Shown here: positions 1 to 64,000 of the stretch, piece by piece | How the letters are laid out: each line of letters opens with the position of its first letter | How positions within the stretch are numbered: position 1 is the first letter of the stretch | Virus record (IMG/VR): IMGVR_UViG_3300027902_000001 | Span: 1-64,000 of that record | DNA: 64,000 nt | Reading direction: 5' to 3' (one strand) | Source: a virus | Notes under the pieces: generated by a model | Database searches by the model: none | Seen by the model: only the letters and a program-made list of their open reading frames with translations | What the model was told of the DNA's origin: nothing | Made by a program: the position numbers and the translations under genes

Positions 1-2
1 CT

Positions 3-2405
3 GCCACCGCCGCCGAGCTTGATTTTGAGCGCACGATCCTGGAAAGCAAGTACAAGGGTCTGTCGGAAACGCGCACCGCTTACGCTAAACAAGCCCTGGA
101 CATCGCCAACAACCTGACCAAGCTCACCACGTCGCCCTTTCCGGCGCGCGTCAAACAACCGGAAACCGGCGCGACGATCCTGACGACTGACGTGGCGGCC
201 TGGCGCTCCTATATCGACGCGCTACGGCAACTCTATCCAGCCGAGGTTCTGGCCAATCAGGGTCTGTATGAATCGGTACGCGCAATGGAAGCCGGCCAGG
301 CGGCGGCCATCAAGACTGCCGAAAGTATGGGTTGGACTGCCGATGCCTTCGACCTGCTGGCGCAGCAGGCGCTTGGTGCGGGCAGCGGTATCCTGGAATT
401 GGTCGATCAATTCGCCAAGTTGAGTCCCGCCGCGCGCGCCGCCATTCCAGGTCTGCAACTCCTGGGTGCGGCGATAGACGCCTTGCGCGCCCAGGCTGAA
501 AAGCCTGCCGACATCAGTGGTCTCTTTGCGGGTTACAAGGGCGCGGCAGATGCCGTCAAGGGAGCCTTGACCGATCTGAGCGGCGCGCTGACCAGCGATG
601 AACTGGTAGCCCTGAACAAGAGCATCCTCGACGAAATGCAGGCTGACTATCTGGCCTACGCCAAAGATAACGTCAATGCGTCCGGACTTGAAAACGACAT
701 CTGGATCAAGAATGAGACCGAGAAGTTCGTCGGCCCTTTGCAGTCCACGAAGGAGTATTACGACGAATCGGTGCGGATGGCACGCCAGGCGGCAACTGAT
801 ACCAAGGCGTCGGCGGCTGAAGTTACCAGCGCCATTGAAGCCGCCATCAAAAAGGGCTTGGAAGTCACGCCGGGTGACATGCTGGATACTCAAGCCGGCA
901 AGTATAAGGACAAGGCTCTGGAATCCGCTCGCCGTCTGAACGCGATCTCCGAGCGCGGCTTTGCAGAACTCAAGGCGCATCCCGATTGGGCCGCGGCGCT
1001 CAAGATTCCGCCCGAAATCTTGGCCGGCAGCGAGGCCGATCTGAAAGCCTGGGCGGCGCAAACCTCTGAGGACGTGCAGAACCTCACACGGCCCGATCTG
1101 ATCAACTGGGACGCCTTCTTGGCCAACTGGGACAAGGGTCTGCTCGACGAGGCGGCCAAAAGCTACACAATGGATAAGGCGCTCGATATGTTGGTAAAAT
1201 CGGGGCGCATTGGACCAGAAGGCAAGGCGGCCGCCAAGAAGAAGATCGAGGGGATGTTCGGCGAAGCCCCGACAGTCACGTTCAAGACTTACTTCCCGGA
1301 TGAATCCAAGATTGTCGATCCATTCCTGGCTGCGGCAGCCAAGGCAGTGCGCGATAAGGCTAAGCTGCTGGTCGAGATAGAAGCGCATGTCACCAGGACC
1401 GGCGATACGTTACCGGTTCCTTCCGGTAAGGCTCCACCCGAAGGCAGCGGTATGGAACCTCCGGTAAAATCACCACCCGTTCCACCCAAACCGGAACCCG
1501 TCAAGGTTTCCGTCCAGGCGAAACTTACGCAGACGGTTATACCGGAAGCGGATTTCTTGAAGGCATTGGGGGTTACGAGTGTCAAGGTTCCTGTTACCGT
1601 TCAACCGGCGGTACCGGCATCTGATCAGGCCGCAGCGGTCAAGGCCAACATCCAGCAAGTCATCGGCACACCAGCCGTGCAAATCGCGACCATGTTGGCG
1701 CAGCCCACCGTAGACAGCCTCTTGGCCTATCGAACTACCATTGAAGGTAACTTCGCCAGCACGCCTTTGGATATAGCATCGGCAGTCGGCTGGGATATAA
1801 CTCAAGCAGATGAATATCGTACTGGCTTAGCCTCCTATTTTAGCACTAATCCAGTAAACGTAGACACTGCCCTGGGCGGCTCGCAGAAGAACATGGACGA
1901 CTATCGCACTGGGATTGAGGAGTATTTCAAGGCCAATCCGCTGCATATCGCTGCCATCATGACTTATGGTGAGGAGCCAAAGGAACCTGAGCCAACTCCC
2001 ATACCATATGGCCCGCAGTCGTCCAATCCCCTATTTCCTCTTGCTGGCTATGGCGTTGGAATGCCACCTGTCACTTCCGGTCTCGATCTGACCAACATCG
2101 GCGTGCAGACCAATATGACTAAACCGGGGCAGGACATTGCCGGCAAGCTCTACGCTTCATTCGACTCCGCGCTCAAGACGCAAACCCCCGGCGCGCAAGC
2201 GGCGAGCTATTGGGGCGCGAGTTTCGCCACGGCTGCGCCGGTCTTCAGGGCGATTGGGGTTTCGGCTGGCGATCAGGTCGGCGATGCTTTCATCACGGCC
2301 ATCGAGACAAAGGCCGAGGGAGTTGTGCACAAGCTCGCCGAGATCATCGCGCCGGAAGTCGCGGCGATCCTGGAGAAGTCCAAACCCAAGGGGCCGTTGC
2401 CATGA
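3..2405 (+). CDS. Tail tape measure-like protein, C-terminal part (5' truncated by window edge)
   Basis: Frame is open from position 3. Long Ala-rich helical protein with YRTG/YRTT repeats near the C-terminus; precedes tail-tip genes. Confidence 0.6.
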   Translation, partial: ATAAELDFERTILESKYKGLSETRTAYAKQALDIANNLTKLTTSPFPARVKQPETGATILTTDVAAWRSYIDALRQLYPAEVLANQGLYESVRAMEAGQAAAIKTAESMGWTADAFDLLAQQALGAGSGILELVDQFAKLSPAARAAIPGLQLLGAAIDALRAQAEKPADISGLFAGYKGAADAVKGALTDLSGALTSDELVALNKSILDEMQADYLAYAKDNVNASGLENDIWIKNETEKFVGPLQSTKEYYDESVRMARQAATDTKASAAEVTSAIEAAIKKGLEVTPGDMLDTQAGKYKDKALESARRLNAISERGFAELKAHPDWAAALKIPPEILAGSEADLKAWAAQTSEDVQNLTRPDLINWDAFLANWDKGLLDEAAKSYTMDKALDMLVKSGRIGPEGKAAAKKKIEGMFGEAPTVTFKTYFPDESKIVDPFLAAAAKAVRDKAKLLVEIEAHVTRTGDTLPVPSGKAPPEGSGMEPPVKSPPVPPKPEPVKVSVQAKLTQTVIPEADFLKALGVTSVKVPVTVQPAVPASDQAAAVKANIQQVIGTPAVQIATMLAQPTVDSLLAYRTTIEGNFASTPLDIASAVGWDITQADEYRTGLASYFSTNPVNVDTALGGSQKNMDDYRTGIEEYFKANPLHIAAIMTYGEEPKEPEPTPIPYGPQSSNPLFPLAGYGVGMPPVTSGLDLTNIGVQTNMTKPGQDIAGKLYASFDSALKTQTPGAQAASYWGASFATAAPVFRAIGVSAGDQVGDAFITAIETKAEGVVHKLAEIIAPEVAAILEKSKPKGPLP

Positions 2406-2761
2406 CCTGGACACATTCATTAGGCGGCTCTCCTCTGCCGCTGCCCAAAGCCGAGGGGCCGTTCGAGATGGAGTACATCCCGTTCGGCGTGGCGCTGCGC
2501 TCGCTGAACTGCACCTATCACGTGCAACTCATGGGCGCGTACTGGCGCATTCACATCAACTGGGAGGGTTTGACCAAGGCCGAGCGCGACACGGCCTTTG
2601 CGGCATACGTGGCCTATCTGGCGGACAGAGCCGCCTACGTCATGCCGGATGGTCTGACGCTGACCGTCTGCGCCAGTCTGAATAGTTGGAATGAGAATCA
2701 CTTCTACGCCCGCGACGGCACCGTGCGTTACAACGTGTCCTTTCAGGTGGAGCAGGTCTGA
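2402..2761 (+). CDS. Putative distal tail/minor tail protein
   Basis: ATGA overlap with upstream stop (MTWTHSLGG...); position directly after the tape measure gene. Confidence 0.5.
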   Translation: MTWTHSLGGSPLPLPKAEGPFEMEYIPFGVALRSLNCTYHVQLMGAYWRIHINWEGLTKAERDTAFAAYVAYLADRAAYVMPDGLTLTVCASLNSWNENHFYARDGTVRYNVSFQVEQV

Positions 2762-4323
2762 TGCAATTTGCCAGCGCGTTTTTTATTGCGGCCTGCCAGG
2801 CGACCGGCAACCAGCCGTTGACGTACCTGGAAATCTCCTGGGATGGTATGGGTAGCATCGCCGCGGCGCGTGGCAGCGCGCACTGGACGGATGAGACAGC
2901 TTATCTGGTGGCGCACCGCGGCGCGCTGAAGATCGAGCCGCCCGGAGAGAACATGGTCATGGCGGGCGACATCGCCAATGTCACCATCGAGCTTGCCAAT
3001 ACGACGCAGCGTTTTTCCTGGCTGCGCACCGACAAACCTCTCTATGCCAACATCGGCGGCGCGGTCGGCCTAAGCGGTAAGTTGGTGCGGCTGTGGCAGG
3101 GCTTGATTGTGACAGTCGTTGATCCATTTCTGGGGCCTACGCTGGAATCGCAGTACGTTTGCATCTTCACCGGCGTCATCGCCGACTTCACGCCCGACAC
3201 CGCGGCGGGCAACGTAGAACTGGAGTGTCGCGACATTGGCTGGCTCTACTTGCAGCAAAAGGTCAGTACGGTGGCGGCCTACGACGTAGCGGTCGATGCC
3301 TGGATCGGCCAGGTCTGCGCCCTGGGCCACGCGGGCGTGATCGCGACGGGCGCTATGGACGCCGGCATCTACCCGCTGCCGTTTGCCTGGTTGGACGACG
3401 AAAGCCTGGTCGATGAAATCTGGCAGGCCGCCGAAGCAGATTGCGGCCTGGCTTACTTCGATCAACTGGGCCGGCTGCGCTTCGAGAATGCCTTGCACTG
3501 GCTGAGCCACCTGAGCAGTGTTTGGACGTTCAACGAGAGCCACTACGGCAAAGTCGTGCCCGCTATTTCGACCGACGCGGTGGCGACTAAGGTCACGGTG
3601 GAATGGAGTGGACGCGTTATCGGCAGCGAAATAGCTGTCTACACCCTGGACAATGCCAAGCGCATCATGCCAGGCGCGACGCTCACCTGGCAGGCACGTT
3701 TCTCGAATGCCGTATCCGAAATCTACGCGCCCTCGGTGGTCAAACCGTTCAACGACTACACCGCCAGCGGTTTCGGCGGCGATAACCTGACTGCCGATGT
3801 CACCGTAACACTGAGCAATATTTCCGCGCAGCAATGCACGGTCACGGTGCTCAACAACAACATCAGCAAGGTGGCGCTGATCACCTTCCTGCAACTGCGG
3901 GGCCTGCCGCTGATCGGCGGGCCGACCGAGCAGGAGTCAGCCCTGGCCGTGCCTGCGCCGTACAGCTTCGAGCGGGTGCGTTCGGTGCGCGGCAACCCCT
4001 ATGTGCAGACGCAAGCGCAGGGTCAGGCCGCCGCCGGGCTTTTGGCAGTGCGGGGCCGGCGCATTCGTCCGGTTTGGCGCTTGAGTGATGTGCCCGGTGT
4101 GCCGCAACTTGAACTGGGAGATCGCGTCAGCTTGTACGATCAGCGCAATATCGGCCCCACGCCCGCCGCGTGCATCGTCATCGGCATCAGTTGGGAAGGT
4201 AGCAAAGAGCGGGGGTTCGTCCAGGAGCTAGACCTGATTGACTACACCGACCTATGGGCGTATGACGACTACTACATCATCGGCGTGACGGCCCTGGGTA
4301 CGCATGGCCGCGCGTACTATTGA
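2761..4323 (+). CDS. Putative tail tip/baseplate hub protein
   Basis: 520 aa; IFTGVI..VELECRD, YFDQLGRLRF and PQLELGDRV motifs typical of phage tail hub proteins; translationally coupled. Confidence 0.6.
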   Translation: MQFASAFFIAACQATGNQPLTYLEISWDGMGSIAAARGSAHWTDETAYLVAHRGALKIEPPGENMVMAGDIANVTIELANTTQRFSWLRTDKPLYANIGGAVGLSGKLVRLWQGLIVTVVDPFLGPTLESQYVCIFTGVIADFTPDTAAGNVELECRDIGWLYLQQKVSTVAAYDVAVDAWIGQVCALGHAGVIATGAMDAGIYPLPFAWLDDESLVDEIWQAAEADCGLAYFDQLGRLRFENALHWLSHLSSVWTFNESHYGKVVPAISTDAVATKVTVEWSGRVIGSEIAVYTLDNAKRIMPGATLTWQARFSNAVSEIYAPSVVKPFNDYTASGFGGDNLTADVTVTLSNISAQQCTVTVLNNNISKVALITFLQLRGLPLIGGPTEQESALAVPAPYSFERVRSVRGNPYVQTQAQGQAAAGLLAVRGRRIRPVWRLSDVPGVPQLELGDRVSLYDQRNIGPTPAACIVIGISWEGSKERGFVQELDLIDYTDLWAYDDYYIIGVTALGTHGRAYY

Positions 4324-4326
4324 GGT

Positions 4327-5721
4327 ATGATGACCAGTCCTTACGGCGCATTACCGACTTTCACCCACGGCCAGGTACTTTCGGCCAGTCATTTGAACGC
4401 GCTGCAAAGCTACGTCCAGGCGCTACATGACGCGGCCTTGGGCCAGACGATGCCGTTTTTGGCCTGGCAGTGGTATGGCGATGTCCCAGTCAGCAAGTCA
4501 TGGACCGGCATTTTGCGCCACAAGTACGACAGCTTCAAGTACAAGTACGTCATCACTGACGGCTATGGCGCGTGTACGATCAAGATCAACAACGTCGCCG
4601 TAGCCACTTCCACCGGGCCGGGCACCTACACGGCGACGGTGGACATCAGTGGCTTGGGTCTAGTGGCGGGTCAGTTCTACGATGTGATCTTTGCCATCGC
4701 CAACGTCGGCTCACAGGAAGGCCACGCGTCGGTGCAGTATATGTACGAATCCTATGCGCCCGCCGTCTATACGCTGGCTAGCTTTGCCGACGAGACGATT
4801 CCGAGCGCCGCCGCTTGGAACTACCTCTGCGCCTATGCGACTGACCTGGCCAATCTGAGCACCGCGCCGCAGCCGTGTGGCTTCAAGACGACGGGCCGCT
4901 ATCAGAACATGCTGGGGTCCTGCAACCACCATGCGCGCTACCTGGCTTACAGCTTCTCGCGCACCCGACCCTATCACGACGACGGTGGCCTCTGGGCTGA
5001 TACCAAGATTTATATCAATGGCAGCCTGGCCCTGCGGCGCGTAGTTGGCGGGCCGGCCCAAGTTGGTACAGGCGAGGACTTTGACCAAAACGCAGGCGAT
5101 ACTTGCACCTGGTCGGGGCTGCTCGACCTTGACGCCCACCCAGGCGGTCTGGTCATCGGCCACGATTACGACATCATCTTGAGCAGCGACGGCGCAGGTG
5201 AAAGTTTCGGCAGTCAGCAATGGGATCACTGGTTTTACCTGTACGAGTTGCCGGAGGCTAATCCGGGCGGCTTTTTCTGGCAAACGTTTACGGCCTGGAC
5301 GCACGGCGCTTGGGTGCGCGGCAATAGTAGCGTGCCGCAGATAGTCACCATTAAGGACAATCTGGACGCCATCGCGGCCTGCTCCAATTACCGTAACTAT
5401 CCTGCGCCCACCGACAACGGCGCGGGCCTGTACGGCATACGCCGCTGGCGCTGGCTGCACTACCGCACCTATCCCCAGGACAATCGCAGTCACGCTACCG
5501 ACGACGATCCCTATGACCCCTTGCCGCCCACCGGCACACCAACCATCACGGAAAGCCCGACGCTGATCTACAACTACATGGGCAAGGAGAAGAAAGTCTC
5601 GCTTTCCGACGCCTATGAGCAGTGGCTGTGGCTCGATCTGGATAGTGTTGAGGGCCTTGACCCAGGCATCCCTTATGCGCTAGAAAACGTCAGGTACGCC
5701 TTAGAGGACGAGGTAATCTGA
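4327..5721 (+). CDS. Putative minor tail/receptor-binding protein
   Basis: 464 aa, Trp/Tyr-rich beta protein; N-terminal GQVLSASHLNAL motif common in tail fibres. Confidence 0.5.
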   Translation: MMTSPYGALPTFTHGQVLSASHLNALQSYVQALHDAALGQTMPFLAWQWYGDVPVSKSWTGILRHKYDSFKYKYVITDGYGACTIKINNVAVATSTGPGTYTATVDISGLGLVAGQFYDVIFAIANVGSQEGHASVQYMYESYAPAVYTLASFADETIPSAAAWNYLCAYATDLANLSTAPQPCGFKTTGRYQNMLGSCNHHARYLAYSFSRTRPYHDDGGLWADTKIYINGSLALRRVVGGPAQVGTGEDFDQNAGDTCTWSGLLDLDAHPGGLVIGHDYDIILSSDGAGESFGSQQWDHWFYLYELPEANPGGFFWQTFTAWTHGAWVRGNSSVPQIVTIKDNLDAIAACSNYRNYPAPTDNGAGLYGIRRWRWLHYRTYPQDNRSHATDDDPYDPLPPTGTPTITESPTLIYNYMGKEKKVSLSDAYEQWLWLDLDSVEGLDPGIPYALENVRYALEDEVI

Positions 5722-6644
5722 TGTCCAAGCGTGATCTGATCCGTCGCATTGATCTGAGGCCCACCGCCGGTAGTATCCGCGCGCCTGTCTATGGCGCGTC
5801 CGCCACCAGCAACTTCGACGACGAACAACTGGTGCGCCGCGACGGCACGCATTGGCTCTACAGCACGGCCAAGTGGCTGTGGAGCGCCGGTGCGGAAGTC
5901 ACAGGGACCTTTCGTTCCTGGGGCAGCGGCATCGTGCAGGTTTTCGGCACGCTGTTTGCAGGTCGCCAGGAAGGGCCGCGCGTCGGCATCTTTGAGCGGA
6001 CCAACGAGGACAGCGTCGCGTCGTTCGGTATGGAAGCAGTGGGTCTGGATAACGTGCCTTTCTTTGGCGTTGGCGGGTTGGATAGCGGTGATCGTGACGA
6101 CACGTGGGGCACCTTGGGCTATGAAGGCTTTCCGCGCATTCACCTGGAGACTGTTACCGGCTACGAGCGCAAGCTGCCCTTGGTCGATGTGGCCGTGCTC
6201 AACGGCGCGATCCCCGGCAGCCAGATCGACACACATACGTTGACAATTCCAGTAGTGGATTCCCTGGCGGGGCTGACGTTTAGCGAGGGCCAGCTTTTTC
6301 TGTTGCGACTGGGCGCTGATAGCGGCGCGCTCTATGCGTGGACACGGTGGGGGCCGGAACCGCAAGGCGGCTACCACCGCGCCGGACCACACAATCATCA
6401 GACCTTCGACGAGGGTGACACCTTGTCTTTGGCGGCGGCCATGACGGACGTGGCCATTACCAGTCCAACTGCCTACGACACCCTCTATTACGATGCGCCC
6501 AACAGCCGCTGGGCTAACGGCGCACGCGAAGCGGTCTACGTGGGCATGGCTGATGCGGGTGGCTACTTTGCCACCGATCAAGTTGAGTGGGGGATGCAAT
6601 ATCTAGCCAGTTGGCTACTGGATGTTGCAGGGAGAGTGCCATGA
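5721..6644 (+). CDS. Putative minor tail protein
   Basis: 307 aa, coupled to neighbouring genes in the tail operon. Confidence 0.45.
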   Translation: MSKRDLIRRIDLRPTAGSIRAPVYGASATSNFDDEQLVRRDGTHWLYSTAKWLWSAGAEVTGTFRSWGSGIVQVFGTLFAGRQEGPRVGIFERTNEDSVASFGMEAVGLDNVPFFGVGGLDSGDRDDTWGTLGYEGFPRIHLETVTGYERKLPLVDVAVLNGAIPGSQIDTHTLTIPVVDSLAGLTFSEGQLFLLRLGADSGALYAWTRWGPEPQGGYHRAGPHNHQTFDEGDTLSLAAAMTDVAITSPTAYDTLYYDAPNSRWANGAREAVYVGMADAGGYFATDQVEWGMQYLASWLLDVAGRVP

Positions 6645-9600
6645 AACGTCTACCCTTCATCATCATCGGTGTAATCGTGCTGCTGGTCGTTGTGGTTCTG
6701 GCGGTACAACCCTTGACGCGCGTACAAAGCGCGCCGGTGTATCAGGGAGCGACTGCTACGCCAACTGTTGCGCCTGGTATCTATGCGTTCAACTACTTCG
6801 ATGCAAACAGTTTAGGCAATTCTTGCTCTAGTTGGTTTGGTGTACTAACGCCCGTGCCTTTGACCGGTGGAGCCGATACTACGGGGGAGCGTGATAACTG
6901 TATAGCCGATCCACGTGGTAAACCCTGTTGGGATTGGATGTATCTTTGTAATACCTATAGTACGGATCAGGTAGTGTCCCTCACCGCTGCCGGGTATGCA
7001 ACAGGTGATGATTACGAGCTTTCGGCTATAATGGGCGCTCAGTCTATGTTTGGAGAAGCCAGTAGTTATTGGTGCACTTTCAATGAATCTATTTTGGAAA
7101 TGGCGGGTGTGCTTACGGATACTGTTCCCGTGGCAGGTAGTACAGAGCATTATGATTATCTGCAAGTATTAGTAAGTTCCGATTCATATCACAATGAAGG
7201 CATAAGTAATTGCACGGCCTCCTCTTGGCATTCTTATGCTATTGATCTGGTTGCAATTTCAACTCCTACACCCACACGTACACCCTATGGCGGGGTTACA
7301 CCTACATCTACCAGTGGCGTAGCTGTTACGGCTACGCCGACTGCTAATCCCGCCGCGCAGCCCGTCATTGTCGGCATTTTCGCCTGCCAGGGTACGCCCT
7401 GTCGGGACTGGAACCTGCGTTCCATGTGCGGCGACAATGATCTATGGGCGGATATTGCGGTGGAAGCCAATACTACTTCAGTTGCCGGTTGGCGACTGGA
7501 AATTCGGGACACCAGCGACGTATTGTACTGTCAGCGCACCTTTGCCGCTGACAATCGTATCGTCGGCTGTAAGACGACATTCCTGGACGAGATGCTTAGT
7601 GCTGTTAGTCAACCTTGCCAGGTCTGGCCGACCAGTGGCACGGTTTACCTATACGACGCCGCCAATACACTGATTGATTTTCGTGCCTACACGGCTCAGT
7701 GCGGAGTAGCTTACAAACAACGTGTCTGGACTGATCCTGGTTCGACCTGGGCCCATTTACCTGGCGCACCGGGTTGCACAACCCTGGAGAATCTTACACC
7801 TACGGCAACGTCAGTTGGCAACACGCCATCACCTACTTTTACGGCGACACGCACGCGTACACCCACACCCACGCCAACTGTCACACCCACGCCGACTGTG
7901 ACACTTACGCCAACTGTTACTCCCACGCCAACTGTCACACCCATCGGTCATACACCTTCACCTACCTTTACACCGACTGTTACGCGGACACCGACGATCA
8001 CACCGACACCTACGGCAACGCTACTGCCTGGTCAGGTTGCTGCTGGTGTAGCTTTTGTCTCCTGGACGGCTCCTGAGAGCGCAATCCCGCCGTTACGACC
8101 CACTGCCGATCCACTCTATAGTCCCGGCGCGCGTTATCCGGTGGGCCTGGAGAGTATCGAGTATCTAGATAACACTTGGGGTGATACGCCCACAGATTGT
8201 GGAGCGGTGACTTGCACGACTTATAACATTAACTGGACACCCTACGATACTGATTTGGCGGCTGCCGCAGCTTATACCGTAACTTTGGGTGATGGTTCAG
8301 TTGTCAATCAACCCTACAGTCTACCACTACCGGCTTTCTGGCTGGTCAATGGTAACTCTCAGGGCGGCAATGGCACTGTGGATCATCCTTACGGCGACCT
8401 CTATCTACCGACCTGGATGTTGAGCTATGCGCAAAAGTTTCAGTATGGTACGGATTGGTATTGGGGTATCAACTACGATAATTCAGCCTTTGTCGCACGT
8501 CTAAAAAACTACATTACGGAGGCCGGGGCGCGTTACAACGACAATGATCAAGTTGCGTTGGTGCGGGTAGCCGTGGGCGTAGATGGCGAATCGCAACCGG
8601 TCGGCCATGCTACTTGGGCTGGTGCAGGTGGTAACCAGAATGGTCTGATGTACGCGCATCAAAACGCGGTGGCTTCCTGTCCTAGTTATCAGCAGTTCGT
8701 CATTACGATGTGTGAGACAGCGAAGATAGCTTTCCCGGACAAACCTGTAGTTTGCATGGTTGGGCCATCACCTTGTTTTGGTTGGTATGGTTACGAGTGG
8801 CGTTCAATGTTATGGGAAGGTTACGACTGGTTTGCCGGTTGGCACAATGAAGATCCTGAACCAGTGATTGGTTATAGCGCCAATGCCGTTGCGCCTGATT
8901 ATCAGTTGGCTCAAGGTGCGCCTGGTTTCGATTACTCTAACTGGATGTACTACTCTAGCGCCGCCACGGTGCATAATTACGGCGATCCAGTGGCGATGGA
9001 GTGGTGGGCTAACGCCAATATCGGCGGCTACGATCCCTACCAGAGTCTATACTGGCCCTTCCTAACCGGAGCTAACTGGCATAGCAGTTTCTTGCTACCC
9101 AACTCGACCTACAATCCCTATCGCACGACTTTTGCCTGGGACGTGATTGACTACTGGCTTGGTGGTTACGAGGATCGCGGTTGGATTATCTTCCGTGACG
9201 CCGAATACCGCAACTACATCATCAATGACGGTTATCGCAATATCTCACCCGAAGGCGGGCGCGGGCCTTACGAAAACCATCTGGCAGTGTTGACACCTAC
9301 GGCCTATGATCAATACTGTTCGGCGGCTGTAATCGCAGAGGAAGCCGATAAAGCACCGGGGGCTGGCGCTACACCAGTCTGGCGACCGTGTGGCTTGGAC
9401 GGTTCACCACATTACCTGCCGACGCCCAAAGCTACGCTTCAGGCGACCACGCCGACACCGGAACCGACCCAAGATTTCAACATGATGCAGCGCCTGTTCA
9501 ACCGCCAGGCCCTGGCCGTGAGTGCGGGCGGGACGATGGGTATCAAGGCGGACGAAGCCTGGCAGTATTACGGCGAGACGCATGACATCAGCGTCACGCT

Positions 9601-9988
9601 GAGTTACCTGGACATTGGTACCGGCAACGTCACGATTTCGCTGGCGACCGGGCCGAGCACCCAGGACGACCACGTGATCGCCCTGGGCAACACCGGCTTG
9701 TGGCAGCGCGCCCGGTGGGATGTCGCCTCAGCAGCCATTGGCAATACGATCAACGTGTCAGGGCGCGGCAATTCATTCATAAAAGTTGCCAACGGAGCCG
9801 GTAGTCTGTTATACTTGCACGAGTTGTATGCCGATGTCACCAGCGGCACGCGGGGCATGATGGCACCCTACGCGTTGCCGCCCGAAGCTCCGGCTACATC
9901 AAGACTCTGGCTGCTGGTCGTAGTTGGCATAGGCGCAATCGGCGCGGGTGTGCTGATCACACGCCGGCGCAGGAGCAGCCGAGCATGA
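6641..9988 (+). CDS. Large exported, membrane-anchored protein with lamin-tail-like domain, Pro/Thr linkers and putative glycoside hydrolase (clan GH-A-like) domain
   Basis: N-terminal signal MKRLPFIIIGVIVLLVVVVLA; TPTPT linkers; DWN..D.W..I...VAGWRL (lamin-tail-like); LPTW..INYDNSAFVARLKNYITEAGARYNDND..GVDGE; C-terminal TM helix plus RRRR. Confidence 0.55.
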   Translation: MKRLPFIIIGVIVLLVVVVLAVQPLTRVQSAPVYQGATATPTVAPGIYAFNYFDANSLGNSCSSWFGVLTPVPLTGGADTTGERDNCIADPRGKPCWDWMYLCNTYSTDQVVSLTAAGYATGDDYELSAIMGAQSMFGEASSYWCTFNESILEMAGVLTDTVPVAGSTEHYDYLQVLVSSDSYHNEGISNCTASSWHSYAIDLVAISTPTPTRTPYGGVTPTSTSGVAVTATPTANPAAQPVIVGIFACQGTPCRDWNLRSMCGDNDLWADIAVEANTTSVAGWRLEIRDTSDVLYCQRTFAADNRIVGCKTTFLDEMLSAVSQPCQVWPTSGTVYLYDAANTLIDFRAYTAQCGVAYKQRVWTDPGSTWAHLPGAPGCTTLENLTPTATSVGNTPSPTFTATRTRTPTPTPTVTPTPTVTLTPTVTPTPTVTPIGHTPSPTFTPTVTRTPTITPTPTATLLPGQVAAGVAFVSWTAPESAIPPLRPTADPLYSPGARYPVGLESIEYLDNTWGDTPTDCGAVTCTTYNINWTPYDTDLAAAAAYTVTLGDGSVVNQPYSLPLPAFWLVNGNSQGGNGTVDHPYGDLYLPTWMLSYAQKFQYGTDWYWGINYDNSAFVARLKNYITEAGARYNDNDQVALVRVAVGVDGESQPVGHATWAGAGGNQNGLMYAHQNAVASCPSYQQFVITMCETAKIAFPDKPVVCMVGPSPCFGWYGYEWRSMLWEGYDWFAGWHNEDPEPVIGYSANAVAPDYQLAQGAPGFDYSNWMYYSSAATVHNYGDPVAMEWWANANIGGYDPYQSLYWPFLTGANWHSSFLLPNSTYNPYRTTFAWDVIDYWLGGYEDRGWIIFRDAEYRNYIINDGYRNISPEGGRGPYENHLAVLTPTAYDQYCSAAVIAEEADKAPGAGATPVWRPCGLDGSPHYLPTPKATLQATTPTPEPTQDFNMMQRLFNRQALAVSAGGTMGIKADEAWQYYGETHDISVTLSYLDIGTGNVTISLATGPSTQDDHVIALGNTGLWQRARWDVASAAIGNTINVSGRGNSFIKVANGAGSLLYLHELYADVTSGTRGMMAPYALPPEAPATSRLWLLVVVGIGAIGAGVLITRRRRSSRA
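7795..8020 (+). repeat. Pro/Thr-rich low-complexity linker (TPTPTVTP)
   Basis: Visible in translation and as degenerate repeats such as acgccaactgtcacaccc. Confidence 0.85.
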
Positions 9989-10018
9989 GCACGTAACTTG
10001 ATCCCAATCTAGCCAAGG

Positions 10019-10387
10019 ATGTCCGACCATATGCACACATCACGCCTGTTTCGACTGGTTCGGCTCAGTCCCCTACGATTGTATATCGGCCTGTCACTAT
10101 TGCTGGTTGGTCTGGCGCGCTCCGACGCCATACCGTTCCTGGAGTTGCGGTCATATGCGGAGCCAGCGTGGCTCTACGGGGTGCTGCAAGTGGCGGCAGG
10201 TTTGGGCTTGCTGCTGACCCTGCCGCGGCGCACCCATTGGACGGGACGGGCGGCGGGCATCCTGGCAGTTGGCGTCGCGTCCATGCTGGCGTGGGCTTTG
10301 GCTCACTTGCTTTCGACGGGCAGCGTCTTTTACGCCGTGGGGGCGGTGATGCTATTGATCTTCGAGGTGGGCACCGATGGACAATAG
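10019..10387 (+). CDS. Small multi-pass membrane protein (holin-like)
   Basis: 122 aa with about 4 hydrophobic segments at the end of the late operon. Confidence 0.5.
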   Translation: MSDHMHTSRLFRLVRLSPLRLYIGLSLLLVGLARSDAIPFLELRSYAEPAWLYGVLQVAAGLGLLLTLPRRTHWTGRAAGILAVGVASMLAWALAHLLSTGSVFYAVGAVMLLIFEVGTDGQ

Positions 10388-19567: not shown

Positions 19568-20392
19568 CTATTTTGTAGACTTGCCATGCGATAGCCATTC
19601 CGGTGATGTCAACTCATTGAAATCCAGAGTAGCCGGACCGACGAACTTTTGTGGCGGCGCGGGCTGTCCATTTCCCCCAATGTCTATCTTTCCATCACGC
19701 TGCCAACCAGCAAGCGTCTTAGAGATATATCCGATACCCAAGAATGGGCGATCCCGGTTTTGATTACAGACTCCAATGGCCCGAATTGTCGCATCTGCGC
19801 CGTACAAATCCTCTAGCTCGCCAAGTTGCTCCGCGTCCATTGGATTGATTGCGCCGCCGCGGGCCTGGTTGAAAGCCTCAAAAACGTTCTGTGTGGCGAC
19901 TTTGGCGCGGGTGGGGGAACGATTCTCCCTCTCCTTCTTCTCTGTTTCTTCTTCTCCTCTGTGTGGCGCTACAGTATCGTTATTGGAGTCACGTAACGGC
20001 GTTACTAACTCGTTGTGATCATTATCAGGTGGCGATACACGACACTCCTTGGCCCGTTTCCGGTGGGCGCTGACACGCTCAGCAACGCGTTCTGGATCAT
20101 CAGACGGCGGCTTGGCTTGACGCTTTTGCCAGTGTGTCACACTCCAGATGTCAGTCATGCCATCGAGAGTCAGGATACCAACACCTTGGAGGGCGTTCAT
20201 GTCACCTATTAGGTCTTCTGGATCGGTATGCAGCAACCAGGATAGATCGTTGATTGATGGCAGATCGCCATCTAGCCCACAATCTCCTGCGACCAAGAAT
20301 AGACTGATGCAGGTTCGATATTGACGGTCGGTCAGTCGTCCCATCTTGGGGTCGCGCAGAATTTCCGTGTAGAGTTTGATCCAGTAACTCAT
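19568..20392 (-). CDS. Phage replication initiator / replisome organiser
   Basis: WIKLYTEILRDPKM N-terminus, W.KRQ, AERV..HRKR, DnaD-like C-terminus (YISKTLAGW). Confidence 0.75.
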   Translation of the reverse strand: MSYWIKLYTEILRDPKMGRLTDRQYRTCISLFLVAGDCGLDGDLPSINDLSWLLHTDPEDLIGDMNALQGVGILTLDGMTDIWSVTHWQKRQAKPPSDDPERVAERVSAHRKRAKECRVSPPDNDHNELVTPLRDSNNDTVAPHRGEEETEKKERENRSPTRAKVATQNVFEAFNQARGGAINPMDAEQLGELEDLYGADATIRAIGVCNQNRDRPFLGIGYISKTLAGWQRDGKIDIGGNGQPAPPQKFVGPATLDFNELTSPEWLSHGKSTK

Positions 20393-20964
20393 TGCGCACC
20401 TACGGTTTTTGATATGACTGGAACTTTTTGTAGACCGAAATTGTCATACTCGAATCTGGCTTGCCGGGCGGCGATGTATGCCGCCATCAGGTCTACGTTG
20501 GTGGCGGTTGGGAAGGAACATCGCATTTCGTCCTTTGTTATCATCACAACGACGATGTTCCCGTCCAATACACGCTCTTTGAACTCTAATCCATGCAGAG
20601 GCATCGGAGCGTCTTTGCTAAGCGCGCAAACCTTTACTATCTCGTATTCACTTGGCCACGGATCACCGATGAAGGCCAACAGGCTGGATTCTGTTTCTAT
20701 CACAACCTGTCTCCACAGGCCCCAATTGTCGATGGCTGATGTGCCGGCGGGTTTGATCTCAGCCCAAAACCCACCTCCCTTCCTAGCCCATTCGTCTTTT
20801 GAGTGCGCCAGCCAGAAGTCAGGCAGGTACCAACCTTTGCTTGTGTCGATACCCTCGGTCTCGTATTGATAGCGAATCCCCAGGGAGTCGAAAAACACTG
20901 CCCACCGCGCTTCGAGTCTCGACCTGAACCTGTAGCCGTTATAGACCGTCTCGATGGCTTTCAT
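20389..20964 (-). CDS. PD-(D/E)xK-like nuclease
   Basis: IETVYNGYRFRSRLEARWAVFFD, YLPDFWL, EIKP. Confidence 0.75.
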   Translation of the reverse strand: MKAIETVYNGYRFRSRLEARWAVFFDSLGIRYQYETEGIDTSKGWYLPDFWLAHSKDEWARKGGGFWAEIKPAGTSAIDNWGLWRQVVIETESSLLAFIGDPWPSEYEIVKVCALSKDAPMPLHGLEFKERVLDGNIVVVMITKDEMRCSFPTATNVDLMAAYIAARQARFEYDNFGLQKVPVISKTVGAQ

Positions 20965-21139
20965 TCGGTGCTCCTTCGGCGGCGAGCAGTCTATCGACTT
21001 CCGAGCGTGGAATCCTGCGCCGGCCCCCTGGCGTGCGGACAACGCGAATTGTTCCGCTCTTGTCCGCGCGCCGGAGGGTGCTCGGATGAATCTGCAATAG
21101 ACGGCAAGCCTCGGTTACTGTGAGTAGCTGTTCATTCAC
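20939..21139 (-). CDS. MerR/excisionase-like HTH DNA-binding protein
   Basis: LLTVTEACRLLQIHPSTLRR..RTPGGRRRI; GTG 6 nt after a -10 box, probably leaderless. Confidence 0.75.
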   Translation of the reverse strand: MNEQLLTVTEACRLLQIHPSTLRRADKSGTIRVVRTPGGRRRIPRSEVDRLLAAEGAPNESHRDGL

Positions 21140-21145
21140 TGTCAT

Positions 21146-21174
21146 AGTATAGCATACCTTTCGAGACGTGTCAA
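21146..21174 (-). promoter_or_regulatory. Sigma70-type promoter
   Basis: TTGACA-N17-TATACT with extended TG. Confidence 0.75.
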
Positions 21175-21383
21175 ATCTCGCCTTGGCGCTTGCGCGGCGC
21201 GTTCACGTCAGGCGGCACAGTCCGTAGCCCGGTGCGCAGGTCGCGCAACTCCCACGACCGCTGCTTGCGCGCCAGGCGGCAGATGATCTGGACGCGCTGC
21301 TCGTAGGGCATGGTGTTCCAGCGCGCCAGCATATCGGCGACGAACTGGTCGATCAGGGCGCTCTTGGTGGTGGTAGCGGTCAT
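21171..21383 (-). CDS. Hypothetical protein
   Basis: ORF with GGAG RBS. Confidence 0.4.
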   Translation of the reverse strand: MTATTTKSALIDQFVADMLARWNTMPYEQRVQIICRLARKQRSWELRDLRTGLRTVPPDVNAPRKRQGEI

Positions 21384-21470
21384 GGCATGCTCCCGCCCGC
21401 GAAGACGAGAAAGATGATGGCCAGCACTGCCAGCCACAGCAGAAACAGAATACCGATGACGTTACCTGAA

Positions 21471-21686
21471 TCATCGTTGTCCATGTGGTTCCTCCTGAGC
21501 GGACTCAACCCGGCCAGTTGTCGCCGTCATAGCCTCCAGCACCGGCAGGCCGACTTCGATGGCCGAGCGCAGCGCCTGGCTGAGATTGCCGCTGTAGCGC
21601 GTGCGGGCGATGTCGCGCGCCTTGCGTAGCACGTGTTCCTCCAGGCGGACATTGATGGGCCAATTCGTGCGGGCGATGTAGGTCAT
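21471..21686 (-). CDS. Ribbon-helix-helix-like DNA-binding protein
   Basis: INVRLEEHVLRKARDIA....NLSQALRSAI. Confidence 0.55.
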   Translation of the reverse strand: MTYIARTNWPINVRLEEHVLRKARDIARTRYSGNLSQALRSAIEVGLPVLEAMTATTGRVESAQEEPHGQR

Positions 21687-21973
21687 GGTTGCTCCTTGTG
21701 CTGCTCCAGCGAGAATGACCCCCATTGCAGGTGGGGATGAAAAACGGCGGCGACTAGCACTTCGTCAGGGTTGTTCATGTCTACCGGCGCGCCGAAGATG
21801 TTCATGGGCGCGTCCTTCAAGACAGCGCGAATCATGGCGGCGTAGTGCAGAATGGTCAGCGTGCGCGCCGGTATCAGACCATCTTGCGTGCGCGTCGAGT
21901 TGGCTTTGTAAGTTGGTTTCGGCTCGCTCATCGGCGGCTCTCCTTGCTTGGGCCAGTAGGCTCCGTAGGGCAT
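21683..21973 (-). CDS. Hypothetical protein
   Basis: AAGGAGG RBS with CATAC motif. Confidence 0.45.
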   Translation of the reverse strand: MPYGAYWPKQGEPPMSEPKPTYKANSTRTQDGLIPARTLTILHYAAMIRAVLKDAPMNIFGAPVDMNNPDEVLVAAVFHPHLQWGSFSLEQHKEQP

Positions 21974-21994
21974 GGGTCCTCCTTGGGGCGTATG

Positions 21995-22360
21995 GATAAT
22001 GCTACGATGCCGGCCTGACGGCTCTGATGCCGCACTCGCAGATGTTGGTCATCTGCCGGGTAACGCCCTCGCGCGCGCTGGCGCTGTCCCAGGCCGGGAC
22101 GTGCTCCCCGTGTCTGCGCTTCAAATCGCCTATCAGCGTGTAACGTCCGCTGTTGCCGGACGCCCAGGTGGGCGTCTAGGTGGGTCTAAGCCGACTCGGA
22201 CGGCTTAACTCTGCGCAGGCGACCCTACGCCGTGCTTGTCCGTATACACCACGACCCATGTTGCGCGGCGAGCTTAGTGCGTCCCGCGACCGCTGTTGTG
22301 ATCTAACTTGCCCCCCACAGAGCATGGTACGGTCTTGGTATGTAGCACTCGTCGCGCAAG
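21995..22360 (-). ncRNA. Candidate large structured non-coding RNA 3' of tRNA-Glu
   Basis: At least 8 helices including nested multiloops; no convincing ORF. Confidence 0.5.
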
Positions 22361-22432
22361 CAGCAGATGCGGGACTCGAACCCGCGTCGTAGCCTTGAAA
22401 GGGCCACATCCTAACCGCTAGAAGAATCTGCC
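22361..22432 (-). tRNA. tRNA-Glu (anticodon TTC), CCA not encoded
   Basis: GGCAGAT/ATCTGCT acceptor stem, D loop TAGCGGTTAGGA, TGGCC-CTTTCAA-GGCTA anticodon arm, GCGGG-TTCGAGT-CCCGC T arm. Confidence 0.92.
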
Positions 22433-22583
22433 GTGTTCGCCAGTCTTGTCAGGCGGGGCGCTCGTACCCCCACGGACGCCCCGCCCGGTACGCGATTTCT
22501 TCAGTGACCTGATGGCATGTGCTAAATTGACCTCCTTTCGGCTGCGCCGCCGCCCATGCCGGCGCGCGGAGCGGCAACTTAGG

Positions 22584-23733
22584 TTAGCGCACGACTTCGA
22601 CGCGTTCCCGCTCGGCGCGTGCCGCCATGCCAAACAGACTGCGGGGATCGACCAGCAACCCACCCGCCAGGGCCTCCATCTCCACGGCGGCCAGCGGCTC
22701 CTCCCGCTGCGCGGCCCAGGTGATACCGTTGACGACGCCCAGCACGGTCGCTTCGCCGTGCGTGCCGGCGCTGACCGCCAATTTGGTGTCCTCCGGCCAG
22801 CCGTTTTCCTTGGCCAGCGCGGCCAGCACGTCGTTGAAGTTGGGCAGCGCGGCGGTCTCGGCTTCGACCACCTTGGCCAGAAAACCGGCCCCGGCCTTGA
22901 GCGCCGTGCCGATGGCCTCTTTGGCGTAGAGCTTGATGCGCCCCAGGTCGCCGCGGTGCACCAGCGAGATGCCGATGAAGTCGCCCTGCTGGTCGCCTTC
23001 CTCGTCGTAGCCGAACTCCTGGAAGACGCCCTGACCGGTCTTGGTTTTCAAGTTGCGGAAGATGATGCTGTTGCTACAGCCGGTCTGTTGCAGCAACGGC
23101 CAGACCTTGATGCGTCCGCTGCCGATCTCGTCGTTGGCGACGAACACGCCGACGCCCCAGTGGCCGCCGCGGCCGTCGTCGCGCCCGGTGTCCTTGTACA
23201 TCGTGCGCAGCACCAGATGATCCGGGCTGACATAGGGTCGCGCTAGGCGCAGATCGGGCGGCCGCGACTCTTGCAGTAGATCGTAGATCGTGTCCAGTAG
23301 GTCGCTGTTGGGCAGGCAGGGGTACTTCTCGTCCAGCACCGCGCGGCCTTGCTCGCCGTAGCAGCGCACCAGCCAGCGTTTGTTGTGCGCCTGCTTGGCA
23401 TGGAAACCGAGCAGAGTGGCACGCACCGGGCCGGGGAAGCCGGCCAGGTAGTCGAAGGGCAAGCTCTTGGTCGAGCCGGCGCCGAAGTGACCGGGGCCGA
23501 ACTTCTTGTAAAGCTGTTGGGTGGCGTGATCGGACAGCGCCACCGGCAGTATGTTGGGAATGGTGAGCTTGCAGTCGGCGTCGAAGGCCAGATCGCCGCC
23601 CGCGAACACGTGATCGTGTTTCTGCGCGTCGAACGCCAGTGACGCGTCGCGCAGCGCGGCCAGTTCCTGCATGGGGTCGCCATGCGACTGTGGGTCGTGG
23701 CCTACCGCGGCGGAAAAGATTGATTGGTTCATG
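22584..23733 (-). CDS. DUF932-like phage protein
   Basis: RAVLDEKY, NDEIGSG, CSN, C-terminal VVNGITWAAQ. Confidence 0.6.
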
Positions 23734-23757
23734 TAACCTCCTGGGTGAGTATGGGCA

Positions 23758-25146
23758 TCAGAACAGTTCCGGCTGTTCTTCGGTCGCCGAGCCAGGCTCC
23801 TCCTGGTTGGCCAGCGCCGCGGCGCGCGCCTTGAGCACGGCGGCGATGCGGTCATAATCCTGGAGCGCGTCCTGGAGTTGGAACTGGATTTGCTTGGTTT
23901 TGAGCTGGCGGGTCGGGCGCAGCCAATCGAACAGGGCGCGATAGACGCCTTCAGTTGCCGTGCTTTCCGACCAGGCCCAGGCGGCGAAGGCCAGGCGCAG
24001 GCTCTCGTCGGATTCCAGGGCGGTCAGCATCTCCTCGATCTTGGCCTGCATTTCAGCCGTAGCCGGCGTGTTTAGATGACCGAACTGATTGAGCTTCAGG
24101 CGGATCGGCTCGATAGCGGCTAGGTCGGCGGGTAATGGCTCATCGGTTGATTCTGGCGCCGGCTCCGCCGCGGCTGGCTCCTGGTGATCGAAGTCGATGC
24201 CCTCATTGGCGGCGCGTCGGCGCGTGTCCTGGTCTTCGGCGTAGCCCTCGGCCGCGGCGGCCTTGACTGTGGGCGTCAGGGTCTGGGCCTGACGTTCGGC
24301 GCTTTCCAGCAGCGTGCGCAGGCGCTCGGTGGGCAGGCTTTCCAGGGTGTCGATGTCGCCCGGCAGCGCATCCTGGCCGACGCGATCCAGAAAATCCTCG
24401 ATGAACTCGACGTTGCTCTGCGGCATACCGGGGATGTGGCGGTCGGCGTCCTTCTTGGCCCGGTTGCGCGCCTTGCGGCCCCAGGTGTAGCCGCCGCTGA
24501 GTTCGACCTTGATCGGGGCAGGCAACTTGACCTTGCGCCGATTGTCGCCCCACCCTTCCCACTTCTCGTCAGTCCACTTGTCCTTGTTTTTGACGATACC
24601 GAAGCCCAGGATCGGATGGTAGGTCTGGTGCAGCAACTCCATCTTGGCCTTCACTTCGACCTGGGTGGCGATGCAGACGATGCCGCTGTCGCCCTCCTCG
24701 ATGTCCATCTCGTCCTTCTCGTCGGCTGTCATGGGGCGGTAGTCGTAGTCCACGGTGCCGACGCCGCGCCGTTGTGACTGCTTGGCGACCCCCTGGTAGC
24801 TCGGCACGATGCCCATCGTCTTGTCCAGGAAGAAGTCGCGATCCAGGCGCTCATCGGGGTTGGCCAGTTCGTAGAAGTAGCAGCCGATGGCCAGCGCCAG
24901 CGGCACCTCTTTACCCTTGGGGCGGGAGGCCAGGATGGCGAACACGCGCTTAGCCATGTCTTCGTCGCTGGCGACCAGGGTGGCGAACTTGTTCTGGTCG
25001 GTGACCTCGGTAATACCGATCTTGGTGAAATCCGTCGCCTTCATGGTGCGCAAGTCGGCGGCGGTCGGCGCGGGCAGCACTTCGCCCTGCGTGGCCAGCG
25101 CACGCGTCGGCGCGGCTGGCGCAGTGGGTGGGGTAGGTTGGTTCAT
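23758..25146 (-). CDS. Putative single-strand annealing recombinase (RecT/Bet-like)
   Basis: IVPSYQG and KARNRAKKDADR resemble RecT/Bet core motifs; acidic tail ending PELF. Confidence 0.4.
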   Translation of the reverse strand: MNQPTPPTAPAAPTRALATQGEVLPAPTAADLRTMKATDFTKIGITEVTDQNKFATLVASDEDMAKRVFAILASRPKGKEVPLALAIGCYFYELANPDERLDRDFFLDKTMGIVPSYQGVAKQSQRRGVGTVDYDYRPMTADEKDEMDIEEGDSGIVCIATQVEVKAKMELLHQTYHPILGFGIVKNKDKWTDEKWEGWGDNRRKVKLPAPIKVELSGGYTWGRKARNRAKKDADRHIPGMPQSNVEFIEDFLDRVGQDALPGDIDTLESLPTERLRTLLESAERQAQTLTPTVKAAAAEGYAEDQDTRRRAANEGIDFDHQEPAAAEPAPESTDEPLPADLAAIEPIRLKLNQFGHLNTPATAEMQAKIEEMLTALESDESLRLAFAAWAWSESTATEGVYRALFDWLRPTRQLKTKQIQFQLQDALQDYDRIAAVLKARAAALANQEEPGSATEEQPELF

Positions 25147-25153
25147 AATCCTC

Positions 25154-25561
25154 CTATACTAGTTCCTCGAAGCCGCTGGCCTGTTCCTCAGCGGTCAGGA
25201 CAATTTCTTCTTCCCAGTCGCACGCCCTGCAACTGACCTTCACCGTGACCTCGCCGCCGTAGAAGGTCTTCATGTAGCGGTAGCTCTTGATGGGTTTGCC
25301 GTAGCGATCTTTGGATTCAAGCCGACTGGCGCCTTCCTCGCTGACGGTCTCAACTTCCAGGTCGTGCTCGCAACCTGCCAGGCGTTCAAAGTCGGCCTCG
25401 GCGCTCAGGTTGGCCTCTTTGAGTTCACCGCCGCATTCGTCGCAGCGCAGGACAACGCGCATTTCCACGCTAACGGTGTCGTCGGCGATCTCAGGGGTCT
25501 CGGCTTCGACGGTCGGCGGGTCTTCGTAACTCACAAACTTCTGACAATCTGGACAGCGCAT
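25154..25561 (-). CDS. Zinc-binding hypothetical protein
   Basis: CPDC, CDEC and CRAC motifs; AGGAGG RBS. Confidence 0.6.
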   Translation of the reverse strand: MRCPDCQKFVSYEDPPTVEAETPEIADDTVSVEMRVVLRCDECGGELKEANLSAEADFERLAGCEHDLEVETVSEEGASRLESKDRYGKPIKSYRYMKTFYGGEVTVKVSCRACDWEEEIVLTAEEQASGFEELV

Positions 25562-25694
25562 AGAACCTCCTGGGATGAATTTGGCTCGCCGCGGTGGGGT
25601 GAGGCATTGCTGACCCGGAGGCGCAACGCCACCTGGATGTACCCAGTTGCTCCCCCACCGCGACGCGTATGCCTGTGTGTCAGGCACAGATGCT

Positions 25695-25723
25695 ATTGTA
25701 GCACAACACGCTACAAATGTCAA
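25695..25723 (-). promoter_or_regulatory. Sigma70-type promoter with overlapping palindromic operator
   Basis: TTGACA-N17-TACAAT; TTGTAGC-N7-GCTACAA inverted repeat inside it. Confidence 0.8.
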
Positions 25724-25757
25724 ATTGACGTATGCCGCCTTACAGCGCCGGGTGTCA

Positions 25758-26330
25758 TCAGCCGCCGCGCTCGCCGTGATAGGCTTCGCGGAGCGTCTTG
25801 ACCAACTTGCCCTTGACCCAACGCTTCTGGTCCTGGTATCCCATGCCGCGCTCGTAGCCGTCCAGAGTGAACTTCAGGCCCGGCCAGCGTGCGGCACAGG
25901 CGGCGATCACCGACGACGGCGGCGACCAGGCCGTCTCGAAGTGGACGACCAGAGTGTCTGGCTTGGGCTGCTCGTACTTGGTATCGCTGGCGTTCCACTT
26001 GGTATCCCAATGCTTGATGTGCCAGTCGTACCAGTTATCTGCGCCGTACGCGGCGATCCATTGCGCGCGCACGTCGGCGGGCACCGGGCCGCCACGCCCG
26101 AACTTGTCGGCAGAATCGGTCGGTGGGTAGTACGGCACGTCGCCGACGACGATATCGCGCAGCACATCCGGGCAGGGCAGGATAGCGTTGAAGTCGAATA
26201 CGAGTTGCGCATCGGCGTCTTTGTTGCGTGGATAGACTTCCTTAGCAGGTCGCAGCATCACGGTCATGAAGTCTGCGACGAGTTCCGATTGACCGACGAC
26301 CTTCAGGTCGCAACTGCACCAGTTAGGCAT
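25758..26330 (-). CDS. DUF1281/YubB-like ferredoxin-fold phage protein
   Basis: MPNWC, NWYDW...WDTKWNA, FETAWSPP. Confidence 0.75.
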   Translation of the reverse strand: MPNWCSCDLKVVGQSELVADFMTVMLRPAKEVYPRNKDADAQLVFDFNAILPCPDVLRDIVVGDVPYYPPTDSADKFGRGGPVPADVRAQWIAAYGADNWYDWHIKHWDTKWNASDTKYEQPKPDTLVVHFETAWSPPSSVIAACAARWPGLKFTLDGYERGMGYQDQKRWVKGKLVKTLREAYHGERGG

Positions 26331-26931
26331 CTTGATCCTCCGTTTCTTCCGGTTCTTCGTATACTGCCCGCCAGGCGTCGAAGGCGGTAAAGACACCGGC
26401 ATCCAGCGGCAGCGTGGCGATGCACGTGCAGGGATAGTAAACTGGCCCACCCTCGTAGCAGGGTTTTCCGTCCTGGCCGTAGCGATTGGTGGGGTCGGAT
26501 TCTTCTTGGAAGCCCCGCCACACTTCCAGGATCGAGTCGTCCAGGTTGGCGACGTAACCCCATTCGCAGAACAGCGAGTCACGGATGAAGTAGTTAGCGT
26601 CCAGGAGGATGCCGGTCGCCAGCATGGCTCCCATGTCACCTTGGGCTTTTCTGAGCAAGCAGTACCAGTTGTCGATGCGCCGATTATCCACGCTCAGGTC
26701 GGCATACTGGCGGCACTTGGCGATGTCCTCTGGCGTGGGCGTGCTGTCTTCGCTCACGGCGCGCAGCGCGCGCACCTGTGATCTCAGTTCGTCCGTGGTG
26801 TTGTCTGCCAACAGTTCGGCCAACTGCGCGGCGATCTCCGTCCCCAAGCCGGGCGGATAGCTATCGAAGTGATTGTAGGCCAGATAGTCATGGCCGTCCA
26901 ACCGCCAGCCGTAAGTACCTCTAGTACCCAT
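26323..26931 (-). CDS. Conserved phage protein (MGTRG family)
   Basis: MGTRG..YNHFDSYP.GLG, SLFCEWGY. Confidence 0.65.
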   Translation of the reverse strand: MGTRGTYGWRLDGHDYLAYNHFDSYPPGLGTEIAAQLAELLADNTTDELRSQVRALRAVSEDSTPTPEDIAKCRQYADLSVDNRRIDNWYCLLRKAQGDMGAMLATGILLDANYFIRDSLFCEWGYVANLDDSILEVWRGFQEESDPTNRYGQDGKPCYEGGPVYYPCTCIATLPLDAGVFTAFDAWRAVYEEPEETEDQDA

Positions 26932-27229
26932 GTTGATCCTCCTGAGCGGCGGCGGCCGCGGCGACGTATTGCGCCGCATCGTCCAGCAGGGCGCGCGCGG
27001 CCTGAGCCGCAGCGGGCCGCCCGCACGTGTCCATGTAGTCAGCCTGGCCGCGCACCTGCTCCGCGGTCAGGCGACCGGTGATGTTGCCCGGTCGGACGGT
27101 GTAGCGCGTACCGTAGCCGGTGACGAAGTTGTACTGGCCGGGCAGATAGTTCGGCCCGGTGCAGACGGCGGGACCCAGCGCGGTCAGCCAGACCAGGTCG
27201 CCGGGCGCGAAGGTCTCGTCTTGGTTCAT
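26921..27229 (-). CDS. Hypothetical protein
   Basis: Coupled ORF with RBS. Confidence 0.5.
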   Translation of the reverse strand: MNQDETFAPGDLVWLTALGPAVCTGPNYLPGQYNFVTGYGTRYTVRPGNITGRLTAEQVRGQADYMDTCGRPAAAQAARALLDDAAQYVAAAAAAQEDQHGY

Positions 27230-27471
27230 GGTGCGTCTCCGTAGTGCTTGGGGTGATCCGACCAGTGGCGGTCGTAGGGCGTCGGCGCGTCCGGGTCATC
27301 TTTGAGCAGGTCTTGCAGGCGCGCGTAGGCGCGGCTGTCGATCACGTCGCCTTGGTACAGCGCCTTGAGCAGGTCGCGCAGGGCGGCTTCGAGCCGCGCG
27401 ACTTGCTGGCCGATCTCCAGGAGTTCGTCGGCCAGCTTTTCTTTGGTGGTTTCGTCGTAGCATTGGGTCAT
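27226..27471 (-). CDS. Hypothetical protein
   Basis: Coupled ORF, GGAGG RBS. Confidence 0.5.
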   Translation of the reverse strand: MTQCYDETTKEKLADELLEIGQQVARLEAALRDLLKALYQGDVIDSRAYARLQDLLKDDPDAPTPYDRHWSDHPKHYGDAP

Positions 27472-27902
27472 AGCGCAGCCTCCATAGTGGCAAAGACCGA
27501 CTCGTAGCGGGGCCGGTACAAGTCGGTCGAGTCCGCGATCAAGTTCGGGTCGGCGGTGTTCAGGAAACGTAGGTGTTCTAGCCACAGCAGTTCCCGTTGT
27601 GCATCCAACAGCAGGAACGCCAGGTGGCGCAGTTGTGGTTCGGCGGCGAGGCGGGCGCGGGCAGCCTCCTCAGCCAGCCGCGCGCCGCGCCGGTAGAGTT
27701 CGTCCAGCATGAACTGGACAGCATCGTCGTAGTGCCGGTGATACCAGGCCGGCAACTTCCCCTGGGCGTATGCTTGATGCTCCCACGCGTCCACCGCGGC
27801 GTCGGCCCAGGCCAGGATGTCGTAATCCTCATCGCTCAGCGGGACTTGGGCCGCGTGCGTGGCTTGTGCGCGCAGCCAATTCTCTTGTTCGTCGGTCAAC
27901 AT
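27468..27902 (-). CDS. Hypothetical protein
   Basis: AGGAG RBS; start MLTDEQ. Confidence 0.5.
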   Translation of the reverse strand: MLTDEQENWLRAQATHAAQVPLSDEDYDILAWADAAVDAWEHQAYAQGKLPAWYHRHYDDAVQFMLDELYRRGARLAEEAARARLAAEPQLRHLAFLLLDAQRELLWLEHLRFLNTADPNLIADSTDLYRPRYESVFATMEAAL

Positions 27903-27910
27903 GGCATCTC

Positions 27911-28132
27911 CTATGCGGACTGCGGCGCGTCCCAACCGATCTGCTTGCTGGTCGCGCTGTGTGCGGCGGCGCCGATCTCCGCACGCTTCTCCTTCATTTT
28001 GGCGGCAAAGTAATCGCCGGTGAAGCCTTGGAACCAACGCGAGCCGACTGGCTCGAAGCGCCAAAGATAGAGCATGTGGTCGTAGCTCATCTGGTCGATA
28101 AGTCGGCATAGTTGTTCTTCTTCAGTTGTCAT
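27911..28132 (-). CDS. Hypothetical phage protein
   Basis: IDQMSY..ML.LWRF..SKQIGW; AGGAGG RBS. Confidence 0.6.
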   Translation of the reverse strand: MTTEEEQLCRLIDQMSYDHMLYLWRFEPVGSRWFQGFTGDYFAAKMKEKRAEIGAAAHSATSKQIGWDAPQSA

Positions 28133-28140
28133 GGAACCTC

Positions 28141-28362
28141 CTAGTAGCCCAGGTGGTACACGTGGCCGGTGGGTGCGTAGGACGTATGGGGATACTCGCC
28201 TACGCCGACGATCTCGGCCAGGGTGATCTTGGTGCGCGTCAGTTCTGTGACGCGCACCAGTCCGCCGATGCTGCTGCCGCCGTCGCTGTAACCTTCGTGC
28301 AGCAGCAGGATGTCGCCGACGCGCAGCGTGCGCGTCTTGACGGGTGGTTGTGGTTTGGGCAT
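28141..28362 (-). CDS. Hypothetical protein
   Basis: ORF in the early array with RBS. Confidence 0.45.
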   Translation of the reverse strand: MPKPQPPVKTRTLRVGDILLLHEGYSDGGSSIGGLVRVTELTRTKITLAEIVGVGEYPHTSYAPTGHVYHLGY

Positions 28363-28522
28363 GTTATCCCCCTAGTGGTGGTTTGCGAGCGCCATCAGCA
28401 CGATGGCGGCCACGACGATGCCGACGCCGGCCAGCGACCAGAGGACGTACTGGCCGCAGGTCGCGCCTTGCGGCGCGGCGGGTGTGTGTCGATAGCGTGG
28501 TGGGTTGTGGCGCAGGGTGCGT

Positions 28523-28885
28523 CTACGCATGGTCGGCTCCGTCTGTGGGCGTCAGTTCGGCCAGGATCGCACTGTAGCGACCGGGCGTCAGTTCGGTTTG
28601 GGCCAGGGCCCGATAGGCTTGGCGCTCAAAGTAGCGCAGGATGTCAGCGTGGATCGTGTCGTCCAGCGCGGCGTGAGAGAATTCCAACAGGCTCTCCAAC
28701 TCCTTGATGACCGCGCGATAGCCGGCCGGCTCCAGCCCGGCGCAGCCATTGACGCATGCCATCGCGCGGTCGTAGTCGTCTAGTTCCAGCGTCACCGGTC
28801 CGAGCATCCGGCCCCTGCGGTCGCGCTGGACCCGGTGGGTATCGTGCTGCCAGATGTGTTTCCAGGGTTCAGGACTCCAGGTCAT
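28523..28885 (-). CDS. Hypothetical protein
   Basis: WSPEPW..RAMACVNGCAG motif; GGAGG RBS. Confidence 0.55.
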   Translation of the reverse strand: MTWSPEPWKHIWQHDTHRVQRDRRGRMLGPVTLELDDYDRAMACVNGCAGLEPAGYRAVIKELESLLEFSHAALDDTIHADILRYFERQAYRALAQTELTPGRYSAILAELTPTDGADHA

Positions 28886-29035
28886 GGTGATCCCTCCGGT
28901 TGAGATAGTTGACGGCTATAACACACGCACCCGCGCCGAGCACCAAGGGGACGGCCACCGCCAGGTGGTTCACGCCGGTGGCCAGGCCGAGCAGAAACAC
29001 GGCGATCACGTAGAGCCAGTCGTGGTTGTGCATGG

Positions 29036-29293
29036 TCAATCCGCGAGCCAGAAGCCCGCCTCCTTGTATTCGGCTGCGGTCAGATGCGTGATCTTGGTGG
29101 CCGCGGGGATGCAAAGGCCGAGCGGTCTGTCGTCCAGCCATGTCACCTGATCGGCGCGTACCAGGTCAAGACTGCCGTCGCGGTGCAGATAGGTGATCCG
29201 CATGTCGGGCCATTCCGACGCGCTGACGCGCCGGCCAAAGATCGGTTGGCGTGACCGCATGTCGCGGTCGTCGCGATGGGTAGTGGTTTTCAT
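29036..29293 (-). CDS. Hypothetical protein
   Basis: AAGGAG RBS with CATAC motif. Confidence 0.5.
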   Translation of the reverse strand: MKTTTHRDDRDMRSRQPIFGRRVSASEWPDMRITYLHRDGSLDLVRADQVTWLDDRPLGLCIPAATKITHLTAAEYKEAGFWLAD

Positions 29294-29320
29294 TTCTTCT
29301 CCTTGAGTAGTATGCGCGCC

Positions 29321-30103
29321 TCAGCGCGCCAGTCCGAGCCGTGACGCGATGTAGACCCACGTCGCACGGCGTAGTTGCTTGCCGACCACAGCCAGCAGCG
29401 GCGCGTCGTCCGGCGTGCGCGTGTGCTGGAGCAACTCGAAGGCCAGTTGCCGGGGCAGCGGACCCAGCGGCGACTTGGGATCGACGATCACATTCGCCAG
29501 CAGCGAGGGCACCAGGTAGCCCTCCGCGATGTGCGACTGGATGTGATCGTTTTGGGTGGTATCGCCCCAGGTTTGACCGTCCTCGTTCACCATGCAGCAG
29601 TACCAGCAATCGCCGCTACCGGGTGCGGGCAGGCTGCCGGCTAGCAGTGCGTCCACCAGATGCTTGACGTAGGCTTTGGCGTCCTTGGTCAACTGCGCCT
29701 GGCGATCAGCGGCATCCTGGTTGACGCCCTCGACGCGGCCGTCCGGGTAGACGGTGCAGCCGTCGGCGAATGAGTAGGAGGGGATGGGCGCTCCCGGTGC
29801 GGAGTAGAAATACAGCCGCCACTGACCCTTCTCTGACCAGACCCGCCAGTGATTGCCGGCCACGGCCAGCCGCAGCACCTTGTTGATGCGATCCTGGGTG
29901 GTCGCGGTGCGCCAGCCGCCGGTGTTGAGCGTGACGCGCCCATCCGGGTAGCAGGCCGCGATGTCGGTGTTATGCAGCACCGCGGCGATGTGCGGGTCCA
30001 CCCCGATAATCCGGCGCACGCGCGTGTTATTACCCCACGCGCGCTCCATTTTGGACTGGCCCGCTTCGATATGGGCCAGCAGTTGCGAGTATGCAGTTTC
30101 CAT
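29321..30103 (-). CDS. Hypothetical phage protein
   Basis: 260 aa; LH.T.I..VTLNTGGW.T.TT..RIN and GDCWYC motifs; AGGAGG RBS. Confidence 0.65.
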   Translation of the reverse strand: METAYSQLLAHIEAGQSKMERAWGNNTRVRRIIGVDPHIAAVLHNTDIAACYPDGRVTLNTGGWRTATTQDRINKVLRLAVAGNHWRVWSEKGQWRLYFYSAPGAPIPSYSFADGCTVYPDGRVEGVNQDAADRQAQLTKDAKAYVKHLVDALLAGSLPAPGSGDCWYCCMVNEDGQTWGDTTQNDHIQSHIAEGYLVPSLLANVIVDPKSPLGPLPRQLAFELLQHTRTPDDAPLLAVVGKQLRRATWVYIASRLGLAR

Positions 30104-30127
30104 GTGATCCTCCTGAGACGGTATGGG

Positions 30128-30349
30128 TTACGCGACGAGTGCGTCCAGTTCGGTTTGCGGCACAGTCTTGGCTTGTGCGCCAGCCAGCCAACGGTTGATG
30201 TGTTTCGACGTGGTTTTGCTGTAAGACTGCCCGGTGCGGATGTACTTGCCGTCAACGTACGCGGCGACCGGCGTGGAGTACGAAAACAGGATCGTCGCGC
30301 GCTCTGTATGTAACTCCGTCTGATTGCTGCCAATGGGTATAAGTTGCAT
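30128..30349 (-). CDS. Conserved small phage protein
   Basis: LFSYSTPVA..YSKTTSKHIN motif. Confidence 0.7.
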   Translation of the reverse strand: MQLIPIGSNQTELHTERATILFSYSTPVAAYVDGKYIRTGQSYSKTTSKHINRWLAGAQAKTVPQTELDALVA

Positions 30350-30358
30350 GGTATCCTC

Positions 30359-30703
30359 CTACAGCAGGTGCGCGCCCAACCGCGCCGCCACGTCGCCCCA
30401 ACAGCCGACGCGGTATGTTTCGGTCAGGTAGTCGTACAGCAGGGTCGTGTCATACGTGTTGCCCTGGTTGACGTAGCTCAGCCTGGGATGGCCTCCCAGG
30501 CGCTTATCCCACACGTACTCGACGCCGTGGCCGTCAATGTCATCGTTGCAGGCTTGCAGGATGCGGTCGCTGCGCGACCAGCCATCAGTCAGGCTGGTAA
30601 CTGGAATCGGCCCGCCGTGGATGTAGTCGCGCAGGCGGGCGGAGGCTTCCCAGGTCATGCCCCGGATGAGCATGAGCCGCTTGGATGATGGTGCTCTAGG
30701 CAT
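30359..30703 (-). CDS. Hypothetical phage protein
   Basis: GHGVE..YVNQGNTYDTT..WGD motif. Confidence 0.6.
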   Translation of the reverse strand: MPRAPSSKRLMLIRGMTWEASARLRDYIHGGPIPVTSLTDGWSRSDRILQACNDDIDGHGVEYVWDKRLGGHPRLSYVNQGNTYDTTLLYDYLTETYRVGCWGDVAARLGAHLL

Positions 30704-30890
30704 GGTTGACGCTCCCGGCCGCGGCGCGACGATCCAGTTCGTCGTCGATGTGGACGGTCTCGGCTTCGTCCTTCAGGATCGCAATTATCTCGGCGGCAGG
30801 CAAGCCTGATGCGTCGATGGCGGCGTGCAAGGCGCGCCGGAAGTTGATCCGTTGCGCGCGCTCCAATGGTGCGGCTTCGATATGATCCAT
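30696..30890 (-). CDS. Hypothetical protein
   Basis: AAGGAGG RBS directly after the hammerhead. Confidence 0.55.
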   Translation of the reverse strand: MDHIEAAPLERAQRINFRRALHAAIDASGLPAAEIIAILKDEAETVHIDDELDRRAAAGSVNHA

Positions 30891-30901
30891 GTGTTTCCTC
30901 C

Positions 30902-30973
30902 TTGACCTGGCTCGTTCAGCGCCGGGCAGTCATCCCCGGTCAGAGCCGCGGCCTCCCGACCGCAGCTTTCGCC
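30902..30973 (-). ncRNA. Type II hammerhead ribozyme (copy B)
   Basis: GGC-GAAA-GCTGCGGTC(GGGA)GGCCGCGGC-TC^TG-A-CCGGG(GATGACTG)CCCGG-CG-CTGAACGA-GCC-AGGTCAA. Confidence 0.8.
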
Positions 30974-30976
30974 TGT

Positions 30977-31195
30977 TCAATCCCCATCATCCTCTTGCTT
31001 GTCACGACCATAGCGATTGCGCAGTACGTAACCGTGGCGGCGTGCATAGGTACGCCAGAAGGCCCGGCTTTGCGCGCCCAGGTCGCCGTGGTAAAACCAT
31101 GACGCGCCCCCATCGGTGGATTGGCTGGCGCAGAAACCATCGCCAAATGGGTCGCCGTTGGGGTAGATTTCAAGGATGTCGGCAGGATTACGCAT
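30977..31195 (-). CDS. Hypothetical protein
   Basis: AAGGAGG RBS. Confidence 0.5.
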   Translation of the reverse strand: MRNPADILEIYPNGDPFGDGFCASQSTDGGASWFYHGDLGAQSRAFWRTYARRHGYVLRNRYGRDKQEDDGD

Positions 31196-31436
31196 GGTTG
31201 GCCTCCTTGGATTTATGCGTGGTCAGGTCGGCGCGACAGTAGCGGCACTCGTGGTAGATAGCGCAGCCGTCCTCCCAACTGACGCCGACCAGTATGGTGC
31301 CGGTCAACTTCTGAAACGGCATACCAGGTGGCACGCGGTCAGCCGGCACGGCCATCATGCCGTAGATCAAGCCCCGGCTCCGATCCTCGTGGTAGGACTC
31401 CCGGCAACCGTCATCGCAGAACTTACGCTGACTCAT
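31188..31436 (-). CDS. Small Cys-rich protein
   Basis: CDDGC and CRYC motifs; GGAGG RBS. Confidence 0.5.
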   Translation of the reverse strand: MSQRKFCDDGCRESYHEDRSRGLIYGMMAVPADRVPPGMPFQKLTGTILVGVSWEDGCAIYHECRYCRADLTTHKSKEANHA

Positions 31437-31438
31437 GG

Positions 31439-31636
31439 TTAGCCTCCGTAGTGCCAGACTTGGGTGCCGACCGGCAGGCGCTTGCACTTGGGTCCGCCAT
31501 GCCAGTCACGCAGGTATGACCGGAACTCCTGCTCGCCGATGGGTTCACGGAACTCGAATGCGCCCAGCGCGTAGGCGTCCAGCGAAAACTTGGCCGACCA
31601 ACGTGCGCTTTTACGGGACATGCTACGCTGGCTCAT
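31439..31636 (-). CDS. Hypothetical protein
   Basis: GGAGG RBS, coupled. Confidence 0.45.
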   Translation of the reverse strand: MSQRSMSRKSARWSAKFSLDAYALGAFEFREPIGEQEFRSYLRDWHGGPKCKRLPVGTQVWHYGG

Positions 31637-33092
31637 GGTTGGCCTCCCGCCACGCGCAGTACATCTTACGCGCCTTGATGTAGATGCTCGGATCGTCGGC
31701 GCAGTATTCCATGACGCCGACCGACAACTCACTGATCTGGTTGGCGTGTTTGCGCGTGCAGTCGCTCGCGCCCTCACTGGCGACGTGGGCCGCCTCATGG
31801 ATGACGACGGTGACGAAGCGTTCCCACGACCACTGGGAGATGTGGTCAGTATTCAGGATGATGCGGGTGGCGTCACCTGCGCCGTCGCACTCGTCCTTGA
31901 GCGCCCGACCCTCGATGGGCGTTTCGACCATGCCGCAACACGCCAGTAGGGTCTGCGCGGCGTGCAGCACCGGCTCCGGGATGGGTTTTTGGAGCGCCTG
32001 TTGCGCCTTGACCGTCACGATTTCGGAGACGTTAGGGATGGCGTCCGTCACCCACGCCGGCGGCGCGTAGTAGCCGGTCAGCACCTTACTGTTGGTCATC
32101 GCCGACGCGTCGGCAATCTGGGCCGCGTCGTCCGCACGCGTGGTGGCCCAGGACAGCTTCTTGAGACCCGCGGTCATCTTGAACTGCTTGACGCCGGCCG
32201 CGACAATGCGGGCCGGGGGCGCTTGCATGAACCGGAACTCCTCCGGTTGCGCGCCGTAGTTGGCGGCGTATTTGAGGACGGCGGCGATAGCGTCGGCGTC
32301 CGCGTAGCGGGCGAAGATTTCGCCGCATTCGGTGCGGACGTGCTCCCAGGAGAAGGCGGCCCGGTCGCGGCCGGGCGATTGGGACACGTTGTAGCTGAGC
32401 GCCAGGTTCCACTGCTCGCCGACCCGTTGGCCGCGACTGTACAACTGGCCGGCTTCGGTGATGATCAGCGGCGAGGACGCCTTGGGTGGCCGGTCGGCCA
32501 GGTTGACGCCGACTGCCGCCAGCTTGCACTGCAAGTGCGGATAGACGGCGTAGTTGAGGCCCGGATGGCGGGCGAAGGCTTCATAGGCGTTGGCCGCGTC
32601 CCGCGCTACGCCCGGCCCGGCATACGACCAGTAGGTGCCGCGGCGGGGCGTGGCAGTCTGGTACACGTCCAGCGTGAGCACCTGCTTGCCTCCGCCGTTA
32701 TAGTTGGCCAGCCGACCGGTCATGAGCCAGTCCTGGGACGCCAGCAGCTTGACGAAACCGCTGCGCGCGGCGACCAAACTGGAGATCATTTCGCCTTCGC
32801 CGTGCTCGCCGACCGTGGCGTCGTCGCCACGCTTGCCGGACTGGCCCAGCAAAAGGATGGTGTCCAGATCGACGCCGCGGCCGCTGTCGGCCAGGGTGAT
32901 GTGGTCGGCGTCGATCACGGTCAGGGCGGGCGCGCACTTGGCCGTCAGGCACTCGTCAAGTTGGTTCTGGACGGATTCCTTGACGGCCTTGGCCGCGTCC
33001 CAATCCGGCACGTAGTCGGCGCTGAGAATGGTCTGGATGGTTTGCGCGTAGGCGTAGGTACGCCCATCCAGGACGATGTTAGTCGGTGACAT
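31623..33092 (-). CDS. GHKL (Hsp90/MORC-like) ATPase fused to a C-terminal HExxH metallopeptidase-like domain
   Basis: KESVQNQLD (N box), DSGRG (G1), GEHGEG (G2), VIHEAAH. Confidence 0.7.
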   Translation of the reverse strand: MSPTNIVLDGRTYAYAQTIQTILSADYVPDWDAAKAVKESVQNQLDECLTAKCAPALTVIDADHITLADSGRGVDLDTILLLGQSGKRGDDATVGEHGEGEMISSLVAARSGFVKLLASQDWLMTGRLANYNGGGKQVLTLDVYQTATPRRGTYWSYAGPGVARDAANAYEAFARHPGLNYAVYPHLQCKLAAVGVNLADRPPKASSPLIITEAGQLYSRGQRVGEQWNLALSYNVSQSPGRDRAAFSWEHVRTECGEIFARYADADAIAAVLKYAANYGAQPEEFRFMQAPPARIVAAGVKQFKMTAGLKKLSWATTRADDAAQIADASAMTNSKVLTGYYAPPAWVTDAIPNVSEIVTVKAQQALQKPIPEPVLHAAQTLLACCGMVETPIEGRALKDECDGAGDATRIILNTDHISQWSWERFVTVVIHEAAHVASEGASDCTRKHANQISELSVGVMEYCADDPSIYIKARKMYCAWREANHEPA

Positions 33093-33399
33093 CGGACTCC
33101 TCCCCTGCTTTGATCTGTGCGGCGCGCACCGCGGCCATACGTGCGGTCATGCGCTTGACGCTGCGCAAGTTGTAACCGAGCGACTCCAGTTCCTCTTTCA
33201 GGTCGGCGTATTCGTTTGGCGCGGCCGGCCTGGTCCAGCCGGTGATGCCAACTGATGCCGCGCCATGCTGACCGACGTGCATGCAGGACAACATCCTGTA
33301 GTAACCATCTGCGATCTCCGGGAACAACGCAATGACATCTCCGTCGCCGTCCTTGAACTTGCGGAAGATGACGGTGGTCTGTGCAGTGTCTTGCTCCAT
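33079..33399 (-). CDS. Conserved phage protein
   Basis: VIFRKF..VIALFP..HVGQH..EY..L.EELESLGY motif. Confidence 0.7.
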   Translation of the reverse strand: MEQDTAQTTVIFRKFKDGDGDVIALFPEIADGYYRMLSCMHVGQHGAASVGITGWTRPAAPNEYADLKEELESLGYNLRSVKRMTARMAAVRAAQIKAGEESDVTD

Positions 33400-33424
33400 A
33401 ATAATCCTCCTGAGAGCGTATGTT

Positions 33425-33585
33425 GGATAGCACCTGACGCGCCATCTTGCTGCGCGTCCATGAGGGCCGGCGGGGGAACGATCCCCGCGTACAGTCTTGG
33501 CAGACCGCTGCACCAGCATCAGCCCATGCGCGCATGGTTGGTTCGGCCTGGTAAGCCGCCGACCATGCGCAGACACCCATTGACC
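33425..33585 (-). ncRNA. Candidate structured intergenic RNA
   Basis: Four to five GC-rich helices including a multiloop. Confidence 0.4.
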
Positions 33586-33640
33586 GTGATCCTCCTTGGT
33601 TAGTATGCTGCCGCGGCGCATTACCCCGCCAGTGACCCGC

Positions 33641-33949
33641 CTAGTTCGGTCGCGCCAGGTCCAGCGCGACGTGTTCGGCCTGGGCTGGCGTGATGCTGTC
33701 CAGGCCGGCGACGATGCGGTCGGTATGCTCGTCCTCGTGCCGGGTCGCGTGACGCTTGCGCGTGACGACCACTCTGCCGCAACACGTATGGGCCGTCCAG
33801 ACACACGGCATGGCGTAGATGCGGGCGTGTTCTTCGGCCAGTTGGATGGCATACGCCAACATGTCCGTCACGCCGTCGAAGGCGTCCGGGTCAATGTCAG
33901 CGCAGGTGCCGACCGTGAAAGTGTACTTGTCGGTGACGAGCTTAGTCAT
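33641..33949 (-). CDS. Hypothetical protein
   Basis: GGAGG RBS, coupled. Confidence 0.5.
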   Translation of the reverse strand: MTKLVTDKYTFTVGTCADIDPDAFDGVTDMLAYAIQLAEEHARIYAMPCVWTAHTCCGRVVVTRKRHATRHEDEHTDRIVAGLDSITPAQAEHVALDLARPN

Positions 33950-34211
33950 GGGATACCTCCATTGCGTCATCCAGCGCCGCCTGTTGCGTCGCGACATGCG
34001 CGTTGATTGCATCCTGCACGTGACCGGATTTGAGTGCCGCGAACGCGCGCAGACACTTCAGGTGGTCGTGGCACTCGGCGACTATCCTGGCAATGGCTAT
34101 CCCAAAGGTTAGCGGGTTGCGCGGAGTTCGGGCTGTGCGCTGACTTTCGATGCGTAGCGCACGGAGAATTTCGATCTTCTGGTTGTACTGCTCATTGGTC
34201 ATACTTGGCAT
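33942..34211 (-). CDS. Hypothetical protein
   Basis: AGGAGG RBS directly after the hammerhead. Confidence 0.55.
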   Translation of the reverse strand: MPSMTNEQYNQKIEILRALRIESQRTARTPRNPLTFGIAIARIVAECHDHLKCLRAFAALKSGHVQDAINAHVATQQAALDDAMEVSHD

Positions 34212-34225
34212 GGGATACCTCCTGC

Positions 34226-34297
34226 TTGACCTGCCTCATTCAGCGCCGGACAGTCATCTCCGGGCAGACCGGACGCGCCTGGCGTCCGGTTTCGGCA
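34226..34297 (-). ncRNA. Type II hammerhead ribozyme (copy A)
   Basis: TGCC-GAAA-CCGGACGC(CAGGC)GCGTCCGG-TC^TG-C-CCGGA(GATGACTG)TCCGG-CG-CTGAATGA-GGCA-GGTCAA. Confidence 0.82.
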
Positions 34298-34299
34298 CG

Positions 34300-34416
34300 T
34301 TACTGCGCGCCGGCCAGCGCGTCGCGCAGCGCGCTGAGCCACGACCGCCACGGCCAGCGGACGCCGATGCCGTGACGGGAGACGAGAATACCTGAACGGG
34401 AAAAGGTGATGGTCAT
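34300..34416 (-). CDS. Small protein (38 aa)
   Basis: AGGAGG RBS; start MTITFSR. Confidence 0.45.
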   Translation of the reverse strand: MTITFSRSGILVSRHGIGVRWPWRSWLSALRDALAGAQ

Positions 34417-34426
34417 GGGATACCTC

Positions 34427-34756
34427 CTAGTATTCGCAGACCAGATAGACGTAGCGCCAGTTACGACCGGCCGCGGTTGGCGGTTGTATGTGGCATGGCC
34501 AGCGACCACGGCGCAGCAACTTCTTGACAGTCGCCGGCGGGATGGCGTGACGGAAGTCTTGCTCCGTCCACACCAGTTCCCACACCGGCTGCCCCAACCA
34601 GGCCAGTTGGGCGTAGTAGTTACCACCCGCATAGTCGCCATCTTGCCAGCAGTCCTGCGCCATGCTCTGCATAACGGACGGCGAAAGCAGGTGCTCGCAT
34701 TCGGTTACGATATGCTCGCTGGTCGTTCCCTGATGGATCGTGTAACGCTTGAGCAT
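34427..34756 (-). CDS. Hypothetical protein
   Basis: ORF in the early array. Confidence 0.5.
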   Translation of the reverse strand: MLKRYTIHQGTTSEHIVTECEHLLSPSVMQSMAQDCWQDGDYAGGNYYAQLAWLGQPVWELVWTEQDFRHAIPPATVKKLLRRGRWPCHIQPPTAAGRNWRYVYLVCEY

Positions 34757-34767
34757 TAGACACCATC

Positions 34768-35055
34768 CTAAGCCAGATACAGACCACAGATCACGTGGTC
34801 GGTGTCAAGCGCGCCCCATTCCTCGCGCGGATAGCGGAGAAGCACCGCGCTGAAGTAGGTGTCGACCACCCGCATGTCCCAGCCGGCGAGGCTGGATTGC
34901 TCCATGTCGTGCAGGTCATAGCACCAACCCTTGTAACGCACGAACGCGCCGGGGTCGGCCGGGTCATGGTAGTCCAACTCAGCTTGTTCGCGCGGCGTGA
35001 GTTGGTTCCAGTCCAGCACCAAGCGCGGGTGCCGGTTCGTAATGATCTTCGGCAT
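34768..35055 (-). CDS. Conserved phage protein
   Basis: IITN.H.R....W..LT.FVRYKG..Y..GWD..D.YFS motif. Confidence 0.65.
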   Translation of the reverse strand: MPKIITNRHPRLVLDWNQLTPREQAELDYHDPADPGAFVRYKGWCYDLHDMEQSSLAGWDMRVVDTYFSAVLLRYPREEWGALDTDHVICGLYLA

Positions 35056-35084
35056 CTTACCCTCCTACTCCGTGAGACGTATGG

Positions 35085-35297
35085 TTAGTTGTACACGTAC
35101 TCGACCGGCGTCAGCAGCAGCCAATACTTCTGGTTGCGCAACTGCGCCAGCGCCGCCTTGGTCGCCTTGGCGCGGGGGTTCTGACCCCGCACCGTCACGG
35201 ACGCGCTGAACATGCGTTCCTTGCCGGTTACGGCGTCAATGCCGAGCACTTGCGCCCGGCAGGTGCAAACCACCTTGGAACTGTTGGCCTTAGACAT
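35085..35297 (-). CDS. Hypothetical protein
   Basis: GGAGG RBS; start MSKANS. Confidence 0.5.
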   Translation of the reverse strand: MSKANSSKVVCTCRAQVLGIDAVTGKERMFSASVTVRGQNPRAKATKAALAQLRNQKYWLLLTPVEYVYN

Positions 35298-35404
35298 GGG
35301 ATACCTCCGTTCCTGAGCGTGTATGGATGAACGCAACTCTTGGCTCACAGCCAAGCCTCTGACCGCGCCCGCGCGTGGCCAGAAGTCTGACCGGGAACGT
35401 ATGG

Positions 35405-35545
35405 TTACGCCCGCGCCGCCCGTAAGTACATGGACGCCAGCGCCAGGAATGCACCGGCCAGCGCGTAGTAACCCGATTCGATCTCCCACAGCGCCATATC
35501 CAGCGCCCGTGCCGTACAGCCCAAGAAATACAGACGATCTTTCAT
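35405..35545 (-). CDS. Small hydrophobic protein (46 aa)
   Basis: GGAGG RBS plus CATAC motif; MKDRLYFLG... Confidence 0.45.
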   Translation of the reverse strand: MKDRLYFLGCTARALDMALWEIESGYYALAGAFLALASMYLRAARA

Positions 35546-35569
35546 GGTATCCTCCCCAAGATGTATGGT

Positions 35570-35885
35570 TACTTGCCCGGAACGTAGGGTTACTTGCTAC
35601 TCATGGTCATAACGTGGCGCGGTATTATCCTTACCAGTTGCCCGCTACCTGACGCGGTCTGTCATCCCGCGACGTTTTACGACGCCCGCGCTACCAGCTT
35701 CGGATATGGCGGCTGACTCTAGGCTGGATCGCACGCTATGACCATGCAGGAGACTAACTCCCACCCCCGACTGACCCTCCACATCAGCCGGGACGCGACG
35801 GGCACTTGAGGGATTCCCGTCAAATTCTTACCGATTGCTTGAGTTGCTCGCCGGCCATCCGACACGTGCCGTCTGAGAACAACAC
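35570..35885 (-). ncRNA. Candidate structured non-coding RNA
   Basis: 15-bp long-range helix 35602-35616/35732-35746 plus several hairpins; no convincing ORF. Confidence 0.5.
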
Positions 35886-36038
35886 CTAGGCGACTTTCCC
35901 ACTGATGAGCGGTCCAAAGTTGTCGTAGGCGTAACGCATCCCCGCCGCATACGTCTCAAACAGCCCCAGGGTAACGCGCTCAAATCCGCCGCTTACCATG
36001 CCAGTGTGGTACACAAGAACTGCGTCCATCTTCTCCAT
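35886..36038 (-). CDS. Small protein (50 aa)
   Basis: AGGAGG RBS plus CATAC motif; MEKMDAVLVY... Confidence 0.5.
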   Translation of the reverse strand: MEKMDAVLVYHTGMVSGGFERVTLGLFETYAAGMRYAYDNFGPLISGKVA

Positions 36039-36071
36039 GATGATCCTCCTGGTGATGTATGGTGATGGCGC

Positions 36072-36269
36072 TTACGCCGGTAGCTCTATCCAGTATGCGC
36101 ACAGCATGGTGATGACCAACGACATGATGTAGATGTTCACAGCCGTCCCCGTACTTGCTACCGCTTGGGACAGCCGGTTGATCTCGGCGCGCACTTGCTT
36201 GGCGTCCCCATGCGTTTCGGCCATGATCTCGTCAAAATACTGCTTTGCTTCCGCCCTGTACGCTTCCAT
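36072..36269 (-). CDS. Hypothetical protein
   Basis: AGGAGG RBS; start MEAYRAE. Confidence 0.5.
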   Translation of the reverse strand: MEAYRAEAKQYFDEIMAETHGDAKQVRAEINRLSQAVASTGTAVNIYIMSLVITMLCAYWIELPA

Positions 36270-36691
36270 GATAACCCTCCTATGGATGTATGTTTTGGTG
36301 ATGTATGTTTGACCTACATCGGTTATACCTACATCGTCACGCATAACATAGGTTTGAGTGATGTAGGGTCGCCGTCTGCTTTTTCTGCCAGTTGTATCCG
36401 AAATGTATGGTTGTACCGATACAATCATACACTCGTTACGTCATCCAATCACTAGACTTCTGTCAACTCCCGGATCGTTTCCGTGAGACGTATGTTACGG
36501 TCACGGCTTTGCATAAGTCGCCGTATTCCGTGGGACGTATGCAAAGCTCTGGTCGCAACTGTCAACGTTGGATGACACCGTTGCGCCGCAAGGCGCGACC
36601 TGCGGCTGCGCGGCTGTCCAAAAAGGCGCCTTGCAATAGCAGTCTATCATGGTAGTTTGACGCGGTGCATACTGGCGTATCACCTATCACC

Positions 36692-46188: not shown

Positions 46189-46304
46189 CTTTCACCCTGT
46201 GTCCTGACTACGCCACTGCGCCGCGGGACTGCGGTCTGGTGCGGCGGCAGGGCGACTATTGCTGTACCTTCTGCGCCGAGCCGCGCAGACCAAGGAGTAA
46301 CGCC

Positions 46305-47045
46305 ATGACCGATCCACGTGCGGCCAACTGCCGAGCCTATCATCTCAACGCCGCGGGCAGGGTGGATGGCATCCACTTGATTTGGGAACCGGTGCCCTCG
46401 GCTCCCTACGCCTGCGTCTTGGCCGAACTGATTGACGAGGAAGCCGCGATGGGCAACACGGTCGTCACCGTCGAAATCCTGAATCGTGACGGCATCCAGA
46501 CGGCGGAACGCGCCCTGATGGCCTGGCCCTACGGGGAGCCGCCCGCCGCGGATGCGCCCGCCGGGCCGGGGAACACCAACAACCAATTCACCACGACCAG
46601 CACCTTTCCTTCGACCCGTAATGGCGTCGAGGTCATTGGCCCCCTGGGTTTCTTCGTCGGTAACGCCGCCAAGCAAGCCATCTCGGATGTCATTTGGGGC
46701 TATGGCTTACCGGACCATCGGCATGTCAGCGGACACGTGGTCTTCAAGGAACGCGCCGGCGCGGTGACGCCGCCGGTGGAGCCGCCCAACTATGCCACCC
46801 TGGCTGCGGCGCTGCGCGGCGAAGCCGAGGCCCATGACGTGCTGGCCGTCAACCCGGCCGCGGCGCTCTGCAAGTACGGCGCGCGCTTGGGTCTCTGGCC
46901 GACCTCCAATGAGTTCACGTTCACGTTCGGCGGCGTCAACTACGTGGCGCAGCGTTTCCGCGATCCGGGTAACGACGACGTGCATGTGCTCTCCTGCGTG
47001 GTCGGTCAGTACGGCGTCATCGGACGCCTGACCTATCGTCCCTAA
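46305..47045 (+). CDS. Putative cell-envelope-binding protein
   Basis: AAGGAG RBS; C-terminal NPAAAL....PTSNEF....YVAQRF module recalled from Chloroflexota wall-binding proteins. Confidence 0.5.
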   Translation: MTDPRAANCRAYHLNAAGRVDGIHLIWEPVPSAPYACVLAELIDEEAAMGNTVVTVEILNRDGIQTAERALMAWPYGEPPAADAPAGPGNTNNQFTTTSTFPSTRNGVEVIGPLGFFVGNAAKQAISDVIWGYGLPDHRHVSGHVVFKERAGAVTPPVEPPNYATLAAALRGEAEAHDVLAVNPAAALCKYGARLGLWPTSNEFTFTFGGVNYVAQRFRDPGNDDVHVLSCVVGQYGVIGRLTYRP

Positions 47046-47332
47046 GCGCGGCTCGCCGAGTCCCATCCTGGTCAGATGGTTGAGCTACGCAGTCTGGTGC
47101 GCGCTGATCACGCTGCTGATGGTGCTGTTGACCAGTGCTATGCCGATCAGCGCACCTTAATTGCCATTCAGGGCCGTTTGGACATTCCGGTCCGGCGTCA
47201 TCGGGGGGAGTCCTTTTGAGGGGACTCTGAGTACCCCTACCGGCTCATACTGGGTCTTCATGCCCACCTCCGGCACGTTGATGGTCGAGATGCGGCGCAA
47301 GCCGTGGCTTACGCAGACCAGATGACGCAAAC

Positions 47333-47764
47333 CTATAACTTACCGTGCTCCTTGGCGTGACACCAGTCGCAGAGCACTTTTACGTCCCACCAGTGCTCGT
47401 GCCAGAGCGAGTTGTAATGCAGATGATGAATTTGCAGATGGTGGCGATGGCCGCACGCGGCGCAGGTAGAGTGGGCTAAACGTAAAGCCGCCTGGCGCAC
47501 GCGCTGCCAGTGCGGCGTCAGCAGATAGTCGGCATAGGCCAGCGGTCGAGGGTCTACCCGCTGCTGATCCAGGAGGGGGTTGGGGTCGGGCGGCGGTGGG
47601 GGCGGCTTCCGCTGGCACAGCTTGGGCTTTTTTGGGGGCTTCTCCGCTGGCTTGGACTTACCCGGCTTGACGGGTATACCCACTTTGATCAGCTTCTGCT
47701 CATACTCCGTAAAGCTTGCCTTGAATGCTGGCGAAGGGGTCCTTCTAGGCATTACAGGGGTCAA
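47333..47764 (-). CDS. HNH endonuclease
   Basis: Y.DYL.TPHW, CAAC, LQIHH..Y, LCDWCH..EH. Confidence 0.8.
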   Translation of the reverse strand: MTPVMPRRTPSPAFKASFTEYEQKLIKVGIPVKPGKSKPAEKPPKKPKLCQRKPPPPPPDPNPLLDQQRVDPRPLAYADYLLTPHWQRVRQAALRLAHSTCAACGHRHHLQIHHLHYNSLWHEHWWDVKVLCDWCHAKEHGKL

Positions 47765-48729
47765 TTAAGTACCGTGCCCAACGTCGCGCGCCAGAGGCGC
47801 GTCAGCGGCACACCCTTGTGGAGCAACAGCAGCGGCAAGGCGTCACTGTTACGCGCGGTGCGATAGTGCGTACGACTGTCGGGAGCTAACCAACCCAAGG
47901 GCGCGGCGTGGCGGGTCTGATCTGGCGACGACTTAGAGCGTGACAAAGTTTGGCATCTGGTTTCGTCAGGTTGCGGTGCGTGCCGGTGTTGATAGTGGGC
48001 TAATCTTGCGCGGCCGATGGGTGAAGCGGTGCCGACAGTGGGTGTCATGGGGGGTGCATAAGAGTTGGGGCGATCCCACACGACGATGTATTCCCGTTCC
48101 TGGCATTCAGCATGATGATTACAGAGCTTTTCGAGGGTGTTGAAGGCTTGACCACAGCGACAGTGGTATTCGACGTGGCGGTCCGGCATGTCCCTGAAGG
48201 CGCTCGGCGGGGCAAAGGCGAAGTTCTGGCTCACCAGCACGCCGGCCTCCCGCTCCCATTGGCGCAAGGTGTTGCGCGTGACGCCGAAGATGCGCTGCAA
48301 GGCGTCTCGGCTGACCATCTCCGAACGGTCGCCATGCACGTAACGCTGCATGTAGGCGGCGTAACAGTGGGCGTAGAAGTGGCCCAGGTGCGCCAGATCG
48401 GCCAGTGCCAGCGCCACAGCGGGCGCATCGGAAGGCTCGCCGCCCAGGCGTAGCATGATGGGCTTGGCTCCGATCAGGTAGACGTAGCCGTGCCGTTCAT
48501 CCAAGCGCCACCACAGGCCGTCGCCCTTGGCGAGCAAGTTGCTGGCATGGCGCAGTTTGACGTGTAGATGCTCGCCGATGGCGTCCAATAAGACGGCTTG
48601 CGCGATACGCGTGCCGGGCGCGGTAGCCAGGGCACGCGCCAGGAGCCAGACGCGCAATAGCGCGCCTTCACCGGCTCGGTGGGCGGCTGGCATTAGGTCT
48701 GGCGGTAGCTTTACTTGGGGCACGTCCAT
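47761..48729 (-). CDS. Putative winged-helix/HTH protein with zinc finger (Rep-like)
   Basis: SRDALQRIFGVTRNTLRQWER HTH; CRC...H..C; PNSY. Confidence 0.45.
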   Translation of the reverse strand: MDVPQVKLPPDLMPAAHRAGEGALLRVWLLARALATAPGTRIAQAVLLDAIGEHLHVKLRHASNLLAKGDGLWWRLDERHGYVYLIGAKPIMLRLGGEPSDAPAVALALADLAHLGHFYAHCYAAYMQRYVHGDRSEMVSRDALQRIFGVTRNTLRQWEREAGVLVSQNFAFAPPSAFRDMPDRHVEYHCRCGQAFNTLEKLCNHHAECQEREYIVVWDRPNSYAPPMTPTVGTASPIGRARLAHYQHRHAPQPDETRCQTLSRSKSSPDQTRHAAPLGWLAPDSRTHYRTARNSDALPLLLLHKGVPLTRLWRATLGTVLN

Positions 48730-48744
48730 GAGGATACACCGATG

Positions 48745-48880
48745 CGGACAAAGTTCACGACACTAACCTGACGATTTCCTGACATTTAGCTGACGCGTAT
48801 GATTTGTTGACACCAAAAGTTACAGCTTGCTGACGCCAGTCTGACAATCAGCAGACATGCAGCAGACAAAACGCCCGACC
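48745..48880. repeat. Helically phased (C)TGAC/CAGAC repeats
   Basis: CTGAC at 48768, 48779, 48790, 48830 and 48841; CAGAC at 48852 and 48863 (11-bp period). Confidence 0.7.
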
Positions 48881-48886
48881 TATAGG

Positions 48887-49129
48887 TCAGGCGATCTTGT
48901 ACATGGTGACGACTTGTTCAGCTTGCGGCACGACGATCTCGCCCTTGATCAGCAGATGCGCGCCTTCGGGCCAGTAGCCGGTATCCGAGCAATCATCATC
49001 TGGCAAGGCTGATAGGAATTGAGGGTGATCGCCGTAATCGCCAGCGCCGATGTCTCTGGCGAGCTTGCCAGGATCAATCCGTTCGACATAGGTGTCGCCG
49101 TCACTGTTCCAGATCAGAAAGTAGGTCAT
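48887..49129 (-). CDS. Hypothetical phage protein
   Basis: YF.I.NSDGDT..IKGEIVVP motif; AAGGAG RBS. Confidence 0.6.
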   Translation of the reverse strand: MTYFLIWNSDGDTYVERIDPGKLARDIGAGDYGDHPQFLSALPDDDCSDTGYWPEGAHLLIKGEIVVPQAEQVVTMYKIA

Positions 49130-49452
49130 GGTTGCTCCTTCGTGTGCGTCTTGACGATATGCACGCGCAGCCCGCGCGCTGTGTCGAAGCGATTACTCTT
49201 GCCCTGGCAGGCCGGCAGGCGGCACTCGTACTTACCCCGGTGATTGGGGATATGGCGGGCAAGCCCAAGCAGGTTGACGGACGCGTGGCAGATGGGGCAG
49301 ATGACAGTCGGCACTTCGGGCGGCACGATGTAGTAGTCGTCAGCCAGCCAATCGTTGACGACCTGCGCGCCGTACTTGCGCTTGGCGGCCTTGTAGATGG
49401 CGGCCACCATGTCAGCTTCGCGTGCGAGTTGGATGTGTGACGGGATGGTCAT
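49126..49452 (-). CDS. C2H2 zinc-finger protein
   Basis: CPIC..H...H and C....C..H....H. Confidence 0.6.
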   Translation of the reverse strand: MTIPSHIQLAREADMVAAIYKAAKRKYGAQVVNDWLADDYYIVPPEVPTVICPICHASVNLLGLARHIPNHRGKYECRLPACQGKSNRFDTARGLRVHIVKTHTKEQP

Positions 49453-49679
49453 AGCTCGGTCTCCGCGGGCGCGATGATGCTGAATTCGTAGCCTGGGCCG
49501 AGTATCACGTACTTGTTGTCAGGGAACAGCATACGCATCAGCTTCTCGGTTTCTGCGAGGTCAAATAGTCTCAGCGTGCGAGGCGTCTTTAGCACGATCA
49601 CGTCGCCAGGTTCCAGATGCAGGCGTTGGACATCGCCGATGTAGCGCAGCGGCGGGTTGGGGGATGGCTGATCGTTCAT
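49449..49679 (-). CDS. Hypothetical protein
   Basis: RLHLEPGDVIVLK motif. Confidence 0.55.
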   Translation of the reverse strand: MNDQPSPNPPLRYIGDVQRLHLEPGDVIVLKTPRTLRLFDLAETEKLMRMLFPDNKYVILGPGYEFSIIAPAETEL

Positions 49680-49681
49680 GG

Positions 49682-49782
49682 CAAAACAAAACTCCTGCGC
49701 ATTGGTTGAGGCCGACCGCCGACTGAAGGCTTTCGCGTTGACAAAACGCTAGGCAAGTCGGCTCCCACCATTGAGCAGGAGT
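49682..49782 (-). terminator. Long leader hairpin with U-tract (attenuator-like)
   Basis: ACTCCTGC..GCCGAC / GTCGGC..GCAGGAGT followed by TTTGTTTT immediately before ATG. Confidence 0.5.
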
Positions 49783-49840
49783 CTATGTGCCTTCAGTCTA
49801 CTTGGTACTAGCTTGGGGCTGTCAGTTCCCAGGCGCTTAT

Positions 49841-49869
49841 ATCTTACAGCGTTTCTCTGATCTTGTCAA
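49841..49869 (-). promoter_or_regulatory. Sigma70-type promoter for the reverse cassette
   Basis: TTGACA-N17-TAAGAT. Confidence 0.65.
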
Positions 49870-49887
49870 GTGGGTATATAATAAGTC

Positions 49888-50535
49888 ATGCCTACCACGC
49901 GTCTCCCCGCTTACATCTTCGACCGCCGCATGTTTGGCGGTGGCCGCTACCGTCGCCTGCTGCCGGATGGCCGCCTGGGCGCGCTGGTCTCGCAGCGCGA
50001 GCTAGAAGCCGGGCTGCGCGAAATCGCCCTGCGCGCCGAGACGACGCTGGCCGATCTAGCCGAGGACGTGCTGGCGGGGCGACTGCTGCCCGCCGACTTC
50101 CAACAGGCGGGCCAGTACATTCTGAAGCATCTCTACAACGCCTACTCGGCTCTCGCGCGCGGCGGTTGGGCGCAGATGGACTTCGCCGCGTGGGGGGCAA
50201 ACGGTCAAATTTTACGAGGAGAATATCGCCTACTCGCAAAATTTTCGGCAGAGTTGGCGCAGGGTGAAATGTCGGTTGCGGCGGCCCGCGCCCGCGCTAT
50301 GCTGTATGTCGGCAAAGCCTACAGTCGCTACTGGGCTGAAGATCGCGTGCTGAAGCTCACCAGCGGCGCGTTCACCGAGGAGCGTTGGGAGGACACCAAG
50401 GGGCCGCAGGAATGTGTGGATTGTCTGGCTTTAGCGGCTTTAGGTTGGGTGCCCATCGGGACATTCAACACCGTACCCGGCGCAGGTGGCACCAAATGTG
50501 GCGGGGCCTGCTACTGCCGTATCCGCTATCGCTGA
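49888..50535 (+). CDS. Head morphogenesis (MuF-like) protein
   Basis: C-terminal ECVDC....GW.P....PG...C...C.C.I.Y; probably leaderless (TATAAT 5 nt before ATG). Confidence 0.6.
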   Translation: MPTTRLPAYIFDRRMFGGGRYRRLLPDGRLGALVSQRELEAGLREIALRAETTLADLAEDVLAGRLLPADFQQAGQYILKHLYNAYSALARGGWAQMDFAAWGANGQILRGEYRLLAKFSAELAQGEMSVAAARARAMLYVGKAYSRYWAEDRVLKLTSGAFTEERWEDTKGPQECVDCLALAALGWVPIGTFNTVPGAGGTKCGGACYCRIRYR

Positions 50536-50608
50536 GGTAGCATGTCGAATTGCCGTATCTTGACAAGTGGGTGTATCATATAAGCATCCACCAGTCATCA
50601 GGAGTATC

Positions 50609-51214
50609 GTGCCTACCAGTGGGCTAATCATTCAGAAAACCGTGCGGGTGGCCGCCGATCCAGCCTTTCAAGCGCGCAAGCTGGACATTTTGCGCACGGT
50701 GGCCGCCAAGTATCAATCCAAGGCGCGCACTGAGTCGATGCGCCGTACCGGTCTTGGCCCCGGCGTGGTGACAGGCCGTTTGGTCGAGTCGATTCAAGTC
50801 ATTGGTCCCCTGGTGTTCTCAACCGGCAAAAGTACCCGCATCACCATCTACGCCTCGCGCAAGGTCGCTCCCCACGCCCTCTGGCAAGAAGAAGGCACCG
50901 GTATCTATGGCCCAGCCGGCACGCCGATTGTCTCACCGACCGGCAAGAAGATGTCCTGGACGCAGGTTGGCCGCGCCTATCGCGGGCCGTTCGTCAAGGC
51001 GCGGATTATCGCCAAGACGCGCATCGGCTCGCGCAAGACCGCCAAGGGGCGCACGCGCGGCGTCTACGAGAACACCTATCAGCAATTCGCCAGCCAGGTC
51101 AAAGGCTCGCGCCCCAAGCGTTTCATGGCCAGCGCGGGAGCCGACCCGGCGATTGCGGCGTACTATCAGGAGCAGGTGGCCGCGCTGGCGCGCACCGCCA
51201 TTAGAATCACTTGA
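50609..51214 (+). CDS. HK97 gp10-like neck/tail completion protein
   Basis: VTGRLVESI, A.WQEEGTGIYGP, VKGSRPKRFM. Confidence 0.65.
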   Translation: MPTSGLIIQKTVRVAADPAFQARKLDILRTVAAKYQSKARTESMRRTGLGPGVVTGRLVESIQVIGPLVFSTGKSTRITIYASRKVAPHALWQEEGTGIYGPAGTPIVSPTGKKMSWTQVGRAYRGPFVKARIIAKTRIGSRKTAKGRTRGVYENTYQQFASQVKGSRPKRFMASAGADPAIAAYYQEQVAALARTAIRIT

Positions 51215-51226
51215 AGGAGTCAGCCC

Positions 51227-51289
51227 ATGACTAAGCCCAAGAAATCCGGTGGCAAGGGTAAGAGCGGCAAAGGTGGCTGCGGCAAGTAG
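51227..51289 (+). CDS. Tiny basic peptide (20 aa)
   Basis: AAGGAG RBS; MTKPKKSGGKGKSGKGGCGK; stop overlaps the next RBS. Confidence 0.5.
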   Translation: MTKPKKSGGKGKSGKGGCGK

Positions 51290-51298
51290 GAGGTCAAG

Positions 51299-51535
51299 AT
51301 GGATACTTTGAAGTTTCTGCTCCAGGACAGCCGTTTCTACGCCGCGCTGTTGGCGTTCCTGAACGTGCTGGTGTTCTACTTCTGGCCGACCTTCCCCAAG
51401 GAAGTGTGGGCGGCGATCAACGTGTTCGCCGGGGTGATCCTGGCGCTGTTGGTGTCCTACGGCTCAGTCAAGCAGACGCGCGCGTTGCGGGCGCAGCGGG
51501 CTGTCAATGCCGAGACGCGACCGGCAGCGGAGTAA
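51299..51535 (+). CDS. Holin-like two-TM protein
   Basis: SRFY.ALL, two TM segments, basic tail; AGGAGG RBS. Confidence 0.55.
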   Translation: MDTLKFLLQDSRFYAALLAFLNVLVFYFWPTFPKEVWAAINVFAGVILALLVSYGSVKQTRALRAQRAVNAETRPAAE

Positions 51536-51541
51536 TGACCG

Positions 51542-53179
51542 ATGCCCTACAGCGGCGCGGGTGACGAAGGTTTGCCCAAGGCGGTCAAGAAGCTGCCGCG
51601 GGACTTGCGCGAGTTGTGGGTGCGGGTCTTCAACGAGAACTACGACGCCGAGGATGAGGGCCAGGGTTTCAAGGTGGCCTGGGGCGTCATTCGCAAGGTG
51701 CAATCCGTGCGCAATGCTAAGGAGTGGGCTAACGTGGATATGAAAGATATTCGGGCCTGGTTGAGTGGCAGTAAGACCGTGCCTGCCGCGCCTGACACGC
51801 CGTTGCCGGTCAGTGATGGTGCGAAGGCTACAGAGGACTCGTCCGTGGGCGATTATCCGCCAGGTCAACTTTGTCCTGAGTGCGAAGCCGACCTGGAACT
51901 GCCTGACGCCGGCTGGTACAAGTGCGGCGGCTGCGGCGCAGTCCTCTGTGATGAAGCGTCAGATAGCGACGTTGAGGACTACAAGCTCCACAACGCTGCC
52001 GCGGCCCAAAAGCTGGGCCTCGGCGAGCCGCCCGCCAACCCGCCCATCGCCAAGGTCATCAAGCGCGCCGACGAGAAAGCTGAGAATGCCAAGGCGTTCC
52101 GCAGCGAGTTCAAAGCTTACGCGCAGGCCGATGGCCGCACGCGCTGGACGCTGATCGCCAGCGGCGGCTTTCAGGATCGGGACGGCGAGATTGTCTCGAC
52201 CCCCTTCTTGGACAGCGCCGTCGAGTACGCCGCCAAGTCGGGCGACCGCGGCCCGCTGTTGATCTGGCACATTCCCGGCAGCGATATCGGCACTTGCGAT
52301 ACACAGGTCGTGATCGGCCAGCCTGGTTTCTTGCTGGAATCCGGCCTGTTTCTGGACTCCCCGCGCGGCCAACGCGCGGCGAAGTATTACCGCGCGCACG
52401 CCGCCGACTACGGGGCGTCGATTCAGTTCTTGTGGGCCAACCGCGCCGAAGGGGTCTACCTGCCCCCCGGCTGTATCCTGGAACGTTCCCTGTTGCCGCG
52501 CAGCAAGGCCGCGTTCCCCTGGTCGGGCCTGCACACGAAGGAGCTTGACATGGGTACATCGAAACAACCACGCGCGGACGCCGTGGCCGAACTGGCCGCC
52601 GTCCTGGGCGACGACGAGGCCAAGCGCATCGTCGAGCAACTGGAAGCCAGCGCCAAAGACCTGACCGGCCTGGGCGTGCGCTTCAAGGAAGCTGAGGTGG
52701 TTGCTGAGGCCGCGCCGGTCGCGCCCGCAGCCGAGGCCAAGGCAGCCGACGCGCCTGCGCCGGAGCCAGCGGTCGCAGAGGAGCCGGTCGCCAACGCTGA
52801 AACCAAGGCTACGCCGGAGCCGGGCCTGCCCGCCCCTGCCGAGATCAGCCAGGTGGAAATCGTCTTCCCGCCCGCGACGCTGGCGACGATGGCCAAGGCG
52901 GTCTCTGACAGCATGGGGGGCCAGTTCGCCGCCCTGACGGCCCGTCTGGCCACGCTGGAAGGCAGCGTGCAGGGCCTGTTGGCCGGCCTGGAGGTACTGA
53001 AGGCCGCCGACGACGCCAAGATCGCCGAGAAGGTCGCACATCTGCCGCGCGCCACCGTGAAGTTCATGCAGGAGCCGGTGCAGCGCCCCACGCAGCGCAC
53101 GCCGGAGGCCGGTGACGGCACGGCGCAGAAGTCGCTGGCCGATGTGGAGCACGAAACCCTCTACGGCAAACCAACCTGA
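51542..53179 (+). CDS. ChaB domain plus zinc ribbon plus prohead protease/scaffold
   Basis: MPY..LP.AVK.LP....W..VFN..AWG (ChaB); DRDGEI, LL.WH, GASI, ERSLL (HK97-type protease); coiled-coil tail; precedes the capsid gene. Confidence 0.7.
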   Translation: MPYSGAGDEGLPKAVKKLPRDLRELWVRVFNENYDAEDEGQGFKVAWGVIRKVQSVRNAKEWANVDMKDIRAWLSGSKTVPAAPDTPLPVSDGAKATEDSSVGDYPPGQLCPECEADLELPDAGWYKCGGCGAVLCDEASDSDVEDYKLHNAAAAQKLGLGEPPANPPIAKVIKRADEKAENAKAFRSEFKAYAQADGRTRWTLIASGGFQDRDGEIVSTPFLDSAVEYAAKSGDRGPLLIWHIPGSDIGTCDTQVVIGQPGFLLESGLFLDSPRGQRAAKYYRAHAADYGASIQFLWANRAEGVYLPPGCILERSLLPRSKAAFPWSGLHTKELDMGTSKQPRADAVAELAAVLGDDEAKRIVEQLEASAKDLTGLGVRFKEAEVVAEAAPVAPAAEAKAADAPAPEPAVAEEPVANAETKATPEPGLPAPAEISQVEIVFPPATLATMAKAVSDSMGGQFAALTARLATLEGSVQGLLAGLEVLKAADDAKIAEKVAHLPRATVKFMQEPVQRPTQRTPEAGDGTAQKSLADVEHETLYGKPT

Positions 53180-53207
53180 CTGTAAGCGGACGCAAGTCCG
53201 CGGGAGC

Positions 53208-54620
53208 ATGACGATGGGACTGAATATTGATTCCGAGACCCTGATGCGGGGCCTGCTGGCGCTCGCCCAGGGTAATGTCAATATCAATCAACCGGGCGGC
53301 TATCGAAGCAGCAAGGAAGCCTCGCTGACCCTTTCGACCCTGCCCACCTTTTTCGGCTGTTGCGGCCTGTTCAATATGTGCGGGTCGAACGACCTGCTCA
53401 GCCTGACTCTCGAAGCCGAACCGCTCATCGACTGGATCGGCTTCCGCGCCAACGACGAGTGCAACCAGTTCGTCAAGCTCGTCACCTACGTCGGCCCGGC
53501 GGGTACTTCTACGGACGCCGAAGCCACCGGAGCGACCGCCGCCTGCGCTAATGCGCCGGGCGTCGAGTTCGGCACCTGCGAAGTGCTGCTGCCCGGCAAG
53601 GGCCGTCTCAAGCGGGCCGGCCCGGTGCGCGACATCACCGAGAACAACGTCAAGCTGTGTGATGCTTACCCCACCTTCCGCAAGGACGGCACGCAAATCA
53701 CCGACGAACTGGCCTGGACCCTGACCCTGGCGGGCATCGCCATGAAGCAGGATTTCAAGCGCATGTTGATCACCGGCAACGCCGCTACCACCGGGCAGTT
53801 CGCCGGCCTGCAAGCCCTGGTCAACACCGGCTACGCCAACGTGCATGACTCGCGGCGCTGCTCGGATATGGACTCCTACGTCCTCAACTGGGGCAGCAAC
53901 GTGATGACGGCCACCCGCAACGGCTTCGAGTTGGTGGACTACCTGATCGACATCATTCGTCGCATCCAACTGCGGGCGCAGTGGTCGAACCTGGGCACCA
54001 TCGGCGACGGCGACATGGTCCTGATGATGCCGAGTCACCTGCGCGACTGCCTGCTGGACACCTTCACCTGCTGGTCGGTGTGCTCCACCGGCAACACGCT
54101 GGTCTGGCTCAACCCTGAACAGCGCGCCTTCCGCAACACCCTGAACGGCGGCACCTTCGGCATGGGCCAAATCTTCGTCGATGGGCGGGCCATCCCGATC
54201 ATCACCTACGACTGGACGACCATGACCCAGGCTGCGCCGGCCTTCGTCGGCGACATCTACGTGCTGACCCGGCGCATTGGCAACATGCCGGTGCTGATGG
54301 GCCAGTATTACGACATGACACAGCCGGCCAACAGAATGACCGAGGTGGCTGGCTCGACCCACTACCAGGCGACAGACGGCGGCAAGTATCTGGGCTACTG
54401 GAAGTACGACAACGAGTGCTTCCAGGGCACCATCGTCTTCCGCCCGAACCTCTATCTGTCGGCCCCCTGGGCGCAGGCGCGCATCCAGAACGTGGCGTGC
54501 ACGCGACCGCTCAGCCCGATCTCCCCGGACCCGACTTCGAGCTACTACGCCGAGCAGTACCTCAACCCGGCGCTCTGCCCCGAAGACTACCTGGACGTGA
54601 GCCAGGACAGCGGACGCTAA
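53208..54620 (+). CDS. Major capsid protein
   Basis: 470 aa after the protease/scaffold, strongly biased codons, followed by a strong hairpin; LITGN...QFAGL motif. Confidence 0.75.
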   Translation: MTMGLNIDSETLMRGLLALAQGNVNINQPGGYRSSKEASLTLSTLPTFFGCCGLFNMCGSNDLLSLTLEAEPLIDWIGFRANDECNQFVKLVTYVGPAGTSTDAEATGATAACANAPGVEFGTCEVLLPGKGRLKRAGPVRDITENNVKLCDAYPTFRKDGTQITDELAWTLTLAGIAMKQDFKRMLITGNAATTGQFAGLQALVNTGYANVHDSRRCSDMDSYVLNWGSNVMTATRNGFELVDYLIDIIRRIQLRAQWSNLGTIGDGDMVLMMPSHLRDCLLDTFTCWSVCSTGNTLVWLNPEQRAFRNTLNGGTFGMGQIFVDGRAIPIITYDWTTMTQAAPAFVGDIYVLTRRIGNMPVLMGQYYDMTQPANRMTEVAGSTHYQATDGGKYLGYWKYDNECFQGTIVFRPNLYLSAPWAQARIQNVACTRPLSPISPDPTSSYYAEQYLNPALCPEDYLDVSQDSGR

Positions 54621-54623
54621 ACG

Positions 54624-54657
54624 TAAACGGGGCGGTCTACCAAGGCCGCCCCGTTTA
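54624..54657 (+). terminator. Stem-loop after the capsid gene
   Basis: TAAACGGGGCGG-TCTACCAAGG-CCGCCCCGTTTA; weak U-tract. Confidence 0.6.
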
Positions 54658-54679
54658 GCAAGCAGCATAGGAGTTGACC

Positions 54680-54997
54680 ATGCCGACCCAGAAAACCATC
54701 CCGTTCACGCTGGAAATCAAAGAGGTGCCGCCGAAGCCCGACTTTTTTCCAGCAGTTGATCCAACTGCTCAGGCAGTTCTTAGAGGCACTGTGGCGACTT
54801 TTGCAGTCAGCTTTACTACAGTGGCTGGCTATGCAAATCCAATCGCTCTCAATGTCCTCGGGCTTCCCGATGGAGCCGTGGCCTCCTTCGGCGTGAACCC
54901 GGCTATGCCGACCGATGTGGTCAGCCTGACCATCACGACCGATGCGGAAGTGGGCGTCTACAACCTGTTGGTTGAGGCGACCGAGGTCGTAGTTTAG
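54680..54997 (+). CDS. Ig-like decoration protein
   Basis: GLPDGAVASF, VSLTITT, G.YNL.V.AT beta-sandwich pattern. Confidence 0.55.
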   Translation: MPTQKTIPFTLEIKEVPPKPDFFPAVDPTAQAVLRGTVATFAVSFTTVAGYANPIALNVLGLPDGAVASFGVNPAMPTDVVSLTITTDAEVGVYNLLVEATEVVV

Positions 54998-55130
54998 CCG
55001 GTTGGGTTGGACCCCGCCGGGGTGTTCCTCCTCTTTGTGAGCCGGAGATCGGTCTTGTTAATCGGTCTCCGGCGAATAATGCGGGATAGTGGACGCCGGT
55101 CGGGCGGCGATGGATAGGAGCAGTACAATA

Positions 55131-58109
55131 ATGTCACAATTTTTTACAATCAAACCGCTCACAGCCGCTGAGTTTGAGGCGCCCGAAGCCAATGATGGGC
55201 AAGTCCTGACAGCAGACGGTGCGGGTAAAGCAATCTGGGAGGATTCTACAGGTGGCGGCGCAGGCGTCACGGACGTGACCTATGCGGAACTGGTCGCGGC
55301 CATCGGCGCAGACGCACTGACTCCGGGGGGCTGGTATCGGATCACGGACTACGCCACTACACATTACATCGTAGACGGCGACGGCACCATCTACACGTCG
55401 CCGGTCGCGCAGGTAGACACCGTCACATTGAGCGGAACCAGCGGCACGGCCACGATTGACGTAGTCGGCGGCTTGAGCAAACTGGCGACATTCGACGGCG
55501 ACCTGGAGACTACGGCGGCCAACTTTGTGACCGACTGGGCCGCCGCCTACCTGGCAAACCCGATTCGCGTTGTCGTTACGTCTTCCGGCCCTGACATCAT
55601 CTTCACCGCCGAAGTTCCCGGCACAGCGTTTGATCGACCCACCATCGCGAACGTTTCCGGCGACTTGGGGCTGGCAGTCGCACAGGTTGACACGCTGACG
55701 TTGAGCGGCACGGACGGCAGCGCAGAAATCACCATTGACAGCGTGGTGCGCAGCATCACATTTACAGACGACCTGGCCACCACCGCAGAAGATTTCTTCA
55801 CGGCGCACGCAACCGCCTACGCAGTGCTCGGCATCATTCTCGCCAACAGCGACGCCGACCTGATCTTTACTGCCGTCGCACCCGGCACGCCCTTTACGTC
55901 GCCAACCATAACCAACCTCGACGGTTCCCTGGACGGCACAGTTGATCCCACCGAAACCAACCAGGTAGCCGCAATCAGCATGCACACCACCGCCAACGAT
56001 AACCCCGTCATCGTCGGTGAGACTGAGCCGCTGCTCGTACTGGCCACCGCCACCGATCAAATCGACGGGCAGGTATACTCCGTCTTGCACCCGGAAGACC
56101 AGATCAGATATGACTGGAACCCGGATAACTGGCTGTATGACCTTTCGTTCTGCGAGGACCAGGCTACCATCATCGCAGGTTGGAAGGGCGTCATCGTGTT
56201 CCGTTGGGACACCACCTTTGACAATTACGCCGGGTACGACTGGCGCAACGTCCTATTCCGCAGGTGGCAGACGGATGCAGAACCGTGGGACGCCGACGCG
56301 GGGTATTCTGCAGGCAGCATCGTGAACTACGGAGGAGTCACTGGGGGCGTCTACCAGGCCATGTTTGACATCCCCGCGAGTGAAGCGCAGATCCACACCG
56401 TAACACTCACCGGCACGGTCGGCTCCGCCACCATCGACACGGCCGGCGGCTTGTCGAAACTGCTCACGTTCGCGGATGACCTGGAGACGACAGCCGGCGA
56501 CTTTGTGACGACCTGGCAGGACGATTACCTGCTGCAAGGCATCGTCGTCACAGCGAGCAGCGCCGATTTGATTTTCACGGCCCTGATTCCCGGCACGGCC
56601 TTTGACGCGCCGACCGTCAACAATCTGACCGGCGACCTCTGCCTCGCCGTCGCGCAGGTGGAGACGTTGACGCTCACCGGCACGGACGGCACCGCGGACA
56701 TTTCGGCAGCCGGAGGATTGACGCGAACAGCGACGTTCGCCAGCGACCTGGGAACCACGGCCGGCAACTTCGTCACGGCCAACGCGGCAGCCTACCTGGT
56801 CGAACACATCGTGCTGACCAGCAGCGGCGCAGACTTGATTTTCACCGCCGAAGTTCCCGGCACAGCGTTCGTGCCGCCAGTCATCGAAAACGCAACCCTG
56901 TCCCTGGACGGCACGGTAGACCCAACGACACCGAACAATCCCGCGCCGACAATCGCGCCGGCCCACGCCAACGTGCCGCCAAACAGCGACCCGGCAACGG
57001 ACACCGCCAACTGGATCAAGTTGCTCGCTCTGTCCAGCATCCAGAATTGGAACGCCGAACCGTCATCCTGGTTGGGTGTGCCATCGGCAACGCAAGAATT
57101 TGCCGACTACATCACATTCAAGTATGACGATCCATTCAAAAATTACATTCGCGGCAACCATCTTGAGCCGATGCGCGACGACGCCAACTACTGGAATGAC
57201 ATAGCCACGATCCTATCCAATAATGTACTACTCGGCGCGAACACGTACGCCAACGTGCTCGGCGCGGGCGCGAACTCCAACGTGCTCGGCGTGGGCGCGT
57301 ACTTCAACGTGCTCGGCGCGGGCGCGACCTCCAACATGCTCGGCGCGGGCGCGAAATCCAACGTACTCGGCGCGAACACGTACGCCAACGTGCTCGGCGT
57401 GGGCGCGCAGTACAACGTGCTCGGCGCGGGCGCGCAGTACAACGTGCTCGGCGCGGGCGCGCAGTACAACGTGCTCGGCGCGAACACGTACGCCAACGTG
57501 CTCGGCGTGGGCGCGCAGTACAACGTGCTCGGCGCGGGCGCGCAGTACAACGTGCTCGGCGCGAACACGTACGCCAACGTGCTCGGCGCGAACACGTACG
57601 CCAACGTGCTCGGCGTGGGCGCGCAGTACAACGTGCTCGGCGCGGGCGCGCAGTACAACGTGCTCGGCGCGGGCGCGTACTTCAACGTGCTCGACGTGGC
57701 CGCGTACGCCAACGTGCTCGGCGCGAGCGCGCAGTTCAACGTGCTCGGCGTGGGCGCGACCTCCAACATGCTCGGCGCGTACGCGACCTCCAACATGCTC
57801 GGCGCGGGCGCGAACTTCAACGTGCTCGGCGCGAACGCGAACTACAATGTGCTCGGCGCGAACACGTACGCCAACATGCTCGGCGCGGGCGCGAACTTCA
57901 ACGTGCTCGGCGCGAACGCGAACTACAATGTGCTCGGCGCGGGCGCGCAGTACAACGATTTTGCTCCCGGTGTCATGGACCTCGACTGCACCCTGGGAAC
58001 CCACGTCTACGCCGCCTACCAATGCTGGATTGCAGTCGACAACACGCTCGGCGCACGGCTGCGCTACTATGACAACGATACGGTAGTCTTTGCCGACCCA
58101 ACTGCCTGA
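55131..58109 (+). CDS. Fibre/decoration protein with 4 internal beta domains and a C-terminal 9-aa repeat array
   Basis: GQVLTADG, VTYAEL..L.PG.WYRITDY, four AQ(V/I).T.TL.GT repeats, NVLGAGAQY array. Confidence 0.7.
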   Translation: MSQFFTIKPLTAAEFEAPEANDGQVLTADGAGKAIWEDSTGGGAGVTDVTYAELVAAIGADALTPGGWYRITDYATTHYIVDGDGTIYTSPVAQVDTVTLSGTSGTATIDVVGGLSKLATFDGDLETTAANFVTDWAAAYLANPIRVVVTSSGPDIIFTAEVPGTAFDRPTIANVSGDLGLAVAQVDTLTLSGTDGSAEITIDSVVRSITFTDDLATTAEDFFTAHATAYAVLGIILANSDADLIFTAVAPGTPFTSPTITNLDGSLDGTVDPTETNQVAAISMHTTANDNPVIVGETEPLLVLATATDQIDGQVYSVLHPEDQIRYDWNPDNWLYDLSFCEDQATIIAGWKGVIVFRWDTTFDNYAGYDWRNVLFRRWQTDAEPWDADAGYSAGSIVNYGGVTGGVYQAMFDIPASEAQIHTVTLTGTVGSATIDTAGGLSKLLTFADDLETTAGDFVTTWQDDYLLQGIVVTASSADLIFTALIPGTAFDAPTVNNLTGDLCLAVAQVETLTLTGTDGTADISAAGGLTRTATFASDLGTTAGNFVTANAAAYLVEHIVLTSSGADLIFTAEVPGTAFVPPVIENATLSLDGTVDPTTPNNPAPTIAPAHANVPPNSDPATDTANWIKLLALSSIQNWNAEPSSWLGVPSATQEFADYITFKYDDPFKNYIRGNHLEPMRDDANYWNDIATILSNNVLLGANTYANVLGAGANSNVLGVGAYFNVLGAGATSNMLGAGAKSNVLGANTYANVLGVGAQYNVLGAGAQYNVLGAGAQYNVLGANTYANVLGVGAQYNVLGAGAQYNVLGANTYANVLGANTYANVLGVGAQYNVLGAGAQYNVLGAGAYFNVLDVAAYANVLGASAQFNVLGVGATSNMLGAYATSNMLGAGANFNVLGANANYNVLGANTYANMLGAGANFNVLGANANYNVLGAGAQYNDFAPGVMDLDCTLGTHVYAAYQCWIAVDNTLGARLRYYDNDTVVFADPTA
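57220..57957 (+). repeat. 27-nt tandem repeat (about 27 units) encoding NVLGxxxxx
   Basis: aacgtgctcggcgcgggcgcgcagtac and variants. Confidence 0.95.
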
Positions 58110-58119
58110 AAGGACACCT

Positions 58120-58698
58120 ATGCATACTCCCGCGCAAATCGCCCTCCGCCGAACCGAACAGAGACAACGGCCGCCGCATCCCGAACCCGTCCAACCGCCG
58201 CGGCCACCCGACCCGCCACGCCCGATCAACCCGCGCGTCAAGTTGCTCGTCCAGGAGTTGACCGCGTATCCTGAGACCTACCTCGACCTGACCGCGCCTG
58301 AGATTGCGGCGCTGCTGAACGCGGCCGGCAGCATGGAAAACCCCGCGCCGCAAGCCGACCTGCCGGCGCTGCAAAGCATCGTGCAGGCCATGACGGTGAT
58401 CAACAGCAAGGAAGCCCTGGCCATCTACCAGGTCGGCAACGGAGAGTTGAAGCGTGACATCGAAGCGGTCATTGCCAGCCGCAACCCGGAGGCGATGGCA
58501 GCAGTTTTTAGAATCATCGCGCCGATGCTATCGGAGGAAAGTCAGAAGTACCTGCTTGAGCTGCTCGCGCAGACCATCCCCGATCCGACCTGGACACCGA
58601 CCGTGCCCACGCCCAGCCGCGCAAAGCAGATTGGCATCGGGCAAACCAACGCCGTCGAAGTGATCCAGGCGCAGGAGATCGTTGCAAAGGCGGCATAA
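58120..58698 (+). CDS. Hypothetical virion-region protein
   Basis: AAGGA RBS; Pro-rich N-terminus. Confidence 0.55.
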   Translation: MHTPAQIALRRTEQRQRPPHPEPVQPPRPPDPPRPINPRVKLLVQELTAYPETYLDLTAPEIAALLNAAGSMENPAPQADLPALQSIVQAMTVINSKEALAIYQVGNGELKRDIEAVIASRNPEAMAAVFRIIAPMLSEESQKYLLELLAQTIPDPTWTPTVPTPSRAKQIGIGQTNAVEVIQAQEIVAKAA

Positions 58699-58700
58699 GC

Positions 58701-60899
58701 ATGGCAAATGAACTACAGGCGCATGGCATCACAACTGGTAAAACGCTGTACGCTGTACGGATTACCTCAACCGGGCTTTACTGGAATGGTGCCACACACG
58801 TCGCGTACAACGCTGCCAACTGGACGACTTATGCCATTGCGCTGACCGAGATCGGGGCGGGCAGTTATATGGCGACGATGCCGACTGCCGCCGCGGGCGT
58901 CTATGCGTATCCAGTCTATGAGCAGGCAGGCGCTTCTCCCGCGGTGACAGATGCAAAAAGGGGCATAGGATCAATCGGCTGGAATGGTGCAATCGAGATT
59001 TTGCCTGTCAACATTCTTCAGGTCAGCGGCACAGCGCAGACGGCGCGCGACCTGGGGCTGGCGCTGCCGGCGGCCGCCCCAGGCGGGGCTGGTGGCCTGG
59101 CACTCACCGGAGCCGTGGGTGTGGCTGTGGCCTACGCGCCGAACGCAGCCATCACGAACACGGGCGGTGGTGCCGAGGTCAACACTTACACCGCACTGGC
59201 CGCGCGGGATGGTGTCGAATACACGGTACGCGAGGTCAACTCCTCCCCGAATAACATCAACATCACAATCACGCGCACTGTCTCGACCATCACCGAAACG
59301 CCATCCGTGCTGCGTGTCGCCGGTTGGTACAACGCCTCCGGCTCGACCCACTGGATCACGGTGCTGGCCTGGGATTACTTACAGGCTGTGCCCGGCTTCG
59401 TCGCCATCGGCACGATGCTCCCGCGCGCATCCGCATTTGATTACGTCTTTCCCCTTGGTGTCGCCAATCACAACGCAGCCACCGGCGAGATGAAGATACA
59501 GTTCCTGCACAACGCCGTGACGGGCAATACCTCGCACTATCTCCAACTGGATTACGTGTCGTTCGAGAAGATGGGCACCTCATCGGCTTTGTCTGGTGAC
59601 GTGGCCGCAATTCGCGCCAAGACCGATCAATTGGGGTTCAATTCCGGGAACCTGAAGGCGGACATCCAGATGTGGCTGGCTGCTGCTCCGTTGGCGTTGT
59701 CCAGCCAGCAGGTGCAGGCGGTCGTGCCCGATACGCAGAAGGTGGACGTCAACACTATGAAGGCGAAAGGCGTCACCGTCGATACAGGCGGCACCACCTT
59801 CCCCGCAACTGTAGGTAGTGGTACAAGTACTTTTGCAGGCGGCGCGGTGGCAAGCGTGACAGGAGACGTGGGCGGCAAGGTATTAGGTGGTGGTATAAGT
59901 ACGATTACTGGCATAGGCGCGTGGGTGGCAGGCGCAGCAGGCGCGGCGGTAGCCCTGGTTGGATCGGTCATGGGTAAGTCGCCAGCGACATTGGACTGGA
60001 CGGCGGATGTGTCCAGCAAGCCGACCATTGGTACCGGCATGGCAGGTGAAGCAGCGACGGCGGTCAGCGGCCTGGCGACGGCGACGAACGTCAGCGACGC
60101 CGTGACTGCGATCAAAAAATGGCTGCGGCTCATGTTTCGCAAGGACCCCAATATCAAGAGCGATTACGCAACCGAACTGGCCGACATCAACGCCAATACC
60201 GGTGCGGGTGTTGGCACAGTGGACAATACCACCGATAGCCTGGAAGCGCGTGCCGATCTCGGCCTCAGCGCGCAAGCCAAGCTCGACGTAAATGCCGAGG
60301 CGGACAGCGCGCTGACAGATTACGGCGCAAACAAGGTGGCACCGCCGACTGCCGACGATGTGGCGGCTAAGATTCTGGTGACACCGGCCAATAAGCTTGC
60401 TACGGATGGTACGGGGCGCGTCACGCCCAGCATTGTCACCGCCGCGGCTCCCACGACCGCCGATATCAAGACGGCCTTGGAAGTGGACGGTGGGATGCTG
60501 GATCACCTGCACGAGATGACCGAGGACGATGGAGGTGTGCGACGACTGACGGCGAATGCATTGGAGCAAGCCCCGACTGGTGGTGTAGCTCCCACTGTGG
60601 GCCAAATCGACACGCAACTATCAACTACGCATGGGCCTGGCGTGTGGGGAGCCGGCGTCGGCGTCTTCAGCAAGGTCTACACGGCGACGGTCGATGGTGT
60701 GGTTGCGGCGGGCGTGTATTGCCGCCTCTGTCTGGATACTGCCGGCACGATTCAGGTGGACGCCGGCCTCACGAACAGCCTGGGCCAAGTTACCTTCCAT
60801 CACAACATTCCGGTCGGCACGACGGTCTACGTGTTCCCGTCCAAGGACGGCGTAGAGTTCAGCTTCGGCGGGTTGCCATATGATACTGAGGTGGTCTAA
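58701..60899 (+). CDS. Putative virion fibre/decoration protein
   Basis: 732 aa, Ala/Thr/Gly-rich mosaic. Confidence 0.55.
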   Translation: MANELQAHGITTGKTLYAVRITSTGLYWNGATHVAYNAANWTTYAIALTEIGAGSYMATMPTAAAGVYAYPVYEQAGASPAVTDAKRGIGSIGWNGAIEILPVNILQVSGTAQTARDLGLALPAAAPGGAGGLALTGAVGVAVAYAPNAAITNTGGGAEVNTYTALAARDGVEYTVREVNSSPNNINITITRTVSTITETPSVLRVAGWYNASGSTHWITVLAWDYLQAVPGFVAIGTMLPRASAFDYVFPLGVANHNAATGEMKIQFLHNAVTGNTSHYLQLDYVSFEKMGTSSALSGDVAAIRAKTDQLGFNSGNLKADIQMWLAAAPLALSSQQVQAVVPDTQKVDVNTMKAKGVTVDTGGTTFPATVGSGTSTFAGGAVASVTGDVGGKVLGGGISTITGIGAWVAGAAGAAVALVGSVMGKSPATLDWTADVSSKPTIGTGMAGEAATAVSGLATATNVSDAVTAIKKWLRLMFRKDPNIKSDYATELADINANTGAGVGTVDNTTDSLEARADLGLSAQAKLDVNAEADSALTDYGANKVAPPTADDVAAKILVTPANKLATDGTGRVTPSIVTAAAPTTADIKTALEVDGGMLDHLHEMTEDDGGVRRLTANALEQAPTGGVAPTVGQIDTQLSTTHGPGVWGAGVGVFSKVYTATVDGVVAAGVYCRLCLDTAGTIQVDAGLTNSLGQVTFHHNIPVGTTVYVFPSKDGVEFSFGGLPYDTEVV

Positions 60900-61810
60900 T
60901 GACTGATTGGACCGGAGCCGGCACGACGATTACAGTTACGCCGAGTGTGGGTGCAGCGGCCTGTCTGGAATATCTGACGGTCGCCGACGTGCGCGCCGAG
61001 TACGGCGATGACGTGGTCGATCTCACCGACGCGCAGTTGCAGCGCCGCATTGATCGCCTGGTCGCCAGTCTGCAAGCCAAACTTGGACACACCTTCGGCC
61101 AGGCGTTGATCGCGCGCTCGACCGCCGCCGACACGGTACAAGTTACCGCTACGGCGCTGCTTATCGGCGGTACTTCCTTTGCCTTCGCCACCTACCCGAC
61201 CCTCTACGATCTGATTGCCGCGGTGAGTGCAGCCAGCGCGGTTTTCAGCCTGGAGTTACTGCCCAACGTGCGGGCCGGCACGCCCTCGACCCTCCTGGCC
61301 GCGCACGGAGCCGCGACGTGCGGGCCGGGCGCGGAGCGGCGCGTCGTGCTCTGCCTGGACGCCCTGTACTGCAAGCTCAGCGGCGCGCACGAGTCGCACC
61401 TGTTCCTGCCGTCGCCGGTGCAGGAAGTCATTACGGTAGTCGAGAACAACGTCGTATTGAGCGCAGCCGCTTACTGGTCAGTGCTCGGTGAAAGTTGGTT
61501 GATCCGCAAGTTGTGCGGCTGCACTGCCAGCGATGATTGTCCGCATCCGACCGGCGCGTGGCCCAATACCTACCCCGGCAACATCGCCGTGACCTACGTG
61601 CCGTCCTGGTGGGGCCACGTGCCCGCCGATTTGCAGGGCGCGCTGTTGGATGCCTTTGGCGCGAAGTTGGGCGGCGGCGCAGCGGGTGGCCTGATCGCCG
61701 AGGACTTCGGCGAGTACAGCTATCACAAGGGCGCGACACGCGCCGATACCTGGGATGAAATCCTGGGCGGGGCGACGGTGCGGCGCTACGCGACGAAGTT
61801 CCAACCATGA
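60899..61810 (+). CDS. Putative head-tail adaptor
   Basis: YLTVADVR N-terminus; VTY..W..VPADL; E.FGEYSY. Confidence 0.6.
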   Translation: MTDWTGAGTTITVTPSVGAAACLEYLTVADVRAEYGDDVVDLTDAQLQRRIDRLVASLQAKLGHTFGQALIARSTAADTVQVTATALLIGGTSFAFATYPTLYDLIAAVSAASAVFSLELLPNVRAGTPSTLLAAHGAATCGPGAERRVVLCLDALYCKLSGAHESHLFLPSPVQEVITVVENNVVLSAAAYWSVLGESWLIRKLCGCTASDDCPHPTGAWPNTYPGNIAVTYVPSWWGHVPADLQGALLDAFGAKLGGGAAGGLIAEDFGEYSYHKGATRADTWDEILGGATVRRYATKFQP

Positions 61811-64000
61811 AGCCGACCAAGACGGTCTGCATGTTGCCGCGCTTCGCGGCGACCGACATCGGCGGCGTGGCGATGCACGAACGCCAGTTGTGCCAGCAGC
61901 TTGAAAAACATGGTTGGACCATTGTGCCGCGGCCCGATGGGCACGCGCTGGTGCACACACATGCCCTGACACGCGCGCCGCAGGTAGATGCCTTTACCTG
62001 CCACGGCGTCTACCCGATTAAAGAGCAGATGCCGGCCTGGCAGCGGGACGCCAACCGCCAAATCTTCGACAATCTCAAACTGGCGCGGCGCGTGATCGCC
62101 GTCTCGCAATGGACCGCCGATCAGTGGCGACATCTGAACGGCGTCACACCGACGATCATCCCGAATGGCATCGACCTGGCGCAATGGCAACACGTGCCGA
62201 CTGGCGTCTGGCGCAGCAAGCTCAAACTGGACAAGCGCACGCCTATCGCGGTGTGGGGCAAGACCAGCGTCTCGGAAGTGCTGGACCCGACGCCCGCCGT
62301 CGAACTGGCGCTGCGTAATCCCAAGTTGGCGGTCGTCGCGCCGTTGCCGGCCAATGCACTGCCCTTTGCGCCCAAGAACTTCTACTGCATCGGCGCGCAG
62401 CCGTTCGCGGCCATGCAAGCCTTGCTGGCGGATTGTGACATCTACCTGGCGACGGTGTGCGAGAACCACGCCATTCAGGTCCTGGAGGCAATGGCGCTGG
62501 GCCGGGCAACGATCTTGGGTTACGCCTGGGGCGGCACGGCGGAGACGGTCACGGATGGCTGTGGTCTGCTGGTGCCACCCGGCGACATGGATGCCCTGCA
62601 CGAAGCCCTGTGGCCGGCTTATGAGCAGCGCCAACTGTTCGGCGCGCAGGCCCAGGCGCGCGTAGCTGAGCATTACACCTGGGACAAACTGATCGACCAG
62701 GTACTGGAGGTTTACGCTCAAGTGCAAGATGAACGCCAGGTCGAACTTGACACGCTGCACGCCATCAAGTGCTCGATCATCATTCCGGTCTACAACAAAG
62801 CGCCGTGGGTCGCCGAGACCATCCAGAGTGCCTTGGCGCAGATCGGCGCGCCGCCCTATGAGATCATCGTCGTCAACGACGGCTCTAAGGACAACAGCCT
62901 GGCGGTCGTCAAGCAAGCGGCGAGGCGCGATCCGCGCGTGCGCATCTTCGACCGCGCCAACGCGGGCGTCTCGGCGGCGCGCAACTTCGGCATCGAGCAG
63001 GCGCACGGCCAGTACATCTGCTGCCTGGACGCCGACGATCTGATCGACCCCTACTTCCTGGCGCGTCTGTCGCCCGCGTTGGACAGCGACCCCGGTCTGG
63101 GTATCGCCTACAGTGATTTCGTCTCCTTCGGCGTCAACGAGCAGGGCCAGGAGTGGGAAGCCTACATCCGTTGTGACGAATACGACTTCGACAAGCTCAG
63201 GCGCGACAATTTCCTGCCCTGTTGTAATCTGTTTCGTAAGGTCGCCTGGCAGCGCGCCGGGGGCTACAAGCCGATCAATCCGTCCTGGGAAGACTACGAG
63301 TTGTGGCTCAACCTGGGCAAGCTGGGTTGGTACGGGCGGCGTATCCCGGAAGGTTTGTTCCGCTACCGCAAGATACCCAATGTGGGCCGCGATCACGAGA
63401 GCCAGGGCAAAGTCTGGCGCTTGCGGGCGACCGTCAACGCCTATCATCGCGACCTGTACCCTCCGCTGGTATCGTTCATCGTGCCCTGCTTCAAGCACTC
63501 GCAGTTTCTGCGGGAGGCACTGGACAGCATTCAGGCGCAAACCTTCGTCGATCACGAGACGGTCGTCGTCGACGACGGCAACGACGCCGTAGAGGCAGCC
63601 GCGATCCAAGCTATCTGTGATGCCTATCCCGGCGTGCGTGTGGTCAAGCTGGCGCATAACAGCGGGCTGGCGACGGCGCGTAATGCGGGCTGCGAGGCGG
63701 CGCGCGGGCAATGGCTGGCCATATTGGATGCCGACGATAGGGTCGCGCCGACCTTCATCGAGGCCGCCCTGCGCACCATTGAGGCCCACCCCAAGCGTTT
63801 CGCCTACACTGATTCCTGGCTCTGGTGGCCCGACGATGCCAAGAAGCCCATGAAGGAACTCAAGGCGCATGATTACGACTTCAACGAACTGCTGGTGCGC
63901 ATCACCTGGGCGTGCAGCATTCTGGTACATCGGGACGCCTGGCGCGCGGTGGGCGGCTACAAGCCGGAGATGAGCGCCGTGGGCGGCTGGGAGGACTGGG
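61807..64000 (+). CDS. Multidomain glycosyltransferase GT4-GT2-GT2 (3' truncated; absent from the ORF track)
   Basis: IAVSQW, IPNGID, ENHAIQVLEAMALG (GT4); SIIIPVYN..VNDGSKD..LDADD and SFIVPCF..VDDG..LDADD (two GT2). Confidence 0.88.
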   Translation, partial: MKPTKTVCMLPRFAATDIGGVAMHERQLCQQLEKHGWTIVPRPDGHALVHTHALTRAPQVDAFTCHGVYPIKEQMPAWQRDANRQIFDNLKLARRVIAVSQWTADQWRHLNGVTPTIIPNGIDLAQWQHVPTGVWRSKLKLDKRTPIAVWGKTSVSEVLDPTPAVELALRNPKLAVVAPLPANALPFAPKNFYCIGAQPFAAMQALLADCDIYLATVCENHAIQVLEAMALGRATILGYAWGGTAETVTDGCGLLVPPGDMDALHEALWPAYEQRQLFGAQAQARVAEHYTWDKLIDQVLEVYAQVQDERQVELDTLHAIKCSIIIPVYNKAPWVAETIQSALAQIGAPPYEIIVVNDGSKDNSLAVVKQAARRDPRVRIFDRANAGVSAARNFGIEQAHGQYICCLDADDLIDPYFLARLSPALDSDPGLGIAYSDFVSFGVNEQGQEWEAYIRCDEYDFDKLRRDNFLPCCNLFRKVAWQRAGGYKPINPSWEDYELWLNLGKLGWYGRRIPEGLFRYRKIPNVGRDHESQGKVWRLRATVNAYHRDLYPPLVSFIVPCFKHSQFLREALDSIQAQTFVDHETVVVDDGNDAVEAAAIQAICDAYPGVRVVKLAHNSGLATARNAGCEAARGQWLAILDADDRVAPTFIEAALRTIEAHPKRFAYTDSWLWWPDDAKKPMKELKAHDYDFNELLVRITWACSILVHRDAWRAVGGYKPEMSAVGGWEDW

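What the first reader, a model, noticed from the sequence alone, without database searches (positions are those of the whole stretch)
30902..30973. Type II hammerhead ribozyme B wedged between stop codon and Shine-Dalgarno
Seen: GAAA, 10-bp stem III with GGGA tetraloop, CUC cleavage triplet (predicted cut between 30943 and 30942), stem I with a 1-nt bulge and loop GAUGACUG, core CUGA-AC-GA (one extra nt versus CUGANGA), and 3' GGUCA able to pseudoknot with loop UGAC. It starts 3 nt after the TGA at 30977 and ends at AAGGAGG. Compared with copy A, stems II and III differ in sequence yet still pair, and stem I swaps A-U for G-C.
Basis: partly seen in the sequence, partly recalled or inferred. 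Interest (0 to 1): 0.85.

Follow-up and report, generated by a model that had tools for sequence, protein, structure and literature searches.

The report
Phage type II hammerhead ribozyme, copy B
This short RNA between two phage genes is very probably a real self-cutting hammerhead ribozyme of an already known phage-associated kind, with one extra letter in its catalytic core.

Summary
These features are stem II GGC/GCC, GAAA, a 10-bp stem III with a GGGA loop, U-C before the cut, stem I with a bulged A and loop GAUGACUG, the core CUGAACGA, and the tail GGUCA pairing with loop UGAC.

- **Rfam score:** Hammerhead_II gives only 20.1 bits against a cut-off of 37. Copy A at 34224-34298 gives 32 bits.
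- **Independent model:** a covariance model trained only on 42 hammerheads from other phage and MAG contigs scores A at 65.3 bits and B at 56.9 bits (E 1e-12). Fifteen of the hammerheads in those contigs pass Rfam's cut-off.
- **Chance:** a structural descriptor finds only these two sites in the window, and none in 200 shuffles.
- **Covariation:** it supports all three stems and the pseudoknot.

The window belongs to a 73.5-kb phage genome. The two ribozymes flank a 3.3-kb block of a leftward operon, each sitting between a stop codon and a Shine-Dalgarno site. That placement is typical of this subfamily (39 of 44 are followed by an SD and a start codon).

This kind of element was described in 2011 (Perreault et al.). 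The only unusual point is the 8-nt core in both copies. It is rare (4 of 42 elsewhere) and was reported to cleave slowly. Activity is untested here.

The parts
30977..31195 (-). Upstream ORF (72 aa) whose TGA stop (30979-30977) lies 3 nt before stem II of hammerhead B
   Evidence: ORF list and sequence. No family match in PHROGs, Pfam or PADLOC.
30900..30975 (-). Hammerhead B, type II. Stem II is 30973-30971 with 30911-30909. GAAA is 30970-30967. Stem III is 30967-30958 with 30953-30944, loop 30957-30954. C17 is 30943, with the cut predicted between 30943 and 30942. Stem I is 30942-30935 with 30926-30920, with A30940 bulged. Loop I is 30934-30927. The 8-nt core CUGAACGA is 30919-30912. The pseudoknot pairs 30932-30928 with 30907-30903.
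   Evidence: Sequence and pair check. Rfam RF02276 20.1 bits. R3 56.9 bits, E 1e-12. Covariation. Descriptor versus shuffles.
30888..30903 (-). Shine-Dalgarno AAGGAGG (30903-30897, its first A being the last pseudoknot nucleotide), a 6-nt spacer, and the ATG (30890-30888) of the downstream 64-aa ORF 30696-30890
   Evidence: Sequence, ORF list and SD scan.
34224..34298 (-). Hammerhead A, the paralogue. Stem II is 34297-34294 with 34235-34232. GAAA is 34293-34290. Stem III is 34290-34282 with 34276-34268. C17 is 34267, with the cut predicted between 34267 and 34266. Stem I is 34266-34259 with 34250-34244, with C34264 bulged. Loop I is 34258-34251. The 8-nt core CUGAAUGA is 34243-34236. The pseudoknot pairs 34256-34252 with 34231-34227.
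   Evidence: Rfam RF02276 32 bits. R3 65.3 bits, E 5.8e-15. Pair check.
34300..34416 (-). Upstream ORF ending in TAA (34302-34300), 2 nt before hammerhead A. Read from the ATG at 34416 with its AGGAGG it is 38 aa. The same frame is open back to 34641 (113 aa).
   Evidence: Sequence and ORF list. The choice of start codon is my inference.
34209..34223 (-). AGGAGG (34223-34218), spacer, and ATG (34211-34209) of the 89-aa ORF 33942-34211 directly after hammerhead A
   Evidence: Sequence and ORF list.
30943..34266 (-). The 3,324-nt RNA segment that two cleavages would release. It carries about seven ORFs, including the 489-aa GHKL-like/HExxH protein at 31623-33092.
   Evidence: Cut sites inferred from the hammerhead model. 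ORFs. Protein family.

Best explanation
Copy B, like copy A, is a type II hammerhead self-cleaving ribozyme. It is transcribed as part of a long leftward (minus-strand) operon of a 73.5-kb phage.

Once about 75 nt have been made, the RNA folds into the three-way junction. The loop I/3'-tail pseudoknot (UGACU with GGUCA) holds stems I and II parallel. The RNA then cuts itself after C30943 (copy A after C34267).

The upstream fragment ends in the stable stem III hairpin with a 2',3'-cyclic phosphate, just after the stop codon. The downstream fragment begins with a 5'-OH and the stem I hairpin, followed at once by the Shine-Dalgarno site of the next gene.

The pair therefore cuts the polycistronic RNA into separate mRNAs, one of them a 3.3-kb block. 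Each fragment's stability and translation no longer depends on its neighbours.

Shown here: the fold, the family relationship, the covariation and the placement. Inferred: cleavage itself, its rate, and the consequences for mRNA stability and translation. The one-nucleotide insertion in the CUGANGA box probably makes cleavage slower than in canonical members.
For: **The fold is present.** All conserved core letters are present and every pair is standard.

**Model scores.**
- Rfam Hammerhead_II is the best family for both copies, matched over the full model 1-66: 20.1 and 32 bits; E 0.005 and 3.8e-6 for the whole genome.
- R3, built from 42 hits in other contigs only, scores A at 65.3 bits (E 5.8e-15) and B at 56.9 bits (E 1e-12). 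Nothing else in 112.7 kb reaches E<=1.
- In six of those contigs, 15 of 24 Hammerhead_II matches pass Rfam's 37-bit cut-off. One of these, L053:937-1005, carries the same 8-nt core CUGAAUGA (41.4 bits).

**Chance.** The descriptor finds 2 sites in the window and 0 in 200 shuffles.

**Covariation (28 sequences).** 93.3% of cells are paired. 23 of 25 pairs change on both sides. The pseudoknot, which is not part of the model, is 96.9% paired with 4 of 5 pairs changed on both sides. 0 of 500 shuffles reach the observed values, and slid controls give 26-43% paired.

**A versus B (my count on the sequences; pair table).** Six pairs change on both sides, one on one side, and none is broken. From the cut site to the end of the tail the two copies differ at five positions only. 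These are the bulge, N7, both sides of one stem I pair, and the stem II position that is compensated in the 5' half.

**Context.**
- Genes on the minus strand are tightly packed, and no terminator-like site lies on that strand between about 37 kb and 29 kb.
- Of 44 hammerheads of this subfamily, 39 are followed by an SD and a start codon within about 25 nt. Most abut or overlap a stop codon.

**Literature.** Perreault et al. 2011 (PMC3088659, sections 6 and 8 read) found that type II hammerheads with this pseudoknot flank genes or short gene blocks in prophages. They cleave in vitro, and for A. tumefaciens also in E. coli. [quoted passage not shown]
Against: - Both copies score below Rfam's gathering score of 37.
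- Both carry an extra nucleotide in the CUGANGA box. For the natural 'A6a' insertion, Perreault et al. 2011 (section 8) report low activity and expect a disturbed U4 contact.
- No RNA data exist for this phage, so cleavage, transcript extent and any effect on expression are unobserved.
- Hammerheads are not a fixed feature next to the one conserved gene of the block. Only 2 of 15 loci with a homologue of the 489-aa protein show a clear one (L007, L013) and a third is weak (L012). The small ORFs beside them are not homologous to those here.
- Nested-helix counts were made on alignments fitted to the model, which biases them toward the structure.
- The host is unknown.
Confidence: 0.72

Rival explanations
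1. A catalytically crippled hammerhead relic. The fold is kept but the 8-nt core barely cleaves. The element would then act mainly as a structured intercistronic spacer, with the stem III and stem I hairpins acting as barriers to RNases or as a way to separate termination from initiation.
For: The insertion after A6 is reported as low-activity (PMC3088659, section 8). The 8-nt core is rare: 4 of 42 non-window hits, and 1 of 31 hits not chosen by my own pattern. Stems I and III are strong G+C-rich hairpins predicted in any context.
Against: All invariant core letters, the A15.1-U16.1 pair, the 3-4-bp stem II and the pseudoknot are retained in both copies, and every difference between them is neutral or compensated. 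Hairpins alone would not need this. The same 8-nt core recurs in otherwise intact hammerheads of unrelated contigs (L053:936-1006 and L046:4292-4359). 'Low' activity in the paper still meant measurable cleavage.
Confidence: 0.2
2. The two cuts release the 3.3-kb segment with 5'-OH and 2',3'-cyclic phosphate ends. A host RtcB-type ligase or hammerhead-catalysed ligation then joins them into a circular or spliced RNA.
For: The end chemistry of hammerhead products suits such ligation (established knowledge). Perreault et al. 2011 (section 6) raise this possibility for clustered phage hammerheads.
Against: The same authors looked and detected no such products (section 6, 'data not shown'). Joining the ends would pair B's stem II 5' strand (GGC) with A's 3' strand (GGC[A]). 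This leaves a G-G mismatch in a 3-bp helix (my reading), so a chimeric hammerhead is disfavoured. There are no RNA data.
Confidence: 0.04
3. A chance resemblance, or another kind of repeated intergenic element such as a terminator or REP-like palindrome.
For: The Rfam score is below threshold. The sequence is G+C-rich and forms hairpins easily.
Against: 0 of 200 shuffles give any site. R3 gives E 1e-12. There is no T-run after either hairpin and no terminator-like call at these sites. The conserved hammerhead core is present and the pseudoknot covaries.
Confidence: 0.02

Closest known systems
Type II hammerhead ribozymes with a loop I/3'-tail pseudoknot in prophages (Perreault et al. 2011, PMC3088659; Rfam RF02276), for example the clustered arrangements in Agrobacterium tumefaciens and Azorhizobium caulinodans
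   Same: Same topology: stems I and III closed, stem II open. Same Watson-Crick pseudoknot between loop I and the tail after stem II. Same short stem II. Same placement between genes of a phage operon, with two copies flanking a short gene block.
   Different: The core has 8 rather than 7 nt in the CUGANGA box. The pseudoknot letters are UGAC/GUCA rather than the Rfam consensus UGGC/GCCA, a compensated change. The flanked genes are unrelated to ardA and have no known function. Both copies score under Rfam's cut-off.
Natural 'A6a' core-insertion variant of the hammerhead (Perreault et al. 2011, section 8 and the Figure 5 legend; Figure S6 not seen because supplements are closed)
   Same: As a string, an A inserted after A6 gives CUGA-A-NGA, which is what both copies show (CUGAAUGA, CUGAACGA).
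   Different: I could not see which organism or hammerhead type carried A6a, nor its rate. Here the insertion is present in both ribozymes of one phage. It also occurs in intact hammerheads of two unrelated contigs (L053:936-1006 and L046:4292-4359), which suggests it is tolerated rather than a defect.
Unannotated type II hammerhead of Rhizobium phage vB_RleA_TRX32-1 (MW023914.1 39597-39668)
   Same: An intergenic element between two hypothetical genes of a phage. Rfam gives 32 bits, also under the cut-off. It has the same architecture and an SD-like AAGGGA plus ATG just after the tail.
   Different: Canonical 7-nt core CUGAUGA, and the pseudoknot is UGGCA/UGCCA.
Hammerhead arrays in other IMG/VR phage records found here (G001 with 11, G002 with 7, G003 with 12, G004 with 4)
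   Same: Same subfamily by model R3, and the same stop-ribozyme-SD placement.
   Different: Those phages carry many copies, mostly with 7-nt cores. This phage has only two, both with 8 nt. No TerL similarity to this phage was found.
Synthetic ribozyme insulators such as RiboJ (recalled from my own knowledge; no paper read here)
   Same: A hammerhead placed just upstream of a ribosome-binding site cuts away upstream RNA, so translation of the next gene no longer depends on its 5' context. This is what the natural placement suggests.
   Different: RiboJ is an engineered element derived from a satellite-RNA hammerhead of another topology. No functional test has been done on the phage elements.

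Membership tests
Hammerhead ribozyme, type II (Rfam RF02276) | Three-way junction with stems I and III closed by loops and stem II open (5' and 3' ends in stem II) | tested here: met
   All pairs are standard in both copies. The Rfam alignment covers the full model 1-66. Covariation supports stems I, II and III.
Hammerhead ribozyme, type II (Rfam RF02276) | Invariant core letters: C3 U4 G5 A6 ... G8 A9, G12 A13 A14, the A15.1-U16.1 pair, and H17 (not G) at the cut | tested here: met
   Copy B has CUGA..GA at 30919-30912, GAA+A at 30970-30967, U30944 and C30943. Copy A has the same.
Hammerhead ribozyme, type II (Rfam RF02276) | Usual 7-nt spacing of the CUGANGA box. This is typical rather than obligatory: an 8-nt member passes Rfam's cut-off, and the A6a variant was accepted as a natural, weakly active hammerhead. 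| tested here: not met
   Copy B has CUGAACGA and copy A has CUGAAUGA, both 8 nt. L053:937-1005 has CUGAAUGA and scores 41.4 bits, above the 37-bit cut-off. See also PMC3088659, section 8.
Hammerhead ribozyme, type II (Rfam RF02276) | Tertiary contact: a pseudoknot of 4 or more pairs between loop I and the tail after stem II | tested here: met
   UGACU pairs with GGUCA, 5 pairs including one G-U. Across 28 sequences it is 96.9% paired, with 4 of 5 pairs changed on both sides. The feature is described in PMC3088659, section 6.
Hammerhead ribozyme, type II (Rfam RF02276) | Score at or above Rfam's gathering threshold (37 bits) | tested here: not met
   Copy B scores 20.1 bits and copy A 32 bits. 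This threshold is operational. In six other contigs, 9 of 24 Hammerhead_II matches also fall below it, as does the canonical TRX32-1 element at 32 bits.
Hammerhead ribozyme, type II (Rfam RF02276) | Site-specific self-cleavage giving 2',3'-cyclic phosphate and 5'-OH ends | not testable with these tools
   No RNA run holds this phage. A bench assay is needed.

The most novel reading that the evidence does not exclude
The 8-nt (A6a-type) core may not be a defect. It could mark a selected, slow or conditional subclass of phage type II hammerheads. Because the stop codon of the upstream gene abuts stem II and the Shine-Dalgarno site overlaps the last pseudoknot nucleotide, ribosomes terminating or initiating there would melt the ribozyme. 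A slow core would then make cleavage depend on translation traffic or on Mg2+. In this phage that would time or dose expression of the 3.3-kb block carrying the GHKL-like/HExxH protein, whereas canonical fast copies in other phages simply cut every transcript.
Probability: 0.12. Interest if true: 0.55.

Novelty: new member of a known kind. Interest (0 to 1): 0.3.

Why it matters
Taken alone, this adds two more members to a class known since 2011, in an uncultured lake-water phage. It has two modest points of value.

First, both ribozymes of one complete phage genome carry the rare core insertion that was reported as poorly active, yet every other difference between them is neutral or compensated. 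That makes this phage a clean natural test of whether the insertion is tolerated or useful.

Second, the survey done here shows that this subfamily is almost always wedged between a stop codon and a Shine-Dalgarno site (39 of 44 are followed by SD plus start). This sharpens the open question of what bacterial and phage hammerheads do. It points to intercistronic mRNA processing coupled to translation signals, which simple reporter assays could test.

Tried and rejected
**Alignment.** MAFFT alignments of the copies put the gaps in the wrong place and misaligned GAAA. I used model-based alignments instead.

**Close relatives of the region.**
- blastn of 30600-34700 against phages: none.
- Exact pattern from the shared 3' half in viral contigs: none.
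- The 489-aa protein or its family in viral contigs and genome contigs: none.
- blastn of copy A against phages: only chance matches, apart from the TRX32-1 hammerhead.

**Pattern scans.**
- Pattern: 10 viral loci, none a hammerhead. Seven of the ten showed the identical stretch.
- Pattern: 15 genome loci. Four (L034, L037, L038, L046) gave a model hit at E<=1 and 11 were chance.
- Simple CGAAA...CTGANGA pattern: 2 irrelevant hits, as expected by chance.

**Loci with homologues of the 489-aa protein.** 15 loci were fetched. Hammerhead-like hits occurred in L013, L007 (cut by the contig end) and L012 (weak: E 0.63 with R1, no hit at E<=1 with R3). There was none in the other 12. The small ORFs next to the L007 and L013 hammerheads show no similarity to those in the window, so I dropped the idea of conserved synteny.

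**Expression.** No RNA holder was listed. Laying the contigs of three coded DNA runs gave only short, low-depth pieces of the phage or its relatives and nothing about cleavage.

**Other checks that led nowhere.**
- Folding the 3' products and precursors did not settle whether the SD is exposed.
- PHROGs, Pfam and PADLOC gave no function for the flanked genes, except phrog_6077 (unknown function) for the 489-aa protein.
- Phage PaP3, named in the 2011 paper as carrying a core variant, has no RF02276 match. I did not try the other hammerhead families.
- TerL of this phage has no match in five hammerhead-rich viral records.
- A third R2 hit in the window (33630-33681, E 0.063) lacks stem III and the core, and was rejected.

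**Not available.** Supplements of PMC3088659 (Figure S6, Dataset S1) are closed. They may show which hammerhead carries A6a and how fast it cleaves.

Full report
**What is there.** On the minus strand, 3 nt after the TGA (30979-30977) of a 72-aa ORF, the sequence reads:

ACAGGC GAAA GCUGCGGUC GGGA GGCCGCGGC UC / UGACCGGG GAUGACUG CCCGGCG CUGAACGA GCC AGGUCA AGGAGG AAACAC AUG.

This is the order of a type II hammerhead:
- stem II 5' strand;
- GAAA;
- the stem III hairpin, closed by A15.1-U16.1;
- C17 and the cut;
- the stem I hairpin;
- the CUGANGA box;
- stem II 3' strand;
- a tail that can pair with loop I.

All proposed pairs are standard pairs. The box has eight letters (CUGAACGA), one more than the consensus. 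The AAGGAGG of the next gene (ATG at 30890) starts at the last pseudoknot nucleotide.

**A second copy.** An E-value scan of the whole window with Rfam found one more Hammerhead_II match, at 34225-34297 on the minus strand (32 bits). It has the same layout. A TAA stop lies at 34302-34300, the ribozyme follows, and then come AGGAGG and the ATG at 34211. Its core is CUGAAUGA, again eight letters.

The two copies compare as follows (the count is mine):
- Stem III is entirely different in sequence but fully paired in both. From the junction outward, four pairs change on both sides and one on one side.
- Stem II swaps a C-G for a G-C.
- The pair of stem I next to loop I swaps A-U for G-C.
- From the cut site to the end of the tail the copies differ at five positions only. 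These are the bulged nucleotide, N7, the two sides of that stem I pair, and the stem II position matched by the change in the 5' half.
- No difference breaks a pair or touches an invariant core letter.

**Is it more than chance?**
- At Rfam's gathering threshold the window shows only a tRNA. Copy B scores 20.1 bits and copy A 32 bits, against a cut-off of 37.
- For the whole 73,495-bp record searched with this one family, the E-values are 0.005 and 3.8e-6.
- My structural descriptor requires GAAA, at least 3 pairs in stem II, at least 6 in stem III closed by A-U, U then not-G, at least 6 pairs in stem I with at most one bulge, and CUGA-N(1-2)-GA. It finds exactly these two sites on both strands of the window and none in 200 dinucleotide-preserving shuffles. 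The descriptor was written after I had seen the sites, so it overstates the case somewhat.

**Relatives and an independent model.** No close relative of the region exists in the collections I could search.

A degenerate pattern covering loop I, the core and the tail, scanned over genome contigs and viral contigs, was followed by a search with a model made from copy A (R1). This brought in many type II hammerheads:
- from IMG/VR contigs L047-L054;
- from MAG contigs L034, L038 and L046;
- and, found by blastn, one from Rhizobium phage vB_RleA_TRX32-1.

From 42 such hits, none from the window, I built model R3. R3 scores copy A at 65.3 bits (E 5.8e-15) and copy B at 56.9 bits (E 1e-12). It finds nothing else at E<=1 in 112.7 kb comprising the window and 13 other loci.

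That these other sequences are hammerheads in Rfam's own sense is shown. In six of the contigs, 15 of 24 Hammerhead_II matches exceed the 37-bit cut-off and nine do not. The canonical TRX32-1 element also reaches only 32 bits. Falling below the cut-off is therefore common for real members of this subfamily.

**Covariation.** On 28 aligned sequences (A7), 93.3% of cells form standard pairs. 23 of 25 pairs show changes on both sides, and no shuffle out of 500 reaches any of the five observed measures. Sliding the partners by 1-3 columns drops pairing to 26-43%.

The nested helices were aligned to the model, which favours them. The pseudoknot is not part of the model, yet it is 96.9% paired with 4 of 5 pairs changed on both sides (for example UGACC/GGUCA, UGGCC/GGCCA, UGAUC/GAUCG).

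**The extra core nucleotide.** Among the 42 non-window hits the core box is distributed as follows:
- seven letters in 37 (20 CUGAUGA followed by G, 12 CUGAAGA, 3 CUGACGA, 1 UUGAAGA, and 1 CUGAUGA followed by U);
- eight letters in 4;
- unrecognisable in 1.

Of the four eight-letter cases, two are intact hammerheads: L053:936-1006 (CUGAAUGA) and L046:4292-4359 (CUGAACGA). The other two (L038:2546-2633 and L037:2179-2242) lack a proper GAAA or 5' half on inspection.

My pattern allowed CTGAA-N-GAG, so it favoured such cases. Among the 31 hits not chosen by the pattern, one (L053:936-1006) has eight letters. That one passes Rfam's cut-off at 41.4 bits.

As a string, CUGA-A-YGA equals the 'A6a' insertion of Perreault et al. 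2011 (PMC3088659, section 8, read in full). The authors describe it as a natural variant of low activity and explain this by a disturbed contact between the A6-N7 phosphate and U4. I could not see their Figure S6 or Dataset S1 because supplements are closed.

The variant is therefore known and rare, and it recurs in otherwise intact ribozymes. This phage is unusual only in that both of its ribozymes have it.

**Context.** The window is the first 64 kb of a 73,495-bp IMG/VR record with direct terminal repeats, that is, a complete phage genome.
- TerL (41476-43386) is at most about 39% identical to that of cultured phages, with Acidovorax phage AP1 the best match. The host is unknown.
- From about 37 kb down to about 23 kb, the minus strand carries tightly packed small genes with AGGAGG-type ribosome sites.
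- No terminator-like site lies on that strand between 37 kb and 29 kb.
- The two ribozymes fill two of the few longer gaps, 86 and 88 nt. The whole genome holds just these two.
- Cuts at 34267/34266 and 30943/30942 would release 3,324 nt with about seven ORFs.
- The only ORF of the block with relatives is a 489-aa protein (31623-33092). Its family (14 sequences, nearly all from metagenomes) keeps GHKL-ATPase-like motifs and a C-terminal HExxH. No library names it.

**Is the position conserved?** Of 15 metagenome loci with a homologue of the 489-aa protein:
- L013 has a type II hammerhead about 900 nt downstream of the gene;
- L007 begins inside one about 800 nt upstream of the gene;
- L012 has a weak candidate;
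- the other 12 show none within the DNA held.

The small ORFs next to these ribozymes are not similar to those in the window. I therefore do not claim conserved synteny. Hammerheads are simply frequent in such phage operons.

**The placement is general.** Taking the 42 other hits plus the two window copies, 39 of 44 are followed within about 25 nt by an SD-like motif and a start codon. In most of them a stop codon abuts or overlaps the first nucleotides of the ribozyme. The model consensus itself begins UAG.

Other viral records carry many copies: 11 in G001, a complete 72-kb genome; 7 in G002; 12 in the G003 fragment; and 4 in G004. These phages show no TerL similarity to this one.

**How it most likely works.**
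- Shown: the fold, the family relationship, the covariation, and the stop-ribozyme-SD placement.
- From the literature: type II hammerheads with this pseudoknot cleave efficiently in vitro. The A. tumefaciens set also cleaves in E. coli. The pseudoknot is needed for speed. The proposed role is processing of long phage transcripts into operon- or gene-length mRNAs (PMC3088659, sections 6 and 8 read in full, passages of section 7). Two reviews state that the biological role in bacteria and phages is still open (passages of PMC6765202 section 13 and PMC6155905 section 8).
- Inferred for this locus:
  - The RNA cuts itself after C30943 and C34267.
  - The upstream product ends in the stem III hairpin with a cyclic phosphate.
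  - The downstream product starts with a 5'-OH and the stem I hairpin just before its SD.
  - Each piece's stability and translation thereby becomes independent of its neighbours.
  - The 8-nt core probably lowers the rate.

I put 0.95 on 'a hammerhead-fold RNA of this family' and about 0.7 on 'cleaves at a biologically useful rate and serves intercistronic processing'.

**Rivals.**
- A crippled relic acting only as a structured spacer (0.2).
- Excision followed by ligation into a circular RNA (0.04). The stem II swap between A and B would leave a G-G mismatch in a chimeric ribozyme, and the 2011 authors looked for such products without finding them.
- Chance or another kind of repeat (0.02).

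**Verdict.** This is a new member of a known kind, with a known but rare core variant present in both copies. Interest is modest.

Noticed in passing
window 31623-33092 (-): A 489-aa protein inside the ribozyme-flanked block. Its family of 14 sequences, nearly all metagenomic, keeps E..N..D, DxGRG and GQHGEGE motifs. These are GHKL-ATPase-like, with weak GyrB N-terminal matches at E about 1e-3. It also keeps a C-terminal HExxH. There is no Pfam or PADLOC match, only phrog_6077 of unknown function.
   Followed up: partly
IMG/VR records behind L053 (G001), L047 (G002), L049 (G003), L052 (G004): Arrays of type II hammerheads: 11 in about 10 kb of a complete 72-kb DTR genome, 12 in about 5.5 kb of a fragment, and 7 and 4 in the others. 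Nearly every one sits between a stop codon and an SD.
   Followed up: partly
MW023914.1 39597-39668 (L029 1500-1573): Rhizobium phage vB_RleA_TRX32-1 has a canonical type II hammerhead in an intergenic gap that carries no annotation in the record. Rfam gives 32 bits, below the cut-off.
   Followed up: yes
L013 11187-11313 and 11833-11904 (+): Two short matches to the tmRNA family (58.8 and 45.6 bits) that cover only the tRNA-like ends of the model, in a 92.9-kb metagenome contig.
   Followed up: no
window 34414-34428 and 34209-34223 (-): The same 15-nt block, AGGAGGTATCCCATG, precedes both the 38-aa ORF upstream of hammerhead A and the 89-aa ORF downstream of it.
   Followed up: no
window 30642-30904: One contig of a coded lake-water metagenome run joins 30642 to 30904. 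In a relative, therefore, the 64-aa gene after hammerhead B is absent or replaced, with the breakpoint at the 3' end of the ribozyme. It is a single contig aligned at a low likeness setting, so the evidence is weak.
   Followed up: no
L007 1-54 and L052 1-57 (also the weak L012 1-50): Several contigs begin inside a hammerhead, at about the start of its 3' half. This would be expected if repeated ribozyme halves break metagenome assemblies. That is my inference only.
   Followed up: no
window 22361-22432 (-) and 39453-40910 (+): A tRNA gene (53.9 bits) lies next to a 423-aa ORF at the left end of the leftward operon. A DNA methyltransferase-like gene (phrog_67, E 1e-37) lies at the start of the rightward genes, upstream of the terminase gene.
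   Followed up: no

Follow-up and report, generated by a model that had tools for sequence, protein, structure and literature searches.

A pair of type-II hammerhead motifs with an extra core nucleotide flanks seven genes of a lake-water phage and may split their operon transcript

Does a pair of self-cleaving ribozymes cut a long phage transcript into separate messages, and what would become of the RNA released between them? The question is raised by a lake-water phage whose complete, free genome spans 73.5 kb and has terminal repeats; of it we analysed a window of 64,000 nucleotides (positions 1 to 64,000 of IMG/VR record IMGVR_UViG_3300027902_000001, whose numbering is used throughout). The original prediction held that two hammerheads on the same strand bound a segment of about 3.3 kb with seven ORFs, and both elements were recovered: one hammerhead at 34297..34225 (HH-A) and one at 30974..30901 (HH-B), both on the minus strand and both covering the full length of the Rfam model RF02276, with seven ORFs preceded by ribosome-binding sites (RBSs) between them. 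Exactly two copies are present in the whole 73.5-kb genome.

The RF02276 scores of HH-A (32.0 bits) and HH-B (20.1 bits) are both under the Rfam gathering threshold of 37 bits, and at E<=10 the same model also gave matches in 11 of 14 control genomes, so that a sub-threshold match is on its own weak proof. However, when a covariance model was built from HH-A only, HH-B was found at 63.3 bits (E about 2e-15), and the next best of the 44 matches at E<=10 over both strands of the 64 kb reached 16.5 bits and had no core. The two copies show the type-II layout, in which three helices surround the core, stems I and III are capped and stem II is open. In HH-A, on the minus strand, stem II (34297-34294 with 34235-34232) is followed by GAAA (34293-34290), the stem III hairpin (34290-34268), C17 (34267), the stem I hairpin (34266-34244), the core CUGAAUGA (34243-34236) and the pseudoknot tail GGUCA (34231-34227); the core of HH-B, within 30974..30901 on the same strand, is CUGAACGA. 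GAAA, C17 and the paired A15.1-U16.1 are present in both copies, as is the type-II combination of G12-A13-A14, A15.1-U16.1 and H17, and C3, U4, G5, A6, G8, A9, G12-A14, A15.1-U16.1 and H17 are all intact. Loop I (GAUGACU) and the tail (AGGUCAAG) are identical between the copies and the sequences of stems II and III differ. Counting a pseudoknot from at least 4 bp, UGACU of loop I pairs with GGUCA of the tail at five of five positions in HH-A and in HH-B; these pairs are invariant and thus show no covariation. An alignment of these two sequences fitted to the structure had 49 of 50 cells paired (39 of 40 in the helices alone; slid controls, 29-41%). Of its 25 pairs, six differ between the copies at both partners in a compensatory way; stem III contains four of these, and stem I and stem II contain one apiece. 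The unconstrained minimum free energy (MFE) fold of HH-A is the three-way junction (z = -2.39); that of HH-B is not a hammerhead junction (z = -1.34, with 17 of 200 shuffles folding as well). Judged by these features of the sequence, HH-A and HH-B look like genuine ribozyme motifs despite their sub-threshold Rfam scores.

Both cores depart from the consensus at one point: they read CUGAAYGA versus CUGANGA, with an additional A next to A6 on its 3' side (A6a), and this insertion is the reason why the strict core C3-U4-G5-A6-N7-G8-A9 is found in neither. A nucleotide inserted after A6 is a natural variant with low measured activity according to section 8 of Perreault et al. 2011 (PMC3088659), so that cleavage by HH-A and HH-B may be slow or partial. 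The insertion is not confined to this phage. In an unrelated metagenome contig, L013, the arrangement of stop codon, ribozyme and start codon occurs three times within about 1 kb, and one of the three ribozymes, HH2, agrees with the copies in the window in its A6a core, its loop and its tail, giving three independent A6a copies (HH-A, HH-B and L013 HH2) with a variable N7. A hammerhead in the same layout was also found in one (L078) of the 16 largest records scanned among 55 loci of distant TerL relatives, all at <=45% identity.

Searches for further relatives yielded little. Pattern scans of metagenomes and genomes gave 4 + 4 loci, with real hammerheads only in L013 and L014; L012, L015, L016, L017, L018 and L019 were rejected, L017 scoring 16.6 bits without GAAA. 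In viral contigs the strict ribozyme pattern had no match, and a core-plus-tail pattern matched seven loci, which we regard as chance matches since none has hammerhead elements upstream. Searching 50,697 phage records by blastn returned no DNA match to 30500-35000. For the 489-aa protein encoded between the ribozymes we found 13 metagenomic homologues, and in viral contigs no relatives with the single protein as query and none confirmed among 60 pattern matches with a 14-sequence alignment. In phage PaP3, whose record we took by an accession presumed to be the right one, Rfam gave no hammerhead at E<=1 and the HH-A-based model gave only noise (14.8 and 13.1 bits).

Where would the ribozymes cut? 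From its alignment position between stems III and I, cleavage of HH-A is predicted after GUC, 3' of C17, between 34267 and 34266, and the alignments place that of HH-B after CUC, 3' of C17 (30943), between 30943 and 30942, both on the minus strand. The RNA released by both cuts would therefore span 34266..30943, exactly 3,324 nt, which is also the spacing of a 49-nt direct repeat (88% identity) returned by a repeat search. By established hammerhead chemistry, this RNA would carry a 5'-OH on its first nucleotide, U 34266, and a 2',3'-cyclic phosphate on its last, 30943.

The two motifs sit in a tightly packed set of genes. By our own gene calls, there are 24 junctions between successive genes from 35055 to 25758; only three are longer than 30 nt, and the ribozymes occupy two of those three. 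Each ribozyme fills an 86-88-nt gap from a stop codon to the next RBS, beginning 2 nt 3' of the stop, with the Shine-Dalgarno (SD) sequence 0-1 nt past its tail or overlapping it. All of the genes concerned are on the minus strand. Just upstream of HH-A lies a 38-aa ORF (34300..34416; RBS AGGAGGTATCCC and ATG) whose TAA stop (34302-34300) ends 2 nt before the ribozyme, and the SD of gene 1 (89 aa, 33942..34211) begins 1 nt past the HH-A tail. Gene 2 (102 aa, 33641..33949), like gene 1, has no family match in Pfam or PHROG. There follow gene 3 (106 aa, 33079..33399), gene 4 (489 aa, 31623..33092, phrog_6077), gene 5 (65 aa, 31439..31636), gene 6 (82 aa, 31188..31436) and gene 7 (72 aa, 30977..31195), whose TGA stop (30979-30977) is 2 nt before HH-B. 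The first gene past HH-B (64 aa, 30696..30890) has the SD AAGGAGG, which shares 3 nt with the end of the HH-B tail. The gene 4 product carries DxGRG, HGEGE and HExxH motifs that are invariant in 14 homologues, and has a weak likeness to the N-terminal part of GyrB-type ATPases and a weak SprT-like likeness. A terminator between the ribozymes had been named beforehand as an observation that would speak against the prediction; a simple consensus scan of the minus strand between HH-A and HH-B found no terminator-like site, so this objection to co-transcription does not arise. With the genes so tightly packed and no such site between them, HH-A and HH-B may be on one transcript. Both ribozymes look genuine and share a strand in an operon with few gaps, and cleavage would release a defined seven-gene RNA.

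Between genes 2 and 3 there is a 241-nt stretch without a convincing ORF (33400..33640, minus strand), in which CATAC-N7-GGAGG occurs twice and the ATG at 33580 may be an eighth start within the segment. The structured RNA predicted for this gap drew no support from folding energy (z = -1.6). The CATAC motif was rejected as a promoter, upstream conservation being absent in nine aligned sites. Nor did we find evidence connecting the tRNA, the CATAC motif and the RNA ligase of this phage with the ribozymes in one control system, as had been supposed.

Taken together, we favour, with a probability of roughly 60%, the reading that HH-A and HH-B are genuine type-II hammerheads of a subfamily with one extra A after A6, which cut a long leftward phage operon into three mRNAs. 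The ribozymes would occupy two intercistronic gaps of this early or replication-side operon, each folding after transcription once ribosomes have left the site, with stems I and III as hairpins, stem II open and only 3-4 bp long, and a 5-bp pseudoknot from loop I to the 3' tail. Each would then cut itself 3' of C17, leaving the upstream RNA with a GC-rich stem III hairpin and a 2',3'-cyclic phosphate at its end, and the downstream RNA with a 5'-OH, directly followed by the stem I hairpin and pseudoknot and then by the SD and the start codon. Three independent mRNAs would thus arise from the polycistron, namely the upstream genes, the 3,324-nt segment and the downstream genes. Because the new ends would be hairpin-capped and devoid of a 5'-monophosphate, we propose that the stability and translation of the three mRNAs could be uncoupled from one another, the ribozymes acting as natural insulators. 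We infer in vivo cleavage, co-transcription and the effects on stability and translation from this arrangement. A further proposal, that cleavage exposes the adjacent RBSs, was not borne out by folding, in which the RBS at HH-A was unchanged and the effect at HH-B varied with the arbitrary length of context.

The spacing of ribozyme and reading frames also fits a rather unlikely variant in which cleavage is not constitutive, being gated by translation or otherwise regulated, so that a slow A6a core cuts only when free of ribosomes. With ribosome footprint sizes taken from general knowledge, we infer that a terminating ribosome upstream and an initiating 30S subunit downstream would both unfold the ribozyme, given that only 2 nt separate the stop codon from stem II and that the SD follows the tail at 0-1 nt or overlaps it. 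Equally tight spacing in L013 and L078, and the A6a insertion in three independent copies with variable N7, one of them L013 HH2 (CCGAAUGA), are consistent with such gating, and slow phage variants are perhaps activated under particular conditions, as suggested in the Discussion of Perreault et al. 2011 (PMC3088659). Splitting of the operon would then report translational load or the stage of infection. However, the tight spacing may simply reflect genome compaction, and hammerheads with canonical cores (L013 HH1 and L078) have the same layout, which indicates that slowness is not required for it.

Low activity of the A6a insertion in the assay of Perreault et al. (section 8, PMC3088659) could point instead to motifs that fold without appreciable cleavage and have a structural role only, for instance as protective hairpins or in spacing the cistrons, or that are decaying relics. 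The sub-threshold scores of HH-A and HH-B, and the further core changes of L013 HH2 (CCGA and a U15.1-A16.1 swap), would agree with this. Nevertheless, all other core positions and the pseudoknot have stayed intact while the stems diverged with compensation, and a plain hairpin has no need of a kept core and pseudoknot, which counts against a purely structural role and makes us consider absence of cleavage unlikely.

Another reading, that the ribozyme-bearing direct repeats delimit a gene cassette which is mobile or was inserted recently, we think improbable. The 49-nt repeat on either side of the block would suit such borders, as would gene-sized presence/absence joints beside ribozymes in related lake-water contigs, all short and from three DNA runs, one of which joins 30642 to 30904 and omits the 64-aa gene past HH-B. 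However, these joints come from matching at 80% likeness, a level at which artefacts are possible, divergence between the two repeats has been compensatory, and no integrase or transposase was found among the Pfam and PHROG matches of the block. Furthermore, the GC content of 30943..34266 (0.61-0.68) equals that of the downstream flank, without a compositional break at either border.

Fate as a circle, which had been predicted for the excised segment, fares worst. Here both slow hammerheads would cut, and the 5'-OH and 2',3'-cyclic-phosphate ends, whose chemistry would suit RtcB, would be joined from 30943 to 34266, either by an RtcB-type ligase, which the host may encode, or by the hammerhead reaction run in reverse, to give an unusually stable, translatable 3.3-kb circular mRNA. 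The two ends derive from different ribozymes, and stem II would not be restored where they meet: the chimeric stem would consist of G-C, G.G, C-G and A.A, and the MFE fold of the junction is not a hammerhead. RtcB is absent from the phage proteins, whose sole RNA-ligase domain is PF09414, presumably of the Rnl2 type that needs 3'-OH and 5'-P ends, and a domain search of the phage found no polynucleotide kinase or 3'-phosphatase domain (AAA_33, PNK3P) that could heal the ends for it. Additionally, the known hammerhead circles considered here are small circRNAs. Circular products are raised as a possibility in the parts of Perreault et al. considered here (PMC3088659), where spliced or circular products are also described as sought and not detected. 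If this were true, the message of seven early genes would be proof against exonucleases, and no coding circular mRNA would have been known before from a virus of bacteria; we give the circle hardly any credence.

Operon splitting by HH-A and HH-B is thus the reading that we retain, and the pair is a solid but ordinary new example of a phage layout, hammerheads between genes, that has already been described, with a biological purpose that is so far hypothetical. The value of the locus is that of a clean, compact test case, with a complete phage genome and exactly two ribozymes, each between a stop codon and an RBS and both with a core insertion reported to slow cleavage. In addition, the copies in L013, L014 and L078 are sub-threshold as well (35.3, 33.6, 33.6 and 35.9 bits), so that all six Rfam-scored copies lie at 20-36 bits and are missed at the Rfam threshold, which suggests that phage hammerheads are probably under-counted.

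How does this pair compare with known systems? As in retrozymes and viroid-like hammerhead circRNAs, two hammerheads bound an RNA whose ends have ligatable chemistry. Those RNAs, however, are mostly non-coding and of small size, and since their two ribozymes repeat one identical sequence, a ribozyme is restored at the junction; the RNA here is a coding segment of 3.3 kb, and its junction leaves stem II unrestored. The HHphage ribozyme of haloviruses HF1/HF2, for which a mapped 5' end lies near the cleavage site (Perreault et al. 2011, Discussion, PMC3088659), is a high-salt variant in an archaeal virus, present as a single copy at a transcript start, in contrast to our intercistronic pair. A 2019 review calls the roles of hammerheads in bacteria and phages "largely elusive" and polycistron processing suggested, in its relevant passages, without proof (PMC6765202).

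Closer to our locus are the prophages in which, in the sections of Perreault et al. 2011 (PMC3088659) that deal with them, multiple hammerheads flank genes or short gene blocks and were proposed to process long phage transcripts into operon- or gene-length mRNAs, with in vivo cleavage in the triple arrangement of A. tumefaciens. An undescribed RNA-level system, as our locus had been called, is thus not what we have; mRNA segmentation or circularisation is not a new idea and stays hypothetical here. Shared with these prophage clusters are same-strand hammerheads in phage DNA (at least two flanking genes; here two minus-strand copies round seven ORFs), type II included, the loop I-tail pseudoknot and flanked genes of unknown, variable function (PMC3088659). 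What differs is that our 73.5-kb phage genome is free and carries terminal repeats, and that its two copies, 3.3 kb apart round seven genes, both have A6a and score below the Rfam threshold. The single nucleotide inserted after A6 recalls the slow phage variants of section 8 of that paper, with one of which L013 HH2 also shares the U15.1-A16.1 swap; PaP3, among the phages tested there (PMC3088659), was matched by neither of the two models used here. The best in vivo evidence for cleavage by such ribozymes comes from Desulfovibrio vulgaris, where, in the part of Olzog et al. 2021 (PMC8782182) bearing on them, three type-II hammerheads cleave near phage-like genes. Two of these, loc 2 and loc 3, resemble our pair in type-II topology, in being same-strand neighbours and in the phage-like or hypothetical genes alongside; they are about 250 nt apart and their cleavage has been shown (PMC8782182), whereas the window copies are predicted ribozymes with a core insertion.

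Two type-II hammerhead motifs, HH-A and HH-B, lie on the minus strand of this lake-water phage, each between two genes of one leftward operon. At gathering thresholds Rfam matched only a tRNA, and a permissive scan of 30500-34800 returned full-length Hammerhead_II (RF02276) matches for HH-A (34297..34225, minus strand, 32.0 bits) and HH-B (30974..30901, minus strand, 20.1 bits), both below the 37-bit gathering cut-off of this family. Since RF02276 at E<=10 also matches in 11 of 14 control genomes, such sub-threshold matches alone are weak evidence. A covariance model was built from HH-A alone with canonical pairing, and in an unfiltered search of the window it recovered HH-B with a score of 63.3 bits (E about 2e-15); among the 44 matches at E<=10, the second best reached 16.5 bits and had no catalytic core. 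The whole genome contains exactly two hammerhead copies. Cleavage is predicted after GUC in HH-A (34267|34266) and after CUC in HH-B (30943|30942), and a repeat search placed the 49-nt repeat common to both at a spacing of 3,324 nt, equal to the length of the seven-ORF segment (34266..30943, minus strand) that double cleavage would release. The coordinates of the original prediction were thus exact, and its observation of paired same-strand hammerheads is confirmed.

Structural alignment of HH-A and HH-B gave standard pairs in 49 of 50 cells, with changes on both sides in 6 of the 25 pairs (four belonging to stem III and one each to stems I and II). Loop I and the tail form a 5-bp pseudoknot that is intact in both copies. 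As a control, sliding the partners by 1-3 columns lowered pairing to 29-41%. The covariation statistics are modest, given an alignment of just two rows that was itself fitted to the structure; what emerges is the pattern of a conserved RNA structure and not of a simple repeat. The free MFE fold of HH-A gives the three-way junction (z = -2.39); it is absent from that of HH-B (z = -1.34). Both motifs carry GAAA, the A15.1-U16.1 pair and C17, and the other core strand, CUGAAUGA in HH-A and CUGAACGA in HH-B, is in each case one nucleotide longer than CUGANGA. A natural insertion after core position A6, 'A6a', is described as having low activity by Perreault et al. (2011, PMC3088659), and by analogy we expect both ribozymes to be slow, not inactive.

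The virus record, of which the window covers bases 1-64000, is complete (73,495 bp, direct terminal repeats, 61% G+C). No isolated phage has a terminase more than 39% identical to its own, and among public runs only three lake-water DNA metagenomes share words with the region. Searches by DNA, ribozyme pattern and the 489-aa protein encoded by gene 4 of the segment found no close relative. On the minus strand, genes are tightly packed in a long block from ~37.9 kb to ~12.5 kb, which has many small ORFans and also carries a DnaB-type helicase, tRNA-Glu(UUC) (22361-22432, minus strand) and a PF09414 RNA-ligase domain; a plus-strand block with a DNA methylase and the terminase starts at 39.5 kb. 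The leftward block has a G+C of 0.51-0.58 at its promoter-proximal end (35800-38400) and of 0.60-0.68 further downstream. Two weak promoter-like sites were seen on the minus strand (37971..37943 and 37187..37160) and a strong one on the plus strand at 39263-39290 (11/12 match, with TG).

Both ribozymes are fitted closely between genes. The 38-aa ORF upstream of HH-A (ATG at 34416) ends in a TAA at 34302-34300, 2 nt ahead of the ribozyme, and the SD of the following gene begins 1 nt past the ribozyme tail; HH-B begins 2 nt past the TGA of a 72-aa gene and its tail is overlapped by the next SD. Heuristic gene calls between 35055 and 25758 gave overlaps or gaps of <30 nt at 21 of 24 junctions; only the gaps that contain HH-A and HH-B (88 and 86 nt, respectively) and the stretch 33400-33640 (241 nt) are exceptions. 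The terminator between the two sites on which the original prediction could have failed was absent from a simple minus-strand scan between HH-A and HH-B. Self-cleavage at both intercistronic sites would most likely divide the operon RNA into separate messages. On its upstream side, each cut would leave the GC-rich hairpin of stem III and a terminal cyclic phosphate; on its downstream side, a 5'-OH would precede the stem I hairpin and the pseudoknot, immediately ahead of the SD. In bacterial mRNA decay, ends of this kind should slow 3' exonucleases and 5'-monophosphate-dependent decay. Cleavage could instead be regulated, with ribosomes on the neighbouring stop codon and SD holding the slow ribozyme unfolded; this variant is consistent with the very tight stop-ribozyme-SD spacing but seems to us improbable.

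Two further consequences proposed for cleavage, circularisation of the segment and exposure of the adjacent RBSs, fared poorly. In a circle, the 5' half of HH-B (the segment 3' end) would meet the 3' half of HH-A (its 5' end), and the resulting hybrid stem II reads G-C, G.G, C-G, A.A, disrupted by the very compensatory change that preserves pairing in each native ribozyme; folding of the junction gave no hammerhead. The phage has a 223-aa ORF with a PF09414 RNA_ligase domain (11816-12487, minus strand, 63.3 bits), and searches of the genome found no RtcB and no kinase (AAA_33) or phosphatase (PNK3P) domain to heal ends for this ligase; the phage therefore does not encode a full pathway for healing and sealing ends, and RtcB may be supplied by the host. 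Regarding exposure, predicted SD accessibility at HH-A is unchanged (0.52-0.55 in 12 of 14 uncleaved contexts versus 0.54 cleaved), and at HH-B it varies between 0.06 and 0.74 depending on context length, its pairing partners falling within coding sequence. Finally, a check of an inserted-cassette reading found no compositional break at the segment borders.

A pattern scan of metagenomes yielded two contigs, L013 and L014, 99% identical over 710 aligning bases. L013 has three type-II hammerheads on one strand (plus) within ~1 kb (2398-3406), each with a different core: one canonical, one A6a, and one with CCGAAUGA plus a U15.1-A16.1 swap. The A6a copy shares core, loop and tail with HH-A and HH-B. 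All three have a stop codon before and an RBS and ATG after them, and two ORFs, of 73 aa and about 180 aa, are flanked by the set. The ribozymes sit among ORFans, with a gene of phrog_1933 and one of TnpB/IS605 type close by. The L013 proteins are unrelated to those of the window, with a single weak match. In addition, among the 16 largest records scanned of 55 distant TerL relatives, one carries a canonical type-II hammerhead, placed after a stop codon and ahead of the next ATG. The stop-ribozyme-start layout thus recurs as a design across unrelated gene sets. Six Rfam-scored type-II copies, from HH-A, HH-B, L013, L014 and the distant TerL relative L078, gave 32.0, 20.1, 35.3, 33.6, 33.6 and 35.9 bits, all <37, in part because cmscan reads the first pair of stem II as inserted. 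The locus is a sign of a phage subfamily missed by Rfam's threshold and a useful compact test case.

Other features in and near the segment were also inspected. The 241-nt stretch (33400-33640, minus strand), without a convincing ORF, shows no excess structure (folding z = -1.6) and no U-tract, and folding energy does not support the structured RNA proposed within the segment; an RBS and ATG at 33580 open a 211-aa frame of non-coding-like composition that overlaps the next gene in a different frame. The 489-aa protein (31623-33092, minus strand) has 13 metagenomic homologues (32-61% identity), with D69-x-G71-R72-G73, H97-G-E-G-E101 and H432-E-x-x-H436 invariant. Its 'GHKL-HExxH' label is plausible but has weak support: similarity is weak both to the N-terminal part of the GyrB ATPase (E about 1e-3 over positions 39-82) and to SprT-like metallopeptidases. 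The 14-nt GGAGGTATCCCATG, which spans SD, spacer and start codon, is present in four exact copies on the minus strand of the window (33947-33960, 34209-34222, 34414-34427, 35295-35308; 0.31 expected even with 2 mismatches permitted), heading four neighbouring small genes, one directly after HH-A. CATAC-N(5-10)-GGAGG occurs 10 times versus 0.45 expected, nine times in front of leftward genes (19066-36292, minus strand), including 33422 and 33607 inside the segment, and once at 40986-41001 on the plus strand; the nine aligned minus-strand sites have no conservation further upstream, so that the motif is no recognisable promoter. Lake-water contigs of at least 80% likeness join 30642/30904, 31190/31632, 31447/31680 and 34430/34772, skipping whole small genes, which suggests gene presence/absence variation among relatives right beside the ribozymes, although such joints can be artefacts.

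The processing of polycistrons by such ribozymes is stated as an idea, with more work called for, in a 2019 review (PMC6765202), and in Perreault et al. (2011, PMC3088659) cleavage and ligation are said to be able to yield spliced or circular products, which were not detected. Furthermore, according to Olzog et al. (2021, PMC8782182), three type-II hammerheads beside phage-like genes of D. vulgaris cleave in vivo, two of them ~250 nt apart. The undescribed control system of the original prediction is therefore an already published hypothesis, partly supported here but not new. The ribozyme-mediated splitting proposed for this operon would resemble synthetic ribozyme insulators.

What the first reader, a model, noticed from the sequence alone, without database searches (positions are those of the whole stretch)
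34226..34297. Type II hammerhead ribozyme A wedged between stop codon and Shine-Dalgarno
Seen: stem II UGCC/GGCA, GAAA, 9-bp stem III, canonical GUC triplet (predicted cut between 34267 and 34266), stem I with the same loop GAUGACUG, core CUGA-AU-GA, and tail GGUCAA then GCAGGAGG-N6-AUG. It begins 2 nt after the TAA at 34300. The core insertion, U-G first pair and bulge shared with copy B define a variant subfamily.
Basis: partly seen in the sequence, partly recalled or inferred. Interest (0 to 1): 0.85.

Follow-up and report, generated by a model that had tools for sequence, protein, structure and literature searches.

The report
Variant hammerhead ribozymes between phage genes
This is a genuine type II hammerhead self-cleaving RNA, one of two in a phage early operon; the kind is well known, but both copies belong to a little-described subfamily with one extra nucleotide in the catalytic core.

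Summary
On the minus strand, 34297-34225 has every element of a type II hammerhead: stem II, GAAA, a 9-bp stem III, GUC with predicted cleavage between 34267 and 34266, stem I, a 5-bp loop I/3'-tail pseudoknot, and CUGA-A-U-GA. That core carries one extra A after A6.

Rfam's Hammerhead_II model scores it 32.0 bits, below its 37-bit cut-off. A model I built from 113 canonical-core phage hammerheads scores it 51.6 bits, E 3.9e-13. It scores copy B (30973-30901) at 40.7 bits and finds nothing else comparable in the window.

The window is part of a complete 73.5-kb phage genome. Sitting tightly between a stop codon and a Shine-Dalgarno site is typical of the whole family.

The "variant subfamily" is real. 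I found 40 unique extra-A members, of which 39 have G at position 2.1 and 38 have a stem I bulge. Among 113 canonical members the counts are 3 and 18. Only 3 of 20 variants tested reach Rfam's cut-off.

The insertion itself was reported in 2011 as a low-activity natural variant (PMC3088659). Cleavage of these copies is untested.

The parts
34225..34297 (-). Hammerhead copy A, whole motif (type II topology: stem II open, stems I and III closed by loops)
   Evidence: Sequence read. RF02276 scores 32.0 bits. Custom model R1 scores 51.6 bits, E 3.9e-13. The minimum-free-energy fold is the three-way junction.
34294..34297 (-). Stem II 3' strand UGCC; pairs with GGCA at 34235-34232
   Evidence: The stem II columns covary in the alignment of relatives.
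34268..34293 (-). GAAA (34293-34290) and the stem III hairpin (A34290 to U34268, 9 bp)
34266..34267 (-). Predicted scissile bond, 3' of C17 (34267) and 5' of U1.1 (34266)
   Evidence: Position follows from the hammerhead NUH rule applied to the sequence. Not tested experimentally.
34244..34266 (-). Stem I hairpin: U1.1.G2.1, G-C, a 1-nt bulge (C), then 5 bp; loop GAUGACUG (34258-34251)
34236..34243 (-). Core strand C3 U4 G5 A6 +A(34239) U7 G8 A9, with one extra A after A6
   Evidence: Both the Rfam model and R1 align A34239 as an insertion.
34226..34235 (-). Stem II 5' strand GGCA (34235-34232) and 3' tail GGUCAA. GGUCA (34231-34227) pairs with loop I UGACU (34256-34252) as a 5-bp pseudoknot.
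   Evidence: All 5 pseudoknot pairs covary among relatives.
34300..34416 (-). Upstream ORF ending in TAA (34302-34300). It is most likely the 38-codon ORF starting at ATG 34416, which has its own AGGAGGUAUCCC leader. The 113-codon reading from 34641 uses the same frame and stop.
   Evidence: ORF list. Codon-position GC content and the upstream sequence. Repeated leader.
33942..34225 (-). Shine-Dalgarno GCAGGAGG (34225-18), 6-nt spacer, AUG 34211 and the 89-codon downstream ORF (to 33942)
   Evidence: No family in Pfam, PHROGs or NCBIfam.
30901..30973 (-). Hammerhead copy B. Stem II GGC/GCC; GAAA 30970-30967; stem III to U30944; C17 at 30943, so the predicted cut is 30943|30942; stem I 30942-30920 with a bulged A; core CUGA-A-C-GA 30919-30912; tail GGUCAA 30907-30902. 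Upstream stop TGA at 30979-30977; SD AAGGAGG; AUG 30890.
   Evidence: RF02276 scores 20.1 bits. R1 scores 40.7 bits, E 7e-10.

Best explanation
Copy A is a self-cleaving type II hammerhead ribozyme in an intergenic gap of a leftward-transcribed early operon. The host genome is a complete 73.5-kb tailed phage.

Proposed mechanism:
- During or just after transcription the RNA folds into the three-way junction.
- The loop I/3'-tail pseudoknot holds stems I and II in parallel.
- The core cuts 3' of C17 (34267).
- After the cut only the 4-bp stem II holds the two halves together, so they separate.

Products:
- The upstream message ends in the 9-bp G+C-rich stem III hairpin with a 2',3'-cyclic phosphate.
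- The downstream message begins with a 5'-OH directly at the base of the stem I hairpin. Its Shine-Dalgarno site starts right after the pseudoknot tail.

Together with copy B, 3.3 kb downstream, it would excise a block of small early genes from the polycistronic transcript as a separate mRNA with structured ends.

What is shown: the motif, its family membership, the covariation, and the tight stop/ribozyme/SD packing. That packing is a family-wide habit.

What is inferred: cleavage itself, its rate given the extra core A, the stabilising effect of the hairpin ends, and any effect on translation.
For: 1. All conserved core positions, an NUH triplet, the G10.1-C11.1 pair, type II topology and a 5-bp pseudoknot are present in both copies.

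2. Model R1 was built from 113 canonical-core viral hammerheads, none from this genome. It scores A at 51.6 bits (E 3.9e-13) and B at 40.7 bits (E 7e-10). The next hit in 64 kb scores 12.3 bits.

3. A and B are 38 of 43 identical from C17 onward. Stem III and pair 10.2-11.2 of stem II are rewritten with pairing kept, and the closing pair of stem I is A-U in A and G-C in B.

4. I aligned 54 matches from the variant-bearing loci, 44 of them distinct rows.
- 98.1% of cells pair.
- 16 of 18 pairs show changes on both sides.
- 0 of 500 shuffles reach the observed values.
- All 5 pseudoknot pairs covary, and the pseudoknot was not part of the model.

5. Loop and tail match their own partner better than permuted partners. 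The mean is 5.1 bp against 4.02, and the best of 200 permutations gave 4.45.

6. The context is a phage: terminase, portal and methyltransferase hits, direct terminal repeats, CheckV completeness 100.

7. The published picture is the same. Type II hammerheads with this pseudoknot flank genes or short gene blocks in prophages and cleave in vitro and in E. coli (PMC3088659, passages read). Three type II hammerheads near phage-like genes of Desulfovibrio vulgaris cleave in vivo (PMC8782182, abstract and passages).

8. Family habit.
- An upstream ORF stop within 40 nt of the ribozyme start was found for 36 of 40 variant and 100 of 113 canonical members. Most lie at -1 to +6 nt.
- An SD plus start codon follows in 37 of 40 and 89 of 113, with the start a median 22-24 nt after stem II.
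Against: - Rfam's own cut-off is not reached: 32.0 and 20.1 bits against 37. Sub-threshold RF02276 matches at E<=10 also occur in 11 of 14 control genomes, so that hit alone is weak.
- Folding energies are only modestly better than shuffles: z is -2.07 for A and -1.37 for B.
- The one natural ribozyme with an insertion after A6 tested in PMC3088659 had low activity. The authors expected that insertion to disturb the core.
- The stem I sequence of my comparison sets was fixed by the search pattern. Stem I therefore adds no independent support, and R1's score is partly by construction.
- There is no direct cleavage data for this phage.
- Promoter and terminator scans of 28-40 kb are at chance level, so the transcription unit is inferred from gene orientation only.
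Confidence: 0.75

Rival explanations
1. Crippled or very slow hammerhead. The fold is kept, but the extra A after A6 makes cleavage too slow to matter. The element would then act mainly as a structured intergenic spacer, for example as a barrier to exonucleases or as an RNase target.
For: PMC3088659 reports low activity for a natural insertion after A6 and gives a structural reason. Some neighbouring copies in related contigs carry other core defects, such as CCGAUGA in L218:5903-5968.
Against: The insertion persists in 40 unique sequences with diverse stems II and III and diverse pseudoknots. All catalytic nucleotides stay intact and the helices covary. It also occurs on at least 9 further, unrelated stem I backgrounds. 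It is non-randomly tied to G2.1: 39 of 40 against 3 of 113. Decay would not produce that pattern.
Confidence: 0.15
2. The element is primarily a translational control device. The pseudoknot tail abuts the Shine-Dalgarno site and the ribozyme starts 2 nt after a stop codon. Ribosomes terminating upstream or initiating downstream would compete with folding. On this reading, cleavage or folding sets how much of the downstream gene is translated, rather than merely separating messages.
For: Among the members with a detected SD, it begins 5-11 nt after stem II in 23 of 37 variant members. That is at or just past the pseudoknot. In copy B the tail GGUCAA runs straight into AAGGAGG.
Against: There is no evidence for sequestration of the SD itself. 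In the predicted folds the SD of copy B is unpaired and that of copy A is paired only in a weak local hairpin. Tight packing is also expected simply from phage genome compaction.
Confidence: 0.07
3. Chance resemblance, or another element such as an intrinsic terminator.
For: Sub-threshold Rfam score. 1 of 60 shuffled genomes also gave 2 hits to my lax descriptor.
Against: Custom model E is 3.9e-13. There is a second copy with compensatory changes. No U tract follows stem III. No terminator-like site was reported at either ribozyme.
Confidence: 0.02

Closest known systems
Type II hammerhead ribozymes of bacteria and prophages (Rfam RF02276; Perreault et al. 2011, PMC3088659)
   Same: Same topology, core, G10.1-C11.1 pair and loop I/3'-tail pseudoknot. 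Even a similar stem I: the Rfam consensus reads ugCCggG...CccGGca. Same habit of several copies flanking genes or short gene blocks in phage DNA.
   Different: One extra A between A6 and N7. G rather than A at position 2.1. A 1-nt bulge after pair 1.2-2.2. The score is below Rfam's gathering threshold.
The natural "A6a" core-insertion variant tested in Perreault et al. 2011 (Figure 5 and section "Core nucleotide variation", read)
   Same: An insertion directly after A6 in a natural hammerhead.
   Different: The paper treats it as a rare variation with low activity. Which ribozyme carried it, and whether that one had G2.1 or a bulge, is in Figure S6 and Dataset S1, which I could not open. Here it appears as a recurrent subfamily with linked changes in stem I.
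Three type II hammerheads of Desulfovibrio vulgaris shown to cleave in vivo by cyPhyRNA-seq (PMC8782182)
   Same: Type II topology, near hypothetical and phage-like genes.
   Different: Those were predicted by standard models. I did not see their sequences, so whether any carries the insertion is unknown.
Engineered hammerhead switches that gate a Shine-Dalgarno site in bacteria (recalled from memory; no call)
   Same: A hammerhead placed directly upstream of a ribosome binding site.
   Different: In those designs the SD is deliberately paired into a ribozyme stem. Here the SD only abuts the pseudoknot tail.

Membership tests
Hammerhead ribozyme, type II (RF02276) | Conserved core: C3 U4 G5 A6 N7 G8 A9 on one strand, G12 A13 A14 on the other, and the A15.1-U16.1 pair | tested here: inconclusive
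   Every conserved nucleotide is present in A and B, but there are two nucleotides (A+U, A+C) where the family has one (N7). Both covariance models align the A as an insertion.
Hammerhead ribozyme, type II (RF02276) | Cleavage triplet N-U-H (position 17 is not G) | tested here: met
   GUC in A (34269-34267) and CUC in B (30945-30943).
Hammerhead ribozyme, type II (RF02276) | Three helices around the core, stems I and III hairpin-closed, stem II open, G10.1-C11.1 as first pair of stem II | tested here: met
   Structural parse. The minimum-free-energy fold of A, and of B in its longer context, is this junction.
Hammerhead ribozyme, type II (RF02276) | Pseudoknot of 4 or more pairs between loop I and the nucleotides just 3' of stem II (described for the majority of type II members in PMC3088659) | tested here: met
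   UGACU pairs with GGUCA, 5 pairs, in both copies. Among relatives 5 of 5 pseudoknot pairs covary.
Hammerhead ribozyme, type II (RF02276) | Score at or above Rfam's gathering threshold (37 bits) | tested here: not met
   32.0 bits for A and 20.1 bits for B. This is typical of the extra-A subfamily: 3 of 20 pass, against 16 of 19 canonical relatives.
Hammerhead ribozyme, type II (RF02276) | Helices supported by compensatory changes among relatives | tested here: met
   Stems II and III and the pseudoknot covary. Stem I could not be tested because the search pattern fixed it.
Hammerhead ribozyme, type II (RF02276) | Site-specific self-cleavage giving 2',3'-cyclic phosphate and 5'-OH ends | not testable with these tools
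   No RNA run holds this stretch. No biochemical data.
Extra-A ("A6a") subfamily of phage type II hammerheads (defined here) | CUGA-A-N-GA core together with G at 2.1; in the CCGG stem I lineage also a 1-nt bulge after pair 1.2-2.2 | tested here: met
   Both window copies have all three features. Among 40 unique members, 39 have G2.1 and 38 have the bulge.

The most novel reading that the evidence does not exclude
The extra A after A6, the G at position 2.1 and (in one lineage) the stem I bulge form a co-adapted alternative core architecture rather than a defect. On this reading G2.1, and the altered stem I geometry, offset the insertion. The variant would then be a fully competent hammerhead, or a deliberately retuned one that is slower or more dependent on Mg2+ or temperature. 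Phages would use it to time the separation of early messages. It would be a functional hammerhead sub-class that standard models systematically miss.
Probability: 0.3. Interest if true: 0.6.

Novelty: new variant of a known kind. Interest (0 to 1): 0.42.

Why it matters
The hammerhead core is one of the most conserved RNA active sites, and insertions in it are usually read as damage. Here an insertion recurs in dozens of otherwise intact, covarying phage ribozymes. It is tied to a specific neighbouring nucleotide. That gives a concrete, cheap test of whether the core tolerates a compensated alternative geometry.

There is also a practical point. Rfam's threshold misses most of these variants (17 of 20 tested), so ribozyme counts in phage genomes are underestimates.

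The biological role of prokaryotic hammerheads was called an open question in a 2017 review (PMC6155905, passage read). The family-wide stop-codon/ribozyme/SD packing measured here supports a role in cutting polycistronic phage messages into units with hairpin-protected ends.

Tried and rejected
- **Exact loop/tail pattern.** GATGACTG...CTGAANGA...GGTCAA in viral contigs gave 0 hits.

- **Close relatives of the phage.** None found by DNA against the phage collection. The best terminase match was 39% identical. Two proteins searched in viral contigs found nothing. Syntenic comparison was therefore impossible.

- **My genome contigs pattern was badly chosen.**
  - CCGGCGCTGAANGAG also encodes Pro-Ala-Leu-Asn/Lys-Glu.
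  - Nearly all of the 90 stretches look like coding-sequence chance hits.
  - Model R1 matched only 2 of 90 loci at E<=0.01: L059 at 31 bits, which is an extra-A hammerhead with C1.1-G2.1 and a bulge, and L009 at 22 bits.

- **Identifying the published A6a ribozyme.** I fetched phage PaP3, one of four sources named in the legend of Figure S6. Neither R1 nor Rfam at E<=1 found any hammerhead in it. This was a dead end.

- **RNA evidence.** No RNA holder was listed for 30700-34700. Four DNA runs hold small shares. I did not lay reads.

- **Promoter and terminator scan of 28-40 kb.** Counts are at the level of shuffles.

- **Flanking ORFs.** No Pfam, PHROG-with-function or NCBIfam family for those immediately flanking the ribozymes. 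The flanking proteins of A and B are not paralogues; local alignment scores are 15-30.

- **A bias, corrected.**
  - The canonical set of my first "less biased" comparison was contaminated with loci from the stem-I-fixed scan.
  - I recomputed it using only the loci returned. The corrected numbers are the ones I report.

- **Literature searches.**
  - "hammerhead" + "A6a" gave 3 papers, of which only PMC3088659 is relevant.
  - "type II hammerhead / bacteriophage / self-cleaving" from 2012 on.
  - [quoted passage not shown].
  - None of the listed titles or abstracts describes an extra-A subfamily linked to G2.1.
  - PMC3088659 holds no occurrence of "Shine-Dalgarno", "ribosome" or "translation".
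  - This shows absence only in the library searched.

Full report
**What is at the coordinates**

On the minus strand the upstream reading frame stops at TAA (34302-34300). Two nucleotides later the motif begins:
- UGCC (34297-34294), the 3' strand of stem II.
- GAAA (34293-34290).
- A 9-bp stem III (A34290 to U34268).
- C17 at 34267.
- Stem I (U34266 to G34244), with a U.G first pair, one bulged nucleotide and the loop GAUGACUG.
- The core strand CUGA-A-U-GA (34243-34236).
- GGCA (34235-34232), which closes stem II.
- The tail GGUCAA (34231-34226).

GCAGGAGG, a 6-nt spacer and AUG (34211) follow. Loop bases UGACU can pair with tail bases GGUCA. Every statement in the finding about sequence and position is correct, including the predicted cut between 34267 and 34266.

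Copy B lies at 30973-30901. It has the same loop, the same tail and CUGA-A-C-GA. It sits 3 nt after a TGA stop, with AAGGAGG directly after the tail.

**Is it more than chance?**

Rfam at its curated thresholds reports only a tRNA in the window.
- With permissive thresholds, Hammerhead_II (RF02276) matches copy A end to end at 32.0 bits. The gathering score is 37. E is 7e-5 in 321 nt and 0.014 over the window.
- Copy B scores 20.1 bits.
- Such sub-threshold hits are not rare. The same search at E<=10 rings in 11 of 14 control genomes.

I therefore used two other tests.

The first was a deliberately lax structural descriptor.
- It requires GAAA, stem III of at least 4 bp, U-H, stem I of at least 2 bp, CUGA-N(1-2)-GA, and stem II of at least 2 bp starting with G-C.
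- It finds exactly these two sites in the whole 73,495-bp genome.
- In 60 dinucleotide shuffles the mean was 0.067 hits, and 1 of 60 reached 2.

The second was a covariance model (R1) built from 113 unique canonical-core hammerheads from other viral contigs.
- It scores A at 51.6 bits (E 3.9e-13) and B at 40.7 bits (E 7e-10).
- The next match in the window is 12.3 bits.
- Part of that score is by construction. The training set was collected with a pattern taken from this stem I.

Folding energies are only modestly unusual (z -2.07 and -1.37), though the minimum-energy fold of A is the hammerhead junction.

**The two copies compared**

- From C17 to the end of the tail, A and B are identical at 38 of 43 positions.
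- The five differences are the bulged base, both sides of the closing pair of stem I (A-U against G-C), N7, and position 10.2. The change at 10.2 is compensated on the other strand (G-C against C-G).
- Stem III is entirely rewritten with pairing preserved.
- The flanking proteins are unrelated.

**Context**

The window is the first 64 kb of a 73,495-bp virus record with direct terminal repeats and an estimated completeness of 100.
- Large terminase, portal, head-tail adaptor and DNA methyltransferase matches lie on the plus strand from 39.4 kb.
- The ribozymes lie in a run of small minus-strand ORFs without known families.
- No close relative exists in the collections I could search.
- The two ribozymes bracket about 3.3 kb of genes.
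- The upstream ORF of copy A is probably a 38-codon ORF (34416-34300). Its leader, AGGAGGUAUCCCAUG, is identical to the one after the ribozyme.
- That 15-mer occurs 4 times on this strand with at most 1 mismatch. The chance expectation for matches allowing up to 2 mismatches is 0.11.

**What is already known**

Perreault et al. 2011 (PMC3088659; abstract, section 8 and passages read) described:
- natural type II hammerheads as common in bacteria;
- the loop I/3'-tail pseudoknot and its importance for speed;
- several hammerheads flanking single genes or short gene blocks in prophages, with cleavage in vitro and in E. coli;
- an insertion "after A6 (called A6a)" with low activity.

Three type II hammerheads of D. 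vulgaris cleave in vivo (PMC8782182). A 2017 review calls the biological role of prokaryotic hammerheads an open question (PMC6155905). The class, the context and the insertion as such are therefore in print.

**The variant subfamily**

I scanned for the window's stem I with either core.
- Allowing any two nucleotides in place of N7 added only one non-hammerhead hit.
- The extra-A pattern in metagenome contigs gave 62 contigs.
- Of 202 pattern matches in all, 173 passed a structural filter and 153 were unique. That left 40 extra-A (2 window, 3 viral, 35 metagenome) and 113 canonical.

| Feature | Extra-A (n = 40) | Canonical (n = 113) |
|---|---|---|
| Second inserted-site base / N7 | U 33, C 6, A 1 | U 82, C 25, A 6 |
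| G at position 2.1 | 39 | 3 |
| A at position 2.1 | 1 | 110 |
| Bulge after pair 1.2-2.2 | 38 | 18 |

The base distribution in the first row is the same in both sets. So the added base is the A, not the base that follows it. The Fisher p values are 1e-31 for G2.1 and 9e-20 for the bulge. They are not corrected for relatedness.

Additional copies in the same contigs show that the constant feature is G2.1 rather than the wobble. L246:434-501 has a different stem I with C1.1-G2.1, a bulge and the extra A.

I ran a second pair of scans that did not fix stem I.
- After filtering to the loci those scans returned, there were 13 unique extra-A and 97 unique canonical members.
- G2.1 occurs in 10 of 13 against 34 of 97 (p 0.006).
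- A2.1 occurs in 0 of 13 against 45 of 97 (p 0.0007).
- A 5' bulge occurs in 6 of 13 against 10 of 97 (p 0.003).
- Nine of the 13 have stem I sequences unrelated to the window's.

Covariation among 54 matches in the variant-bearing loci (44 distinct rows) supports stems II and III and the pseudoknot.
- 98.1% of cells pair.
- 16 of 18 pairs show double changes.
- 0 of 500 shuffles reach the observed values.

Rfam's threshold is reached by 3 of 20 variant members tested, against 16 of 19 canonical ones.

**"Wedged between stop codon and SD"**

This is true here, but it is a family habit rather than a peculiarity.
- An upstream ORF stop was found close to the ribozyme start in 36 of 40 variant and 100 of 113 canonical members, mostly at -1 to +6 nt.
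- An SD plus start codon follows in 37 of 40 and 89 of 113, a median 22-24 nt after stem II.

**How it most likely works**

The fold and membership are shown. Cleavage is inferred from membership and from published activity of relatives.

Two consequences follow from general knowledge of bacterial mRNA decay (my own knowledge, no call):
- A 3' end closed by a stable hairpin resists 3' exonucleases.
- A 5'-OH end that is base-paired from its first nucleotide is a poor substrate for 5'-end-dependent RNase E.

The type II arrangement would give both products such ends. After the cut only the 4-bp stem II links them.

The main uncertainty is rate, given the reported low activity of an A6a variant. 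Against simple damage stand three observations: the persistence of the insertion in many diversified sequences, its presence in both paralogues here, and its link to G2.1. Whether that link is structural compensation or shared descent cannot be settled with these data.

**Verdict**

This is a real type II hammerhead in a textbook phage setting. It belongs to a coherent core-insertion subfamily that is under-detected and, as far as my searches show, not described as such. I rate interest at 0.42: the class and context are known, but the linked core and stem I changes pose a sharp, testable question.

Noticed in passing
window 33947-33961, 34209-34223, 34414-34428, 35295-35309 (minus strand): The translation-initiation leader (A/T/C)GGAGGTATCCCATG recurs four times with at most 1 mismatch. 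The chance expectation, for matches allowing up to 2 mismatches, is 0.11. It suggests true starts at 33949, 34211, 34416 and 35297, and a 38-codon ORF just upstream of ribozyme A.
   Followed up: partly
window 22360-22432 (minus strand): The phage carries a tRNA-Glu gene (anticodon UUC): 53.9 bits in Rfam, also called by ARAGORN.
   Followed up: no
L271:30-96 and L271:634-699 (minus strand): In one metagenome contig, two hammerheads next to an extra-A copy carry a different core variation. They read CUGAAGA-U-GAC, which is an extra U between A9 and G10.1.
   Followed up: no
L218:5903-5968 and L257:2743-2808: A hammerhead-like copy beside an extra-A copy has CCGAUGA in place of CUGAUGA (U4 changed to C). 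It may be a decayed or unusual core.
   Followed up: no
L140:1259-1313 (minus strand): A twister-P5 ribozyme (61.9 bits, above its cut-off) lies about 230 nt from a type II hammerhead in the same viral contig.
   Followed up: no
L219:1658-1725: A sub-threshold match to the HDV-like ribozyme family of F. prausnitzii (32.9 bits against a 44-bit cut-off) lies about 1 kb from an extra-A hammerhead.
   Followed up: no
L117 (4.4 kb), L143, L335: Dense arrays of type II hammerheads. L117 has 7 Rfam matches above the cut-off in 4.4 kb. L143 has 6 matches, 1 of them above the cut-off. L335 has 6 pattern matches.
   Followed up: no
window 39453-40910 (+) and 41476-43386 (+): A DNA methyltransferase-like gene and the large terminase open the rightward late region. 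A strong sigma-70-like promoter match (11 of 12) lies at 39263-39290 (+).
   Followed up: no
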